Shown piece after piece: positions 1 to 64,000 of a stretch of DNA of 64,000 bases. Numbering within the stretch: the stretch's first letter is position 1; each line of letters starts with the position of its first letter. The position numbers and the translations under genes are program-made. Source of the DNA: Vicugna vicugna (lineage: Eukaryota); contig MU057503.1 of assembly GCA_013265495.1 (NCBI GenBank), positions 62,001 through 126,000 on the forward strand, given 5' to 3'. Below the pieces are notes generated by a model. It made no database searches, was not told where the DNA came from, and saw only the letters and a list, made by a program, of their open reading frames with translations.

Positions 1-965
1 ACGTTCCCTCTTCCCAGCATAGCATAGCACATATTCGGTGCTTAGTGAAAAAGGAATCATTGCTTACGTAAGCCCGCTTACTGATAAGCTACTTAATCAC
101 CTCATAATTCAAAAGGTGGTTCAGAGGATAAGACTAGGGTCACGCAACAGGTGGTTTCTATTATTCTAGTCTCTGTAGTTGTAAATCCCATATATCATAT
201 CTGAATCCATGTGTGCAAGAAGTTACTACAGATAAAATTAATTTCAGTCTCGTGCTTGAAACTTCTATTTTTTTCAAATAATTCAGGAAACACCGTAAAA
301 AGTTCTACTTTCTTTACTGCACTAGCCCCGGGCTGTGAACATGACAGTCCTCCATAAATATTTAATTCATTAACTAATAAACAGATTCCTCTGGTTTTTC
401 TACTGAGAAGTCGGTATTTTTCTTTTCCATTTTGTTGGATCGTGCACACAAACGTTATCCAAATAACAAAAGAATTTTCCTTCTTTCGTGTGTTCCCCTA
501 GTAGGCTTAAAATAAATGTATGGGGTATTGTAACAACAGCTGTGCTGACAGAAATATTCTTCCAAGACCATGTCACCTATTTTCTTTTAAAGTATATTCA
601 AAATACTTTAACAAAGATTAAGTTGTATTTCAATTCCGTTGTAATGTGAAAAGTAAACAGTCCTCCCTATAAGACAGAAGTGAGTAGCAATTCTAACTCA
701 AAGAACTGTCATGACACAAGAATTAATTGGGCCTCTTCAGATAATTGTACCACAGCACCGCATCTTTATCCATCCAGCAATCGGGAATCCTCATAAACCA
801 ACACGTCTACACGTCACCAATACGGTGGTAACTGATGTTGATAAAGACACCAACACACTGTAAGATGCTCAATTATCATCTAAACCACCAAAAGTGTTCC
901 TTGTCATCTTGGAGTTTAACTGAATTTTGCTGAATTCAAACTTGGTAAGAAGTGCTAGCCTGCAG

Positions 966-1175
966 AGCAGAGTTTCTAGAGGTGTCTTAGACCAGATAAT
1001 ATTTCGCTGTAAGGACTGCCCTGAGCATTGTAGGATGCGTAGCAGCATTTCTGGGCTTTACCCACTACATGCTAGTAGCACCTCTTCCTCCCACCACCCT
1101 GACAATCAAAAATGTCTCCAGGCATTGCCAAAAGTCCCCTAGGGGGCAAAACTGTCCCCAGCTGAGAGCCATGGC
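966..1175. mobile_element. MER20-like hAT-Charlie DNA transposon relic
   Basis: Characteristic ...cattgtaggatg...agcagcat...tacccacta.atgc.agtagcac...gacaa.caaaaatgtctccag.cattgccaaa.gtcccct.gggggcaaaa segments. Confidence 0.85.
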
Positions 1176-3574
1176 TATAGCAGGCAAAATATGTGGCAAT
1201 TCTCACAGATCAAAAGTACCATAATGTTCCATTTCCCAACCATCCTGGCTAAACAAGAAGTCTCTACATTATGCTTTGGTTAACACTCCATTAAACCCAC
1301 TAATTCCATTTCCTTGTTACAACAGATGGTAAACATAAAGCCAAGGTATTTACTCTATTCATGAACTTAACCTTCTTACATTTTAGCAGCTATTTTTAAC
1401 AATAAATAGAAGACAAGAGGTAGTTCTTCAGGTAAACTGTCTCCACTGTCACCAGTAATGGGGAGGGGGGAGGCTTGAGGGACCTTACGACCATAGTTGT
1501 AACCTCATAGATAATGTCCCTCCCCTTAGCTTTCACTTTTACTCGCACCAACAAGGTGACTCCTATCTTTTCAACTGCTATTAGGAAGTCAGGGAGCCTT
1601 CAGAGTTTCTCCAGCTGTTGCTGAAACATGAAGGTAGGAGGAAAAGCATCAGATTTTAGCTCAAAATTAAGGTGGTGAAAAGAAAATACATGATCCAAGG
1701 GAGTAAGGAATAAATGACTATATAAACTAACATCACAAATAAAGTAACACCGGCTCGTGACGTTTTCACTGCCTAACCCACTTGCCAGGATTTACTGTGG
1801 TAGGAAAATAAATGATCATTAGGGTTCCTTATTATTTAAATGTAGAAAGTGGTTATTTGTGTGTGTTCCTCATTTTGTTTCAATTGACACTTCCTGAGCA
1901 CTCATGAAGTGGCAGCCACTGTGCTAGGGACATTCACAGAGGTTGAGAGCACTTCCACACACAGATGGGTAATGTTCTCCGCATCATGGTCTTGTCTGGG
2001 TGGCACCTGAAATCCACTGCCTCATATCTGACACATTTTAATTGTTCATATTTTCAAATGCTGTATGTTTTCTTTGAGAGGAACATACCTATTTACAAGC
2101 AAGGGTCAGAAAAGGGAAAAGAGAGGTGAGAGAAAATAGTGAGTTTGGGAACATTTTATTCAACTGTAAAAACATTTTTCTGAACAAGAAAGCGAAAAGT
2201 ATGTCCGTGGCTAGCAAACCGAAAACCTGACGGGATAAACATCAACAAAGTGCTTAACAAAATGGTAGCTACTAGTTACAAGGCTGACGCAAAACGGAAA
2301 AAGCCAGCTGACATAAAATTACACGTTAAAACGGAAAATCTGACTAATGAAAAGGGACAATGCTGTAGAGCTCACTGGCTTTTGCAGGAAAAAAAAAAAA
2401 GTCACATACAAAGCAATGCAAAAACATGTTCACTAGAGAAGCTATAAATTTAGGGCACAAACACAAAATGTCAGAGCCATTTCCCTGATAAATAATTGTA
2501 AAATTAAGAGGTCACCTACTACCTCTTAAATTACCCAGACTCTTTGGTTGGCATCTACACACAGGAATAATGAAAAGAAAGGTAACATTGGCACTTTTCT
2601 CTGTGCACTTAAGCTTATGCACAACAGCAAATAGTTAACTCCTACATAGTTAGAGGAGGTTTGGTATATAAATCGTTTTATAGAAACTGAGAAAGTCCTT
2701 GAAGTGAAGAGCTTTGGGAGGGTTCCCTAGTAGCTCTCCACAAAACCCTCTGCAAAGTTCCAATGGCTCTCAGCTGTGCCCCTGGAGCACCCCAGTGGTC
2801 CTATGTGCTCTACACCAGATATGTTATGACCAAAGCTGCAGAAACACCTTTTTGGTTCTTAATTTAATTAAAGGCAACTTATAAGGGGTTCACCTGGGTG
2901 CAAATTTTGTAGCAATAGAAAAAACCTACTCCCACTATCTAAAATGGCCATTTTCAAATGTTTTTTAAATGTTTTAAAGGAATCAGATGTTTCTGTTTAA
3001 CTCTGAGTTATCATCTCAACTGTTTAGCCTGTCAAGTAAACCAAGCCACTATTCGACATTTTTTTGAACTCGCTTCCTTCCATTTCTATCTTCCCATTGT
3101 GTCTATGGTGGCTCTTTAATAAGGAATTAGTAGTTCAGGCATTCCTCTTCACAACTTCAAGGCCAGGTCAGGTTATAGGTTTGAGAACCTCTCCAGATGC
3201 TGGAAGTGCACATTTGGTTCACAACATTACAATGGAAACTGGTGTGTTAAAGCAACAAACAATTGAGGGATGCCTACACAAAACTGAACTGTCAAAAGCA
3301 AGAATCTGAAATCTACATTGACAAAATTTTCAACATGAAATACAATTTGTTCTACATTTCATTCCAGGTGAATTTGCTGTTTCAAATAAACAGTGTGGGC
3401 CAGTATTCACAAGTAGTTAGTTTAATCTGGATCTTCCCAGAGAGTGCATTTAAGATTAAAATTATTAAACACTAGTCACTTCTGCTTTAGAAAAGCCCAT
3501 TTTTTACAATAAAACGGGTACGCAGTGGATATTGTGATTATCTGTGCAATATCCATTTCCTAGCGTATGTTAAC

Positions 3575-4750
3575 CAGGTTGTGTGGGTATTGACCCCACC
3601 CCCAACTCCAGAGGTGTGCTCTGATGGGTCTAAACTAGTGCTTTCAACGCTATCAAATTCATCAGCCCCTGTGTAGAACAACAATTTTATAATATGTCTT
3701 TCTATATAGTAAAAAAGAAATTCATAAATGTAATTACCTCCATAATTTCAAAACTCAGTATGATGCTCAAAATAAAATGTAAAGCAGATAAAAGGAATTT
3801 ATAAACCAAATATATTTCAATATGTAGCTATTCAGGCATGACAATAGAGTCAAATGCCTACACCTTTACATGGAATCGCCATGAAATGAGACACCTACAA
3901 ATCCAAGTGACAAGGTGTATTACACAGACATCTCAAATACCACAGCACCATCCCAACCATGATGTGATTTTTGTTTTCAAATGGATGAACACATCTTGGA
4001 AAAATTCTGAACAAAGTAAAATATTCTCATAATATACCCAATAATTTCATTTCTGGGAAATTCAGTATATATTAAAATACTGCCCTCAAAACTCCACTTT
4101 GTGTTTAAATGTGGCAGAGCTAATCTCGAGCGTCAGATGATTATACAGAATTCTTCACCTGTGTACCATCGAGAAGCACATCCAAAAGGTATGCAGACTA
4201 TGGGACTATTCTCTGTGGTGCAGGTCCATCCTGCACATCAAAGGACCTCTACTTCCCCTGACTCTCACCCACCAAATGTCAGTTTTGACTCTCCGCTCCC
4301 CACTGTGACAACACAACACTCCTCTGAAGTTTCTGTGCACACACACCCAAGGGTTGAAGTCACTCCCTGTTAAGAATCTCTGGGAATAGCCTCACCACAA
4401 CTCTCAGTTCAGGACTAAATATGGAGCCCAGGCTCAAACCAGTCAGCATGAATATTATCCTGGCTCTATTAAGGTCACCCCAGTTAGAACAAAGCTCAGG
4501 ACTCAGGATGGAAATTCTGGAAATCCTGGAATGGTTTTTCCTTTTTGGACACTGTGGTATGTGGATACAAAATTTGAAACTAGACAAAACCGAATCACAG
4601 AAGAGAAAAGACCTAAGAGAAGGACAGAAAAAGAAAAACAGATGGAAATTTACTCGATCATCCTTGGAAGCCGCATTTCAATTATATAAGCAAGCAATTC
4701 CCCTTTAATTCATAAGCCATATTAATCTTCGTTTTTCCATTACTTACAGA
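3575..4750 (+). mobile_element. Old MaLR LTR (MLT1J/K-like) fragments interrupted by a probable hAT DNA-element relic (~3640-4100)
   Basis: MLT1-like 5' piece (3575-3635) and 3' end (...aattcccctt...taagcca...tttttccattacttaca, to ~4750); family assignment by eye. Confidence 0.45.
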
Positions 4751-5039
4751 TGGAAGTTCTTATGTCTTCCCCTTGCCCTCCAAGGATGCAACATGACTCA
4801 GGGGAAAAGGTAAGACATAGCCCTAGCAGAGCAAGGGTTTTGAATATCTGATGTAATAGTGTGTCCCTGGTGCCTGGCTGCCAATAAATAATAATTAGTT
4901 GAATGAATAAACAAACAAACATGAAGCATAAAAGCCTGCACTATCTTCATAGCTTTGTCATTTACTACCTGGGATAACTCTGGGCAAACAGCCTCTCATA
5001 TTCCTCACCAGTAAACCTGAGAACAGAGCTCTACCTGCT

Positions 5040-5910
5040 CACCTCTCCATCTTCAGTTCACAATATTTTAACCCTAGATTATTATCTTTAGCCACATTAG
5101 CCTCCTTGCAAAACCTCAAACATTCCACTCTCTTTGCTGAGTCGTGGCCTTTACAAAGGTTATTTCCTCTGTTGGAATGCTCTTTCTCCCCCTCTTCTCA
5201 TGGATGACTTTTCCTGGTGCTTCCTGATTCAATGTAAGTGTCACTTCCTGTACCAGGTCATCCTGACAACACTGTAGCCACACCCACATTACTGTCACAT
5301 GCTGTTAATTTTTTTCATTGTGCTTATCACAATCTACATTAATTTTGGTTTTGATGTGTTTCCTTATTTATCTAGTGTCTCGTTCACTAGAAGGCAAACT
5401 TGATGAGGGGCAGGGAGCATGTCTGCCTAGTTAATCTACCACCAGCACCTGACATATAACTGTCCATACATAACTATCAAATCAATGGTCCCTAATTCCC
5501 TAGCCCACCTCACACCCTCAAACTCTGTATGCTGTAGCTCTCTGGATTTATTTAAATTCCTCAAGCATGCTTTTGCAAATGTCATGCCTCCTGCCGAAAG
5601 TCACCTTCCATGGCAGCATTGTAATAGTACCTACCCCTCTCCTGATCCCATCTCCCGTCACCTGTCTAAGTTCTACTGTTGTATCAGGTCTTATCGTAAC
5701 ATCATTCTGTTCCAGAAGGTCTTCTCTGGCCCCAAATACTAAGTTGAGACCCCTCCCCATATTATATGAATAATGCCATATCATAATACTTATCACATGT
5801 ACTGTAATTATTTAATCATCTCCTTTCCCTGCTAACCTGTAAGCTCCAGGGAAAAAAGGACTCTATCTTGGCCACAGCTTCAGCCACATAGTAGGTGCTT
5901 AACAAAACCA
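5040..5910 (-). mobile_element. Two L2 LINE 3' fragments
   Basis: L2 3' motifs (aatgtcacttcc...gtaagctcc...cacatagtaggtgcttaa). Confidence 0.7.
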
Positions 5911-5972
5911 ATTCCCTTCCTTCTCCCAGTAAGAGTGGTACTAGATCTGAGGCTGTGAGCCAAGAGCCTTTT

Positions 5973-5974
<2 letters not shown>

Positions 5975-6018
<44 letters not shown>

Positions 6019-6069
6019 AACTCGAGAAGAAAAAGGAGTTTTACAAAAAAAAAAAAAAAAAAAAAAAAA
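5975..6069 (+). repeat. Two poly(A) tracts (A42 at 5975-6016, A25 at 6045-6069)
   Basis: Directly visible homopolymers. Confidence 0.95.
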
Positions 6070-6846
6070 GCCAGTTGTGGGGGTTTTTTTCCCCAAATGA
6101 TTGAAGCAAAACCACATTCTTAGCAAAATCTGACTCATATGAAGTTGGACTTCATATCAAGCAAAATGCCAGTTCTGAAGGACTGGATAGTTTAATAAAT
6201 TGCTTAGCAAGCCAGTGACAGGCATCACAAGATTGCCGTCAGATTTATGATTTGGAAACTCAACTACTCAACAAAAGTAAAAATCTCCTCATCACAAGGT
6301 TATAGAACCAGCAGAGTGTTACTCCTACAAGGTGAGAAAGATCTGGAAAATTCATTACAGATATAAAGCCAAGGGTTGTTGGAAAATGAAAATAAACATT
6401 AGAAAGAAAAAAACATAATGAAAAATAGATTTTATATATCATGGTAAAACAACCAAATTAAATGAGAAAATAAGCTTTCCTTTTAGAAAGAAAATTTAGA
6501 GGCTGATTTACCACCTCTGAGTTATTCCACTTGGGATGTCATCAGCTCAATTAAGTCAGTAACCAAGCTTGCATTATGCAATAAAGTGAAAAATCATATG
6601 AAGCCCTATTAGAAAAGTATATCTTTTGACTGGTCAGTAGCTAGCCGAAGAATGATGACTTCCTCATTGCAGTGTGAACCATCTGATAAACAATGTAAAT
6701 CTCAGGAGAAATCATACATGTATAGTAGGAATGCCTGGCTCCTTCACCCTGATTGACTTTGTTCTGCACTCCCTGTGTCTCCGGAGGAGAACGCTCTTTT
6801 TCATGCCAGAGGCATCATGATGAATGCTGATGAGACAATATTCAAC

Positions 6847-7069
6847 GGGAAGGGAAGGGACAGAATGGGATTTCAAAATGTAGAATAGATAAACAAGATT
6901 ATACTGTATAGCACAGGGAAATATATACAAGATCTTGTGGTAGCTCACAGCGAAAAAAAATGTGACAATGAATATTTGTATGTTCAGCATAACTGAAAAA
7001 TTGTGCTCTACATTGGAATTTGACACAGCATTGTAAAATGACTATAATTCAATAAAAAAAGTTAAAAAA
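6847..7069 (+). mobile_element. Young 5'-truncated L1 3' end (camelid/artiodactyl type)
   Basis: L1 3' UTR (ataaacaagattatactgtatagcacagggaaatatatacaagatcttgtggtagctcac...) ending in AATAAA plus A-tail; degenerate TSD aatattcaac / agtattcgac. Confidence 0.88.
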
Positions 7070-7856
7070 GTATTCGACTCATCACTGCCTAAACACTTAT
7101 TTTGCATGCAATTTTTCAATTTTGTAAATTCACTGGCTTGCATCCACAGCAGTATTAGGGGTATGAGTCCTAGTTAACAAGTGGACAGGTTGTTTTAGAT
7201 TACAGAGATTTTGATGAGGAGAAAGAGTATATTCTCTTTCATCGATTTAGAAGATGCAAGAATCTTAAAAGTTATTTTATTTAATACAGTGACCCATAAT
7301 TGTTATGAATCATGTAAGTATGGATACAGATGGGTTAGAGAGATACAAATCCAGAATCAGACAGAATGTGGCAGTTTTCAACTCTTTTGTCACTCTTCTG
7401 TCAAAGCTGATAATTTTCAAAGACAACTGTTTTTCCCTTCTATGAAACTGTAACATCACAATATTCAACAAATACAAATAGCAGAGGACAAACCTTTCAG
7501 AGTGTGACTCTCCCCGACCCAGGTTTTGGAGAAACACAGCAGAGAAAAAATAAGCTATCCTTGTAATTCACGACAATAAGCATAATGTATAAAGACCTCC
7601 TAAGCTTTTTTTGTAAACAGTATATACGCAGAGAAGTTTATAATTAGCAGTGGTCAGGGAGTCAAAGACAGGAGATATTGACAGACTGGGAAATATAAGA
7701 AGCCAGGATAACATCATCTAACCACAAAGTGTTTTGTGGTAAAATGTTTGTTAAGAGAATTAGCAAAAGCAGGCAACAATTTCTCTTACGTGGGGCTTTG
7801 GAGGGAGAGGAGGGTGGTATTTTGAACACAGTCATTAGCTAAGTAAAGCTTCACAG

Positions 7857-8036
7857 AGCAGTGGTTGGTAATGTTTTGGGGTTCCTGGACCTCTTTTTTC
7901 TTATAACCTTCCATTTCTTATTCCCCCCCAAAAAAAATCCTATGCACAAAATTTTCATAAAATTTGAGGGGACTCCCTGAACCCCTCAAGTCTATCCTTA
8001 AAAACCATCCCCCAGTCCCCCAGGAGAAGCCCCTGC
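7857..8036. mobile_element. Short hAT-Charlie-type DNA transposon relic
   Basis: cagtggtt... start, ...aagcccctg end, internal cacaaaattttcataaaattt motif typical of old Charlie MITEs. Confidence 0.5.
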
Positions 8037-8420
8037 TTTGAGGAGGACCCTCACCTTAAACATGAGACAAACTTAAAGAAAAAGGTATCATATTAGGAAT
8101 ATGTCTTCAATAGAGTTGTAGCTATTTGGCCAGAAAAGCTCCTATTTCTCACCCCTGCAACCTCAAGGACAGATGTACTGGGAAACGCCCTGCGCAGATT
8201 CCGCCCAGAGAGCCAAAGTCACATATTAATAATTTATGGGCAAATAAGCCATTATCTGTTGAGTTTACATTGTAGGTGGCAATGTCTAAGCTAATGAAGA
8301 ATTGAAGAAAACTAACACTTATGAAGAACTTAGGGAGGCTAACCCCTCCACCAGTTGTCGTCATCCTATCACCACATTAAATCCTCTTAGGAACCCTGGG
8401 TGTTGGCTATTAGTCCCTAT

Positions 8421-8802
8421 GTTGGTCAGTTCGAGCTGCTATAACAATATACCACAGACCCAATAGTCCACAAACAACAGAAATTTATTTCTCACAGTTC
8501 TGGAGGCTAGAAGTCCAAGATCAAGGCACCAGAACTGTGATACACTCAAGTGGAGGCATGTCAAGTCCTCACACGTCAAGTCAAGACATTGACCATGGCT
8601 GTGTTCTGTCTGGTGAGGGCTCTCTTCCCGGCTCACAGTCAGTGCTTCTCCTTGTGATGGAAGGGGAAAGGGATGTCTCCGGAGCCTCTGTTATGAGGGC
8701 TCTACCCTCGTGACCTGATTACCTCCACCTCCTGACACCATCACCTTGGAAGTTAAAATTTGATATATAAATTTTGGGAGAAGACAAACATTCAGACCAC
8801 AG
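8421..8802 (-). mobile_element. MaLR LTR (MLT1A/B-like)
   Basis: Diagnostic gctgctataacaa...aacaacagaaatttatttctcacagttctggaggctagaagtccaagatcaagg...acaaacattcagaccac. Confidence 0.9.
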
Positions 8803-8999
8803 ATTTTCATTCAAAGACAGTAGTTCCTTAAGGTGAGTAACCTGCCCAAGGTCACGCTGCTGGTAAGTGATGGAAATTAGATTCCAACTCAGATTTTTCT
8901 AATTCCTATACCCACATTCTCTCTAATATAATCTATTACCCCACAGCTAAGTTTATAGCATCGTTACCCACAGTGCTTGGAATACAGACAGAGCCCAGG

Positions 9000-9790
9000 A
9001 ACTCTTTCTTGGAGCACATACCTAATCTAGTCAGAAGAATCCCAACCCCTTCCTACCATCTCTACTGCAAACACCCTGGTATAAGTTACCGTCATCTCCA
9101 TACGATTATTGTAATAGCCTCTCCTAGCCTCCCAGTTCCCATCCTTGACCCCACACATTCTGTTCTCAACACAGCAGCCAAAGTGGTTCTTTCAAAGCAC
9201 AAGCTACATTAGAGCATCACTCCTCTGCTCAAATCCTGCAGTGTGTCCACAACATACTCTGAACAAAAACAGCAAGCCTTACAAAAGCCTGACGGAGTCC
9301 AACTCCATCAGGCACCCTCCTTGCCCCTCTGATACCACATTAGATTTTTGAAATCTCTCCCGAGGTAATCTAGGTAAAAATGGCCTCCTTGATGTATCTC
9401 TTGATTTTTATACCCACTTCTTCCCTCTGCCGGAAATGATCTTTCCCTAGAGTCCCCATCAAGACTCCCACACATCTTGCAAGACTTTGTCTCAAAGGCC
9501 AGCTCCTCTGAGAAGTCTTTCTGGCCACACTATTTGAAACTGCATACCAACTTCAACCTTGACATTCCTTACTCTCCTACCCTTCTTTATTTTTCCGCAC
9601 AGCACCTATTATCACTTGACATACCATTAATATTACCTGTTCACTTATGTTCTGTTTTCTGCCCCCTAAAGAGTGTAAGTTTCACCAGAACAGGAACTTT
9701 TGCCTGTTTACTACTGCAGCTCCAATTGCTAGAACAATGCCAGCCACTTAGTAGGTGGACAATCAACATCTGATGAATGGATGAATAAGT
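9000..9790 (-). mobile_element. L2a LINE 3' portion
   Basis: L2 3' region motifs ending in tgaatggatgaata tail. Confidence 0.8.
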
Positions 9791-11157
9791 GGTCACTGGC
9801 ACTTCCAGTCTCAGGTGACAGGCCAAAAGAAGGCACTGAATTGTGCAGTCTTCTAGAACCTACAAGGATGATGGCTGCTGTGATGGAGGGTTGCCGTGCT
9901 ACACTCCGCTGCACGCCAATTAAATGCAGGCTTTGAGTGTGTACGCAGAGCTCAGCAAAGTTTGGCTTCCCCTGGTACAACCAAATGTCTGCTTCACATC
10001 TCTTTTCAGTTCAGTGCACCATTTAAGACATCTAAAACAATGGAAACAGAAACGTTCGTTTTAATTTAAAATAACCTTTTTCAGAAGAGGTGCGAGCTTT
10101 CCATCTTAAACAGGCTTGCCAACTGAATCCTTAATTCAATAAAGAGTGCCACAGGAATTAATAGATTTCATGCCACCCAAAGACCGGCAATAGGGTAAAA
10201 ACATAATTTCTGTCCTTGCCCATGGAGTAACTAGATACATAAAAGAAATCAGAATTGTAAAATTTTACGAAATCATTAGATGTGTTTAAATTGTGGGGAT
10301 GTGGGAAGGGGGATTTCAATGCCTTAATACCTTTAATACCAACCTAGACAGAGGTCTTGTCCATCACTTGTTAAAAGGTAGGCTTGGGGAAAATAGAATA
10401 AATACAAATAAGTAAGCCAATGTGTTTTAATACTCCTGAGGACACTAATAGTCAGCAAGATGGTCATTATTATAATTACCTGGTGCTGTCACAGCCAATG
10501 CATCCAACTCTGTAAAATGACTGCTCTTTACTAAATTACTGAGTGTTGTAAAATTCTCATCCATTTTGTAGGATTCATTTCCCCTATTTAGAGATTGTAA
10601 TTTACAAAGAAGTGGGATAAACTGGAACACACCACCCCAGAGAATTCTACCCTATAAGCAGTTCTTACTGGAAAAGGAAAATACAAAATTTCATGGTAGA
10701 CTATGAAGATTATGCCTACTATTTTATAGTTTACTTATTGATATAAAGTTAAACAACACATCAAATAATTCGTTAGTATGTCTTCAACTGGTTGGGGATA
10801 GGAAGGATATGTTAGCCAATGTCTACACCAGAGAAACATTTTCTCCAGCTAGCAGGCTGTGTGACCAATGACACCCATCTTAAAAATATGCACTGCTTGG
10901 AACCATAAAACGTGATAAAAAGATTAAGGAGCCAACACTTTAGAGGGGAACTTTCTTACTGTTTAAAAAGTCATAACACATCAGAGCTGCCAAGGATCTG
11001 GCCCAATTTCCCCACTGAATAGACAAGACTGTTGAGGTTTGGATTTGCGAAGTGACTTCCCCAGGGTCACCCAGTGGAGCCAGGACTAAGATAAAGTCTT
11101 CCAACCTCCAATCCAATCATCTTTTTACTATATTGTCGGTACTCGATACATACTAGG

Positions 11158-11302
11158 TTTTTTTTAACTTTTTTATAAAATTGGGGGGGGGGTACATATT
11201 CAGGCTTTTGGTTTTTTTTTTTTTTTAAACAGAGGTACTGGGAATTGAACCCAGGACCTTGTGCATGCTAAGCACACACTCCACTGCTAAGCGATACTCT
11301 CC
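11158..11302 (-). mobile_element. tRNA-derived camelid SINE (Vic-1-like)
   Basis: Reverse complement has a tRNA-like head with B box (ggttcaattcc), body homologous to 26390-26508, and A-rich tail. Confidence 0.88.
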
Positions 11303-11579
11303 TCACCAGTTTCCCTTTCTTTTAAGCAGCAGGAGGAAAGACAGAAAGGACACTGTCATTTATTATTGTTTATTTGTATTTTTTAATATAAAGACTTTAG
11401 AAAAGACAGTACCAGAGTGGCAGTGGGTATTTCATTTCCCCAGAGCATAGGAGCTCTTGGGTGAATGCGTTTTATGAAGAGATTTGTCCTGGGAACTTGG
11501 CAGATTTTACTGCAAATATTTTAGCAGTTTCCTATTATTTAGCTGTGAGTTTAACTTTTTCAGTCCTAGCCTCCCCCAG

Positions 11580-12030
11580 ACTGATGTCAGCAGATTAGAA
11601 GCAGTTTTATGAGGAAGTGCCTGCAACAGGGATGATGGCTTTCTTCATTAGAGAATGTCCTGGTAGACATTCCAAGAAGGCCTTCCTCCTGCCCAGTAGG
11701 AAAGAACGTCTTTGGCTATCAGCTCCTCCAGCTTCCCATCAGCTGCAGAAAACTATCGCGCCAGAGCTCAGGCCCTCTGCTACCACCCAAAACTTGTGTG
11801 CAAGCGAGGTGAGAGGACAAACCCAGACAGCGGGGCCAATGCAGGGCCACTCTGAGGGATGATAATTGCTCCAGAGCTCTTTGCCGGCGGACCTACATCA
11901 CAATTCAACCTCTCCCTCCACTCAATACTGCTTCTTCCTCCTTCCCTTCAGAGATGTTGATCTCAGATAAATATCCTGCGCCCCAAGCTCTGTCCAAATG
12001 TCTGCTTCCACTCAGTTCAACCTACGACAA
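11580..12030 (+). mobile_element. ERVL solo LTR (LTR16-like)
   Basis: LTR16-type 3' half (ttgctccagagctc...caatactgcttc...gatgttgatc...aaatatcctgc...tctgcttcc...aacctacgaca). Confidence 0.65.
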
Positions 12031-12329
12031 ATGTCTACTTCACTTCTCAGGGTGACACCCTAACTGCGAGCTGCCAGCCACCCCGGGCTGGCACCCAGTT
12101 CAGGCTCTCACCAACATCCCCAGTCCTGACTGCGTACTAGTATTGTCAGAAGTGTGTTATTTTCTGTAGAGACAGGGAAATTTGAGAGACTAGCTGATTA
12201 AAGCACCGCTCACATCAGATCAAAAGGCTAGCACATGGGGCTGAGTGAAAACAGCTTGGACTGGAGAGAGGACAGATGGGTCCCTGGCAAACTGGAGACC
12301 AGGGAAGGACCCTCCATTCATGTTTTTCC

Positions 12330-12510
12330 AGCGTGGCTTTCCCAGCCTGCGCTGTGCTGGGAGCTTTAGATACGCGGTCCCTTTAAATCCTCACAACCAC
12401 CCTCTGCTCTGAGGTAGGTTTTATCAACCTTGTTTTACAGTTTTGCAGACTCAAAGAGGCTAAATAAATCCTTCAAGGTCACCAAAGTGGTCACAGATGC
12501 CTGAAATTCC
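12330..12510. mobile_element. MIR SINE
   Basis: MIR core (aatcctcacaaccacc...gaggtaggtttt...ttttacag...caaggtcac). Confidence 0.65.
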
Positions 12511-12666
12511 TGTAACAATACACAAAGTTCTTCATCCCACACACAGAAGGTAGGTTTAAGCCCTGAAGCATCTCTGGAGACGGAAAATTCAGAGACTGAT
12601 GACTGGATTTTGGGGCCTGCATGTTCCGTGTCGCCTGCCGGGAACATTACAGGTATGAGGGCTTAC

Positions 12667-12996
12667 CTCGGCCAGTGAAGACGCTTCTCGCTGAAGTGGT
12701 TCAAGGCTGTTGGTGCCAGCCTGGAAGGTTCCGGATCCTGGTGCTGTTGGATGGGTTCCATCGAGACTCAAATTTCAGAAGCTTTACCTGAAATCTTCCA
12801 CATCTGCTCCCCGCCTGGAGGATAAACCTCCGACCGGGTACTCACAGCATTCAAACCAGGAGCCCTGCCTGGCTATTTCACTGCTATTTCAACACCTAAG
12901 TTTTACTGCATGTTGTAGTTGAACAGTTCTGTCTTTTTCAGGGAGTAATTTTTCGATTTAGCTTTGTATCATTATCTGCTTTTTTAATTTTTTAAA
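12667..12996 (-). other. Candidate alternative first or cassette 5' exon; upstream boundary uncertain
   Basis: Strong minus-strand donor CCGAG|GTAAGC at 12667/12666 in unique sequence with locally retained CpGs (12560-12840); possible acceptor ttattatttag at 12997-12998. Confidence 0.42.
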
Positions 12997-14109
12997 CTAA
13001 ATAATAACAGATAATGTAAGCAAAGAAATTGAGAGGAGAGCCATGCCCCAAACAGGGGAATCCGAATGTTTATTTCCTACAGTTAGTTCTGCCTGGGCCT
13101 CTCCTATATCCCTAAGGGGGCCTCCTAGGCAAGCCTCAATAAACACCCCACCCAGTCAACTAGGAAGGGTTGACAGAGCCACACCGACCACTGATCCTGG
13201 TAATTTAGGAGACTCTTAAGCTAAATTTTCCTATGGAAATGCACTGAAACTGGCCTCACACTAAATTATCATTGTTTCTGTTGTTTTCAACCACTTACTG
13301 GGTGCCTACAAACACCAGATTACATGGCACCCTCATCTCTCAATGAAGAAGGCATTTTAATCTCCGTGTGTGCTTGCCACTGGTAGGGAACAGAGGCTCA
13401 TCATGGTTAAGTGACTTGTCATTTTATGGGCTTGTGATCTTAGGGAAGCAATTTAACCTATCTGAGCCAGTTCTGAAATGTATAAAATGGGAAAAACTTC
13501 TGGAGCCTGTGCAGTACCCATGCCCCTTGCACTCTGCCTGGCCCACACTAGACCCTCAATTAGCATTTGTTGAATAAATGAAATTCACAAAATCTAAATG
13601 GGATGAGAAGTAGAAATCCTGTATGAACTCACTAGGACATTCTGTGGCAAACGGTGGCTCAGTCATCTTCATCCAGAGTTATACACTGGTAAGCACCAAG
13701 CCAGGAATTCCAATTTTGTCTCCCTGTCTCCAAATGCCAAAATTCCCTTCACTATTCCATATCATGTTTCTGATCACAGCAATGTTATGTTTCCAGACTA
13801 ATCTGGAGACTAAAGACATACCAGAGCAAAAATTCAGTGTCTCCCAAGCATGACTGCTTAATACCTATCAGAGAAGCTGAGAAGTAGAAGAAAATTCTAC
13901 CCAAGTCAGATCTTTCAATCGAATTCCTCAACAATCCTTAAACAAAGTTCCCTATGACATTTATTAGAAGGATTAGCAGTCTATAATTTGTAGAATCCCC
14001 ATTAAATTTAGGTAGATTTCCAAAAGAATTCAATTACACAGCTCCATCTTTTGTCAAGGCAGAATGTGTGAGATTATTTTTATTAGATGGTTAAGATTTA
14101 TTGAATTGT

Positions 14110-14330
14110 AACTATTTTCCAGGCAATGTTTTAACCACTTCATGTGGATTAACATCTTTAACCCTATGACAACCCTATTGTCTAAGTACTACTAATGTCC
14201 TTATTTTCCAGTGGAGAAGTGATATATACAGAGGTCAAGGAACATGCTCGAAGTTATACTGTGACTAAGGGCTTAGCTGAGATTTAAATGCAGGCATTCC
14301 AGTGTTAGAGACCACTGTGCTATGTAATCC
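14110..14330. mobile_element. MIR SINE
   Basis: MIR core and 3' motifs. Confidence 0.65.
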
Positions 14331-16152
14331 CTCTCTATCTGCCTTTCCCAACTCTTTTGCTTTCAAAGAAACTTAAGAAGTAGCTATGTGTAAAATTGTG
14401 CCTAACAAGTTTTTTCAACACTGTGATGACTGTACCATGTTAGGTTACCTCCCATCCGCCTGTGACATAACCCCAGAGTCTTCCAAAACTAAAAGCCTTC
14501 TTTATCTCCCTGAAAATACTAAGCACCTTTTGCATCTTCCTTACACAATTGCCATTTGAATAGGGCCGCTCTCTAATTGCATTTGCAAATTCACTTAGGA
14601 AAGAAACAGGTACTGTTAAAGGCACACCCGACATTCTTTAAAGCCAAGTGATCAGTATGCAGAGCTTAGACCTTGGAACTAATCATAAACAGAAATTTTT
14701 CCACCTGCTGAACTTCTCAAAGAATCTGACCAGCTCAAAGATTATCTGACTGGAAACTTTTCTTTCATCTGTAAAATCTGCCCAGGATAACATCTCCAGA
14801 GCCACCACGCTGCACAACCCCAGCACGTAGCATTCGTGTTATCTACCTGAAGGGAGCTGCCTGGATGGATGCAGGGCACACCCTGAGCAGCCGTGGGCAG
14901 CTGCCCAGACCCATCTACTGGCAATGTCATAGCGATTTTCTCTGCCTGCCCCACAATCTTACTCCCCAAGTCTCTTCTTGATGGTATCCATTTCTTGGAG
15001 ACCCTTAGCCAAATTATCCGTTAAAATTTTAAGCTCCCTTATGTTTACCATGTAATCAATAGTTTTTTTTTTCTTTCCTGTAGAAAACAAATGTAACTAG
15101 CAAGTTATGATTGCTGTTTCTTGTTAAGATGTGTGTGTCATTCTCTAGATGATATAGTTCAATACAGAGAGAATGAGCCAAATTCCTGTAAGAAGCATCT
15201 CTGCCCCAAATTATGCCAGCTTCATGTTTAACATTGCAACTACAAAGCAGAAAGAGGCCTGCCTCTGGAACCACCTCAACAGAGGCACGTGATCAGTCTT
15301 AGGTGTCATTCCTGCCAATCACCTCTGTTCAGGAAAGCTCAACAAAGAGGAAAGATCACCACAGCCCTATGAAGGAACGGCCTGTATCCCTCTCTACTAC
15401 CAAAAAAAAAAAAAAAAAAAGTCAAGATCTGGCTGTAGAAAAGAAATTATGGAAAAGAACCCACAACGAGAGTTGATGCCCATGTGGTACTGTATAAACA
15501 TTCTAAAATACTGTTTTAGATACAGAACAAAGAAGCAGAGGAGTAACCTCCTCCTGATTTACGTATCTGGGTATTCTTGATCTGTTTGTCTTAATTTAAA
15601 ATATACATTAAGATTAGTCCAAAAGGAGACACACTTAATATCTGTCATCCTGTAAGGCAATGTCCCAGACCTCCAGCTATATCCAGTGCCATGGAATCTT
15701 ATCACCATGGGGCTGACAGCTTCTCCATTAAGCCTCTGCTCCCTCAGCACGGACTGGACAAGGAAGCCTGTGTTCTCGTTTCATGAGAAAGTGGTCTGAT
15801 AGTTTTGCCTCAGCCAGATGGACTTGACCTTGATTGATGTCCAACCTGGAAGTGTTAGTAAAATCATCAACTACAAATGCAAGTTTATTTAGAAGCCTCT
15901 TCTCAGTGGGGTGTAAGCATAAAATGATTTTTTCTTTCTCTCCAAAACATCCTCCCTTTTCCAGGGGAGCAGAGCATTTAAGCGTCTTGGCAGGCTCTAT
16001 AACTTCTTAATCAACTTTTGTTTTTAACATTTTGTCCAAGTCTCATTTCCAACCTCCTATCAGATGCAAAGCATTCCCTTCTCATCACTGTTCAGGCTGT
16101 GGTAGAAAGTATGTGAAGGGAGTGGAAGAAAATACACTCTCAACAGAGTGAA

Positions 16153-16270
16153 AATATATTTTTATATATATATATATAAATATATATAATATATATTTTT
16201 ATTTTTAATATTTTTAATATTTATTTTTATTTTATATATATATATAAATATATATTAAAATATATATATA
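16153..16270. repeat. AT-only (TA)n-rich low-complexity tract
   Basis: ~118 nt containing only A and T. Confidence 0.95.
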
Positions 16271-18035
16271 TGCCCAAAGCCCTTTTTGTGGGGTTGCCCC
16301 TCATACCCTACAGAAGGCCACTTAAGTTCAGCTACGTTTTGGTACCCACGTGACCGATGAGAAATTCCCGCTTCCTTCCTCGCCACGCCAAGTGGTGGGA
16401 ATGAAGGCTACGCCTCCTCTGCCTCCTTTCTCACTCCAGTTCTCCTTGTCTCTGCTGAAATAAGCCCAGGGATGTATCAGGTCTTGGCCAAATCTAACAC
16501 CTACCCTGGAGTGACAGTTTCCCCTTCTTGCAGGCACTCTGAGTTTCTAAGAGGAGTTCTCTCAGGTCCCCCTGATTTCACCTGGAGAAGCTGAAACACT
16601 TCCCTTCTGCTTAGCATCATTCTCCCACCATCACAGCACCGCACTCCTAGGGGCTGCCCTCCATGTGCCTGCAAAGCTCCTCCTTCTCTCATACCATCTT
16701 CCTTTATAGACTGGAACTGGGACCAGCGGGCTGGGATAACTGACTAGAGATAGCAAGGCTTCTGCCTCTTAGTCCTCAGCCAAGTGTGTGGCTCCCAATT
16801 ATGGTGGCTGTCTTAAGAATAGAGGTTTAATCTTTCTGTCCCTAGCTTTGAGATCTAGTCTCTACATCTCAGGCAGTAGGGAAAAAAAATGCAGCTGAAC
16901 ATCCTGCTACATGTAGAAACAGGATCCAAGGCTTGAGGAGGCAAAGGGCTGCCTTTTCCATGATCTCTGGGATAAAGTTGGTAAGGACTAAAAATCTCTA
17001 GGATGTGACAAGATTAAAAAAAATCAAATATAGACTCTGACCTAATAATCCTTTTGGGGGTGGTTTTAAAACTGTTTATACAGAGCCTGAGATCTAAAGA
17101 GTGATTTCCTCTGGCTAAAGAAGGGGGCCTTTATTAAAATAGGACCACCAAGCAGTGCAGAGACAAGGGGGTTTTGTCACACTGATCTCGATTAACATTA
17201 AGAGAGCCTTTTCTTAGTTACCTGATGTAGCCAATTAGAAATCACTCCTCCTAGTGCCAGTATGATTCCTTCCCCGATGAAAGATCAAATATGTTGTGAC
17301 ATAAATGCTGAGCTCCTCTTGTTGAGGTGTTTATGGATTTTTTTTAAACATCTAGCCTGACAAATCTTTTAAAATTTATATTTTCTATGACCCCATTACC
17401 GGACACTATAATCTTAGGGTGACTTGCTCCTGTCTGGTCCATGCCTAACTGGTGCACTTCAGCTGAGTGGGCACAACCCAGCCTGATACTGAGCTAAGCC
17501 TTAGCACAGACTTCACAGTATTCCTTAATATATCATATGCTTTTGGTTCCAAGACAAAAACACTCATGAACCTGCTCTGTGTTCTTGATGTAAATCCCAG
17601 TAATATTCCCTCAGGTTCCTTACTGTAGTCTCTTAAGAATCAGCATGGATAGAAATTGGCTCTTGAGACTTAAAATTCAGGTCCTATAAATGGCGAAGAA
17701 CAAGGGAGAAGACATAGCTCTTTTAGGCAATTTTGTAAACCCTTTAGAAAGAGGTTTTAAAACCAGGTTCTACAGATCCCTGTCATTCCAGAGGTTATGG
17801 CAGCAGCCTTTTTATTGGTGGGAAATTCAGAAGTGTGGCTCTCTCCCCCTTCTCCCTCCCCTGACACACCGTCGACCAGAGTAGATCAGATTTCATCAGC
17901 TGTGCATGTTAGGCTTAGTATTTTATATGTGGAAGATGGTTTTGTTGCAAAAATATTAACACTTTCTATATGAATTTCTCTAGATGTACTGAATAAATAC
18001 CCTCTCGCCTTATCAAATAAGAATAAAAGTTGTCT

Positions 18036-18348
18036 CTATGATCAAAAATACAACATGTAACAAATGTTGGTCAGGACGTGGAGAAAAGGGAACCCTCGTA
18101 CACTGTTGGTGGGAATGTAAAGTGATGCAGCTCCTGTGGAGGGGTGGAGTGTGGAGGTTTCTCAATAAACTAAAAATAGAACTGCTATATGACCCAGCAG
18201 TTCCACTCCTGGGTATAAATCCAAAAAAACCAAAAACACTAATTTAAAAAGATACATGCACCCCAGTGTTCACAGCAGCATTATTTACAATTGCCAAGCT
18301 ATGAAAGCAACTTAAGTGTCCATCAACAGATTGGATAAAGAAGATGTG

Positions 18349-18385
<37 letters not shown>

Positions 18386-18843
18386 GGAATACTATTCAGC
18401 CATAAAAATGAATGAAATAATGCCATTGCAGCACCATGGATGGACTTGGAGGGCATTATGCTAAGTGAAGTAAGTCAAAAAAAAGACAAATACTGTATAC
18501 TATCACTTAGATGTGGAATCTAAAAACACAAAAAAACACTGACTATAACAAAAAAGAAGAAGACTCGTAGATATAGAGAACAAACTAGTGGTTACCAGTG
18601 GAGAAAGGGAAGGGGGTAGGGGAAGTATAGTGAGAGGGGGCTAAGAGGTACAAACTATTATGTATAAAATAAATAAGCTACAAAGACTTATTATACAACA
18701 TGAGGAATAGTAGCCAATGTTTTGTAATAACTATAAATGGAGTATAACCTTTAAAAATTGTGAATCACTACATTGTACATCTGTAACATATAATATTGTC
18801 CATCAACTGTACTTCAATAAAAAATTTTAATAAATTTTTACAA
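18036..18843 (+). mobile_element. 5'-truncated L1 (ORF2 C-terminal end plus 3' UTR) with internal (CA)n at 18351-18382
   Basis: Translation [11 protein letters not shown]...[19 protein letters not shown] is L1 ORF2 C-terminus; TSD aagaataaaagttgtct (18019-18035) / aagaataaaagctgcct (18844-18860). Confidence 0.95.
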
Positions 18844-21800
18844 AAGAATAAAAGCTGCCTGAAGGAGCAACTGAACTTTTTTACCAATTACTATCATAAA
18901 AAACAATGTGTTAATAACTATGCCAAAATGCAGTCACCACTTATGTGATTCATTCTTTAGTATTCATCTCTACCAAATAACTTCCTTCACCTCTTACTCA
19001 GCTGTAGAAATGCCTTCACAGAACTATACTTTAGTATTATGTCTTGGTTTTTATCAGGGTCTAATTTCAGGAAACTCAATATGACTAACATTTCTTCCTT
19101 GTCCCTTATGTAACAATACATGCCATGACCTCCTCTTTAGAGCTGAGGGCTGGAAAAATCTTCTATGTTTCCTTTTTAAGATATCAAGGAAGTTGTAATT
19201 TAGATTTGCCTTCAGCTACCAATAAACTAGAAGTTAAATCTCATGCTTAAAGGCACAGGGTCAGGGAGGAGGACCTATATTCAAGATGCTGCGTTTTCTG
19301 ACCCAGTTACCAATTATCACCCAGCTCTCCATTAATTCCACCAACATTAATTGAGTACTAAGGTGCCAAGTACTGTGGGAGACACCAAGGGAACAAAGGT
19401 TATTAAAACATGATACTCTCCCTAAAAGAGATCTTGGTTGAATGGCTCTTGTTCTTTCATTTTTGTGAACTTTCTGTATATATCTACCTTTATTTGTAAC
19501 CTATCTGACACTTGTTTTCAATAACAGATATATTACAGGTAAACAAATGAGTTGATTAAGCATGTTCTGAAAGAGAAGGCATTGATTTAAATTTACGTAG
19601 AGGGGTAGATAAGTTATATCATGTTCTTTTCTCTTAGCCTCCTGAATCATCTCACAGATTGAGCTTCTCTTCCAATCCATCCTACAATCTGATTAATTTT
19701 CCTAACAGGCCTTTTCTGATCACATCACTCATCTACTCAAAAGTATTAACTGTCACACCACACACTTGCCCTCAAAATAAAATCAACAACACAGAAGCAA
19801 GTCAGAGACAGTCTTAGTGCAAAGAACATGGAACCTACCTAAATGCTTCACCCCTCATACGTGCTTATGAACTGACAGGACGGGGTGACCCATTCCTAGA
19901 CTAAAACAGGCATATCCAAATGCTGAAACTCTTATCACTTAAAAAAAATGGTTACAATAGATACATGTGTACTTTCGCCTAACATTCAGCTAATTTTTCA
20001 TCCATTTGGGATCTTATAACCACCATGCATGTTATTTACTTTATTTCCCAGTTCTGAGATACATTCATATCACCACCACCATCAAAGGGGGAGGGGAGAC
20101 TGATTTTGCAGTTTCTCATCTAGCTTCAAATGTGCCCAAAATGTGACTCCTGGAGTCAGAGGGACTCTAAGAGATCCCTTGAGAGGCAGACTGGCCCTTC
20201 CTTTAGGCAAGAAAAACATTCTTTTTATCCTTTACAAATTCAACAACTTTAGCACATCAAGGTTCAAGGTCACCCAGCCAGTCAGCACCTATCTTGCTGG
20301 CTTCCGCTTCCTGCCATGGTGCCTTTGTGAAGCATGACGCCATGAGGCAGTACTGAAAGCAGTCCACGGTGACTGTCCACTGTCCATCTGTGCAGTCCTC
20401 TTGCAAATTAGTCCTTAGTTGAAAGTCTCCACAGAGAAAGATGATGTTCCTGGATTTTGTTACTTGCAGAGAAGCCTAAGACAACGTAATCTCTACACAA
20501 AGAAAGGTCTCTATTTTAAACACAGGAGATTGCCCAGAATGACAATATATATGGCCCATCTGTAATATCTGATGCGTGTATAGTTATTTAGAGTCATATA
20601 GAAAAGACTTGATACTTTACGATAAGATTTTAGTAGCAATTTCATAACGCAGTTATGTATTATCACTGAGAAGAAAATCTTTCAGCCAGTTTACCCTGAT
20701 TTCAACTGTAATTTTTCCACTTTTCTAGCCAGAAAAAGTGTTAGGAAGCTAATTTCCTTCTCTTCCAGATTTGTGTATCTGGTACATAGAATAGAAATCT
20801 TAATTTCTACACACTCTTGAGCCCGACCAGGCTTCTAGGTCATACATCAGAATAGATTCTATTATTTAGAGAAGCATATTTATGTGGTTAGGAATACTAA
20901 CAAGACTCAAGAAATAAATTCTTCGGTTATGTTTCATTTAGTTATCAGATACAGTTACCCAGTGAACTAGAGAAACAAAATGATGTTAGCCTTTAGATGT
21001 TTCTGGATCTAGGGAGGGATGAGAGTCACAATGCAAGGCTGTAGTGCAAAATATTTTCAATAAAGCAGACATTTCTGATTTAGCACTTTCCTCTGAAACA
21101 GCAGGCCTATCGGTCAAATACACAGCAGACTGATGTTGCTTTGGAAAATGTGCAAACACCTTATGCTGCAATCGGCTGTATCTGGAGGGGGAAAAAGATG
21201 ACGTCTGGAAGGTTTTTCCTGCCACACTCATTAGACAGCATTTTTTAATTACATTCACATTCTCAGATTACTTATTTGTATGCACAGTGAACAATGCAGA
21301 GAAAAAAACTGAAGTGGGTATGATTTGCTGCAAACTACTAGGGAAAATGGGAACTTAACATCAATTCCTTACACAGATAAAGCAGCTGAGGAGGATGAAG
21401 ACATCCAGGAAGATGAGGCACCAGGACACTCCTCAAACTCAGGAATTCACTCTTGACCAAAAGGGTAACACTAAAATGTGACCAAACATTCACTATTTAG
21501 AGATATTACTTATTTGTTGATTGCCTGTGGCATAAAGAGGTCTCAGATTCTCTGGAAACTTGGAACCCAAAATTGTCTCATCTGGATCTGAAGGATAGAT
21601 AAGAACATTCTGATAGTGTTCTCCTCTGCATAGTAATTCCTCTCCTGCTTAAAGATCTGTGTTATGCTATTCTGCAGTTCAGGGTCGCTCTCCCACAGAA
21701 GTGAGGCATCGCGCTCTGATGGGGGCAGTGAATAATTTTCAGCTATTTGTACACAGCTGCAGCTACTTGCATGGGTAATTGCTTTTGCCCAAATCACCAG

Positions 21801-22599
21801 CATAATTGTGGCTCTAAAGACATAGATTTGAAAGCCACTGAAGTGTCAAATTATATTACAACAATAGAGCCAGTTCTCCAGAAAATATTCATGTTTTAAT
21901 TTCAATCAAACTTCAAGAATGTGTTGAACCCTTGCTCTAGGGCCCAAAACAAAAGCCACAACGTTGTGACATGTCAATGTCTAGCATAACAAACAGGAGG
22001 GATGCTAGCTGCATATATGACAGTAAGACTCCACGAATAATTCTAGTACCACCTCCTCGCCCAGTACGTGGCATTCAATAATTTTGTTCTTAATGAATGA
22101 ATGCAACTTTTAATTTCTACAGTTCAAATTAGAAATTTGGGATCTCAAGGTAGAAGGACCAGCTATGGTTCTTCTGAGAGGTGGTTGCTGTTCAAAGCAG
22201 AGTGATGACTACAACAAAACTGGATTTATCTGCTACCTCTAGCATACATTTGGCACACTGACCCCCTTGACCTATCACATCACATTATTGTATCAGCTGA
22301 AGAGGAGCATTGGTCCCTGCTCTGGAAAATATTCCAATCTCATTAGACAAGATTTCTGAGAAGAACAGTAACAGGAACATAAAATCAAAATGCTAAATCA
22401 GTTTGTGATACAAACAAAGCAATGTAGTAGGGGAGAAGAGAATATAAGCTACAGAGTATAAAGACTTATGTTCGAGTCCCAAGGACTGCCATTTATGTGC
22501 TCTTGGTCAAATCACTGGAACTCCACCGTGAGAATACTAATACTATATTTTCATTAGTAGTAATAGATTGCCTGTGGATGAACAACTGTGGGGTTGTTG

Positions 22600-22980
22600 T
22601 TATACGACTTACGTCCAGGAGTATAGAGTTCTCGGAGTTGGTTTGGTGATTTAAGGATGCCCAAGTCATGGTCACTTAGAGTTCTCTTGGCCTTTCCCTC
22701 TGGTCCTAAGAAACCTGTGACAGCTCTAACGACTGTGATAACAAGGAGCAAGGGGAACAAGAGGGGGCAGAGGCTTTACTGGAAGAGAAAAAGCTCTTCA
22801 GATCCGAGAAAGACTTGTTCACAGTTCACTGGCCACAACTGAGTCATATACCACTGGTAGCAAGGGAGGTTAGGAAATGCAGGTTTTTGAAACTGGACAC
22901 ATCTCCAGTCCAGTCAAAATTGCAGTTATGTTAGTAAAGAACGGAGAATGGAATGAATAGGTAACTGGCAATGTCTGCCT
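22600..22980 (-). mobile_element. Old MaLR LTR (MLT1J/K-like)
   Basis: cactggccacaactgagtcatat...gcaagggagg.taggaaatgcag...ggcaatgtctgcc motifs. Confidence 0.6.
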
Positions 22981-23061
22981 TAATATTCTTTACAAAGTTA
23001 GCATTATATGAAACAACAGATTTCAAAGTGTTTTGTCAACCATAATGCTAAACAAAGTTGA

Positions 23062-23489
23062 TTTTTTTTATTGAGGGACAGTTGATGTACAAGATTATAT
23101 AAGTCTCAGGTGTACAATACAGTGATTCACTATTTTTAAAGGTTCTATCCCATTTATAGTTATAAAATATTCCCTCTGTTGTACAGCATATCCTTGTAGC
23201 TTATTTATTTTATACCCAGTAGTTTATATCTCTTAATCCTGTACCCTTATCTTGTCCTCTCTCCCTTCCCTCTCCCCACTGGTAACCACTAGTTTGTTCT
23301 CTGTATCTGTGAGTCTGTCTTCTTTTTGTTATATTCACTAGTTTGTTTTTTTTTTAGATCCCACATCCTAGTGATATATTTGTCTGCCTCTATCTGACTT
23401 ATTTTAATTAGCATAATATCTTCCAAGTCTAACCATGTTGTTGCAAATGGCAAAATTTTCATTCTTTTTTATGACCGAGTAGTATTCCA
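23062..23489 (-). mobile_element. 5'-truncated L1 3' UTR
   Basis: Reverse-complement homology to 18400-18830; TSD aaagttga (23054-23061 / 23490-23497). Confidence 0.92.
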
Positions 23490-24329
23490 AAAGTTGAATT
23501 TTTTTCCCTTTAAAGTAGAATAAATATACTATTTTCATGTACATACAGTATCATAGAAAAAGACCTTAAGATAAAACATACTAGATTTTAACTAATATAT
23601 AAGCATATTACCTAATATGTAGTATATTAGGTCACACTTGAAGCAAATAAGAGAAATGAATTTCTTTTCCTTTTGTATTTGAGATAATGTAAGTTAAAAA
23701 TGTATGAGATTCAGTTCTGGTCTATCATACTGAGGTAAAGTATAGAAATTTTTCACTTTTTGCTTTATTTTCTTATGTAAACACACTTTACCTTTGATGA
23801 TTCAGGTTTTTGTCTAAAACTGGGGTATATATGCTTTTATTTCATTTACATGTGATAAAATTTAATAGTAATTATGTGGTTTGTGAATTAAAATGCCTTG
23901 AAACACTATATGCTCCTTAAAAAAATAAAAGCAACTATAAAAGAGGAACTATAAAAAAATTTAAGCACAAAATGCAAAATAATTTATCTTTAGTATCCAC
24001 GGATATATAAGACATATTTTTTCTTTCAAGAAGTCAGAATTTTTTCATATCCTAGAAAATGGTTTGGGAAAAGGATGATTTTCTTTAAGAAGTCAATGCA
24101 GGAAAGAAGAAATTAGGAAAATATTCTGTCTCAGTGACAATTTAATTACAGTGCCCTGTGAAGAAGCAGTTGGCACAATTAGCTGATTTTTATTGAATAT
24201 CAGAGCAGAGATAGAGATTAAAATGCAATTTGAACACATATGAAGTTAAAGTAGTGAGTGACATTAAGGAGCAGATGTTTAGAAAGCTTCAGAAATCACC
24301 TTGCCTGCACTTACATCTGACAGTGGCCA

Positions 24330-24770
24330 ATAAGACCTCTGCAATCAGCTTGCCTCCCTCATTACGCCTCGAACTCCCTAAGGCTCACCAGTTCTCTACC
24401 ACCTCAGGGCTTCTGCACTTACTGTCCCCTCCCCATTTTTCCATATGGCTGTTTTCTTCGCATCATCCCAGTGCTGACTTAAATGTCACCTCCATAGAGA
24501 TGCCTTCTCTGAACATCCTGACTAAATAGCTGACCTCCTCCGGCTCTTCCCACCCTGAAAGAGTCCTTCACCATCATCTTGTTTTTATTTCATAGCATTT
24601 ACAATAATTTGACATATTTGACTTGATTTGTTTATGCTATCCCTCCCCACTAGACTATAAGCTCCACAAAAGCAGGTATACCTTCTGTCTTATTTATAGC
24701 TCTATCTCCAGTACCTAGAACAGGGTTCATCACAAAGTAAGTGCTCCACAAATATTTGTTGAGTGGAGAA
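24330..24770 (-). mobile_element. L2a LINE 3' end
   Basis: aaatgtcacctcc..agagatgccttc...ctagactataagctcc...aaatatttgttga. Confidence 0.8.
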
Positions 24771-26389
24771 AAAAGATATGTGTGGTCTATAAACCATGAA
24801 TTTATATAACCATATTTGGAAAGGACTAAGCTGCTGCCTATAGGTGTACTTGGTAGAGAGTTTCTTAAATCACAAGTGTTATTTTCATATAATAGTTCAT
24901 TAAAACATATTATCTGGGTGTAATTCTACTAAGGGAAGGATTCTAAATACCTCAAGAAAACAGCTGAAGAGCTGACCCAGACATTCTCCTGATGAGCTCT
25001 TCACAATTTATTAGCATGTAAGAACATATTTTTCCAGGCACTGCCTACTCTCCAAGGGAACAGAGTAGTCTCAGATCTATAAAGCTAAATTCCTCAGACT
25101 AAGGACTCTGAAATTGCTATGTCCCCCTGAACCTACATCTTGCATCATAGATCTAGGTCTCTGTTCTTCAGATTTCTTTCCTACCCAACCCAGTTTAAGA
25201 TATACTTGTGAAAATGTAACTGATCTCATTTTGGATGTTTCTTTTTTTTTCACAGCTATTCTCTCACCTTTAGTTTCCAAGACAGGACAGTAAAGGTAAG
25301 ATATCCAGTTAAAAGCGAAACACAACATTAACCTCCTTATTTGTCTTCATCACTTCCAGTACAAATGAAAAGGCAACGGCACTGGAAGATAGGAAGCATC
25401 CAACTCCCTCCTCAACTCATTTAAAGCAAAAAAAAGGAAACGTTTGTCTTTCACTGAAATATTGCAGTTTAGAAGTAAAAGGTAATAACTTCACATATCA
25501 TTCAGGTATGACAACTGAATTCTTAATCCAATGTGGAGTTCTAAAAAAATTATTTGAGTTCAGGCTGACAAAAGACTTGTTACAGAAGAAACATAATTTC
25601 TTCCTGTCCCATGGTGTAACTTGACATAGCACTGAAGAACTCTTCTGTTTCTGTAAATGCATTAGATGTGGCTAAAAGACAGTTTTTAAAGGCTCAAGTT
25701 GCTTCCTTAAAGTATTGACTCACCCAGTGCTATCGTCAATCACTTGCCAAAAGGTGGGTTCAGGGAGAATAAAACAGAAACAAATAACTAAACAAAGGAT
25801 TTTAATAATCCTGAAGAAACTAACATTCAATGTAATGGCCATTAATAAAAATATTCATGCTATCATAACCAGCAGAACTGCCACCATAAACTGAGTAGAC
25901 TATGGTGAATTACTGAGCATCATAAAATTCTTAAGTATCTTGTAGGATGCATTTCCGCCATTTAGGAATTATAACTCAGGAAGAAATATACTGAAAAGAA
26001 CAGCCTGCTCCTTTGAGTGTCAGAACTCCAAGTTGTTTTAATAGAAAGCCACAATAAATATTTTTTATGGCAGGATCTGAATAATAGCCTTGCATTCTCT
26101 ATCAGAGCCCAACTTCTGAACTAAGCTCAGTGCAAACAAAAGAAGGTAGTAGAGGAAGATAATGTTTGATGCTCTTATCTTCCCCCATGATATGCCTATT
26201 CCTACACCCTTGGATGCCCCCTCCCTGGAGCTCCTGTCTTCAAGCATCTCCTCTCACCTCTGTACCCTTACCCAATACATTCAGGTTAAGCAGTAAGTAC
26301 TGAACATATTTTGTACTTCCAGAATCCCAATCAGATCCCATGTTTTTAGAGCTCAGAGGGCAAAGAGGTTGGTATTAAGAATATACCTG

Positions 26390-26508
26390 GGGGATAGGGT
26401 ATAGCTCAGTGGTAGAGGACATGCTTAACGTACATGAGGTCCTGGGTTCAATCCCCAGTACCTCCATTAAATAAGTAAACAAATCTAATTACCACCCCCC
26501 CCAAAAAA
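26390..26508 (+). mobile_element. Full-length tRNA-derived camelid SINE (Vic-1-like)
   Basis: A box tagctcagtggt (~26402), B box ggttcaatccc (~26445), A-tail; TSD aagaatatacctg (26377-26389) / aagaatatatctg (26509-26521). Confidence 0.93.
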
Positions 26509-27111
26509 AAGAATATATCTGAAGTCCTTTTTGAAAACCTTCTGAGAATCTAGCCATGCAATGGCCCTCCTAAGAAAATCTTTCCAGAACCCTGCAGGTG
26601 GTTACTTACTTCTACTTCAAGCTCTCAGAGTATTTTGTTCACATGTCCGCTCAAGGCCTTGGCCAGTGGCATTGCAGTCACTTGGTGTCTCCTAATAAAC
26701 TGTCATCTTTTCATATCATCTCTGTGTCCTGAGCCTTAGCACAGTACCTGTCACAGAAAATACTGAATAAATGCTGCTAAATATGAATGGGTTAGAAAAC
26801 AAAATGAAATTGTTTTTTGCCTGCCATCCAGGGGCTCCAAGTCAAGCAAAGGAGATGAGGTATTCACATAAATAACTCTAATATATGACAGAAAGTAACA
26901 GGTCATAAGAGAAACTTATGACTGCCAGTTTTGACTTCAATACGATCAGTTGCAAATGCTCAGGAGTATGGAGGCAGGTCTGTCTCCTGTACGTATGGCC
27001 CTGGCCAATTCTGTGTCTCTTGCCTATGAGAGGGGTCTCAAATTAGTCTTGCTTGTTCTCAGTGGTATTGTAAGGGCAAATACAAATTTAAAATAAAAGG
27101 CTTAATCACTA

Positions 27112-27695
27112 TCTTGAAAAGATTGCACTCCCATGGTCACTGAAACATCATTCACAATAGGCAAGATAATAAAAACAACTTAAATGTCCGTCAACAGATA
27201 AGTAAAGAAAATGTGGTGTACATTAAACAGTGGAATTTTATTTTGCCTTTAAAGAGGAAATTCTGCCTTCTGATAAACATGGATGAACCTTGAGGACATC
27301 ATGCTAAATAAAATGACCCAGATAGAAAGACAAATATTGTATGATCTCACACATGTAGAATGTGTGTGTGTGTGTGTGTGTGTGTATTTTTTAAGCCAAA
27401 CTCAGAGTAACAGAAAGTAAAATAGTAGTTACCAGAGCCTGAGGCATAAGGGGAAAATGAGAGATTTAAAAAAAAAATAGAATAGTGGTTGCCAAGAGCT
27501 GGGGAAAAAGGGTCATAGAAGTTATTGTTTAATGTGTACAGAGTTTGTTTTATAAAATGAAAAAATTTCTGGAGACGGACGGTGGTGATAGTTGCACAAC
27601 ATTAAGAATGTATCTAATACCACCAAACTGTACACTTAAAAATGGTTAAGATATTAAGTTTTTTATGTCATGTGTATTTTACCACAATAAAAAAC
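27112..27695 (+). mobile_element. Older L1 3' UTR fragments (L1MA/MB-like) with (TG)n at 27361-27385
   Basis: catggatgaaccttgaggacatcatgctaa...ctgtacacttaaaaatggttaag...accacaataaaaa. Confidence 0.85.
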
Positions 27696-27869
27696 ATTAA
27701 CAATCTGATGTATAAACTACTGCCAGTAAAGAAAAATACTCTAGAGTGAAGAATATTTGAATGTATATGTACAATAAAAGCACGGTCAGAGGATCACTCT
27801 TCTGTGTATCAAAGAGATTTAAAATTTTGAAGTTATTTAAAAAAAAAAAAGAAGAAAAGAAGGGAAGAT

Positions 27870-28455
27870 ACATCCTCCCCATCTCCCTACACCATCCCTT
27901 TCCTTACTTTAGCAAATTTGTAATTACAAGTTCTCTCTTTGGAATACATGTAAATCTTTTTAAAAGATAAGTCAGTCTCTTGTTGGCTTTAAAACCCAGG
28001 AATGTCTTCCTGAGGGACCTGAAAACCAACCCTCTGAAATGTAATTATCTAGGAAGACAGCACCTCCAACTTCCCACGTCTGGGTGGCGGGAGCAGGAGC
28101 CCAACCTCAATGGGAACCAGGCGCCAAATTGAAAAAACTACCCCGTCATGAGAAGTGTGTTCCTCCTCTGGACAAAGTCAATGAGCTAACATAAATAGTC
28201 ACCTCAATTACCAGGTGAATACAGGATAAACTATGCTTGATTGCTTCTCTGGAGAACATGTAGATAATGATTTGCATCTGCTTAGCTATACAAATGGCTG
28301 AGATTTCTGTCTTTACAGTCTCTTAAAAGAGTGCATGCAATGCACATTACGTTCTAGTTTCATACTTACGCAATAAGAAAACTGTTGTCTTTCTACCTTT
28401 GTGGTAGAGGTTTCCTAAGTTGGAAGGAGATGTTTTTAATTCTATTTCCCCCACA
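27870..28455 (+). mobile_element. ERV1-class solo LTR (MER89/MER34-like)
   Basis: LTR-like motifs (acccaggaatgtcttcctg, tgaaatgtaattatc), ends ...tatttccccaca; family name by recollection. Confidence 0.6.
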
Positions 28456-28707
28456 GCATCCTGCACAAACTCAGGGCACTGAAATACCCGGGCCATTGCA
28501 GCCTTTCTTAAGTCAACAGCAAATGTGCCCTGTTTATTTGACTGGGATTTCTCCTTCAGTTTCTAAAGTCATAAAGTAATGAAATCTTATCATTTTAAAA
28601 GTAATTTAGTTGTCAACTAAGAGATTCTGTATCAATTATATGGATGTTTCTATGTGGCATTAAAAAAATGTCCAGCTTTTTTTTTTTTAAATGGTTTTAG
28701 GTCTTTT

Positions 28708-28828
28708 TTTTTTTTATAACTTGAAGTTTGTACCATTTATTTATTTTTTTTTACATTTTTTATTGATTCATAATCATTTTACAGTGTTGTGTCAAATTCC
28801 AGTGTTCAGCACAATTTTTCAGTCATTC
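28708..28828 (-). mobile_element. Very short young L1 3' end with a double A-tail
   Basis: Reverse-complement match to 6985-7069; TSD atggttttaggtctttt (28691-28707) / atgggtttaggtctttt (28829-28845). Confidence 0.85.
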
Positions 28829-30769
28829 ATGGGTTTAGGTCTTTTAAGGTCTAAGGAAAGGGAAGACTTCTTCAAAGGCAGAAATGAAGAAAGATGGCAC
28901 TCTAAGCTGACAACATAGTGTGAACAAAGGACGCAGGAAGAAACACAAAGAATATCCGCAGAACACTGAGAAGCTTAGTCACACTGAAATGTTCAGTGCA
29001 TGGAGGAGCTTGGAGGACAGAACCAGTAATGGAAGTTGGGACAGCAGTGCAGAGATCTGCATGCCAGGAGACAAAGAGTTTCCACCAGACGGTCAAAACA
29101 TAACCCAGCTTGTCTCTGAAGGGGGCAACATATGACTTAGCAAGGATCTTTCATGAGAAATACCAAAGGTAGGTTCAGTGCTTACACTCCCTGTATAATT
29201 CTGTAAAAATAAGCCTCAATTCCAGACAAAACCCCCAAACACTAGAAGAAATTGTGACTCTCATCTTGTCATTGCTCATAGAAGCTGGTCTTTTATCTGT
29301 CCAGAAGTATCAGTTTTATCTCCACAATAGCTAACAGCAGTTTGGGGTGTTGTTATTAAGATGGAACCGCTGTTTAGAAGAACCATCTCTTTGTTCTCAA
29401 TGCCTTATCTTCTGGGCCAGGAGCAACCATTGCTCTCACTTTCCTTACGCTGTCACACCCCACCCAGTGGCTAAGGCCAGTGGTTCCAGTTTTTCTTTGA
29501 CCTTCCTTCTCATTTTCAGAGAAGTTTCTTACCTATTTAAAGATGATTTGTGGAAACCAAATAAGCAGTCACGGAAATGTAGGAACCCACAGAATGTCCT
29601 CTTTCATTTGTAAAATCTGCATTCAAAGACAGACGCTTTTAGAGAGAGGCTGTTATTTAAAGTAGAGCAAATATACCTGTTTGTTTTCCAAGTAACGTCA
29701 ATCTGTCACAGCCCTAACGTAATTGCAGTGGATCTTCAAAAAGCTGGGCGAAGTGGGAAATGAATGTCACCAATAACCACCTGTGTTAACCTGTCATATT
29801 TTTTTTGATAGGTATATTAAAAGCATGACGATTTGGGGCAAGAAGTGGGGGAGACGTTGCATTTTAACTCTTCCCCATGACTTCATTAAAAGAATGTTCA
29901 CTTCAACAGATGCTTCTATAATCAGCTGGGATCTAGTGTATTTTTGGAAAACAGAGAAAATGAAACTGTTATGAATAGTCTTATTTCTGGCAATCAAAGA
30001 GAGTGGAACAAGAAATCTAGTATTTGATTTGTTTTTTTTTTTTTTTACAAAAACGGTTCAAAGAACATCTATGCTTATGCCATGAGTCCTTCTGTAGAGA
30101 GCTCTCCCTCAGAAGTTTCAGTAAGAGCTGAGTCCATTGATCTGCAATTTGCTAAACTTGAGGTTTTTGAAGGGCAGCCAAAGTTTCACTTAGTTTCTCA
30201 ACAACACTCTCTCGAACCTGAGAGCATCTATCTTGTTCCTAGAGGACTTAAGATACATTTTTATATTTAGGACATCATTGTGACTTGCAGACAAAAGCCA
30301 GGCAGCCTTATTGAAACAATGAGTTCTTTTTAAAGAAATATTTCCTTTAGTTTCTTAATGAGCATGTCTGTCTTTGGTAGAAGAACTATGCCTAAAAATC
30401 CAAGTACTACTTCCCATGGGAATGTCTAAGTTTTAAATCTAGCCAGGGTTCATGTCTTAGGCATTAATACACACATGACTCATGCAAGATTTAAAGATAA
30501 TTATTTTTTAAAAATCCACCCAGCAACTAATCAATTGGAAAAATCCACTAAACAATTTTCAGACATAATCTTGGTGAATTCAGAGTAGTTTCCAGGTGTT
30601 GGTGCTTCTCATACCTTTCAGATTAAGTCGTGAAATTCTCGATAAAAGGAATGTAAATATCACATATATGTAAGAATAAGGATAAAGTAATTAATACAAA
30701 GCCTGGTACAAAGAGCTCAATAAACAGCAGCTGGTAATTCAGTAGGCCATGGTAGCAGCAGTAGTAGGC

Positions 30770-30910
30770 ATTCACCCTCTCCTTTACCAATAGTTCATTT
30801 TACAGATGAGAGCCAAAAAACTAAATCATTTGCCCAAGGTTACAAAGCTGGCTAGTGGCAGAGCTGAAACTGGAATGCAGGCCCCCTTACAAATCTAATA
30901 CTGTTTCCCC
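30770..30910. mobile_element. MIR SINE
   Basis: cattttacagatgag...ttgcccaaggttaca.agctggctagtggcagagctg. Confidence 0.75.
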
Positions 30911-31039
30911 TCTAACTTGGGGGAAATAATTTTTTTCAACCATAATGAGCTGTTCTGTCAGTAAAAGATCCTTACAGAGAAGGGCTAAGCTTCATTTCTG
31001 TCTTCGTGTGGCAAACCTTCTCAGTTTCTATCCTGATAG

Positions 31040-31860
31040 ACTTGTCATTTCACAACGTGATGGGCTTCTTCTCGGTCCTCACCTTCTTTTACCCTCTCTT
31101 ATTTTTCACACCATCACTTCACTGTCCTTTAGCCTGAGAGACACCGCAGTAAACCAACTCCTCCCTGTTTGCTCCTTCTGTGTTTACTTCCTCCCTCCTT
31201 CCTCAGGTGCCCAAAGCATGGGAATTTCCAGAGCTGAACCCTTGAGTCTGTCCTCTCTCCCTCAGAGAGCACACATTTTCCCAAGTACTCTCTCGATGCA
31301 GTTCAGTGGAAAACGTCTTTAGCCCTAGTATCCTTCTTGATATTAGATGCAAATTTCCAGCTTCCTACTGGATGTTACTACCTACATGTTGCAATATGAT
31401 CTTAAAATTACTGTATGGAATCAAAGATATCATCCTCCCCTCAAAAGCAGATCAAACTCTTCATTTCCAAAGTTTATTAACGGCTCCGTGGCTCTTCCAG
31501 TCCTGAAACCACGAAGACGTTGTTGAGTCTCCTGGCACTTCCTAAGTGACCCACCACCAATTGTATTCTACCTTTTCTTTTTTCCTTCCTTTTCTCTTCC
31601 ACTGACATCACATTAGTTTAGTTTCTCACCAACAAGGCCAGAACTACTCCAAAAGCCCATTAACTAATGGTTCTGCCTTGACTCCTCACCATCTTACAAA
31701 CTCCCCGGGGGGTAATTTATCTCCTGAGTCACATTCTGTCATATTGTTCCTCTGATCAAATCTGCCCAACCGCTTCACCACACCTGTGAGACAGAGCTCA
31801 GTGCCTTGGTTTTGTAACCAAAACTCCCCACCATCTTGCCCTGTTATCCACTGTGTTCTC
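31040..31860 (-). mobile_element. L2 LINE fragment
   Basis: Pyrimidine-rich degraded L2 ORF2/3' region motifs. Confidence 0.6.
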
Positions 31861-32489
31861 TCAATTTCTCAGCAAAATACGAAGTTACCTACCATATTTG
31901 TATGTTGAATGTTTCTCTCTGACATTATGGAGGCAATGAGAAAAGGTATACAGTGCTCAGAATTAATGTGATGGGTTTTCTTTCTTACGAGGACAAAAAT
32001 TAAATTTAAATAACCTAGTACTTTTTTAGAATTGATGTCACTCACTGTTGTTCCCCAAATGAAGAAATTCACTGTCTCAAAGGTTTATAATCACTGTCTG
32101 CTACAGATAAGTCAGGCTAAAACACAGTCTCGATAATAGCACGAAAGAAAAGCAGGAAGTCTGTTTCATTTTTCTCTCATGAAAAGGTAAGGAAATCTAT
32201 CCAAAACTTACTGTTTAGGGAGACCAGAATTTAACACTTTGCCAGCTGTATTGGTTATTTTTGTTTTTTAATCGGTGGTTGCTTAAGCCTACTACAGTCA
32301 ATATCTTTCATATTATTAACAAAAATTATCTGTATTCTGACTTCTCGGGAGGTTTAGGCGTTAGTATCACGAACGCTCTTTTGCAAAGGCTATTAGCTAA
32401 ATCCCTCTGCAAAGAAACACATCTAGGATAACAACTCTTTGATTTTCTCATCTTTTATTACTTTTTCCTTTATGTAGCTCTCATTCTTT

Positions 32490-35000
32490 AAAAAAAATCT
32501 CTCTGTAATGCAAACTAAAGCTATACTGAAACACCACTTCTTAACTATCAGATGGACACAAGTTGAAAAAATTGACAACACAGTCTTCTGGCAATTTGGT
32601 ACAACAGTGTGCACTTCATACACTGCTGGTGTTAACGGATAAATGGTAAAGCCCTAGGGAGGAAAATCTGGCAAAATTACATATGATTTTAACCTATAAT
32701 CCAGCAATTTCACTTCTAGGAATCTATCTCAAAGTAACACTGGCAAGAAGACAAAAGCCCAATTTTGCAGCTCTATTTAATAACAGCCAAGGAATGTAAA
32801 TAACTTATAAATATGTTAAAACAGACCCTAGTTTCTCTTGCTCAGCCTTTGCTTCCTTTCCTTTTTTCCCCTCTTCTTTTTCCCTATCCCCTTTGTTTGC
32901 TACCTGCCCCTCACTCCTACCGCTGGACCTTAAACTACAAGGATTCCAAAATACCTCCTGCAGAACTGCTCTGACAATTGCGAGGAGGCAATTTACACCC
33001 ATGATCCCAAACAAGAGGGATGAAGAACCAAAATAATCTCCAGCTGCCCCAACCACAAGTTCTCAGCCAGGACAGCGAAGGGGGAGCGTGGCCACACCAC
33101 CGGACGTGTACTCCTTGCTTCTCCTCGCACGGGAAAATTCCAGTCCTGATACAGCTCGTGGAATTATTTGGTCTCAGGTACTTCCCAATGCACATCAGCT
33201 GAATAAAACACGTACTGTCGTCTCGAATCACTTACAGTATCGTTTTTCTTTGACAAACCCAAATGTTCACCTATGGGAACTGACTGAATAAACCATGTTA
33301 CATATATCAGATGAACACTATGCAAGTGTAACAAGGACTTAGCAATCTCTCTCTAGTACAATGGAATGATGCCCAGAAATACTAAGTGAAAAAAATCAAC
33401 AGAGAGAAAATGTGTACAGCATGCTACCATTTATCTAAGGGGTGGCGATATAAATACACATGTATTTAATTATTTTTTAAAAATATATAAAAACCAAAAT
33501 TTTCAAGTCACCTATGTATGGGGAGGGAGGGAGGAGGTTGAAGGGCACAAAGATAGAAGCCTGACTCCTCAGAATGTGCCTTGTGTTTTGGAGACAGATA
33601 CGTTACTTTTAAATTAAATTTTTAAAAAGCAAGCTCTGAAAGCTAAAAGCAGTATGAAAACAATGAATCTATGCAGCACAACCACAGAGAGGAGCTAGTA
33701 ACTAACATTAGACGTTTTCAGCACTCATTCATTGGTGACAGTATTGTCATCCTGAGACTGTTGTGTGTGCGCTGTCTGACGAACTAATGAACAATTACAT
33801 TGCTGTGGTTGGTAATCAGGCTTTCCAGCATGGAAGAAGACATAAAATAAAAGAAATTAAGTAAACTTTAATTGGAGGTATTATTATGAATTTACTTTAA
33901 AAAATCACAAAAGTTCATATTTCCTAGTTCTGTATATTGGAAAGGCTTTGTTTGAGACAACATTCAATCCAATAGCAATGGACAACCCTAGTTTCCATAT
34001 TGTAGTTCTAAATGCCATTTCCTAACAAAAAGAAGCAGGGCTTCTTGACAAAATAGTTTATTCCAGGTTTGGAAAGAAACGCAAAAGGTGAGGTTGAGAT
34101 ATCTTGTCACACTTTAATGAGGTTTTTCAAAAACCTCATCAGAAAGTTTGAGAAGGTTTTTACTGACCAAAGATCAGGCAATTTGAGCATTAATAAGGAT
34201 AACATCTGCACTGGATTGAAACATATGAACTATAAGTTCATAATTCTAATTTAAAAAAATTATTAGTCACCTTTGAAAGATGCTAAAAATACAACTATTA
34301 TTTGAAAATTTGTAAATTAAAAAAATCACACTTATCCTGCCTTTTCCACACTTTACCTCTGTGTGAGCAAATAGTTAAGAAGGAGACATTTCTCATTATA
34401 GAAGTAGGATAGCCAATACACCAAAAAAAGGAATCACTGAAATAGTCTATCTCTACTTTGTAACCTCTCATTAAGTAATAAATCTAGGCACTGAATATCA
34501 GTGATTATTAACATCAAAGAAAGAGAGACCACTAGATAGATAACATGTAAGCATACAACACCATCTGTGAAGAATTCTTGCCCCAAAACTCTAACTGAGT
34601 ATGACCACATTTCTAATTTGAACTAACAATTTACCAAAAATACACAGAACAAATGAATAAGTTAAAAACATAGCAAGGATTCAGTCAGGAAAATCTAGAC
34701 TATGGACAAATAACCTGATTTCTTCCACTGATAAATTACAAGGAAGAAGAATAGAAGAGATGGAGAGGGAATTGGGTTTTAAAAATATTTAAGAGCAGTA
34801 TCAACCATGAATGTATGGACTTCTCTTGGATCCTGATTCAAACAAACTTACATATCCTGATTCCAAATATCTATACACATGTCCGTTTAAGATATCGACC
34901 TTAGAAGTTCTCATCATAAGAAATTTCAACACTGGCTGCTGGATATCTGGTAATATTTAGGAGTTAACATTAAATTTTTAGGTGTGGTCCTATCATTGTG
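32490..35000 (+). mobile_element. Ancient L1 (L1MC/ME-like) ORF2 end and long 3' UTR, interrupted by an LTR-like insert; resumes after 36915
   Basis: tacactgctggt...ccagcaatttcacttctaggaatctatc...; later gaatgtatggac...tggatcctgattcaaacaaac. Confidence 0.7.
32814..33255 (+). mobile_element. LTR-like insertion (family unassigned)
   Basis: Begins TG, ends CA, AATAAA at ~33202, GC/CpG-richer than the L1 it interrupts. Confidence 0.5.
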
Positions 35001-35004
35001 ATTT

Positions 35005-36915
35005 TTTGACTTATAACATTGTATTAGTTTAGGTGTACACAGAATGATTTGATTCATGTATATACTGCGAAATGATCTCCATGGTAAGTTTAGTTAATAT
35101 TCATCATCTCACATAGTTACAAACTTTTTCTTGCAATGAGAATATTTAAGATTTACTCTATTAGCAGCTTTCAACTATACAATACAATCACCATGCTGTA
35201 CATTATATCCCCAAAACTTATTTATCTTATAACTAGAAGTTCATGTCTTTTGACCCCCTTCACCCACTTCCAGCCCTGACCCCTTGCTTCTGATCACCCA
35301 TCTATTTCGTTTGGGTTATTTTTTTTTCTTTTAATCCCAAATATAACTGAAATCATACAGTGTTTGTCTTTCTCTGTCTGACTTACTTCACTTAGCATAA
35401 TGCCTCAAGGTCCATCCATATGGTCACAAATGGCAAGATTTCATTCTTTTTTATGGCTGAATAATATTCCATTGTATAAATATACTACATTTTTATTATC
35501 AATTTATCTATCATTGGACACTTAGGTTGTTTCAATGTTTTGGCTATTATAAATAATTATGCAATGAATATGGGGATGCAGGTGTCTCCTTGAGATAGTA
35601 ACTTCAGCTTCTTTGGATATATACCCAGAAATGGAATTCCTGGATCATATGATAGTTCTATCCTTAATTTTGGGGGGGACCTCCATACTGTTTTCCATAG
35701 TGGCTGTACCAATTTACATTCCCATCAACAGTGCACAAAGGTTCTCTTTTCTCTACATCCTTACCAGCGCTTGTTATTTTTCTTTCTTTAACAATAGCCA
35801 TTCTGACAATGTAAGGTAGTATCTCACTGAGGTTTTGATTTGCACTTCCCTAACAGTTAGTGATGCTGAGTACCTTTTCATGTACCTGTTGGCCATTTAC
35901 ATGTCTTCTTTAGAAAAATGTCTATTCAGTTCTCCACTCATTTTTTAATTGGATTGATCTTTTGCAACTGAACTGTAGGAGTTCTTCTGTACATATATGT
36001 ACACACGTAAATACATATGTTTTATATACATATTTACATGTATATATTTATATATATGCATTTATACATATATTTATATACATATACACATTTATATAAT
36101 GTCTTATATACAGCATATAATGTCATATATACTATAATGCAATGATGAAAGAAATTGAGGAAGACTCAAATGGAAAAGATATTCTACACTCATGGATTGA
36201 AAGAACAATATTGTTAAAATGACCATACTACCCAAACCAGTCTCTGGAATTAATACAATCTGTATCAAAATTCCAATGGCATTTTTCACAGAAATAGAAC
36301 TCATAATCCTAAAATTTGTGTGGAACCACAGTAGACCCAAATAGCCAAAGCAGTACTGAGGAAGAAGATCGAAGCTGGAGTCATCAGGCTTCCTAATTTC
36401 AAACTGTATTAAAAGCTACAGTAATAAAAACAGTGTGGCACTTGCATAAAAACACACATAGATCAATGGAATAGAACAGAAAGCCCAGAAATAAACCCAT
36501 ACATATATATGTCAATTAATTTATGACAAAGGAGCCAAGAAAATACAACGGAGAAAGGATAGTCTCTTGAATAAATGGTATTGGGAAAAACAGGACAACC
36601 AGATGCAAAAGAATGAAACTGGATCCCTATCTTACACCACCTACAAAATCAACTAAAAATGAATTAAAGACCTAAACATAAGACCTGAAACCACAGAACT
36701 CCTAGAAGAGGACATAGTAGATAAGCTCCTTGACTTCACTCTTGGCAATGATTTTTTTGGATTTGACACCAAAAGCAAAGACAAAAAAAGCAACAATAAA
36801 ACTAGTAGGACTCTATCAAATTAAAAAGCTTCTGTTTAGCTTTTTTGAAAAAATAAAAAGGCAACTTATAGGATGGAAGAAAACATTTGCAAAGGTGTTA
36901 ATATCCAAAATACAT
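35005..36915 (-). mobile_element. 5'-inverted (twin-primed) L1: antisense 3' part 35005-35985, TA/CA-rich junction, sense ORF2 part 36140-36915
   Basis: Left part is reverse-complement L1 3' UTR and ORF2 end; right part is plus-strand ORF2 DNA ending where the left part begins in L1 order. Confidence 0.88.
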
Positions 36916-39595
36916 TAACAAAAATTTTAAGTCATTATCTTTTAGAGAAATACTGAAATATTTTCACAAGAAATGACAGCTATCTCAGACCTTCCAATCT
37001 AGGGGTAGAAGGGCGGATGGGGGTACAGATGAAATACAACTGGCCATAAATTTGTTTTTGTGGAAGTTGAGTAATTTGGCCAATACCATACACCTAGTAA
37101 GCAACAGAACTCTTATCTTAGTTGTCGGATTCCAAAGTCTGTGACCTATTTAATACACTGAGATATCTCTCAAATGCACCACACAGACACCTGCACACAA
37201 CTATTTGTAAACTGATGACTACCTGTATTACTTAGCTTTGCAGGGTTTTCTGTGCCTTAAATATGCAGTCAGTAAGAGTTTCATAAGTGTGTATGTATTG
37301 AGGCCAACTAGGAGAGTGGTAAATTACTTAGAAAACTGTACAAGAAATAGATACTTTCAACTAAGTAACAAGTCTCTTTAAATAAGTGTTTTCATTAATA
37401 CATTTTATTCATAACTGCTAGTACTTGTATCATAGAAATAAGCTTGAAGTGTATGACAGAAACGAGTTTACAATATAAGCACAAATTTAAAAATTAAATT
37501 CAGATTCTAAGACAATTCCTATATTGTATGGTTCTCCAAGTTCTTTACAAGCAGCATAATCACTGAGCCAGTGATTTATGAAAGCCAGAAAAAAAAAATT
37601 GCAGTCCAGAGGACCCTAGGGCAAGACTTAATAATACCCTTGAATAATACCCTAAAATAACTGACATCCCTTTTTTAAATGCCAAACAAAGGAAACTATA
37701 TGTCAGAGTCCAGTGTTATCATCATCATAATTATAAGTAAAGTCCTTTTAAAATCAGGTAAACCAGATATTAAGTCATTAGCATCACATTGGGTAAGTAC
37801 TTTAGACAATCTCTTGGAGGAAAGAAATCTCCCAGTGACAGAGGAGTGTAAAGATGCACCTTCTGAAATGTTGCCAAAACAGGAAAGAAATACTAGTTTT
37901 GTAAGTTGTCCAACTTGTACCTCAAGTCAGCCAGGCTCCTGAAATAGATAACTCTGCTTTTATGTTCTTCCATTCCCACATTTTCTCTACCAGAGTGACG
38001 TACTTATTACTTCTCTGTAGGATTTACTAGCTAGGGACCACCTAGAACTATAAACCCCCTGCAGTGTGGGCTTTATCAGACAGCAGACTACCTTGGCTCT
38101 CAGCCTATTACTATAGCTCTACCTGACAACATTTCGTATCCACAATTTTTAAAACTACGTTTATTCTTACTTTTACACTGAGGCTGCAGTAGCACTTCTT
38201 GATTGATCACTATTTGGAAACCAGGAAGTGGTTTGTAGCACTATGGTATTCACTTTGCTATGACCACAGTCTTAAGGTATCACATGGTGTCTCTGATTAT
38301 ATATTGTATTATTACTGTCATGAATTATTTTAGTATTAATCACTGTTATTATTGCTTTATTATTAATCATCCCTTTGCTAGTGATAACTGACTCACGCAG
38401 ATGATCTACAGTTTCTGAAGAGAATAGGGAGAACATAAGTAAGCAAATCCTCAATGCACACTTTTTGAGCTCCACTCTGCTGAAATTTTACATTACAGAA
38501 CAATTCCAAATTCTGAAACATAGGCCTTGAACTTTGATGGTGCTGAAAAAAAGTACGGCTGTGACTAGGACAAAGTTGGAACAATAGCAAGAAACTTCTG
38601 CTGCATTACATTCCCTTTATAATGAATCACTGGGAACAGGCACCCCACGAAAAAAAAAAAAAAAGAGAGAACCGCACAAGAAACTTTAAAGGACCTCTTT
38701 TCTTCCCTTTTGAGGCACTGCATGCTGTTAATACTGAGATCAACCAAGAATAAATACACAAATCAATTATAATACTAAGGAACTGGCCACAGGCCAACAC
38801 TTATCATTGTTAAAAATTCATGGAGAATTAGGAAGATTGTCAGAGTGTAACCATATTCTCTCATATATATATATATCTTTTTTAATGTAACTGGAAACCT
38901 ATCAAAGCAGGTCATCACAAAATCATTGTCAAAAAGAAAAATATAGATGATGTAGTAAAACCATTTTTTAAGAAAGAAGACATTTCAGACAGATTTAATA
39001 TCCTTAGTTGACAAAATTGTAAGTTCAGGAGATAGAAGACAAGAATGCTTTCCTTCCTCCCTCCTTCCCTTCTTTCCTTCCTTCATCCTCTGTAAACATT
39101 TATTAAGGGACAGCAACATGCCAGGAAATAGGCAAAGAACAGTCCCTGCCCTCAAGAATCACACAATCGAGTGACTAAGGCAAACACATAAATAATTTCA
39201 TCACAGCAAGGTGGATGCATTAATGGATGTAAATCATAGCTCTGTGAGGGATTAAAAGACTCAATAGCTGTATCTAGACAAAAGAGTCTTGAAAGGGTAA
39301 ATGATATATATTCATCAACATACCAAGAAGTATATCCAAAATCGTGTAACTACAACAGTTCAGCCAGAAAAATGATGCATTACAGGCACTAACCTTGGAT
39401 CCAGAGTGGTTTAAGTGTTTTTCCACAACCTTCACGATGGACCAGACAGCATTTGTAACACCGTAGACAACCATCGCCGAAGCTCTTTCAAGGCAAAGGT
39501 TGACTTCTCCCTCTTTTTACTGCATGTGATACTTAGTCAAAACACAAAGTAGGCGCTTAATATGTACTAATTGCACACTCAAAGCTAGGTGAACA

Positions 39596-39675
39596 CAGTA
39601 CCTCTGTTAAATAAATAAATAAATAAACAAACCTAATTACCTCCCCTGTCCAAAAAAAATAATTAAAAGAAAAAA
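39596..39675 (+). mobile_element. 5'-truncated Vic-1-like SINE (3' half only)
   Basis: cagtacctc...aaacctaattacctcccc + A-tail matches the 3' half of the 26390 SINE; TSD aaagctaggtgaaca (39581-39595) / aaagctacatgaaca (39676-39690). Confidence 0.85.
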
Positions 39676-39799
39676 AAAGCTACATGAACAAGCAAGTGTT
39701 TTCACATATAAAGATGGAATTAAATGCCAGTGACCTTAGTAAATTGAAAATAATCAACAGAAAATAAACGAAGGCTAGAGCAAGCCTTTACCTTTAAAT

Positions 39800-41730
39800 T
39801 CATATAATCTGGGTTCATATTTAACTTCAGTCACCTAATAAGCTCAGTGGCCTTCAGCAGGGCTACTCTTTACCTGTTTGACAGCCAATTATGTAGCCAT
39901 AAAATCAGGATATCTCATAGGGCCTTGGGTCCTTAGGTCATTATGAGGAATAAATGAACTAATACATAAGGATTCCTATGTATATATTCACATAAGTAAA
40001 GTTTCCTAAAAGGCCATGGCCCAATGTAAAGTACCCAATAAATGTTAGTCTCATGACCTCACTACGTACATGGAAAAAAGGAGGTTTCCTAACTGAAAGA
40101 GTCCTTGAGGGGTCTCCTTAACAATTTCCCTTTAAGACATTCTGAACTGACAGTATGTGAAAACATCATTCCACAACCTTTCTTATCAATGGTTTCATCT
40201 CCCTTAGGAGCAGGGGGGAAAAAAGTGGCCTCAGTATCAAGCATGAACTTCGTCCATTCATTTGTTTGACAATTATTAAGTATCTACCACATGCCATGGA
40301 CTGTGTTCCAGACCACTGTCTTTTAAACCTGTGTCCGAGTTTTCGTCTAGGTTAACCTGGTGGATGGTAAGTACCCACAACTTCCAGTGTTGGAAATTCA
40401 CCACTTTCTGAGACAACTTTTGGTCTTCAGACAGATTCAAATATTATTTGATGACAAAGGAAAACAGAGAAGAGTTTTGAGAGAGTAGAGAATGAGTTCA
40501 ATCTGAGAGATGCAGGTGGAGAGGCCTAGTATACCGGTGGATATTCAGACTGAAATAATCTTGCTAGGAATCTCAGTTTTGGGAATCATCAACACCCTGG
40601 CACTAGTTAAGTGCTGGGAGTAAATAAGATCAACAAGGAAATATGAAAATGTAGATATGCCAAGGACAGAGTACTAGGTGGTACCATTATTTCAAGGAAA
40701 TGCTGAGGAAGAGGAGCCAATAGAATAGGTTCTAAAGAATGAACACAGAAGCAGGAAGACAACCATGAATATTATTTAATACACCTACGGGGGAGAAGGA
40801 AGTTGATCTGGAAAAGAAGGTAATGGTCATCTAAATCAAACGTCAGAGAAATTAAATAAAATGAAGCCTAAATAAAATCCACTGGGCAAAAAATTAATTT
40901 CACCCATAACAAAGTTTTCAAAAAATAACTTAATAAAAGGTCCATCTAATGTTTGAATGCCTCCAAAATAATGCTCTCCTGGAAGCTGTCCAGTTACACT
41001 TTCCTGAACATCCCAGTGTTAGAAATGTTCTACTTTCTAAAGCTCTTAATCTTTGGACAGCTCTAAATATTACAAATTTTTTCACCTTTTGAATCAAAAT
41101 CTTTCTCCTTGTATGTCTGTCCTTGTATGTATGATACAACACTATTTTCTAAATATTTGAAGATACAGCACTTACCCTAATTTACAAATATATTCATGTG
41201 TATATGTATGTACATTCATACATGTTTATTGGCTGTCTCCCCAACTAGGTTATAAACTCCAAGAAGTATTGACACTCTCTGCTTTAGTAAGTATTTGCAG
41301 CACATTGCATAGTGCCTGATACATAGTAGGTGCTTCATAAACGACAATTAAATGAATAAATATATTTACAAATGAGGTATTAAACTCTAGGATGAATTAC
41401 TGAAATTTTAGCATTCTTTTCTCTGTATATTTTTTTCTGATCTGGATCGATGTTCACATAACTTTCTAAATCATATTCCAGAGTATAAGGAAGATACATT
41501 AGGTGCCCTCTGAAACCTCCTTCCAGAACTCTGAATCTATGAAATGCTGACAAACATCATTTGTAATGGAAACATCCTTTTGGGAAACTGGAAAAACCAG
41601 GTTCAGACCTGGGTCTGCCACTATTTCTGTGCCCTTCAGCAAACCTGGCTACTTTTCTGGGCCTTGAGACCTCATGTATACAGTGAGGCATTTGGGTTCT
41701 ATATACTCCAAGGTTTTTTTCCTGATTCCA
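39800..41730. mobile_element. Cluster of MIR, L2 and possibly CR1/L3 relics
   Basis: Multiple degraded MIR cores and L2 ends; individual boundaries not resolved. Confidence 0.55.
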
Positions 41731-43159
41731 AACTAAAGGATTACGGCAGGGAGAGAAGGAGAACCAGGGGTAAATGATATAATAAAGTAAGTAAAGAAAA
41801 ATGTCTGAAAGGCCTACTCATTTCTCTGATTATATCATTTCTTCAAACTCCACATTTTTCTTCTTTTCTCAAGTTATTGTGTATCTACACTAAGTTCCTT
41901 TTATACCACATCTGCACTTTGCCATATTCCCAGTCATCTGAAATAAAACTGCCCTGTCATCTTCGACAAAGTGGCTCTTCAAATGGAAGTACATTGTTGT
42001 TTGTTATGATTTTAAATCTTATCTTTCACAAGAGGCCTTTCTCTTAGAAACAAAACTTACCAGCTAGGGCTATGTATAGTTTTAGAGTATAATGTAGAGT
42101 GATACTTAAATTATTGATAATTAAGACAAATTATCACCAATTACTAATCCATTCTAGAAGCACTTAGAATTCAGACTAAGAAAGTGAAGTATAAAAAGAA
42201 CATATAAGATATATTATATATTCTGAAGATAACATAACATATATTATATATGTGTGTGTGCTGGCATTGCGTGATACCTCTGGTTTTAAAAAAAAAAGAG
42301 TTAATATGTTTCCATCCTTTTTCAACATTAAGTTTTAAAGACAGATTCAAAAGAAAATATAATGCAGCCATAACACAGTACTCCTCCTTTGATTGTATCA
42401 TCATATTCAAAACATGCATAACCTTCAAGAAAAGGAAACTACTATTCATGTTACCATAGAATCCCTGCTGCCTGCATCATCATATTATTAGGGGAAAAGT
42501 CCATTTACAGATATTTTGTTTTATTCAAAAAGGGACTGTCTGAATTCTTCCAATATAATGAATGCTTTCATGAGGCTTTGTCATTAATCAGAAAATTAGA
42601 AGATTGCATTGTTCAATACTCACCAAGCATTTAGCATCTAATTAGTCTTATATTGATGTTCTACAGAGACAACTGACTTCCGCCGCCAGGACTGCTACAT
42701 TGGCTATTCCCATCCTACCCTTAAGAAGCCCATTTCTTACACAGCAGAGAGCCCAGGAGAGGTTTTTCTAAGATAAATGTCATTGAAGGTTTCAGCCTGA
42801 ATTTAAATTCCAGAAAAAGACACATTTTACCTCACATTTGTTTTTAGAGTTGGAGATTTTTTTTCAGTTCAGAGGAACAAATATTTGAGTATATGAATAC
42901 ATTTTTCAAATTTTCTTGAATGTTAACTCTTATTACTTACTAAAGTTTCTTATCAAACAAAATTAGAGGGTCATACAAAGCGACCTATGGGAAATCTGAA
43001 AGAGGTTCAAAGAATCCCATGGATGTTATAGCGTAATTTTAACGATACAATTCTAAACTTGGAGAGATAGTACCTACATAGAGTCTACAGAAATAATCTG
43101 AACCAGGACAGTTCTCTTTTAAGCACAATGAGTCCACTTTTCCAACATGTATGACTGAG

Positions 43160-44130
43160 ATGCAGTACTATACGGTTAAAAACTCAGCTCTGAAGGCAGG
43201 GTGTACAATTTAAAACTTGTCTCTGCTTCTTACAAGCTGTACGGTCATGGTCAAGCCACTTGTTTGTAAAACGGGTAGGAGTAGTACCTTCTTCTGGAGT
43301 TATTGTGTGGATTGATGAGATAATTCATGTAAAGTGTTTGGCACAGTGCCTGTTACATTGTAAATGCTAGGGTTTTAAATTTTTTAAACAGCTATAGATC
43401 TCCATAGAGAGTAAAGACCACAAAGGAAAAGTCTTCCTCCCTTTACCGCGTGCTTGTCCAAGACCGCTCTGCAGGGGCACAGCCTTAATACACAATGACA
43501 TCCGGGGTAGCAGATAGGCTTTGAATTCAAACCAGCCTCTTAGCACTCACTAGTTGTACAAATTTTTTTTAAATCAGTCTCTATCAGTTTCCTCACCTGA
43601 AACTGAGGATAGCACTTATCCCTAATTCACATCCATTTGAAACATCAAATAAAATCTCATGCATGAAGGTGTTTTATATAACAATACAGCAAGATGCAAA
43701 TGTGGTTATTATTTGTCCCTCTGGAATATACTCTTGTTTATGATAAAAGTGAAAGAGGAAAATAATCTGGAATTTTAGAATAAAATTAAAGATCAACTAA
43801 TAAAACACTTATTAAATGCCTGAATATGGTCTAGGTTAAACTCAGGTGGTACAAGGTAAAGAATAAAACACATGTCTTGATTTCACAGTCTAGGAAAGAA
43901 GCAGACAGGGAAGTGTCTAAGATATGTTCAGGAAACAGAATGGAAGCATAAGATGACCTATGGTATCACTGACTTAAAGAATGTGGAAGGATCTAAGTAA
44001 ACGTCAAATCCAGTTCTCTCATTTATCACTGAGAAAACTGATGACAAAGATGTTTGGTAATTTTTTTAAGGGTCAACAACTATCTGGAGGCAAGATCAGA
44101 GGCAGGACTCATTCTTTCTGACTTTTAGTT
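43160..44130. mobile_element. Three MIR SINE relics
   Basis: e.g. gagataattcatgtaaagtgtttggcacagtgcctg; cagtttcctcacctg. Confidence 0.7.
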
Positions 44131-47059
44131 TGGTTAAAAAAAGAAGAAAGAAGAAGCTTTTACAGAAATTTCTCATTCCTGGATAGAATTTTTACAAAAT
44201 CAAGGGGGAAAATTGGTTTGGCATCATACATCTTTCTTGTCCCTATAGTCACTTCAGTTCATTGCTATTTTACCTTTCTGTTCTCCAAGAACTAACATGG
44301 ATTTATTCCTTGTGTAACTTTTTCCCTCTCTCAAAGGTCAGTCATTTCCTATTTCCTTTGTATAAAAATTTATCTAGAACAAACCTGCCTTCTCGCCTCT
44401 TTTCTTCCCTTTCACTCCATCTGGCTCCCCATCTAATACTTCTTCTCCATCATATCCTACAAAATGCTAACCCTGCCACCTTTTAAATTCCTGATTGCCA
44501 ATTATTTAGCTTGCTTTTTGCATTCATCTCACTCCCGGCTGCCATACCATCGTCTACCCAGTGAACGTGAAGCAGGTTTCACAAAACACAAAGTGAAATA
44601 TTACCATAAACCCTGAAGTCCCTTTTAAAGACCGAATGTAATCAGCTGCTAGGAAAGGATACTAGGCAAGGAAGAACCAGTCTTCCTCAAAGTATAACAA
44701 ATTTTGCTCCAAGGTACAATTCACCAATATACAATAAGCTTGATTTTAATTCTACTTCTTGATTTTGGAAATCTTTCAGTACTATATAGTACCTAAATTC
44801 TTCATGAACCTTATATTTGAGATTCAGCTGGGGAAGAGGCATAGATCTATCTTTTTCAATAAGTTCCATGTAGCCCTAGCTTAATAGTCTTCGATCTTAA
44901 TTATATAAGTATGAGTGTTTTTGGACAATACGGAGAAGAAAATCAGATCCACTCAACTTAAAGCCTGTCTTTTGACTCATTAAAGAGTTCCAAAATAGGT
45001 TTTATACTTCAGAGAGTGAAGGCATTATATTTGAGGGTTTTGAACAACTTTGTAAGCAAATAGGGATGCCAATATATACAGTTCAATCTTTTAAAATAAA
45101 GACAACAGAATTCAATGTTACATTCTTAATGATATAATGAGTTGGCTTTGATTTTATAATACATATGAGTTTCCTTAATATTAAAATACAGTCAAGAATT
45201 TTAATTTTGTGAAATCTTCTATGGTGCAAGCATTTAAGAGCTCTGCTTAACCCAGAGGACTAAAATAAAATCAATACTTGAATGCATACTATCTGCACTA
45301 AGTAGCATTTAAAATTAGAACACCAATAATTTCCGATATCACTGAAGCCAAGAACAATGATATCACAGTCAGTAGTGTTCCTGAAGCTGAAATAAGCAAA
45401 TCTGGTTTGTGATAAATTATGAAAATGGTAATTATGTAGATAAGAATAAATGGCTTTAAATTCCCTAATGAATGACACGTCAAGTCACTGACAAGAACAA
45501 TCAAAATACATTCCATATGTGATTAACAACACTTAAATTTGACATTGACAAATATTATTTAATTTATACAACAGGAGAATCACAAGCATATGTGGTTTCT
45601 AAACCTCCAGGTTACAATAAATTGTTGAAAGAACGGGAATATTGGTTAACATGCTCATTTTGTTTTTGTCCTTGATGTTTTTGCTGACAATGTATGTATT
45701 GTTTAAGGCTAATACAGCTTTCAGGTTAGAGATGAAAAGTGCAGATCAAAACAAACACACTCTCTCTCTTTTCTCTCTTACACACACATACACACACAAT
45801 TAGAATAAATGATAGTTCATAGAGCACTCCCTCACACACTGAAGAAACATATAAAGACATTCTATCAATATAAACTATTGATCATCTTCCCATTAAATTT
45901 ATTAAGTACCTATTATGTGCTATGTATATACTATACTAAGCACCAGGAATCAATAGAAACATGATACACATAGCTCCGCCTCACAGAGCTTATGGTCAGA
46001 TTCAGTTAAATCTATTCTTATCATTACTCAGCTATACACAAAGCTATTTTATATAACAGAAACTTCTAAAGCACTGAAAAGAAATTGAGTAAGATTTAAA
46101 AGCATTACTATCGCAAACGATATTAATCATACAACTTGGAAGAAAACAAATTGCTTCACTCTCTCAAACTGACATATCTAAATCTAATCTCAGTTTGTAA
46201 TTAATATACCAACATAAGAAAACATAAGAATTTCCAGGGCATTGATAAGACTGGCAACAAAATATTTTACCCAGTGAACCGAGCTTATGACATGAGATCC
46301 AGCTCATGTCTCAGTAGAATAGAGGCACACACCTGAACTATCATACCTTCCAGCATTAGTAAAACTGGTTTAGGGAAAAAGATTCTAATAATATGAAGAT
46401 GTCAAACTCCCAAAATAATAAGCTATTATGTCTTCCATCCTAAAGAGATCAATGTTGGAAAGGTATTTAGGATTAACAGAGAGCCAGCGAGTGAGAGAGA
46501 GACTGATTCACTTTAAAGTTGTAAGCCCAATAAACACACAGGGAAAACCATCTTTTTTTCAAGTCCATCCTCCCACATATTCATCATACTTAACTAGGAC
46601 AAAAATGCAGATATTGTGGCCAAATTTTGACATTTTAGCCCTAAAAAAAGCAATTACTATTGAAATTCCAAAAATGATTTCAGAAGCTAAAATTTATCTT
46701 GTGTGCTAAACTTCATCCGTGGATAATGCCTTAGTTATGAAATAAACTTATTTCTTTAAACTGCAGGAAGTCAACCAATCTTGCATTAATATGTGTAGAA
46801 AAGACAACTCCTGACTTATGCTTTGGAGTAAAATTACATTCTCTAAACCGAAGACTAGAAAACTAAACAAAACACTTTATGAATTCTGTGCTCAGATTAA
46901 AGAGACTTTGAGAAAAAGTATTTAGAGTTGGTAGCCAGGTTTAGCCTCCTTACTACAAGGAGAAGTAGGAGTTGGATGGAGGCTTCCAACCTTTCTCTGT
47001 CAGTTGCTAAGAAGTTCTCTAAAGTCTTAAAACTCAACTGGTAACAGCTTTAGCTTTAC

Positions 47060-47860
47060 CTGGGAGCATGTTAGTACAGATTCCCCAAGCCCTACTGCAG
47101 AACCTGCATTTTAGCAAACTCCCCACATGATTTGTGTGCAAACAGAAGTTTAAGAAGCAGTGATCTAAAGGAATAGGCTTTACAGAAACTACAGAGCCAT
47201 TCCAACTATTTGGCATAAACTTAAACTTCTGCATTTCCAGCACATCTCTCAAACTCTCCAAGGTATCACCAACTTCAAGGTGACTTCAGCATCAATTGCA
47301 CAATGAGTCAATAAGAAGAAAGAAAACTAAGTACAGGAGTGAGACTAAACAACTCATCATTATCATTCAGCTCCTCCAGCTGAGCCCTTTACTGTCAACC
47401 ACCCTGGCTCCAAATGCAATTAGGGTGGGAAGATTGTGGCCAGATTCAGCAGAAGGGCAGGCATATACTTATCTCCCTAGCTAGCGGTCTTCACATATTC
47501 CTCTGTTAACAATGACACACTCATGGCCTTTAACCTGCATATGGCCTGCAGATATGTCTGTTGGCCCACATAGTATTTCAAATGTGAATTCATTACTATC
47601 GTTTATAAATTTGAAACTTTCACATTAAAAAAATCTACACATCTAAGGTCTCGTCTACAAATCAGAAAATCTGACAAAATCAGACCCACAATCCAGCATG
47701 GCAACAAGTATAGCCAAGGCCCAGCTACCCCACATAGATGTTGGTCAGAATCTCCACCATTCCCTATGGTCTCCCCAGTACTGAAGCTGAGTGTCAGCTG
47801 CCACTTGTCATCTGCTATTTGGTCTGCTTCATTCATTCACATTCCCAACCTGACTCTTAA
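47060..47860. mobile_element. hAT-Charlie relics (MER5A-like 47060-47165; second element ~47480-47860)
   Basis: ctgcattttagcaaactccccacatgatt...aagtttaagaagcagtg is MER5A-like; second element assigned only loosely. Confidence 0.55.
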
Positions 47861-50800
47861 AGGGGTTGCAAATTCAGACACCTATAAGAGGCATCAAGTC
47901 ACTGACCTCAAGGCATTCAGCCTAACCGAATTTGTTCTTTCACATGTAATTCAGGAAAAGGAGCTATTGTTTGTAGATCATAGATCTTACGAGCTGCAAT
48001 CAGTCCACTCAACTACAAACTACCTCACCTTAAACGTATACTGTGGTATTTTTCTTCACAACTCTGTAACTCAGACATTTTAACAATTTTAATTATTTCT
48101 TTTCAAAACTGTACTTCATACTTGTAAACAAGAATAGTAAGAGCAGATATAGCACAAATACATGGTTGATCTATTCCTCCAGATTCATTTCAAAACTTCA
48201 AGTATTATACTAAAATAGTAAAGTCTTTGTCTTTGTCTTTTTTGTTTACTGAAATATCCCAAGAACCTAGCAAGTGCTCAATAAATACTGAGTACGTGAA
48301 CTTTCCCAAGGATTATAAATCCTCAAAAGTTCAAATGCAGATTTTGAATGAATGTCTTTAATCAACAGGTACATGGAGATTATTCATTTGTTAACCCAGT
48401 TCTATCTGAGTTAATCAACCAAACCATTTTATCTGTGTGACTATGAAAACCAACAGCAGAGAAGAGACCTGTAACCCCAATAAGCCTAAGGCTCATGGCC
48501 AATCACGACTTGTTTTGCAGCAAAACAGCATCATGCACACTAGGCAAAATGGCTAAACTGAATTATATTTAGTCTGATTCAGTTTTACGTCCCCATGTCT
48601 ACAGTCTTTAGTCATCACCATAATCATCACCAACATTGTCATCATCTCAGTCGTATAAAGCTGAACAAGTTTTTTTATAAATCACTTACTAAAAAGCATT
48701 TATGGAACATTTACTGGTGTGCCAGGAACTTTTTGGCTTTCTAAATACAGGTATGTCCTGCAATGTTATTGTACTTCCCATGCCATGATGTTTAGTGGGT
48801 CTGGACACAGATTTACATTTTTAATTATCTTGAAAACTTGACTAAAGAAAATACACTGCTGAGAAACTGAGGCACAGAGAAATGAAGCGGTTTTCTTGTG
48901 GTTACGTGGTTATTTACTGGTACAAGCCTCTCCAGAGCTCTTGCCACTACACACATTGGCTTTATATTAGTCACTTTCAAAATTTATCTGCTAACCAAAA
49001 TGCAAGCCAATGAATTTTAACTGCTCAACAAATGATGTGATGAGCACATACATCTTCAAATAGCAAAGTCTAAATTTTGACCCAATTCTGGTATATTTAT
49101 AAACACACCAACAATCAATCTTAAGGAGTCTGCAATAAGGCTTAATACATATCTTAGCAGGAAACTACTGTGACATAACATTTCAAGAACTAAAGCTGAA
49201 AAGAAAAATTAGGTTAGGAATGTTCCCTTGAACTTAAAGCTGCCCAAAATGAGGCCTCTGTTTTCTGGACTATGAGGTTTCACTGCCCTTCCTCTCTCCC
49301 CTTGGCCTTTGGATTGCCTGGCTGAAAGGTGGGTCATCTACTTTCTTTCTCCTTATAAACCGTAAAAGAGAACTAAAGTTAGAGCTCTTTCACTCAATTC
49401 AACTCAGTTTTCTGAAGACAATACAAACAAAAGTAGGACCGGGTCACAGCCACTGATATATCTGATGGCCATTCCAAGGAGGAATTTACTGAACTCTCCA
49501 GCACCAACAAATTTGAGTATGCCACCCACCATACACCTATAACAAGATAAAAGTAAATTAAGAAAGAAGTGGTAACAATAACCAGGTTTTCCATCTTGAA
49601 TAAACTTGGAACTGTCATAAACTAACATAAACAAAAAATCTAAGTGTATATGTTACTTTCCTCAAACGATCTGAATTGGCCATTTCTGAATTCTTGACTG
49701 ACCTGAATAGCCACACATTGGCTGCATTGGTACATAAAGCTCTATTGTTTCAACAAACCCAAGTTTTAGGGTTGTAGAAGTTCTGCTCTCTTGAAAAACA
49801 CAGTCTAACAAAGTCTCAGTGTTCTGTTACTAGGTTGAGGTTTCATTACTAAGATTCCTGTGACCACATAAACCTTTTTTAGTTGCCTGCCTGTGCTTAT
49901 TCCAATCATAAAGACAAAAAAAAAAAGTGAGGCCAGGAACATGCAGACTAGGACAAATAACACAATTTGCTTTTCTCAAATAGATGGTCTTTTTCATAAT
50001 AGATCAGGAGAGAGCAAGTATATTTACTTCCTCCAATATTTAAGTACAATTCTCATTGGAATCTCCAAGAAGGATGTTAAGAGAGAAACTCAGACAAAAA
50101 TCAAATAAAACCATGGCACAGTTTTTATGTATAGACAATCATTTTCAATGATCAGGTTTTTGCACCAGAAGGAATCTGTCTTTTAGCCCTGGCCATTCAG
50201 GATTGAAAACTTTAATTTCCAAGCACAAATACCCATTTCCAAAAATCTTCTACTATACCTACTATGGATAGTGCCTACTATGGATACCTTCATGAATTTG
50301 TTTACAAAGAGCTGCATAATCTGCCAAAGAAAGCCAAAGAAAGTGTTGCTCTGTGTTATTAAACTCAACAGAAACCTCCATAAGCAGCGACAGGAGGCCA
50401 CAGGCAATTAACACTAAAAATTGTAAGGTTTAGAATCTTTGCATGACCTTTAAAGGTCAACACAGTTGCCCATTCACATGCATGCAATTATATAGTGACT
50501 AGTTCATAGGAGCAAAAAAAAAAATTTAGTAAAACAAATCTTGCATTCATCAAAAAGCTACTTTGCACTCTTCAGGCTTTATGTGAAGAATTACCTTTCC
50601 ATGGCACAGGAGATAAAAGAGCAAAGCAGACATGTTTGACTGATTGTCCCCGTTTTGTCAAAGTACTAAATCAGCCTACCACCATAATTGCTAAGAAGGC
50701 AACAATTTCACATTAGCCAATCTCTCTGTAAGGAGTTTCCAAAATCTACTGTGTAAAAGGAGCATTATAAATATAAATTTAATTGAATAAGTACGTTTGT

Positions 50801-53800
50801 GCTATTGCTAGAGGAAAGGGAGATGCACCTTTGCTAACTGGCCATTCAGGGGAAATAATAAAATAATTACAGGTACTCTGGAGTAATTTAGGAGACTGAA
50901 GGAAGTGATTAAAAGGACCTTATGTAATATAAGCATATAAGCTCTGATTCCTTAATCTCATACCGCATATAGATAATTGTGAATAAAACGGAATACTCTC
51001 CTTATAGCTTATATATTCATGTCTCATCTGAATTCCAAGTAACCTGGAAGTCATATTTTTCAATGGTACTAATAATCAATTGCCTAAACAGGCTAGATTT
51101 TCACTAATTCCAGTGACTAGCTGGCCTACAGTTCCAGCACAGGATGAAGTTCAACATACACATGCGGTATACACATTGGAAGTGGGTGAGTTTGGGAAAT
51201 CTAACAAATCTAGAGTATAGTATCAGTATGTTTCTGGATATTTTGTAGACACCATTTGTAAACCAGAACGGTGTGCTCTACTATAATGCATGGTTTGTGT
51301 TCTGACTATGGAGGCGCATATTTAATAAAGACAGCATACAGATATATTCACTGTTTAAAATGTGTTGAAATTTCCAGTCATGCTGTCAATAAACATATCC
51401 CAAAGCACCCCAACATAGAGGACAAAATTGATTTTTTTTTGCAGCTGTAGCTTAATGAATAAAAATATTTTCAAAAGAAAAACTGAAGAGAAAAAATTCT
51501 GCCTGTAACAAGGGCTCAAAGAGTAAAACTCAATTATAAATGACCTTGTTAAACCATGGATACAGTTGCACTGTAGGTCAAATCATGTAAAACAGTGAAA
51601 AACTAGGTACCTAAAAATGCAGACTTTTTTTAAAGTCATTCTCGCCCTCTTCAACACAAAACCCGTCTTTTACATGGGTCCCATTAAAAGCATATGTATG
51701 TATGTGCATGTATATGTATAGATACAGAGATTAAATCCATATTGAAGAAAAATGTATTTAAATACTGTTTTTCTTCACACTCCAGTAAGTCTAACCATTC
51801 TCTTTAAATTTGTTGTATGAGTACGCGAGAAGGAGATTCACAGAGAGGCAGGCCCAGGAGGCTGACTGAGTACAGGATGGCGCCCAGAGCCGCAGGACGG
51901 AGACTGGGGGCAGCTCTCACCCAACTCACAACAGGCCGGATGGGTGGGTGGTAAAAAGGGAGGCATGGGGCTCCCCCCAATATCACATTAAATTCAGGGT
52001 TTTCACTCAAAAAAAAAAAATAAGCAGAAGACATGCATTTTTAGTTTTTTCTCATTGACAAGGGCACTGAATCACCGTGCCAAATAAATAGAATCAGACT
52101 TTTCAAAAATTGCCCAATAAATCAATGGTCAATGATAACTAAAAACCAAAACTAACTTCTAGGCCTCTGTTTTCTAGGCTCACATTTCCATTTCCCATTT
52201 TTAGACTGCACTCCAAACCTAAAGTAAAACTGTTCTCCAAAAAGACTTATGGTAACACATTGAGATTATTCCTCCTCTTCCAGTGGTATAGTTCCATGTG
52301 CTCCAAGTACTTCAAAACAAAGTGAACCAAAGAATTTTCCAACACAATAGCAAATTCACCATATTACATGTCATTTAAAAAAAAAATCAGTAGTTCATAA
52401 GCAAGATGTATCATGTGAAATACTGTGCAAGTATGTGGACCGGATAGGAGGTTGATTCAGCTGGTTTGGCCCTCACATCCAGCACCACTCTGTGTGAGTG
52501 CATTTCTTCTCTTTGTTTTGAAGGAGCCCTACTAATAACAGGTTGATGAATTGCATTTGTAAATATCAGGTATAAATCAAAATGAACTATGTTAGATGCT
52601 TATTTCACTTCAACTTATGGCTTTTCAGCTAGGAAACAAGACTGCATTGCACAGTAAAGTTTCTTATTTTTACTTGAATCTTCAATGAACAAAACAGCTG
52701 CAGAATAATGTGACTTAATGAGGCATCCCTAATAAAATACTGGAGAAGGAAAAGCAGGGGCACCGAACTGTTCGCACTCTGGTTGTTTCATCTTCTCAAA
52801 CATATTAGAAATAGCTGATGACACTTAGGAACATTCCTAGTTTGGGACATGCATTAGAGAGGCAAATGCCTAGCAGTTTGTAGGCACAGCTGAACTTAGG
52901 TAGACTCTGATAGTAAGTTGTATTAGGGCCCATGACAAGAAATGCCTGGGAAAAGCTGGAGAGGCACATCTTACCCCACCTGTACAGGGTAATCCATAGC
53001 CTGCAGTTAGCGAGAAATCAACCCCAAAATGCACTTTCAACATTTCAATATTCAAAAACCATGTTGTAAAAGGATCATCATTAAAATACTATATTGAAGA
53101 TACAGAATCCAGGACCACTAAAATTTTCTGATAACATACAAAATAATTTCTATAAAATCTCCTGCCACCCCCTAAGTTTCATCATTTCATAAATTTTTAA
53201 AAAGGAAAAGTGGCCATGTCTAAAAACAGATCTTTCTACAGCTGTGTCATCACATTTATAACTTGGTGGTTAGTAAATACTATAATGCAGTCTCCAAGCA
53301 ATATGCACCCTTTCTGACATAGATCCATAGGATCTCAATGAATCTTCACTCTCCAATTTGTCCTTGTTAAAATAACTAATATTTTTCAGATTCAAAATCA
53401 CATATCCTCAGAAACCTTAAGTTCCTTTTTAGCACAACTTGTAGCATTACAGATGTTTGCTTTCATGTCAACGTTTTTTGGTCCTTCTTTAAGAGACATC
53501 AATCATAGCACTATAAATAAATACGTAAATTCAAGCATCCTAAAGTAAGTGAAACTGTACTAAAGACCAGAATCAAGATTTTAGTCTCAAAAAATGCCTA
53601 ATTTGAATAAAGCAACACACCAAAACTGTGTTCTGCTTCTTAAAAGTCACTGTCCCTAAGCATTCAGTTGGTAGGGACACTGCTCTCATAGTATTACATC
53701 TATAAATAATTCAACCCAATTTTCATTGAAAATTAAGAAAATGAAAATAAAATTAGCTTCAGTGTGGTTACTGCTGGCTTTTCAAAGGCTACTGATGGAT

Positions 53801-55049
53801 CTAAAAATTAGAACTCTAAAAAGGCCAATATGCAGGACTGACCCAGGATGAGATCCAGAACGAAGAGAGAAAATTAAATGTGTCTGATCATTTTTAAGGA
53901 TCTTAGGTGCCAAATTTGAAATTCTAAGATTCACCAGTTTGACAGCACATGCATAAACATGGAAAGACTGGAATAAATACAAATAATCTCAATGCTTTGG
54001 GTTTTAAGAGCTTTAGAAGTATCTTCAGTCTCCTTCACTAGTTACTGTCATTCAGCACTTTACACAGAAATCTTAAATTACTCATTTGTCTTAACTTACA
54101 TTGTTTAATAGAGCAGTTTCAAAGTGTTAATTGGTAACAATCTGAATATTGATGTCTCAAACAATCTAGTTGGGGAAGACAGGAACCAGATAGTTACTAT
54201 GCAGTCAGTAGTCATTGAAATTCATCCTGTCATGAGGAAAAGACCCTTATACACTGACTGCTTTGGGGGTACTTTTCAGAGCAAAAGTTGCATATAGGTT
54301 TGTTTGTTTGTTTGTTTCAAGTAGGATGCTTGCAAAATTCCAGAGGGGATTTAACATTCACAAAAAGAAGGTATTTTCATTTCTGTCTTACTGCCACTAG
54401 CAAACTCACCCAGCACTCGGTGAAGAGAGGCTAGCTAGCCACTATAGTGACTACACGTTTGATTCTGCACGCTTCAGGCAATTGTTTAACACTTGCTCAG
54501 GAAGTGGAGTACTGACTAGGAAAGCCTGGCATCTACCCCGGGGCTCTGCAAACATCTATAGTTCGTCCTTTTCAAGTGGAGTCTAGGTAGCTCAGCCTGC
54601 ATTTCTAGGAGAAATAGGGCGATGGATCTCAAACTTTCCTTTTGCAAAGGCAGTATCTGCAAAAACACATTCCCCACTGACAAGTGAGGATAAGTAACCT
54701 AAAAAAAAACACCTCTTGGTGGAACCTGGCCTTTTGGAAGAGAAGGAGGAAGGGACGTAAAAGCAATGGGGCAGGAAAATCCTGTACTATTAACAAGATT
54801 CCGGAGGCATCTATACAGAAAGAAATGAAAAACCATCAGTTCCTCGAAGCTGTTCAGTTAACGCTGTTCAGTTAACGATCCTTTTCCAATAGCTCTCCGG
54901 TAGTGTCCTTTACTGAAGCTTTATTTCATTCACTAGGAAAGCGTCCGTTACCAAATCTAAATAAATCTTTAAACAGAAGAGGCTCTGGAACTTATCAAGA
55001 TGATTCTTTATGAAAACAGTTAGAGGTGGAGACATCAATCGCCTCACTG

Positions 55050-57140
55050 AAACATTCACCCTCTGCAGACAGGCCCGGGAATTAACTAATCGTAAGTGGA
55101 CAGAAAGTGGGGGTTTCAGAAAGGCGCTTTGACATATCCCATTGATCCTTCTTTGAACGCGACCCCCGACTTCTTATTAGGAGTCCAAAATGGTTACCAA
55201 ACGGGGGTTGGTTCGGTTGAGGGATCGAAGTAAAACCCACTTCAATCCTCGGCCAGGTCGCTCAACGTGTTAGGAGAAATGGGGCGGGGGGCACCGCTCT
55301 CGGAACCTCCCTCGCTCGCTCTGATCCCCACTCGGCGTCCCTCCACCCCCGCCCCTACCCTGGCCGCCCAACCAGCATCTGCTATCACCTCTCGCCTTCC
55401 CTGGGCGAGCCCCCTATAGCCCCTGACCCCCCGGGAAGGGAGGGCTTCCGGGCCCCGGGTCCTCCACCGGCCGCCAGAGTCCCCAGCGCTGGCGGGCGGC
55501 GGGAGGCGCGGCTGGCACCTACCTGCAGCCCGGCTTCCTGGTGGCGGCAACACCTAGCGATGCTCCAGCAGCTTCCGCGGGCCCGCGCCAGCCTTATCGC
55601 TCTTGCATCGCTTCCAAGATGCCAATCCGCCGTCACCGTTCTGGGGCATAGGGAACCGAGGTCTAGTGGTGTGTGCTCGTGGAGGGCGTGTGAGTGTGGC
55701 CCTGAACGTGCGTGTGTGCGCGCGCGTGTGCTTCCTCCTACCCCCAAAGAGGGTTCAGGAGTCTCTTGACATCCAAACTGGAATCCCCTTAAAGCGGATG
55801 GAAGGTAGCTAGCGAAGGGCTCGTCCCTTTTCTCCCCTCGTTATTCACAAGTCAAAGTAATCAAAAGATTTGTTTAGTAAGGAAAAGCCAAAGTCCCGCA
55901 GCCCTCGCCAGCTCCCGCGGTCGCCAGCTCTCCTCGCCGATGCGCGCGGTGCGCTCAGCTTCCTCGACTGCGAGAATCAAGGCGGTCTTGCAGCAATTAC
56001 CGCTTATTCCATCTCCGATTTGTTTGCTTTTTAACGCTGAGTGAAGACTTTTCCTCCCGCCACACGTCGTCTCTGTCTCTCACACACACGTATCCTCGAT
56101 TCTCTCTCTCCTGCCCTCCCTTTTGCTCTCCTGGGGAAAGGCAATTGGAATGCAGGGTTCACCTTCAGGAAAGCAGCCTCCGCCACGTATTTCTCCAGTT
56201 CCCTGGCTCTCCCAGGTCCCGGGTCTCCAATGTGCAGGAGTTGCTGGGGTAGGAAGGAGGAGACGCTCTGAGCTCGGCGGACTTCCGCCCGCAAGACGCT
56301 GGAGTTCCCCGGTTCAGGTGCTCTTGTTCCCGCTTTTAGCAGACAGGTCCCAGCGGATACCCTCTCGGAGACTGCGCGGAGTCCACTTAGCAGCAACTCC
56401 TGACCAGCTGCAGCCCCTTAATTCCGCCTTGAAGTGCTGCGGTCAGAGCCCCAACGCAGCCCAACCACTGCCCCTCTAGGCATCATGGGCTGGGACGAAG
56501 GAAAACCGCTGCTGCCCCTCTGTCCCCAGTACGCTGGCACCGTCACCACCGAGAGAAGGTGTGAGTTCCAACGTCGAACACCAGCGAGCAGGTGTTGCCT
56601 GTGTCACTTCGCTAAAAAAGGGAGGGGAGAGAGAAGAGGCGGGGGACGAGGCCGAGGAAACAAATCCAGATCACCAGAAGAAAACCAAGTAAGCAGTGTA
56701 GTAACCGAAGCCTCGTCTGTGCCTCCCACCCTAGGCGTTGCACTGTCAAAAGACCCTAGCGGTACCTTTCAGAAAGTCAACGTAGAGGGCAGACTCCACC
56801 CCACCCCCCCAACCCGTTCCACCCAGACCACTTATTAATCCACCCAGCCTGGACGTTTGGGGAGTCCGGAGTGACTGGCTTCCCTGTGTGGCGCAAGGAG
56901 AACGCAGGGAGAAAACAGGTGCCAACACTCCAGGTTGAGTTAAGCAGGAAAATGAGAGAGCAGGACCAGGCGATGTTGCCTCCCTCGGTCTCTCTCCCAA
57001 CAGCCACTTCAGTTAGCAGCCGCAGCTGCTGCTGAGAGCAAACTGCGGTCTTGCAGAAAAGGAGGCAGTAAAAGATGAGAGGGCGGCAACTGGTATAAAA
57101 GGTGGACTATGTCTCCCTCCAGAGGGAGTCTCGGGGTAGA
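55050..57140. promoter_or_regulatory. CpG island / probable bidirectional promoter
   Basis: Abrupt rise in GC and CpG density against AT-rich, CpG-depleted flanks; GC box (ccccgcccc ~55347), ETS-like acttccg (56281), NRF1-like tgcgcgc repeats; splice donors point outward on both strands. Confidence 0.93.
55523..55960 (-). other. Non-coding first exon (5' UTR) of a minus-strand gene; upstream (TSS) boundary approximate
   Basis: Minus strand reads ...GCCGGGCTGCAG|GTAGGT, a near-consensus donor inside the CpG island, followed by G-rich intron-start sequence; only short closed ATG ORFs precede the donor. Confidence 0.72.
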
Positions 57141-57669
57141 CAGCTTTACTATCTGTTACCTAGGACTCCAATTTCTCCGCAAAGAAAAAGAAAACAGTAT
57201 CTGGTTTCAGAGAATTTTGTAGTTTTACAAATTCCAACCTCTAATGGATTTAGAGGATTTGCACTGCAGCCCTATGTAAGTAGAGTCTTTGCTGAAGGAA
57301 CCTCGGGATATTTACAGAAACTATATCACAAGAACCTGGAAGGTCATGTCCTTATAGGTTTGTCAATTTGGATGTTGGTTTAAGGAGTATGCATAGGAGC
57401 TCAAATGAAGGGTCTTCTTAAGTTCACTTTGATCAAGATTGGCAAATACAATAAACGCTGCACTTTCCTTCACCATAACCAGTAGTTTGGCTTTGCTGTG
57501 TGTGGGTGATTGGACCCAAGTTTGGTTCAGTTAACAGTAGTTATAATGTCACAGATGTTATAATGTTCTGTTACTTCAGTCAAGTTCAAAGCAAGGTTCC
57601 ATCTGTAACTTTAATATTTAGATTTTTTAAACTTACTATTTGAGTTTTCATTCAAAATATTTCTGCATG

Positions 57670-57921
57670 ATACAACAAACTAGTAAATATGACAAAAAAG
57701 AAGCAGACTCAGACATAGAGAAAAAAACTGGTGGGTACCAATCGGAGGGGAGGAACAATACAGAGGTGGGGAGTGGGAGATACAAACTACTGTATTATCC
57801 AACATGAGGAATACAGACAATATTTTGTAATAACTGTAAATGGAAAGTAACCTTTAAAACTTTATAAATTTTTTAAATAAAATTTAAAATAAATTAATAA
57901 TAAAAATAAAAAATAAAACAA
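57670..57921 (+). mobile_element. 5'-truncated L1 3' end
   Basis: Homologous to 18540-18830; TSD aaaatatttctgcatg (57654-57669) / aaaatatttctacatg (57922-57937). Confidence 0.9.
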
Positions 57922-59759
57922 AAAATATTTCTACATGTTTAAAAAATGATTTTTAAAAATGTATCCAAACTTTGATTAAACTCCTCATCCTTATTCACTC
58001 TGAATCTGGAGAAGTTCTATTTTAACTTGATAATCTAATTTAGTATAGGCATAAAGAAAGAAAAGAATTTATAAGAAAATAACTTAGACTAATTGAAGTC
58101 ATTTAAAATGAGGAGCCAAAACTGAATCATGTGGATTTTACTATTTTAGCTAATTGTACTACAGGAGATTTGAATTAAACACATGGCAATCATTTCAAGT
58201 ATCCTTAAATGGTCTCTTTCAAAAGATTCATGTCCTATGATCAAAGATTTTTATTTCATTCCTCTTATCTTGTAACTTATTTCCCCAGGGAGCAAAGTTT
58301 ACATTTTAAGACACCTGGCGCTATTTCATTGCAAATCTTAAAGCAATTCTCAGTCTGCTATGTTAAGTAGTAGGATGGAATCCAAGCAGGAGTGACTGGA
58401 AACCCAGGCCCTGTGCTGGGAGGAAAAACCATTTACAAAGTCACTTTAGAACACTGGCCTTCCTTTCTTACAAGAAACATAAAGTGTACTTTACAATACT
58501 TCTAACTTCTAATTCAGTAACTCTCTGTGATTATAGGAAAATCTATCATTTTATCAAATTGTTAAAACTTTATTCCTACTGTTAAAATGTATGACATTTT
58601 CATCCTTATTTTCCTAATTAAACCCATTATGTTTTTACAAAAATGTGAAAAAAGTAAAGAGAACAAGTGTATAAATTAATTACAAAAAGATCATAGAATT
58701 TCTTGTCCAAAGTCATATGATACTGAAATTCTGTAATAACTTTGTACTTTTCGTAAATATCCAGATAATGATTTTTAGAGCAAGATATTCCTATTTCTAG
58801 CACCTCCTAGACTTTGAAATCAAATATTTTGTTTTCCCCTTAAAACAAAATGGCAAATACCTCCCTAGTTTGATAGAAATCCTGAGATGGTACTTCTTAT
58901 CATGTTTATTTAAACTGCCTGCATCCTCAGGTGTAACCAATAAAAAATAATTACTTGGAATGCAGAACTTCAATAGAAACTCCGGGCATGTGTAGCTCTC
59001 CATGTTCTGAGGGTTTACTAAGACATCACCTTGGGGCATTTTAAGCTTTCTGCTAGAAGCTTTCTCTATTATCTCAAATTCTTATCTCAAATCCTCACAA
59101 CATGTCATAATGTATATGGTATAACCTCATTTTACATAAGAAAAAAATTGAGACAATTTCACTGTGATTAAGTGGCAGACCTGGGAATCAAACCAGATCA
59201 ATCTACCTGAATCCAAAACTAGTTTGGGGTTAGGTTTTGGCTTTGATTTTTTTTTCCTACCCTCCCCAGCACCACGACTAAAATATTCTACCTTTTATAT
59301 TATAGGGAAATAAAAATCATTCAGACCTAGATATGGAAAAAACTTAGCCAAAGAATGTGCGTTCATTAATAAGAATAGAAAGAAGTTATTCATGGGAAAG
59401 AGAAGAAAAATCAGCACCAGCTTCCCTCAGCACTCTGCCAGAGTCTAGACATTAAAACAAATGGACAAAAAGTTCTGATTCCTAGTACATACATATAGAG
59501 GACTGCCACTCATTCCCCGTTGTCTCTTCTTGTTTTGTTTCTTTGGTGATAACCATCTCATTTCTACCTTTTTTAGTAATGTCTCTCCCACTCTTGTTTC
59601 CATGTAATCAGGTAAACAGAAACACAGAATCCATTGCACATAACCTAAGGTGGCGTGTGTATATTATTAACTTTTAGAATCCCCATCACCTAACAGAACC
59701 TAACACACAATGAATACTCTATAAATACTTCATGCTCGGTAATTAGGAAACCAAACCGG

Positions 59760-60190
59760 TCACATGATCAGACTGACAAGCAGCCCTCTGGACTCAGCTG
59801 AGCTCACTCTCGTATCTGTGGTCAAGCGGCAGTACGGAGCCTCACTCAACATCTGACAATTGGCTGACTGTAAGTGTGAGTATTGGAGAGTAACTAAGCA
59901 ACTTGGCCCTATCATCTACCAGGCTAGACTAGATTTTTAACATGTGGCAATCACAGGCTTCCAAGAGCAGCAGTAGGGGAAGGCTCGATACCTAAGCACT
60001 TGCCAAGTCTCTGCTTGCATCATGTTTACCATAGACCCGTTGGCTAAGCAGTTCATCAGGCCAGCCAGACTCAAGGGATGAAGAAAGACTTCATCTCTTA
60101 ATGGGTAGAGCTACAAAATCACATTCAAGAACCTGGTACTGGGCAGGGGCGATGGGGAGTATTTGTTTTCGTTTTTGCGATCTAGTACGA
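59760..60190 (-). mobile_element. MaLR LTR (MLT1H-like)
   Basis: aagtctctgcttgcatcatgttt...ttggctaagc...gccagactcaaggg...aaagacttcatctctt motifs. Confidence 0.75.
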
Positions 60191-60719
60191 CAGCTATCCC
60201 CAGAAAGCTAGCATCTTGCACAGTAGCTAAATCCACCAGGTATCAGGGCTGAACTGTGGACAGCAGAGTATTCCCGTTACAGATTAAGACACCTATCTTG
60301 GGTAAAAACAAGTTTTTCCAGATTATTGAGTCCCTGGTCTGTTCCCATTATCAATTTAAAAGATAGACTCCGCCCAGCAGCTTTCACCAATGCAATGGAA
60401 CATGTTTCTGTAATTCTCTGTCTCACTAGAAAGCAGAAATTTTCCAAGATTTAATATACTTTCCACACTAGCCACTGAATTAATCTCAAGGCTTTAATTT
60501 ATAATTCATATTTATCAACAGTATTACAAAAATCTGACTTGTTAAGCTAGAAATCACTAGCAACTTTTATATGACAGTGAGTATGTCATCTTTGGTACAT
60601 GGACCTGACAGCATCTATGCTGGTTATTCAGAGGTTTGATTTGTTTATTCCCTGATTTTTTACCAAACTCCAAAGCATTGAGATGAGTAACATTTGTTAT
60701 AAGGGCTTCTCAAATTGAC

Positions 60720-61040
60720 TTCATTGAAACCCTTGGCATCACCACATCGCCTCTGAAAATAATCTCTACCTGGTTAACTCTAATTCATTCATTAAGGCTC
60801 AGGACAAGAGTTATCTCCTCTAGCAAATTATCTGTAATTCCCTTAAACCACTGTATTAACTGTGTGTGCTCCCAACACCTAACACTTCCCCTCTAACACC
60901 ACACTGTGTTGTAATTGAGTCATTTTTAATAGATTATCCCACATTAAACTATATGTTTCTTGAGGGTGCACAGTTGTGTTCATCTTTGTTTCATCCAGCA
61001 AAGCCACTGACATGAATGAATGAGCAACTAATATATTTCA
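60720..61040 (-). mobile_element. L2 LINE 3' end
   Basis: L2 3' motifs ending in tgaatgaatga. Confidence 0.65.
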
Positions 61041-64000
61041 ATTCACAAGATTGTGAAACAATGTGTGACCACATTTATTTTAATATCCAATAATAATGAC
61101 TTTAGGCTTCCATCTTGCTGATCTCAAGAAGTACATTCATCTAGACACTAGATTCCCAAGTGGCTCCTGGCCATCTTGAAGAATGCTCACATGGTTTATA
61201 AAATTGGCCTTCTTTATTACTGCACCCGCACACACACCAGAAACGGAAGCTCAAGTGCACTCCTTAAGGTCTGTCTTGTCCTGCTGACCTCCAGAGCCCC
61301 ACCTGCTTGTTTCTATTTCCTACATTCAGCTGCTTCTATGCATATTTTAGCACTAAGCTCTGTTTAGAATAGTAACTAAAGTCCAATTTGCTCCAACAGC
61401 TGAACCACAGTGGTTCCTAGAGTACAGGGAAAGTTCCACCTCTCCAAAATGTTACACTCAGTCCAAGATCAAAGACCACTCCACTTCTCAGTCCACTCAG
61501 AGCCTAGACTCTAGAAGGCCCATCTCTTGGTGATCAACTTGTTTAAGTTACAGGCACATAGACATTTTCCCCAAGAAGTGCCCACACTGCCAGAGGAGCT
61601 AGGAAAGGAAGAGACCTGGTAACAGCTTCTTGCTGCACCTAGTACAGGCCCTTCCCTGCGACAACACAGAAACTGGTGTTGAGCCCAGGTCTCTAGTGTG
61701 TTGACATCCTCATTCCTAGTGAACCTGAGGCTGGCCATAGGGAGGTATGAGATGAGACAGGCTATCTTGGTCTCACTCCTTGGCCAGATGCTTGTTGAGT
61801 TGCAGAGACCAGAGTGGAAAAGGGCCCTTAGGAGAACATAACATTTGTTTCCCAGTAGATTGAGGGGAAATGTGAAATTCGAGAAAAGTACCTGCTCCTT
61901 GTCTGAGAAATTCTAAAGTTAGGAGGTTAGCTGAAGTGACGAAAATAGCAGTCCAAAAAAGAGGGTCATCAGATAGCCAAGAGGCAAATCTATCATTTCA
62001 TGGGCCAAAGACATATTAGTTCCAAGGACTAAGCAGGTGTCACACAAGATAGTGGCCTAAGACATGAAGGCAATGGGGGGAAAACAAAGCTGTCTATTGA
62101 CTGCTCTTAATTTTTACCTATTCTGTTTATTAATGGGCTGAAATTAGGTTCTACGAATATTGGCCTTTGGGATACGTTAGTTCTGTAGTACAAGGCGGCA
62201 AGAAACTATTTACAGATACTACTTGCTAGTAGAAAGAAGCTATTAATATCATGGTAGGCTGAGATCTCATAATTTCTAGAACTGAACAGGAAGCAAGTAA
62301 GTAGCTATAAAATCATTCTAAACAGCTAGCACGGGGCTAGGATTAGGCAGAGGCTGACAAACTCCAAGTCTATGAGAAATTAACGGGCTGTGTAACGAAC
62401 ATACCATGCCTCAGCAGTGTAGATGAGAGGTCAGGGCCATCAGGATGAAGGATGATGTCTTACTAAACTGCTCCCTTCTTCCATCAGAAATAAAAATCTC
62501 CATTGGTTTGAGGTAGAAAGTCCAGGGTCTTTAACAACTTTACTTTCTTTAAGTCATTGGCTGTCTTCGTTCATAAAATTTTCATAAGTTACCAAAAGCT
62601 GGTGTTCCTTCAGTCTCCACCTGAGGTGTGATATACATTCTCCTGCCAATACTACCAGCTCCAGATTATCCGTCTCTTGACTTGAGCACACATGTAACCA
62701 TCAATAACTAATGTTTCTACTAATCCTCATTCTTCTTGCCTGGTCTATCAGATTAACTAGGTTGCTTTTGGCCTCACTCCCAGTTCACCCTTTTTCCTCC
62801 CCCACTTCCCCACTGCAAGGTTGTGGAAGCAGACAGACTCTCACTTTATCAGGGGACCAAAGATTTCACACAGCAAGGTATATTCTGAGACCAAGAGAAA
62901 GGTAGTTTTCAGTGCCATGCTTAAGAGCCTGGTCTTCCTGGTTTTTAGCTCAAAGTCCCATTTTCCTATATTATTTACTAACTAACTAGATATTAATAAC
63001 CCATAGTTTTGTTCATCCACAGAATGGATGGCTAAGAATGGAGTGGAGGGGAATGGAATCCACTGAACTAACTGACCATGCATCAATAAGTATTTTTGAC
63101 TGAAGCTAAGAAGAGTGCAATGTTTACAAGTTTTTAATCAAAAGTGGGAAAGAAAACCAACATTTCTTTCTTCTCATAATATTTCTATAAAATAGATACT
63201 CATTTTATGACATATAAACTAAAGCTCAGAGATTAAGTAATATCCCCAAAAATTCAGTTAGAAAGTGAGAGCAGCCAGAATTATAACCAGGTCTTTTTGA
63301 CTCAAGAGCATAAATAAGAACTCATGTCTCCTAGTTCTCAGTCCATTCTCTTCACTCTACATATTCTGATTTAATTATTTTCAGAAAGTTCAAGCTCAAA
63401 CTCTGAAAAATTCCTCCATTCAAACTCTCTTTGGATTTGTGTACAAGATTTCCCCCCAATTTCAGTATAATACAGGATGATTCTGTCATCCAACATGATC
63501 AAAATATTGCCTGCAAAGGTTTAAGACAGAGTTTCAAGAAACTTCTTCATGAATTTCGGCCACCCAGCGTCAAAGTAGAGCAACTGCAGGCAGATGCTGC
63601 CGTTTCTACAGACAGGCAGGGTGGCACATACTGTCTGCTTTACAGCAACAAAAACACATCATGACAGAGGTTCTGGAGTCTTTGATGGTAAAGCTTACAT
63701 GTGTAGAAGACACTCTGACAACTAAAAGAAGCACATGAAAATAAGAAGCCAGATTTTTAAAAATGAAAAATTTAACTAGTGTAAGTGATAAGATGTGCCT
63801 GTTCCACAATCTTAGAAACAAATAAAGGAGTAAAAGGAAATAAGAGAATAAAATTTAACTGTATATAAGGAAGCAGCCCAAAATAAGAGGAGATATATTC
63901 CATTTTTTAACACATTTTAAAACAGACTTTAATGTACAGGTTAATTAGACAGCATAATGAGGCAGAAAAAGAATCAGTGGAATTGCCAATATCAGAGGTA

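Follow-up and report, generated by a model that had tools for sequence, protein, structure and literature searches.

The locus consists of two directly repeated sequences lying within a window of 64 kb (the whole stretch of DNA analysed). The core of copy A (10029-10611, plus strand) and that of copy B (25418-25985, plus strand) are in the same orientation at an offset of about 15.38 kb, and share 68.5% identity over 555 ungapped columns. This pair is a genuine homology, since its alignment score of 17251 is far above that of 300 dinucleotide shuffles (1299 ± 144, maximum 1795), which bears out the direct-repeat pair described in an earlier note. All five pairs of short anchors that the note had listed as shared by the two copies were also recovered, at the coordinates it gave. 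The cores are 570-580 bp long, and about 720 bp with a weak tail: a longer local alignment (10029-10728 versus 25418-26101) runs over 719 columns at 67.8% identity, gaps excluded, and the homology perhaps goes on to about 10750 in copy A and about 26130 in copy B (10750/26129; p 0.03 with one matrix and 0.17 with another). Upstream of the cores, a 41-column patch with 78% identity (9800-9840 versus 25351-25386, both on the plus strand) may be an uncertain remnant of the duplicated unit on either side, with p 0.036 in a post hoc window narrowed after viewing and 0.22 in a wider one. Two of the five anchors recur once elsewhere in the window, at 9611 and 1028.

No third copy was detected by local alignment on both strands of the 64-kb window, because the best unrelated 600-base window scored only 1964 against the pair on either strand; on this point the earlier observation holds within the window. 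In agreement with the same note, no poly(A) or other tail was seen on the copies, no target-site duplication (TSD) was found around them, their true ends being uncertain, and no terminal inverted repeat (TIR) emerged from six tests (p ≥ 0.08 in all), short arms of which may have decayed. The statement that indels are very few had to be revised: 12 events were counted in the core, a density resembling that of the L1 pairs of the window.

The 3' end of an old repeat lies upstream of copy A (9488-9789, plus strand), and is 62% identical (K 0.55) to another one located in the spacer, upstream of copy B (24475-24775, plus strand). These two ends, which we take to be L2a, sit at a similar offset from their respective copies. 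Over the shared 3' part they are 64% identical to each other, versus 65% and 70% to a third piece at 41180-41365. A 15-kb tandem duplication including the upstream ends found no support, as they are no closer mutually than to this third piece, and the end at 9488-9789 is probably an independent insertion. No further collinear non-repeat block was found between the A and B regions, and no older repeat is visibly interrupted by either copy. Of nine spacer pieces, presumably MIR or L2, only one could be aligned with pieces beyond the spacer at a score well above that of shuffled sequence. None of the 368 frames of at least 52 codons in the spacer, all of which were searched, matched gag or pol (two sub-threshold Pfam matches), and the GC content is low, at 35%. 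A CpG island is found about 30 kb from copy B.

The two cores differ by 98 transitions and 77 transversions, corresponding to a K2P of 0.42 (bootstrap 0.35-0.49), to be compared with 0.23-0.48 for the L1 pairs and 0.55 for the L2 pair of the window. Identity is even along the alignment (window-variance p 0.37, longest-run p 0.23) and no conserved core was found by these two tests, leaving little support for the regulatory element considered in the earlier note. Mismatches are distributed as 38/25/24 among codon phases (p 0.12), with no third-position excess, and a single one of the 12 indels has a length that is a multiple of three; together with the lack of another collinear non-repeat block, these values leave the proposed relics of a lost tandem gene pair unsupported. 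The divergence thus looks neutral, with no clear sign of function. Judging from branch lengths, the duplication would be about 100-130 million years old.

The copies were also compared with protein and RNA collections. No transposon protein was found in any frame and no transposase homology in the decayed frames (Pfam and a representative library, of low power for such frames), and Pfam gave no reverse transcriptase or endonuclease match. PDB searches returned zero, three non-significant and zero matches, and the Atlas no usable one. Viral contigs yielded nothing, and the viral insertion suggested earlier gained no support from the Pfam, PDB or viral-contig searches, all of which are weak for DNA so decayed. 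Nothing matched in prokaryote genomes and plasmids, and motif scans of metagenome contigs, where host DNA is scarce, gave zero and two matches, the latter aligning no better than chance. Rfam reported no family at gathering score in either copy and none up to E 1 over copy B, and a two-sequence fold of A and B, run without control, was weak. Neither copy aligned to the L1 and L2 pieces of the window. Three matches from the representative library were discarded as artefacts, being internally repetitive (8-11 stretches) and failing to align to the window. Resemblances noted by eye, in translated frames, to an RTE-X zinc knuckle, a hAT dimerisation domain and taste and vomeronasal receptors were dropped for want of Pfam support. 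An exon at about 10482-10589 (minus strand) was also dropped, since copy B has no acceptor for it and relatives change frame. Half or more of the sampled words of copy A occurred in 14 of the 24 sequencing runs listed, and in RNA runs their fraction was 0.24-0.49 in three and 0.05-0.07 in three others, figures uninformative on splicing or conservation.

To look for relatives in other genomes, where they appear as spurious gene calls, a minus-strand frame of copy A was used as a handle (10448-10651, 68 codons); it is stop-free by chance, is not a gene, and matched nothing in Pfam, PDB or the Atlas. Of the 111 candidates scored in the profile search, nine clusters passed, giving eight sequence types once P0001 and P0002 were merged as a single type. 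All eight are nearer to copy A (56-81% amino-acid identity) than to copy B (36-48%), and they shift frame freely, within or beside the handle. Therefore copy A looks like a single orthologous non-coding locus across mammals, one that would predate their split, and a repeat family of hundreds of copies is unlikely. At an indel near 10479, the six sufficiently long relatives all read through like A, and B does not. P0007, entered for copy B, is a close relative (32 of 36 residues identical), and one 30-residue block of P0013 is equally close to B (60%) and to A. As the comparison shows, copy A has relatives elsewhere, putatively orthologues, and all of them postdate the A/B split. The eight relatives include no third sequence type, so that the low copy number, old age and unassigned status claimed by the earlier note fit these data, and an index-free search recovered no relatives in other frames. 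In simulations, a paralogue was 0.04-0.53 times as detectable as an orthologue; given this, the lack of a paralogue beside the seven new A-type clusters suggests that the copies of the repeat number no more than about twelve, an estimate that fails if the source had stops in the searched frame.

TG/CA pairs are the mark of CpG dinucleotides decayed in opposite directions. They were in excess here (9/68, versus 9/421 for other double transitions and 7/346 in LINE pairs, p 0.0002), and nine of them were reached in 4-11% of simulated host duplications versus 38-60% with an undepleted source, a likelihood ratio of about 2-12 in favour of the latter. This modest excess hints at a CpG-rich source, and fits freshly arrived DNA better than old host DNA. 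One unlikely candidate is fossil coding DNA, CpG-rich on arrival and copied once soon after; it could stem from a retrocopy, a non-retroviral viral insert or the gene of a very rare transposon. Between 10340 and 10547, eight of nine CpG-type sites share a codon phase (p 0.003, uncorrected for the post hoc choice of range), both decay products occur among relatives from outside the window at three of five tested sites, and one minus-strand frame has only two shared stops versus 3-6, which is unremarkable for the best of six. Base composition shows no periodicity (p 0.33-0.90), as in three of four L1 ORF2 control windows, and the Pfam, PDB, Atlas and representative-library searches stand against a coding fossil. 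The pair resembles the protein fossils of vertebrate genomes, decayed, possibly once coding and overlooked by standard searches, but differs from them in having neither a protein match nor extreme conservation (Frith 2022, PMC9004415). It is unlikely that an unclassified CpG-rich coding insert entered the placental ancestor shortly before the radiation, gave rise to one further copy close by and persists at orthologous sites of many mammals; if the source were such an undescribed foreign insert, the pair would be of greater import, since it would date an insertion.

Most old dispersed mammalian repeats are transposons, and extinct eutherian DNA transposons include the hAT Charlie/Tip100 and TcMar Tigger groups. 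Two independent insertions of one extinct family, both now inert, are the main alternative, of somewhat low probability; their source could be the interior of a DNA transposon or a poorly recognisable segment of an L1, L4 or LTR element, brought into proximity by chance or by local hopping, for which DNA transposons are known (PMC2874221). A K2P within the range of the window's repeat pairs, the neutral pattern, the AT-richness and the hint of a CpG-undepleted source are all as in those extinct elements, from which the pair differs in that no TIR, TSD or transposase match was found, by the absence of a third type among relatives or of credible metagenome matches, and by an apparently small number of copies. 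A pair of paralogous regulatory elements is improbable; selection would have preserved them since an earlier, more extensive duplication, the neutral flanks of which have decayed. In the closest relative, which looks somewhat slow, 54 of 71 residues are conserved, a level that neutral simulations reached in 4% of runs when K was 0.20 and in none at 0.25, CpG may be retained in regulatory DNA, and both the offset of the upstream repeat ends and the CpG island would suit this explanation; but no conserved core was found, relatives were chosen for similarity, the remaining ones (62-70%) fit near-neutral rates, and the two upstream ends resemble the third piece at least as much as they resemble one another. 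Were both copies enhancers, a regulatory duplicate would have been kept over 100 million years. Finally, it is very improbable that the copies are the paired LTRs of a single old provirus or retrotransposon. Their length and direct orientation are LTR-like, and PMC3758187 describes a pair of similar age with 53% LTR divergence, an ERV-L provirus whose direct repeats also predate the placental radiation. Unlike in that provirus, the spacer is ordinary old DNA without retroviral genes, GC is low and no TSD was found; moreover, one repeat end within the spacer has diverged further (K 0.55) than the two copies have from each other (0.42).

Most probably the pair is an unexceptional relic, left either by an ancient local copying event or by a mobile element now extinct. 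We favour, with a probability of roughly 0.45, a single local duplication of non-coding DNA in an early placental mammal, now inert, a reading supported by the even, neutral-looking divergence, an apparently small number of copies, the failure to detect a TIR or TSD, shared orientation and short distance. Some 0.6-0.9 kb of single-copy or nearly single-copy DNA would have been copied in the germ line, about 100-130 million years ago, in the same orientation and some kilobases away, probably through capture of nearby DNA in break repair or through a replication template switch, the breakpoints having since decayed. A tandem duplication followed by a deletion leaving a remnant would look identical. 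Both copies would then have drifted about neutrally, with no function needed. Counting against this local duplication are the TG/CA excess, the P0013 block, and a position in the tail of proximal repair duplications for both size and distance. Neutral duplication or an old transposon pair would be of little import, merely adding a case to a process already known; the most that such a pair could offer is a marker for phylogeny or a repair-type duplication of unusual age and length. Like repair-mediated duplications, it comprises apparently two short copies on the same chromosome without poly(A) tail; unlike them, it is near or past the 619-bp maximum of proximal events, which "scarcely exceed" 5 kb apart, and is far older (PMC2671141). 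With copies offset by 15.38 kb and cores of 570-580 bp plus a tail to about 720, it thus falls outside their limits (donor within 5 kb, up to about 620 bp). In that survey, 824 of 1,136 repair-mediated duplications were less than 5 kb apart, and 53 were also present in non-primate mammals (Pace, Sen, Batzer, Feschotte 2009, PMC2671141).

Copy A (core 10029-10611, plus strand) and copy B (core 25418-25985, plus strand) form a real and old repeat pair. The five anchor pairs proposed in an earlier note were all found where it had placed them, and the pair scored 17251. None of 300 dinucleotide shuffles exceeded 1795, and the best unrelated window, with both strands considered, scored 1964. The full alignment spans 719 columns with 67.8% identity, and the firm core reaches 68.5% over 555 ungapped columns; extensions to about 10750 and 26129 and to an upstream patch of 41 columns were marginal (p 0.03-0.22). 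Sensitive self-comparisons of the window, one covering both strands and one the plus strand with query windows of at most 40 kb, agreed with the earlier note that there is no third copy and revealed no further collinear block except common repeats and simple sequence.

The divergence of the two copies looks neutral. Their K2P distance was 0.42 (bootstrap 0.35-0.49), or 0.37 without CpG-implicated columns, and falls between the L1 pairs (0.23-0.48) and the L2-like pair (0.55) of the window. Identity was evenly distributed along the pair, whether judged by window variance (p 0.37), by the best window (p 0.28) or by the longest run (p 0.23); mismatches by codon phase numbered 38, 25 and 24 (p 0.12), and one of 12 indels was divisible by three.

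Relatives were recovered among the short gene calls of assemblies in ENA and Logan; a fortuitous open frame of copy A (10448-10651, minus strand) served as the handle. Both candidates obtained with the single copy A frame were relatives, as were 9 of 111 obtained with a profile including the frame of copy B; merging P0001 and P0002 with their cluster mates as one type gave 8 types in all. Every type was closer to copy A (56-81%) than to copy B (36-48%) over shared columns, with the exception of one block of 30 residues in which P0013 matched copy B at 60%, equal to its match with copy A. An indel near 10479 was read through as in copy A, unlike copy B, by all six sufficiently long relatives, and the frame was changed relative to copy A in 4/8 types. 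The tree of 8 rows, from which two short relatives were excluded, placed copy B on a long branch and contained no starred fork. When the copy B frame served as query, one of four candidates was a close relative (32/36 residues identical). Judged from their sequences, the relatives closer to copy A would be its non-coding orthologues from several mammals, younger than the split of the two copies. Gene calls made spuriously on the host DNA of public assemblies (P0001-P0019) offer a usable way to reach mammalian orthologues of non-coding sequence.

Were the pair part of a family of hundreds of copies, gene calls equally distant from both copies should be more numerous than orthologues. No paralogue-type cluster appeared beside 7 new A-type clusters, suggesting no more than about a dozen copies, a bound that is void if the source had stops in the searched frame; copy B has stops there. 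In simulations of the word filter, a paralogue passed at 0.04-0.53 of the orthologue rate, the hits carrying 9-17 words and the simulated threshold possibly differing from the true one. An index-free profile search of other frames gave no relative and three matches, all repetitive artefacts; it missed the orthologues too and is therefore a weak test. The pair is probably a fossil of two copies only.

The simplest account would be one local copying event followed by drift, about 100-130 million years ago, to which we assign a probability of about 0.45. Nearby DNA may have been captured in break repair or by a template switch; alternatively, a tandem duplication may later have been trimmed by deletion. 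Divergence per copy is half of K, about 0.2, and with the mammalian branch lengths that we assume for dating, the event would coincide with the placental radiation or slightly precede it. In the sections of Pace et al. 2009 (PMC2671141) considered here, 824 repair-mediated duplications within 5 kb reach 619 bp in size, 58 same-chromosome pairs lie farther apart and 53 duplications are common to non-primates. The pair resembles these duplications as described there, but its copies lie farther apart than 5 kb, and since its breakpoints are also unreadable it was not filed among them.

The main rival, somewhat less likely than local copying, is that both copies belong to a transposon family now extinct. 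DNA transposons hop locally, according to the part of PMC2874221 considered, and TG in one copy faces CA in the other at 9/68 opportunities, against 9/421 for other double transitions and 7/346 in eight LINE pairs (p 0.0002 versus each). Simulated duplicated host DNA reached nine such sites in 4-11% of runs and an undepleted source in 38-60%. Among five sites checkable in relatives, both decay products occurred outside the window at three, and at one only the window's copy A deviates, indicating a late change there. Neither target-site duplications nor terminal inverted repeats were found, as the earlier note had claimed (all six cross-copy TIR tests p >= 0.08). Paired LTRs, of which old examples are treated in the consulted part of PMC3758187, are very improbable, although the copies are directly repeated. 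A duplicated coding fossil is unlikely: 8/9 CpG-type sites in 10340-10547, a range chosen afterwards, lie in one codon phase (p 0.003), but no base-composition periodicity was found in the pair, even its best frame contains 2 shared stops (3-6 in the others), and no protein match came from Pfam, PDB or Atlas, nor any from viral contigs, prokaryote genomes or plasmids. Protein fossils and a frameshift-aware detection method are described in the part of PMC9004415 considered. For the pair itself, the CpG-type sites give no more than a hint that the source was CpG-rich, perhaps once coding. Paired enhancers are slightly less likely still. The closest relative kept 54/71 residues, a selected value since relatives were chosen for similarity, and neutral simulations with K set to 0.16, 0.20 and 0.25 reached it in 30%, 4% and none of the cases, respectively. 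Copy A may be under mild constraint; there is no sign of present function in either copy. Rfam searches of the copies found nothing, and up to half of the sampled words of copy A were present in RNA runs (intronic pre-mRNA or exon).

The window consists of non-coding mammalian DNA of an ordinary kind, with GC mostly 33-45% and CpG depletion outside an island at 55-57 kb. A Pfam scan of all 368 stop-to-stop frames of at least 52 codons gave 2 weak matches, both under curated cut-offs. The island (55000-57000; GC 0.57-0.60, CpG o/e 0.61-0.84) has a strong splice donor on the minus strand near 55520, and is probably a non-coding first exon; the copies would then sit inside a long 5' intron or past its end. 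An exon-like stretch at 39390-39545 (minus), which contains several CpG and has an end resembling a donor, had no match in Pfam or PDB. Open frames of 169 (47574-48083) and 133 codons (61514-61912), without a Pfam match, are probably old repeat remnants. L1-like pieces of the window align to one another, and at 35299-36900 oppositely oriented fragments, presumably L1-like, abut at an AT microsatellite and may represent an inverted L1 insertion. At 5950-6070, two long poly(A) runs flank a short spacer with an XhoI-type site; they are either what is left of a tail or an artefact of the assembly. Two tRNA-derived SINEs with Rfam tRNA matches (11208-11311 and 26385-26500) are, we assume from their appearance, camelid, and the latter is flanked by a short duplication.
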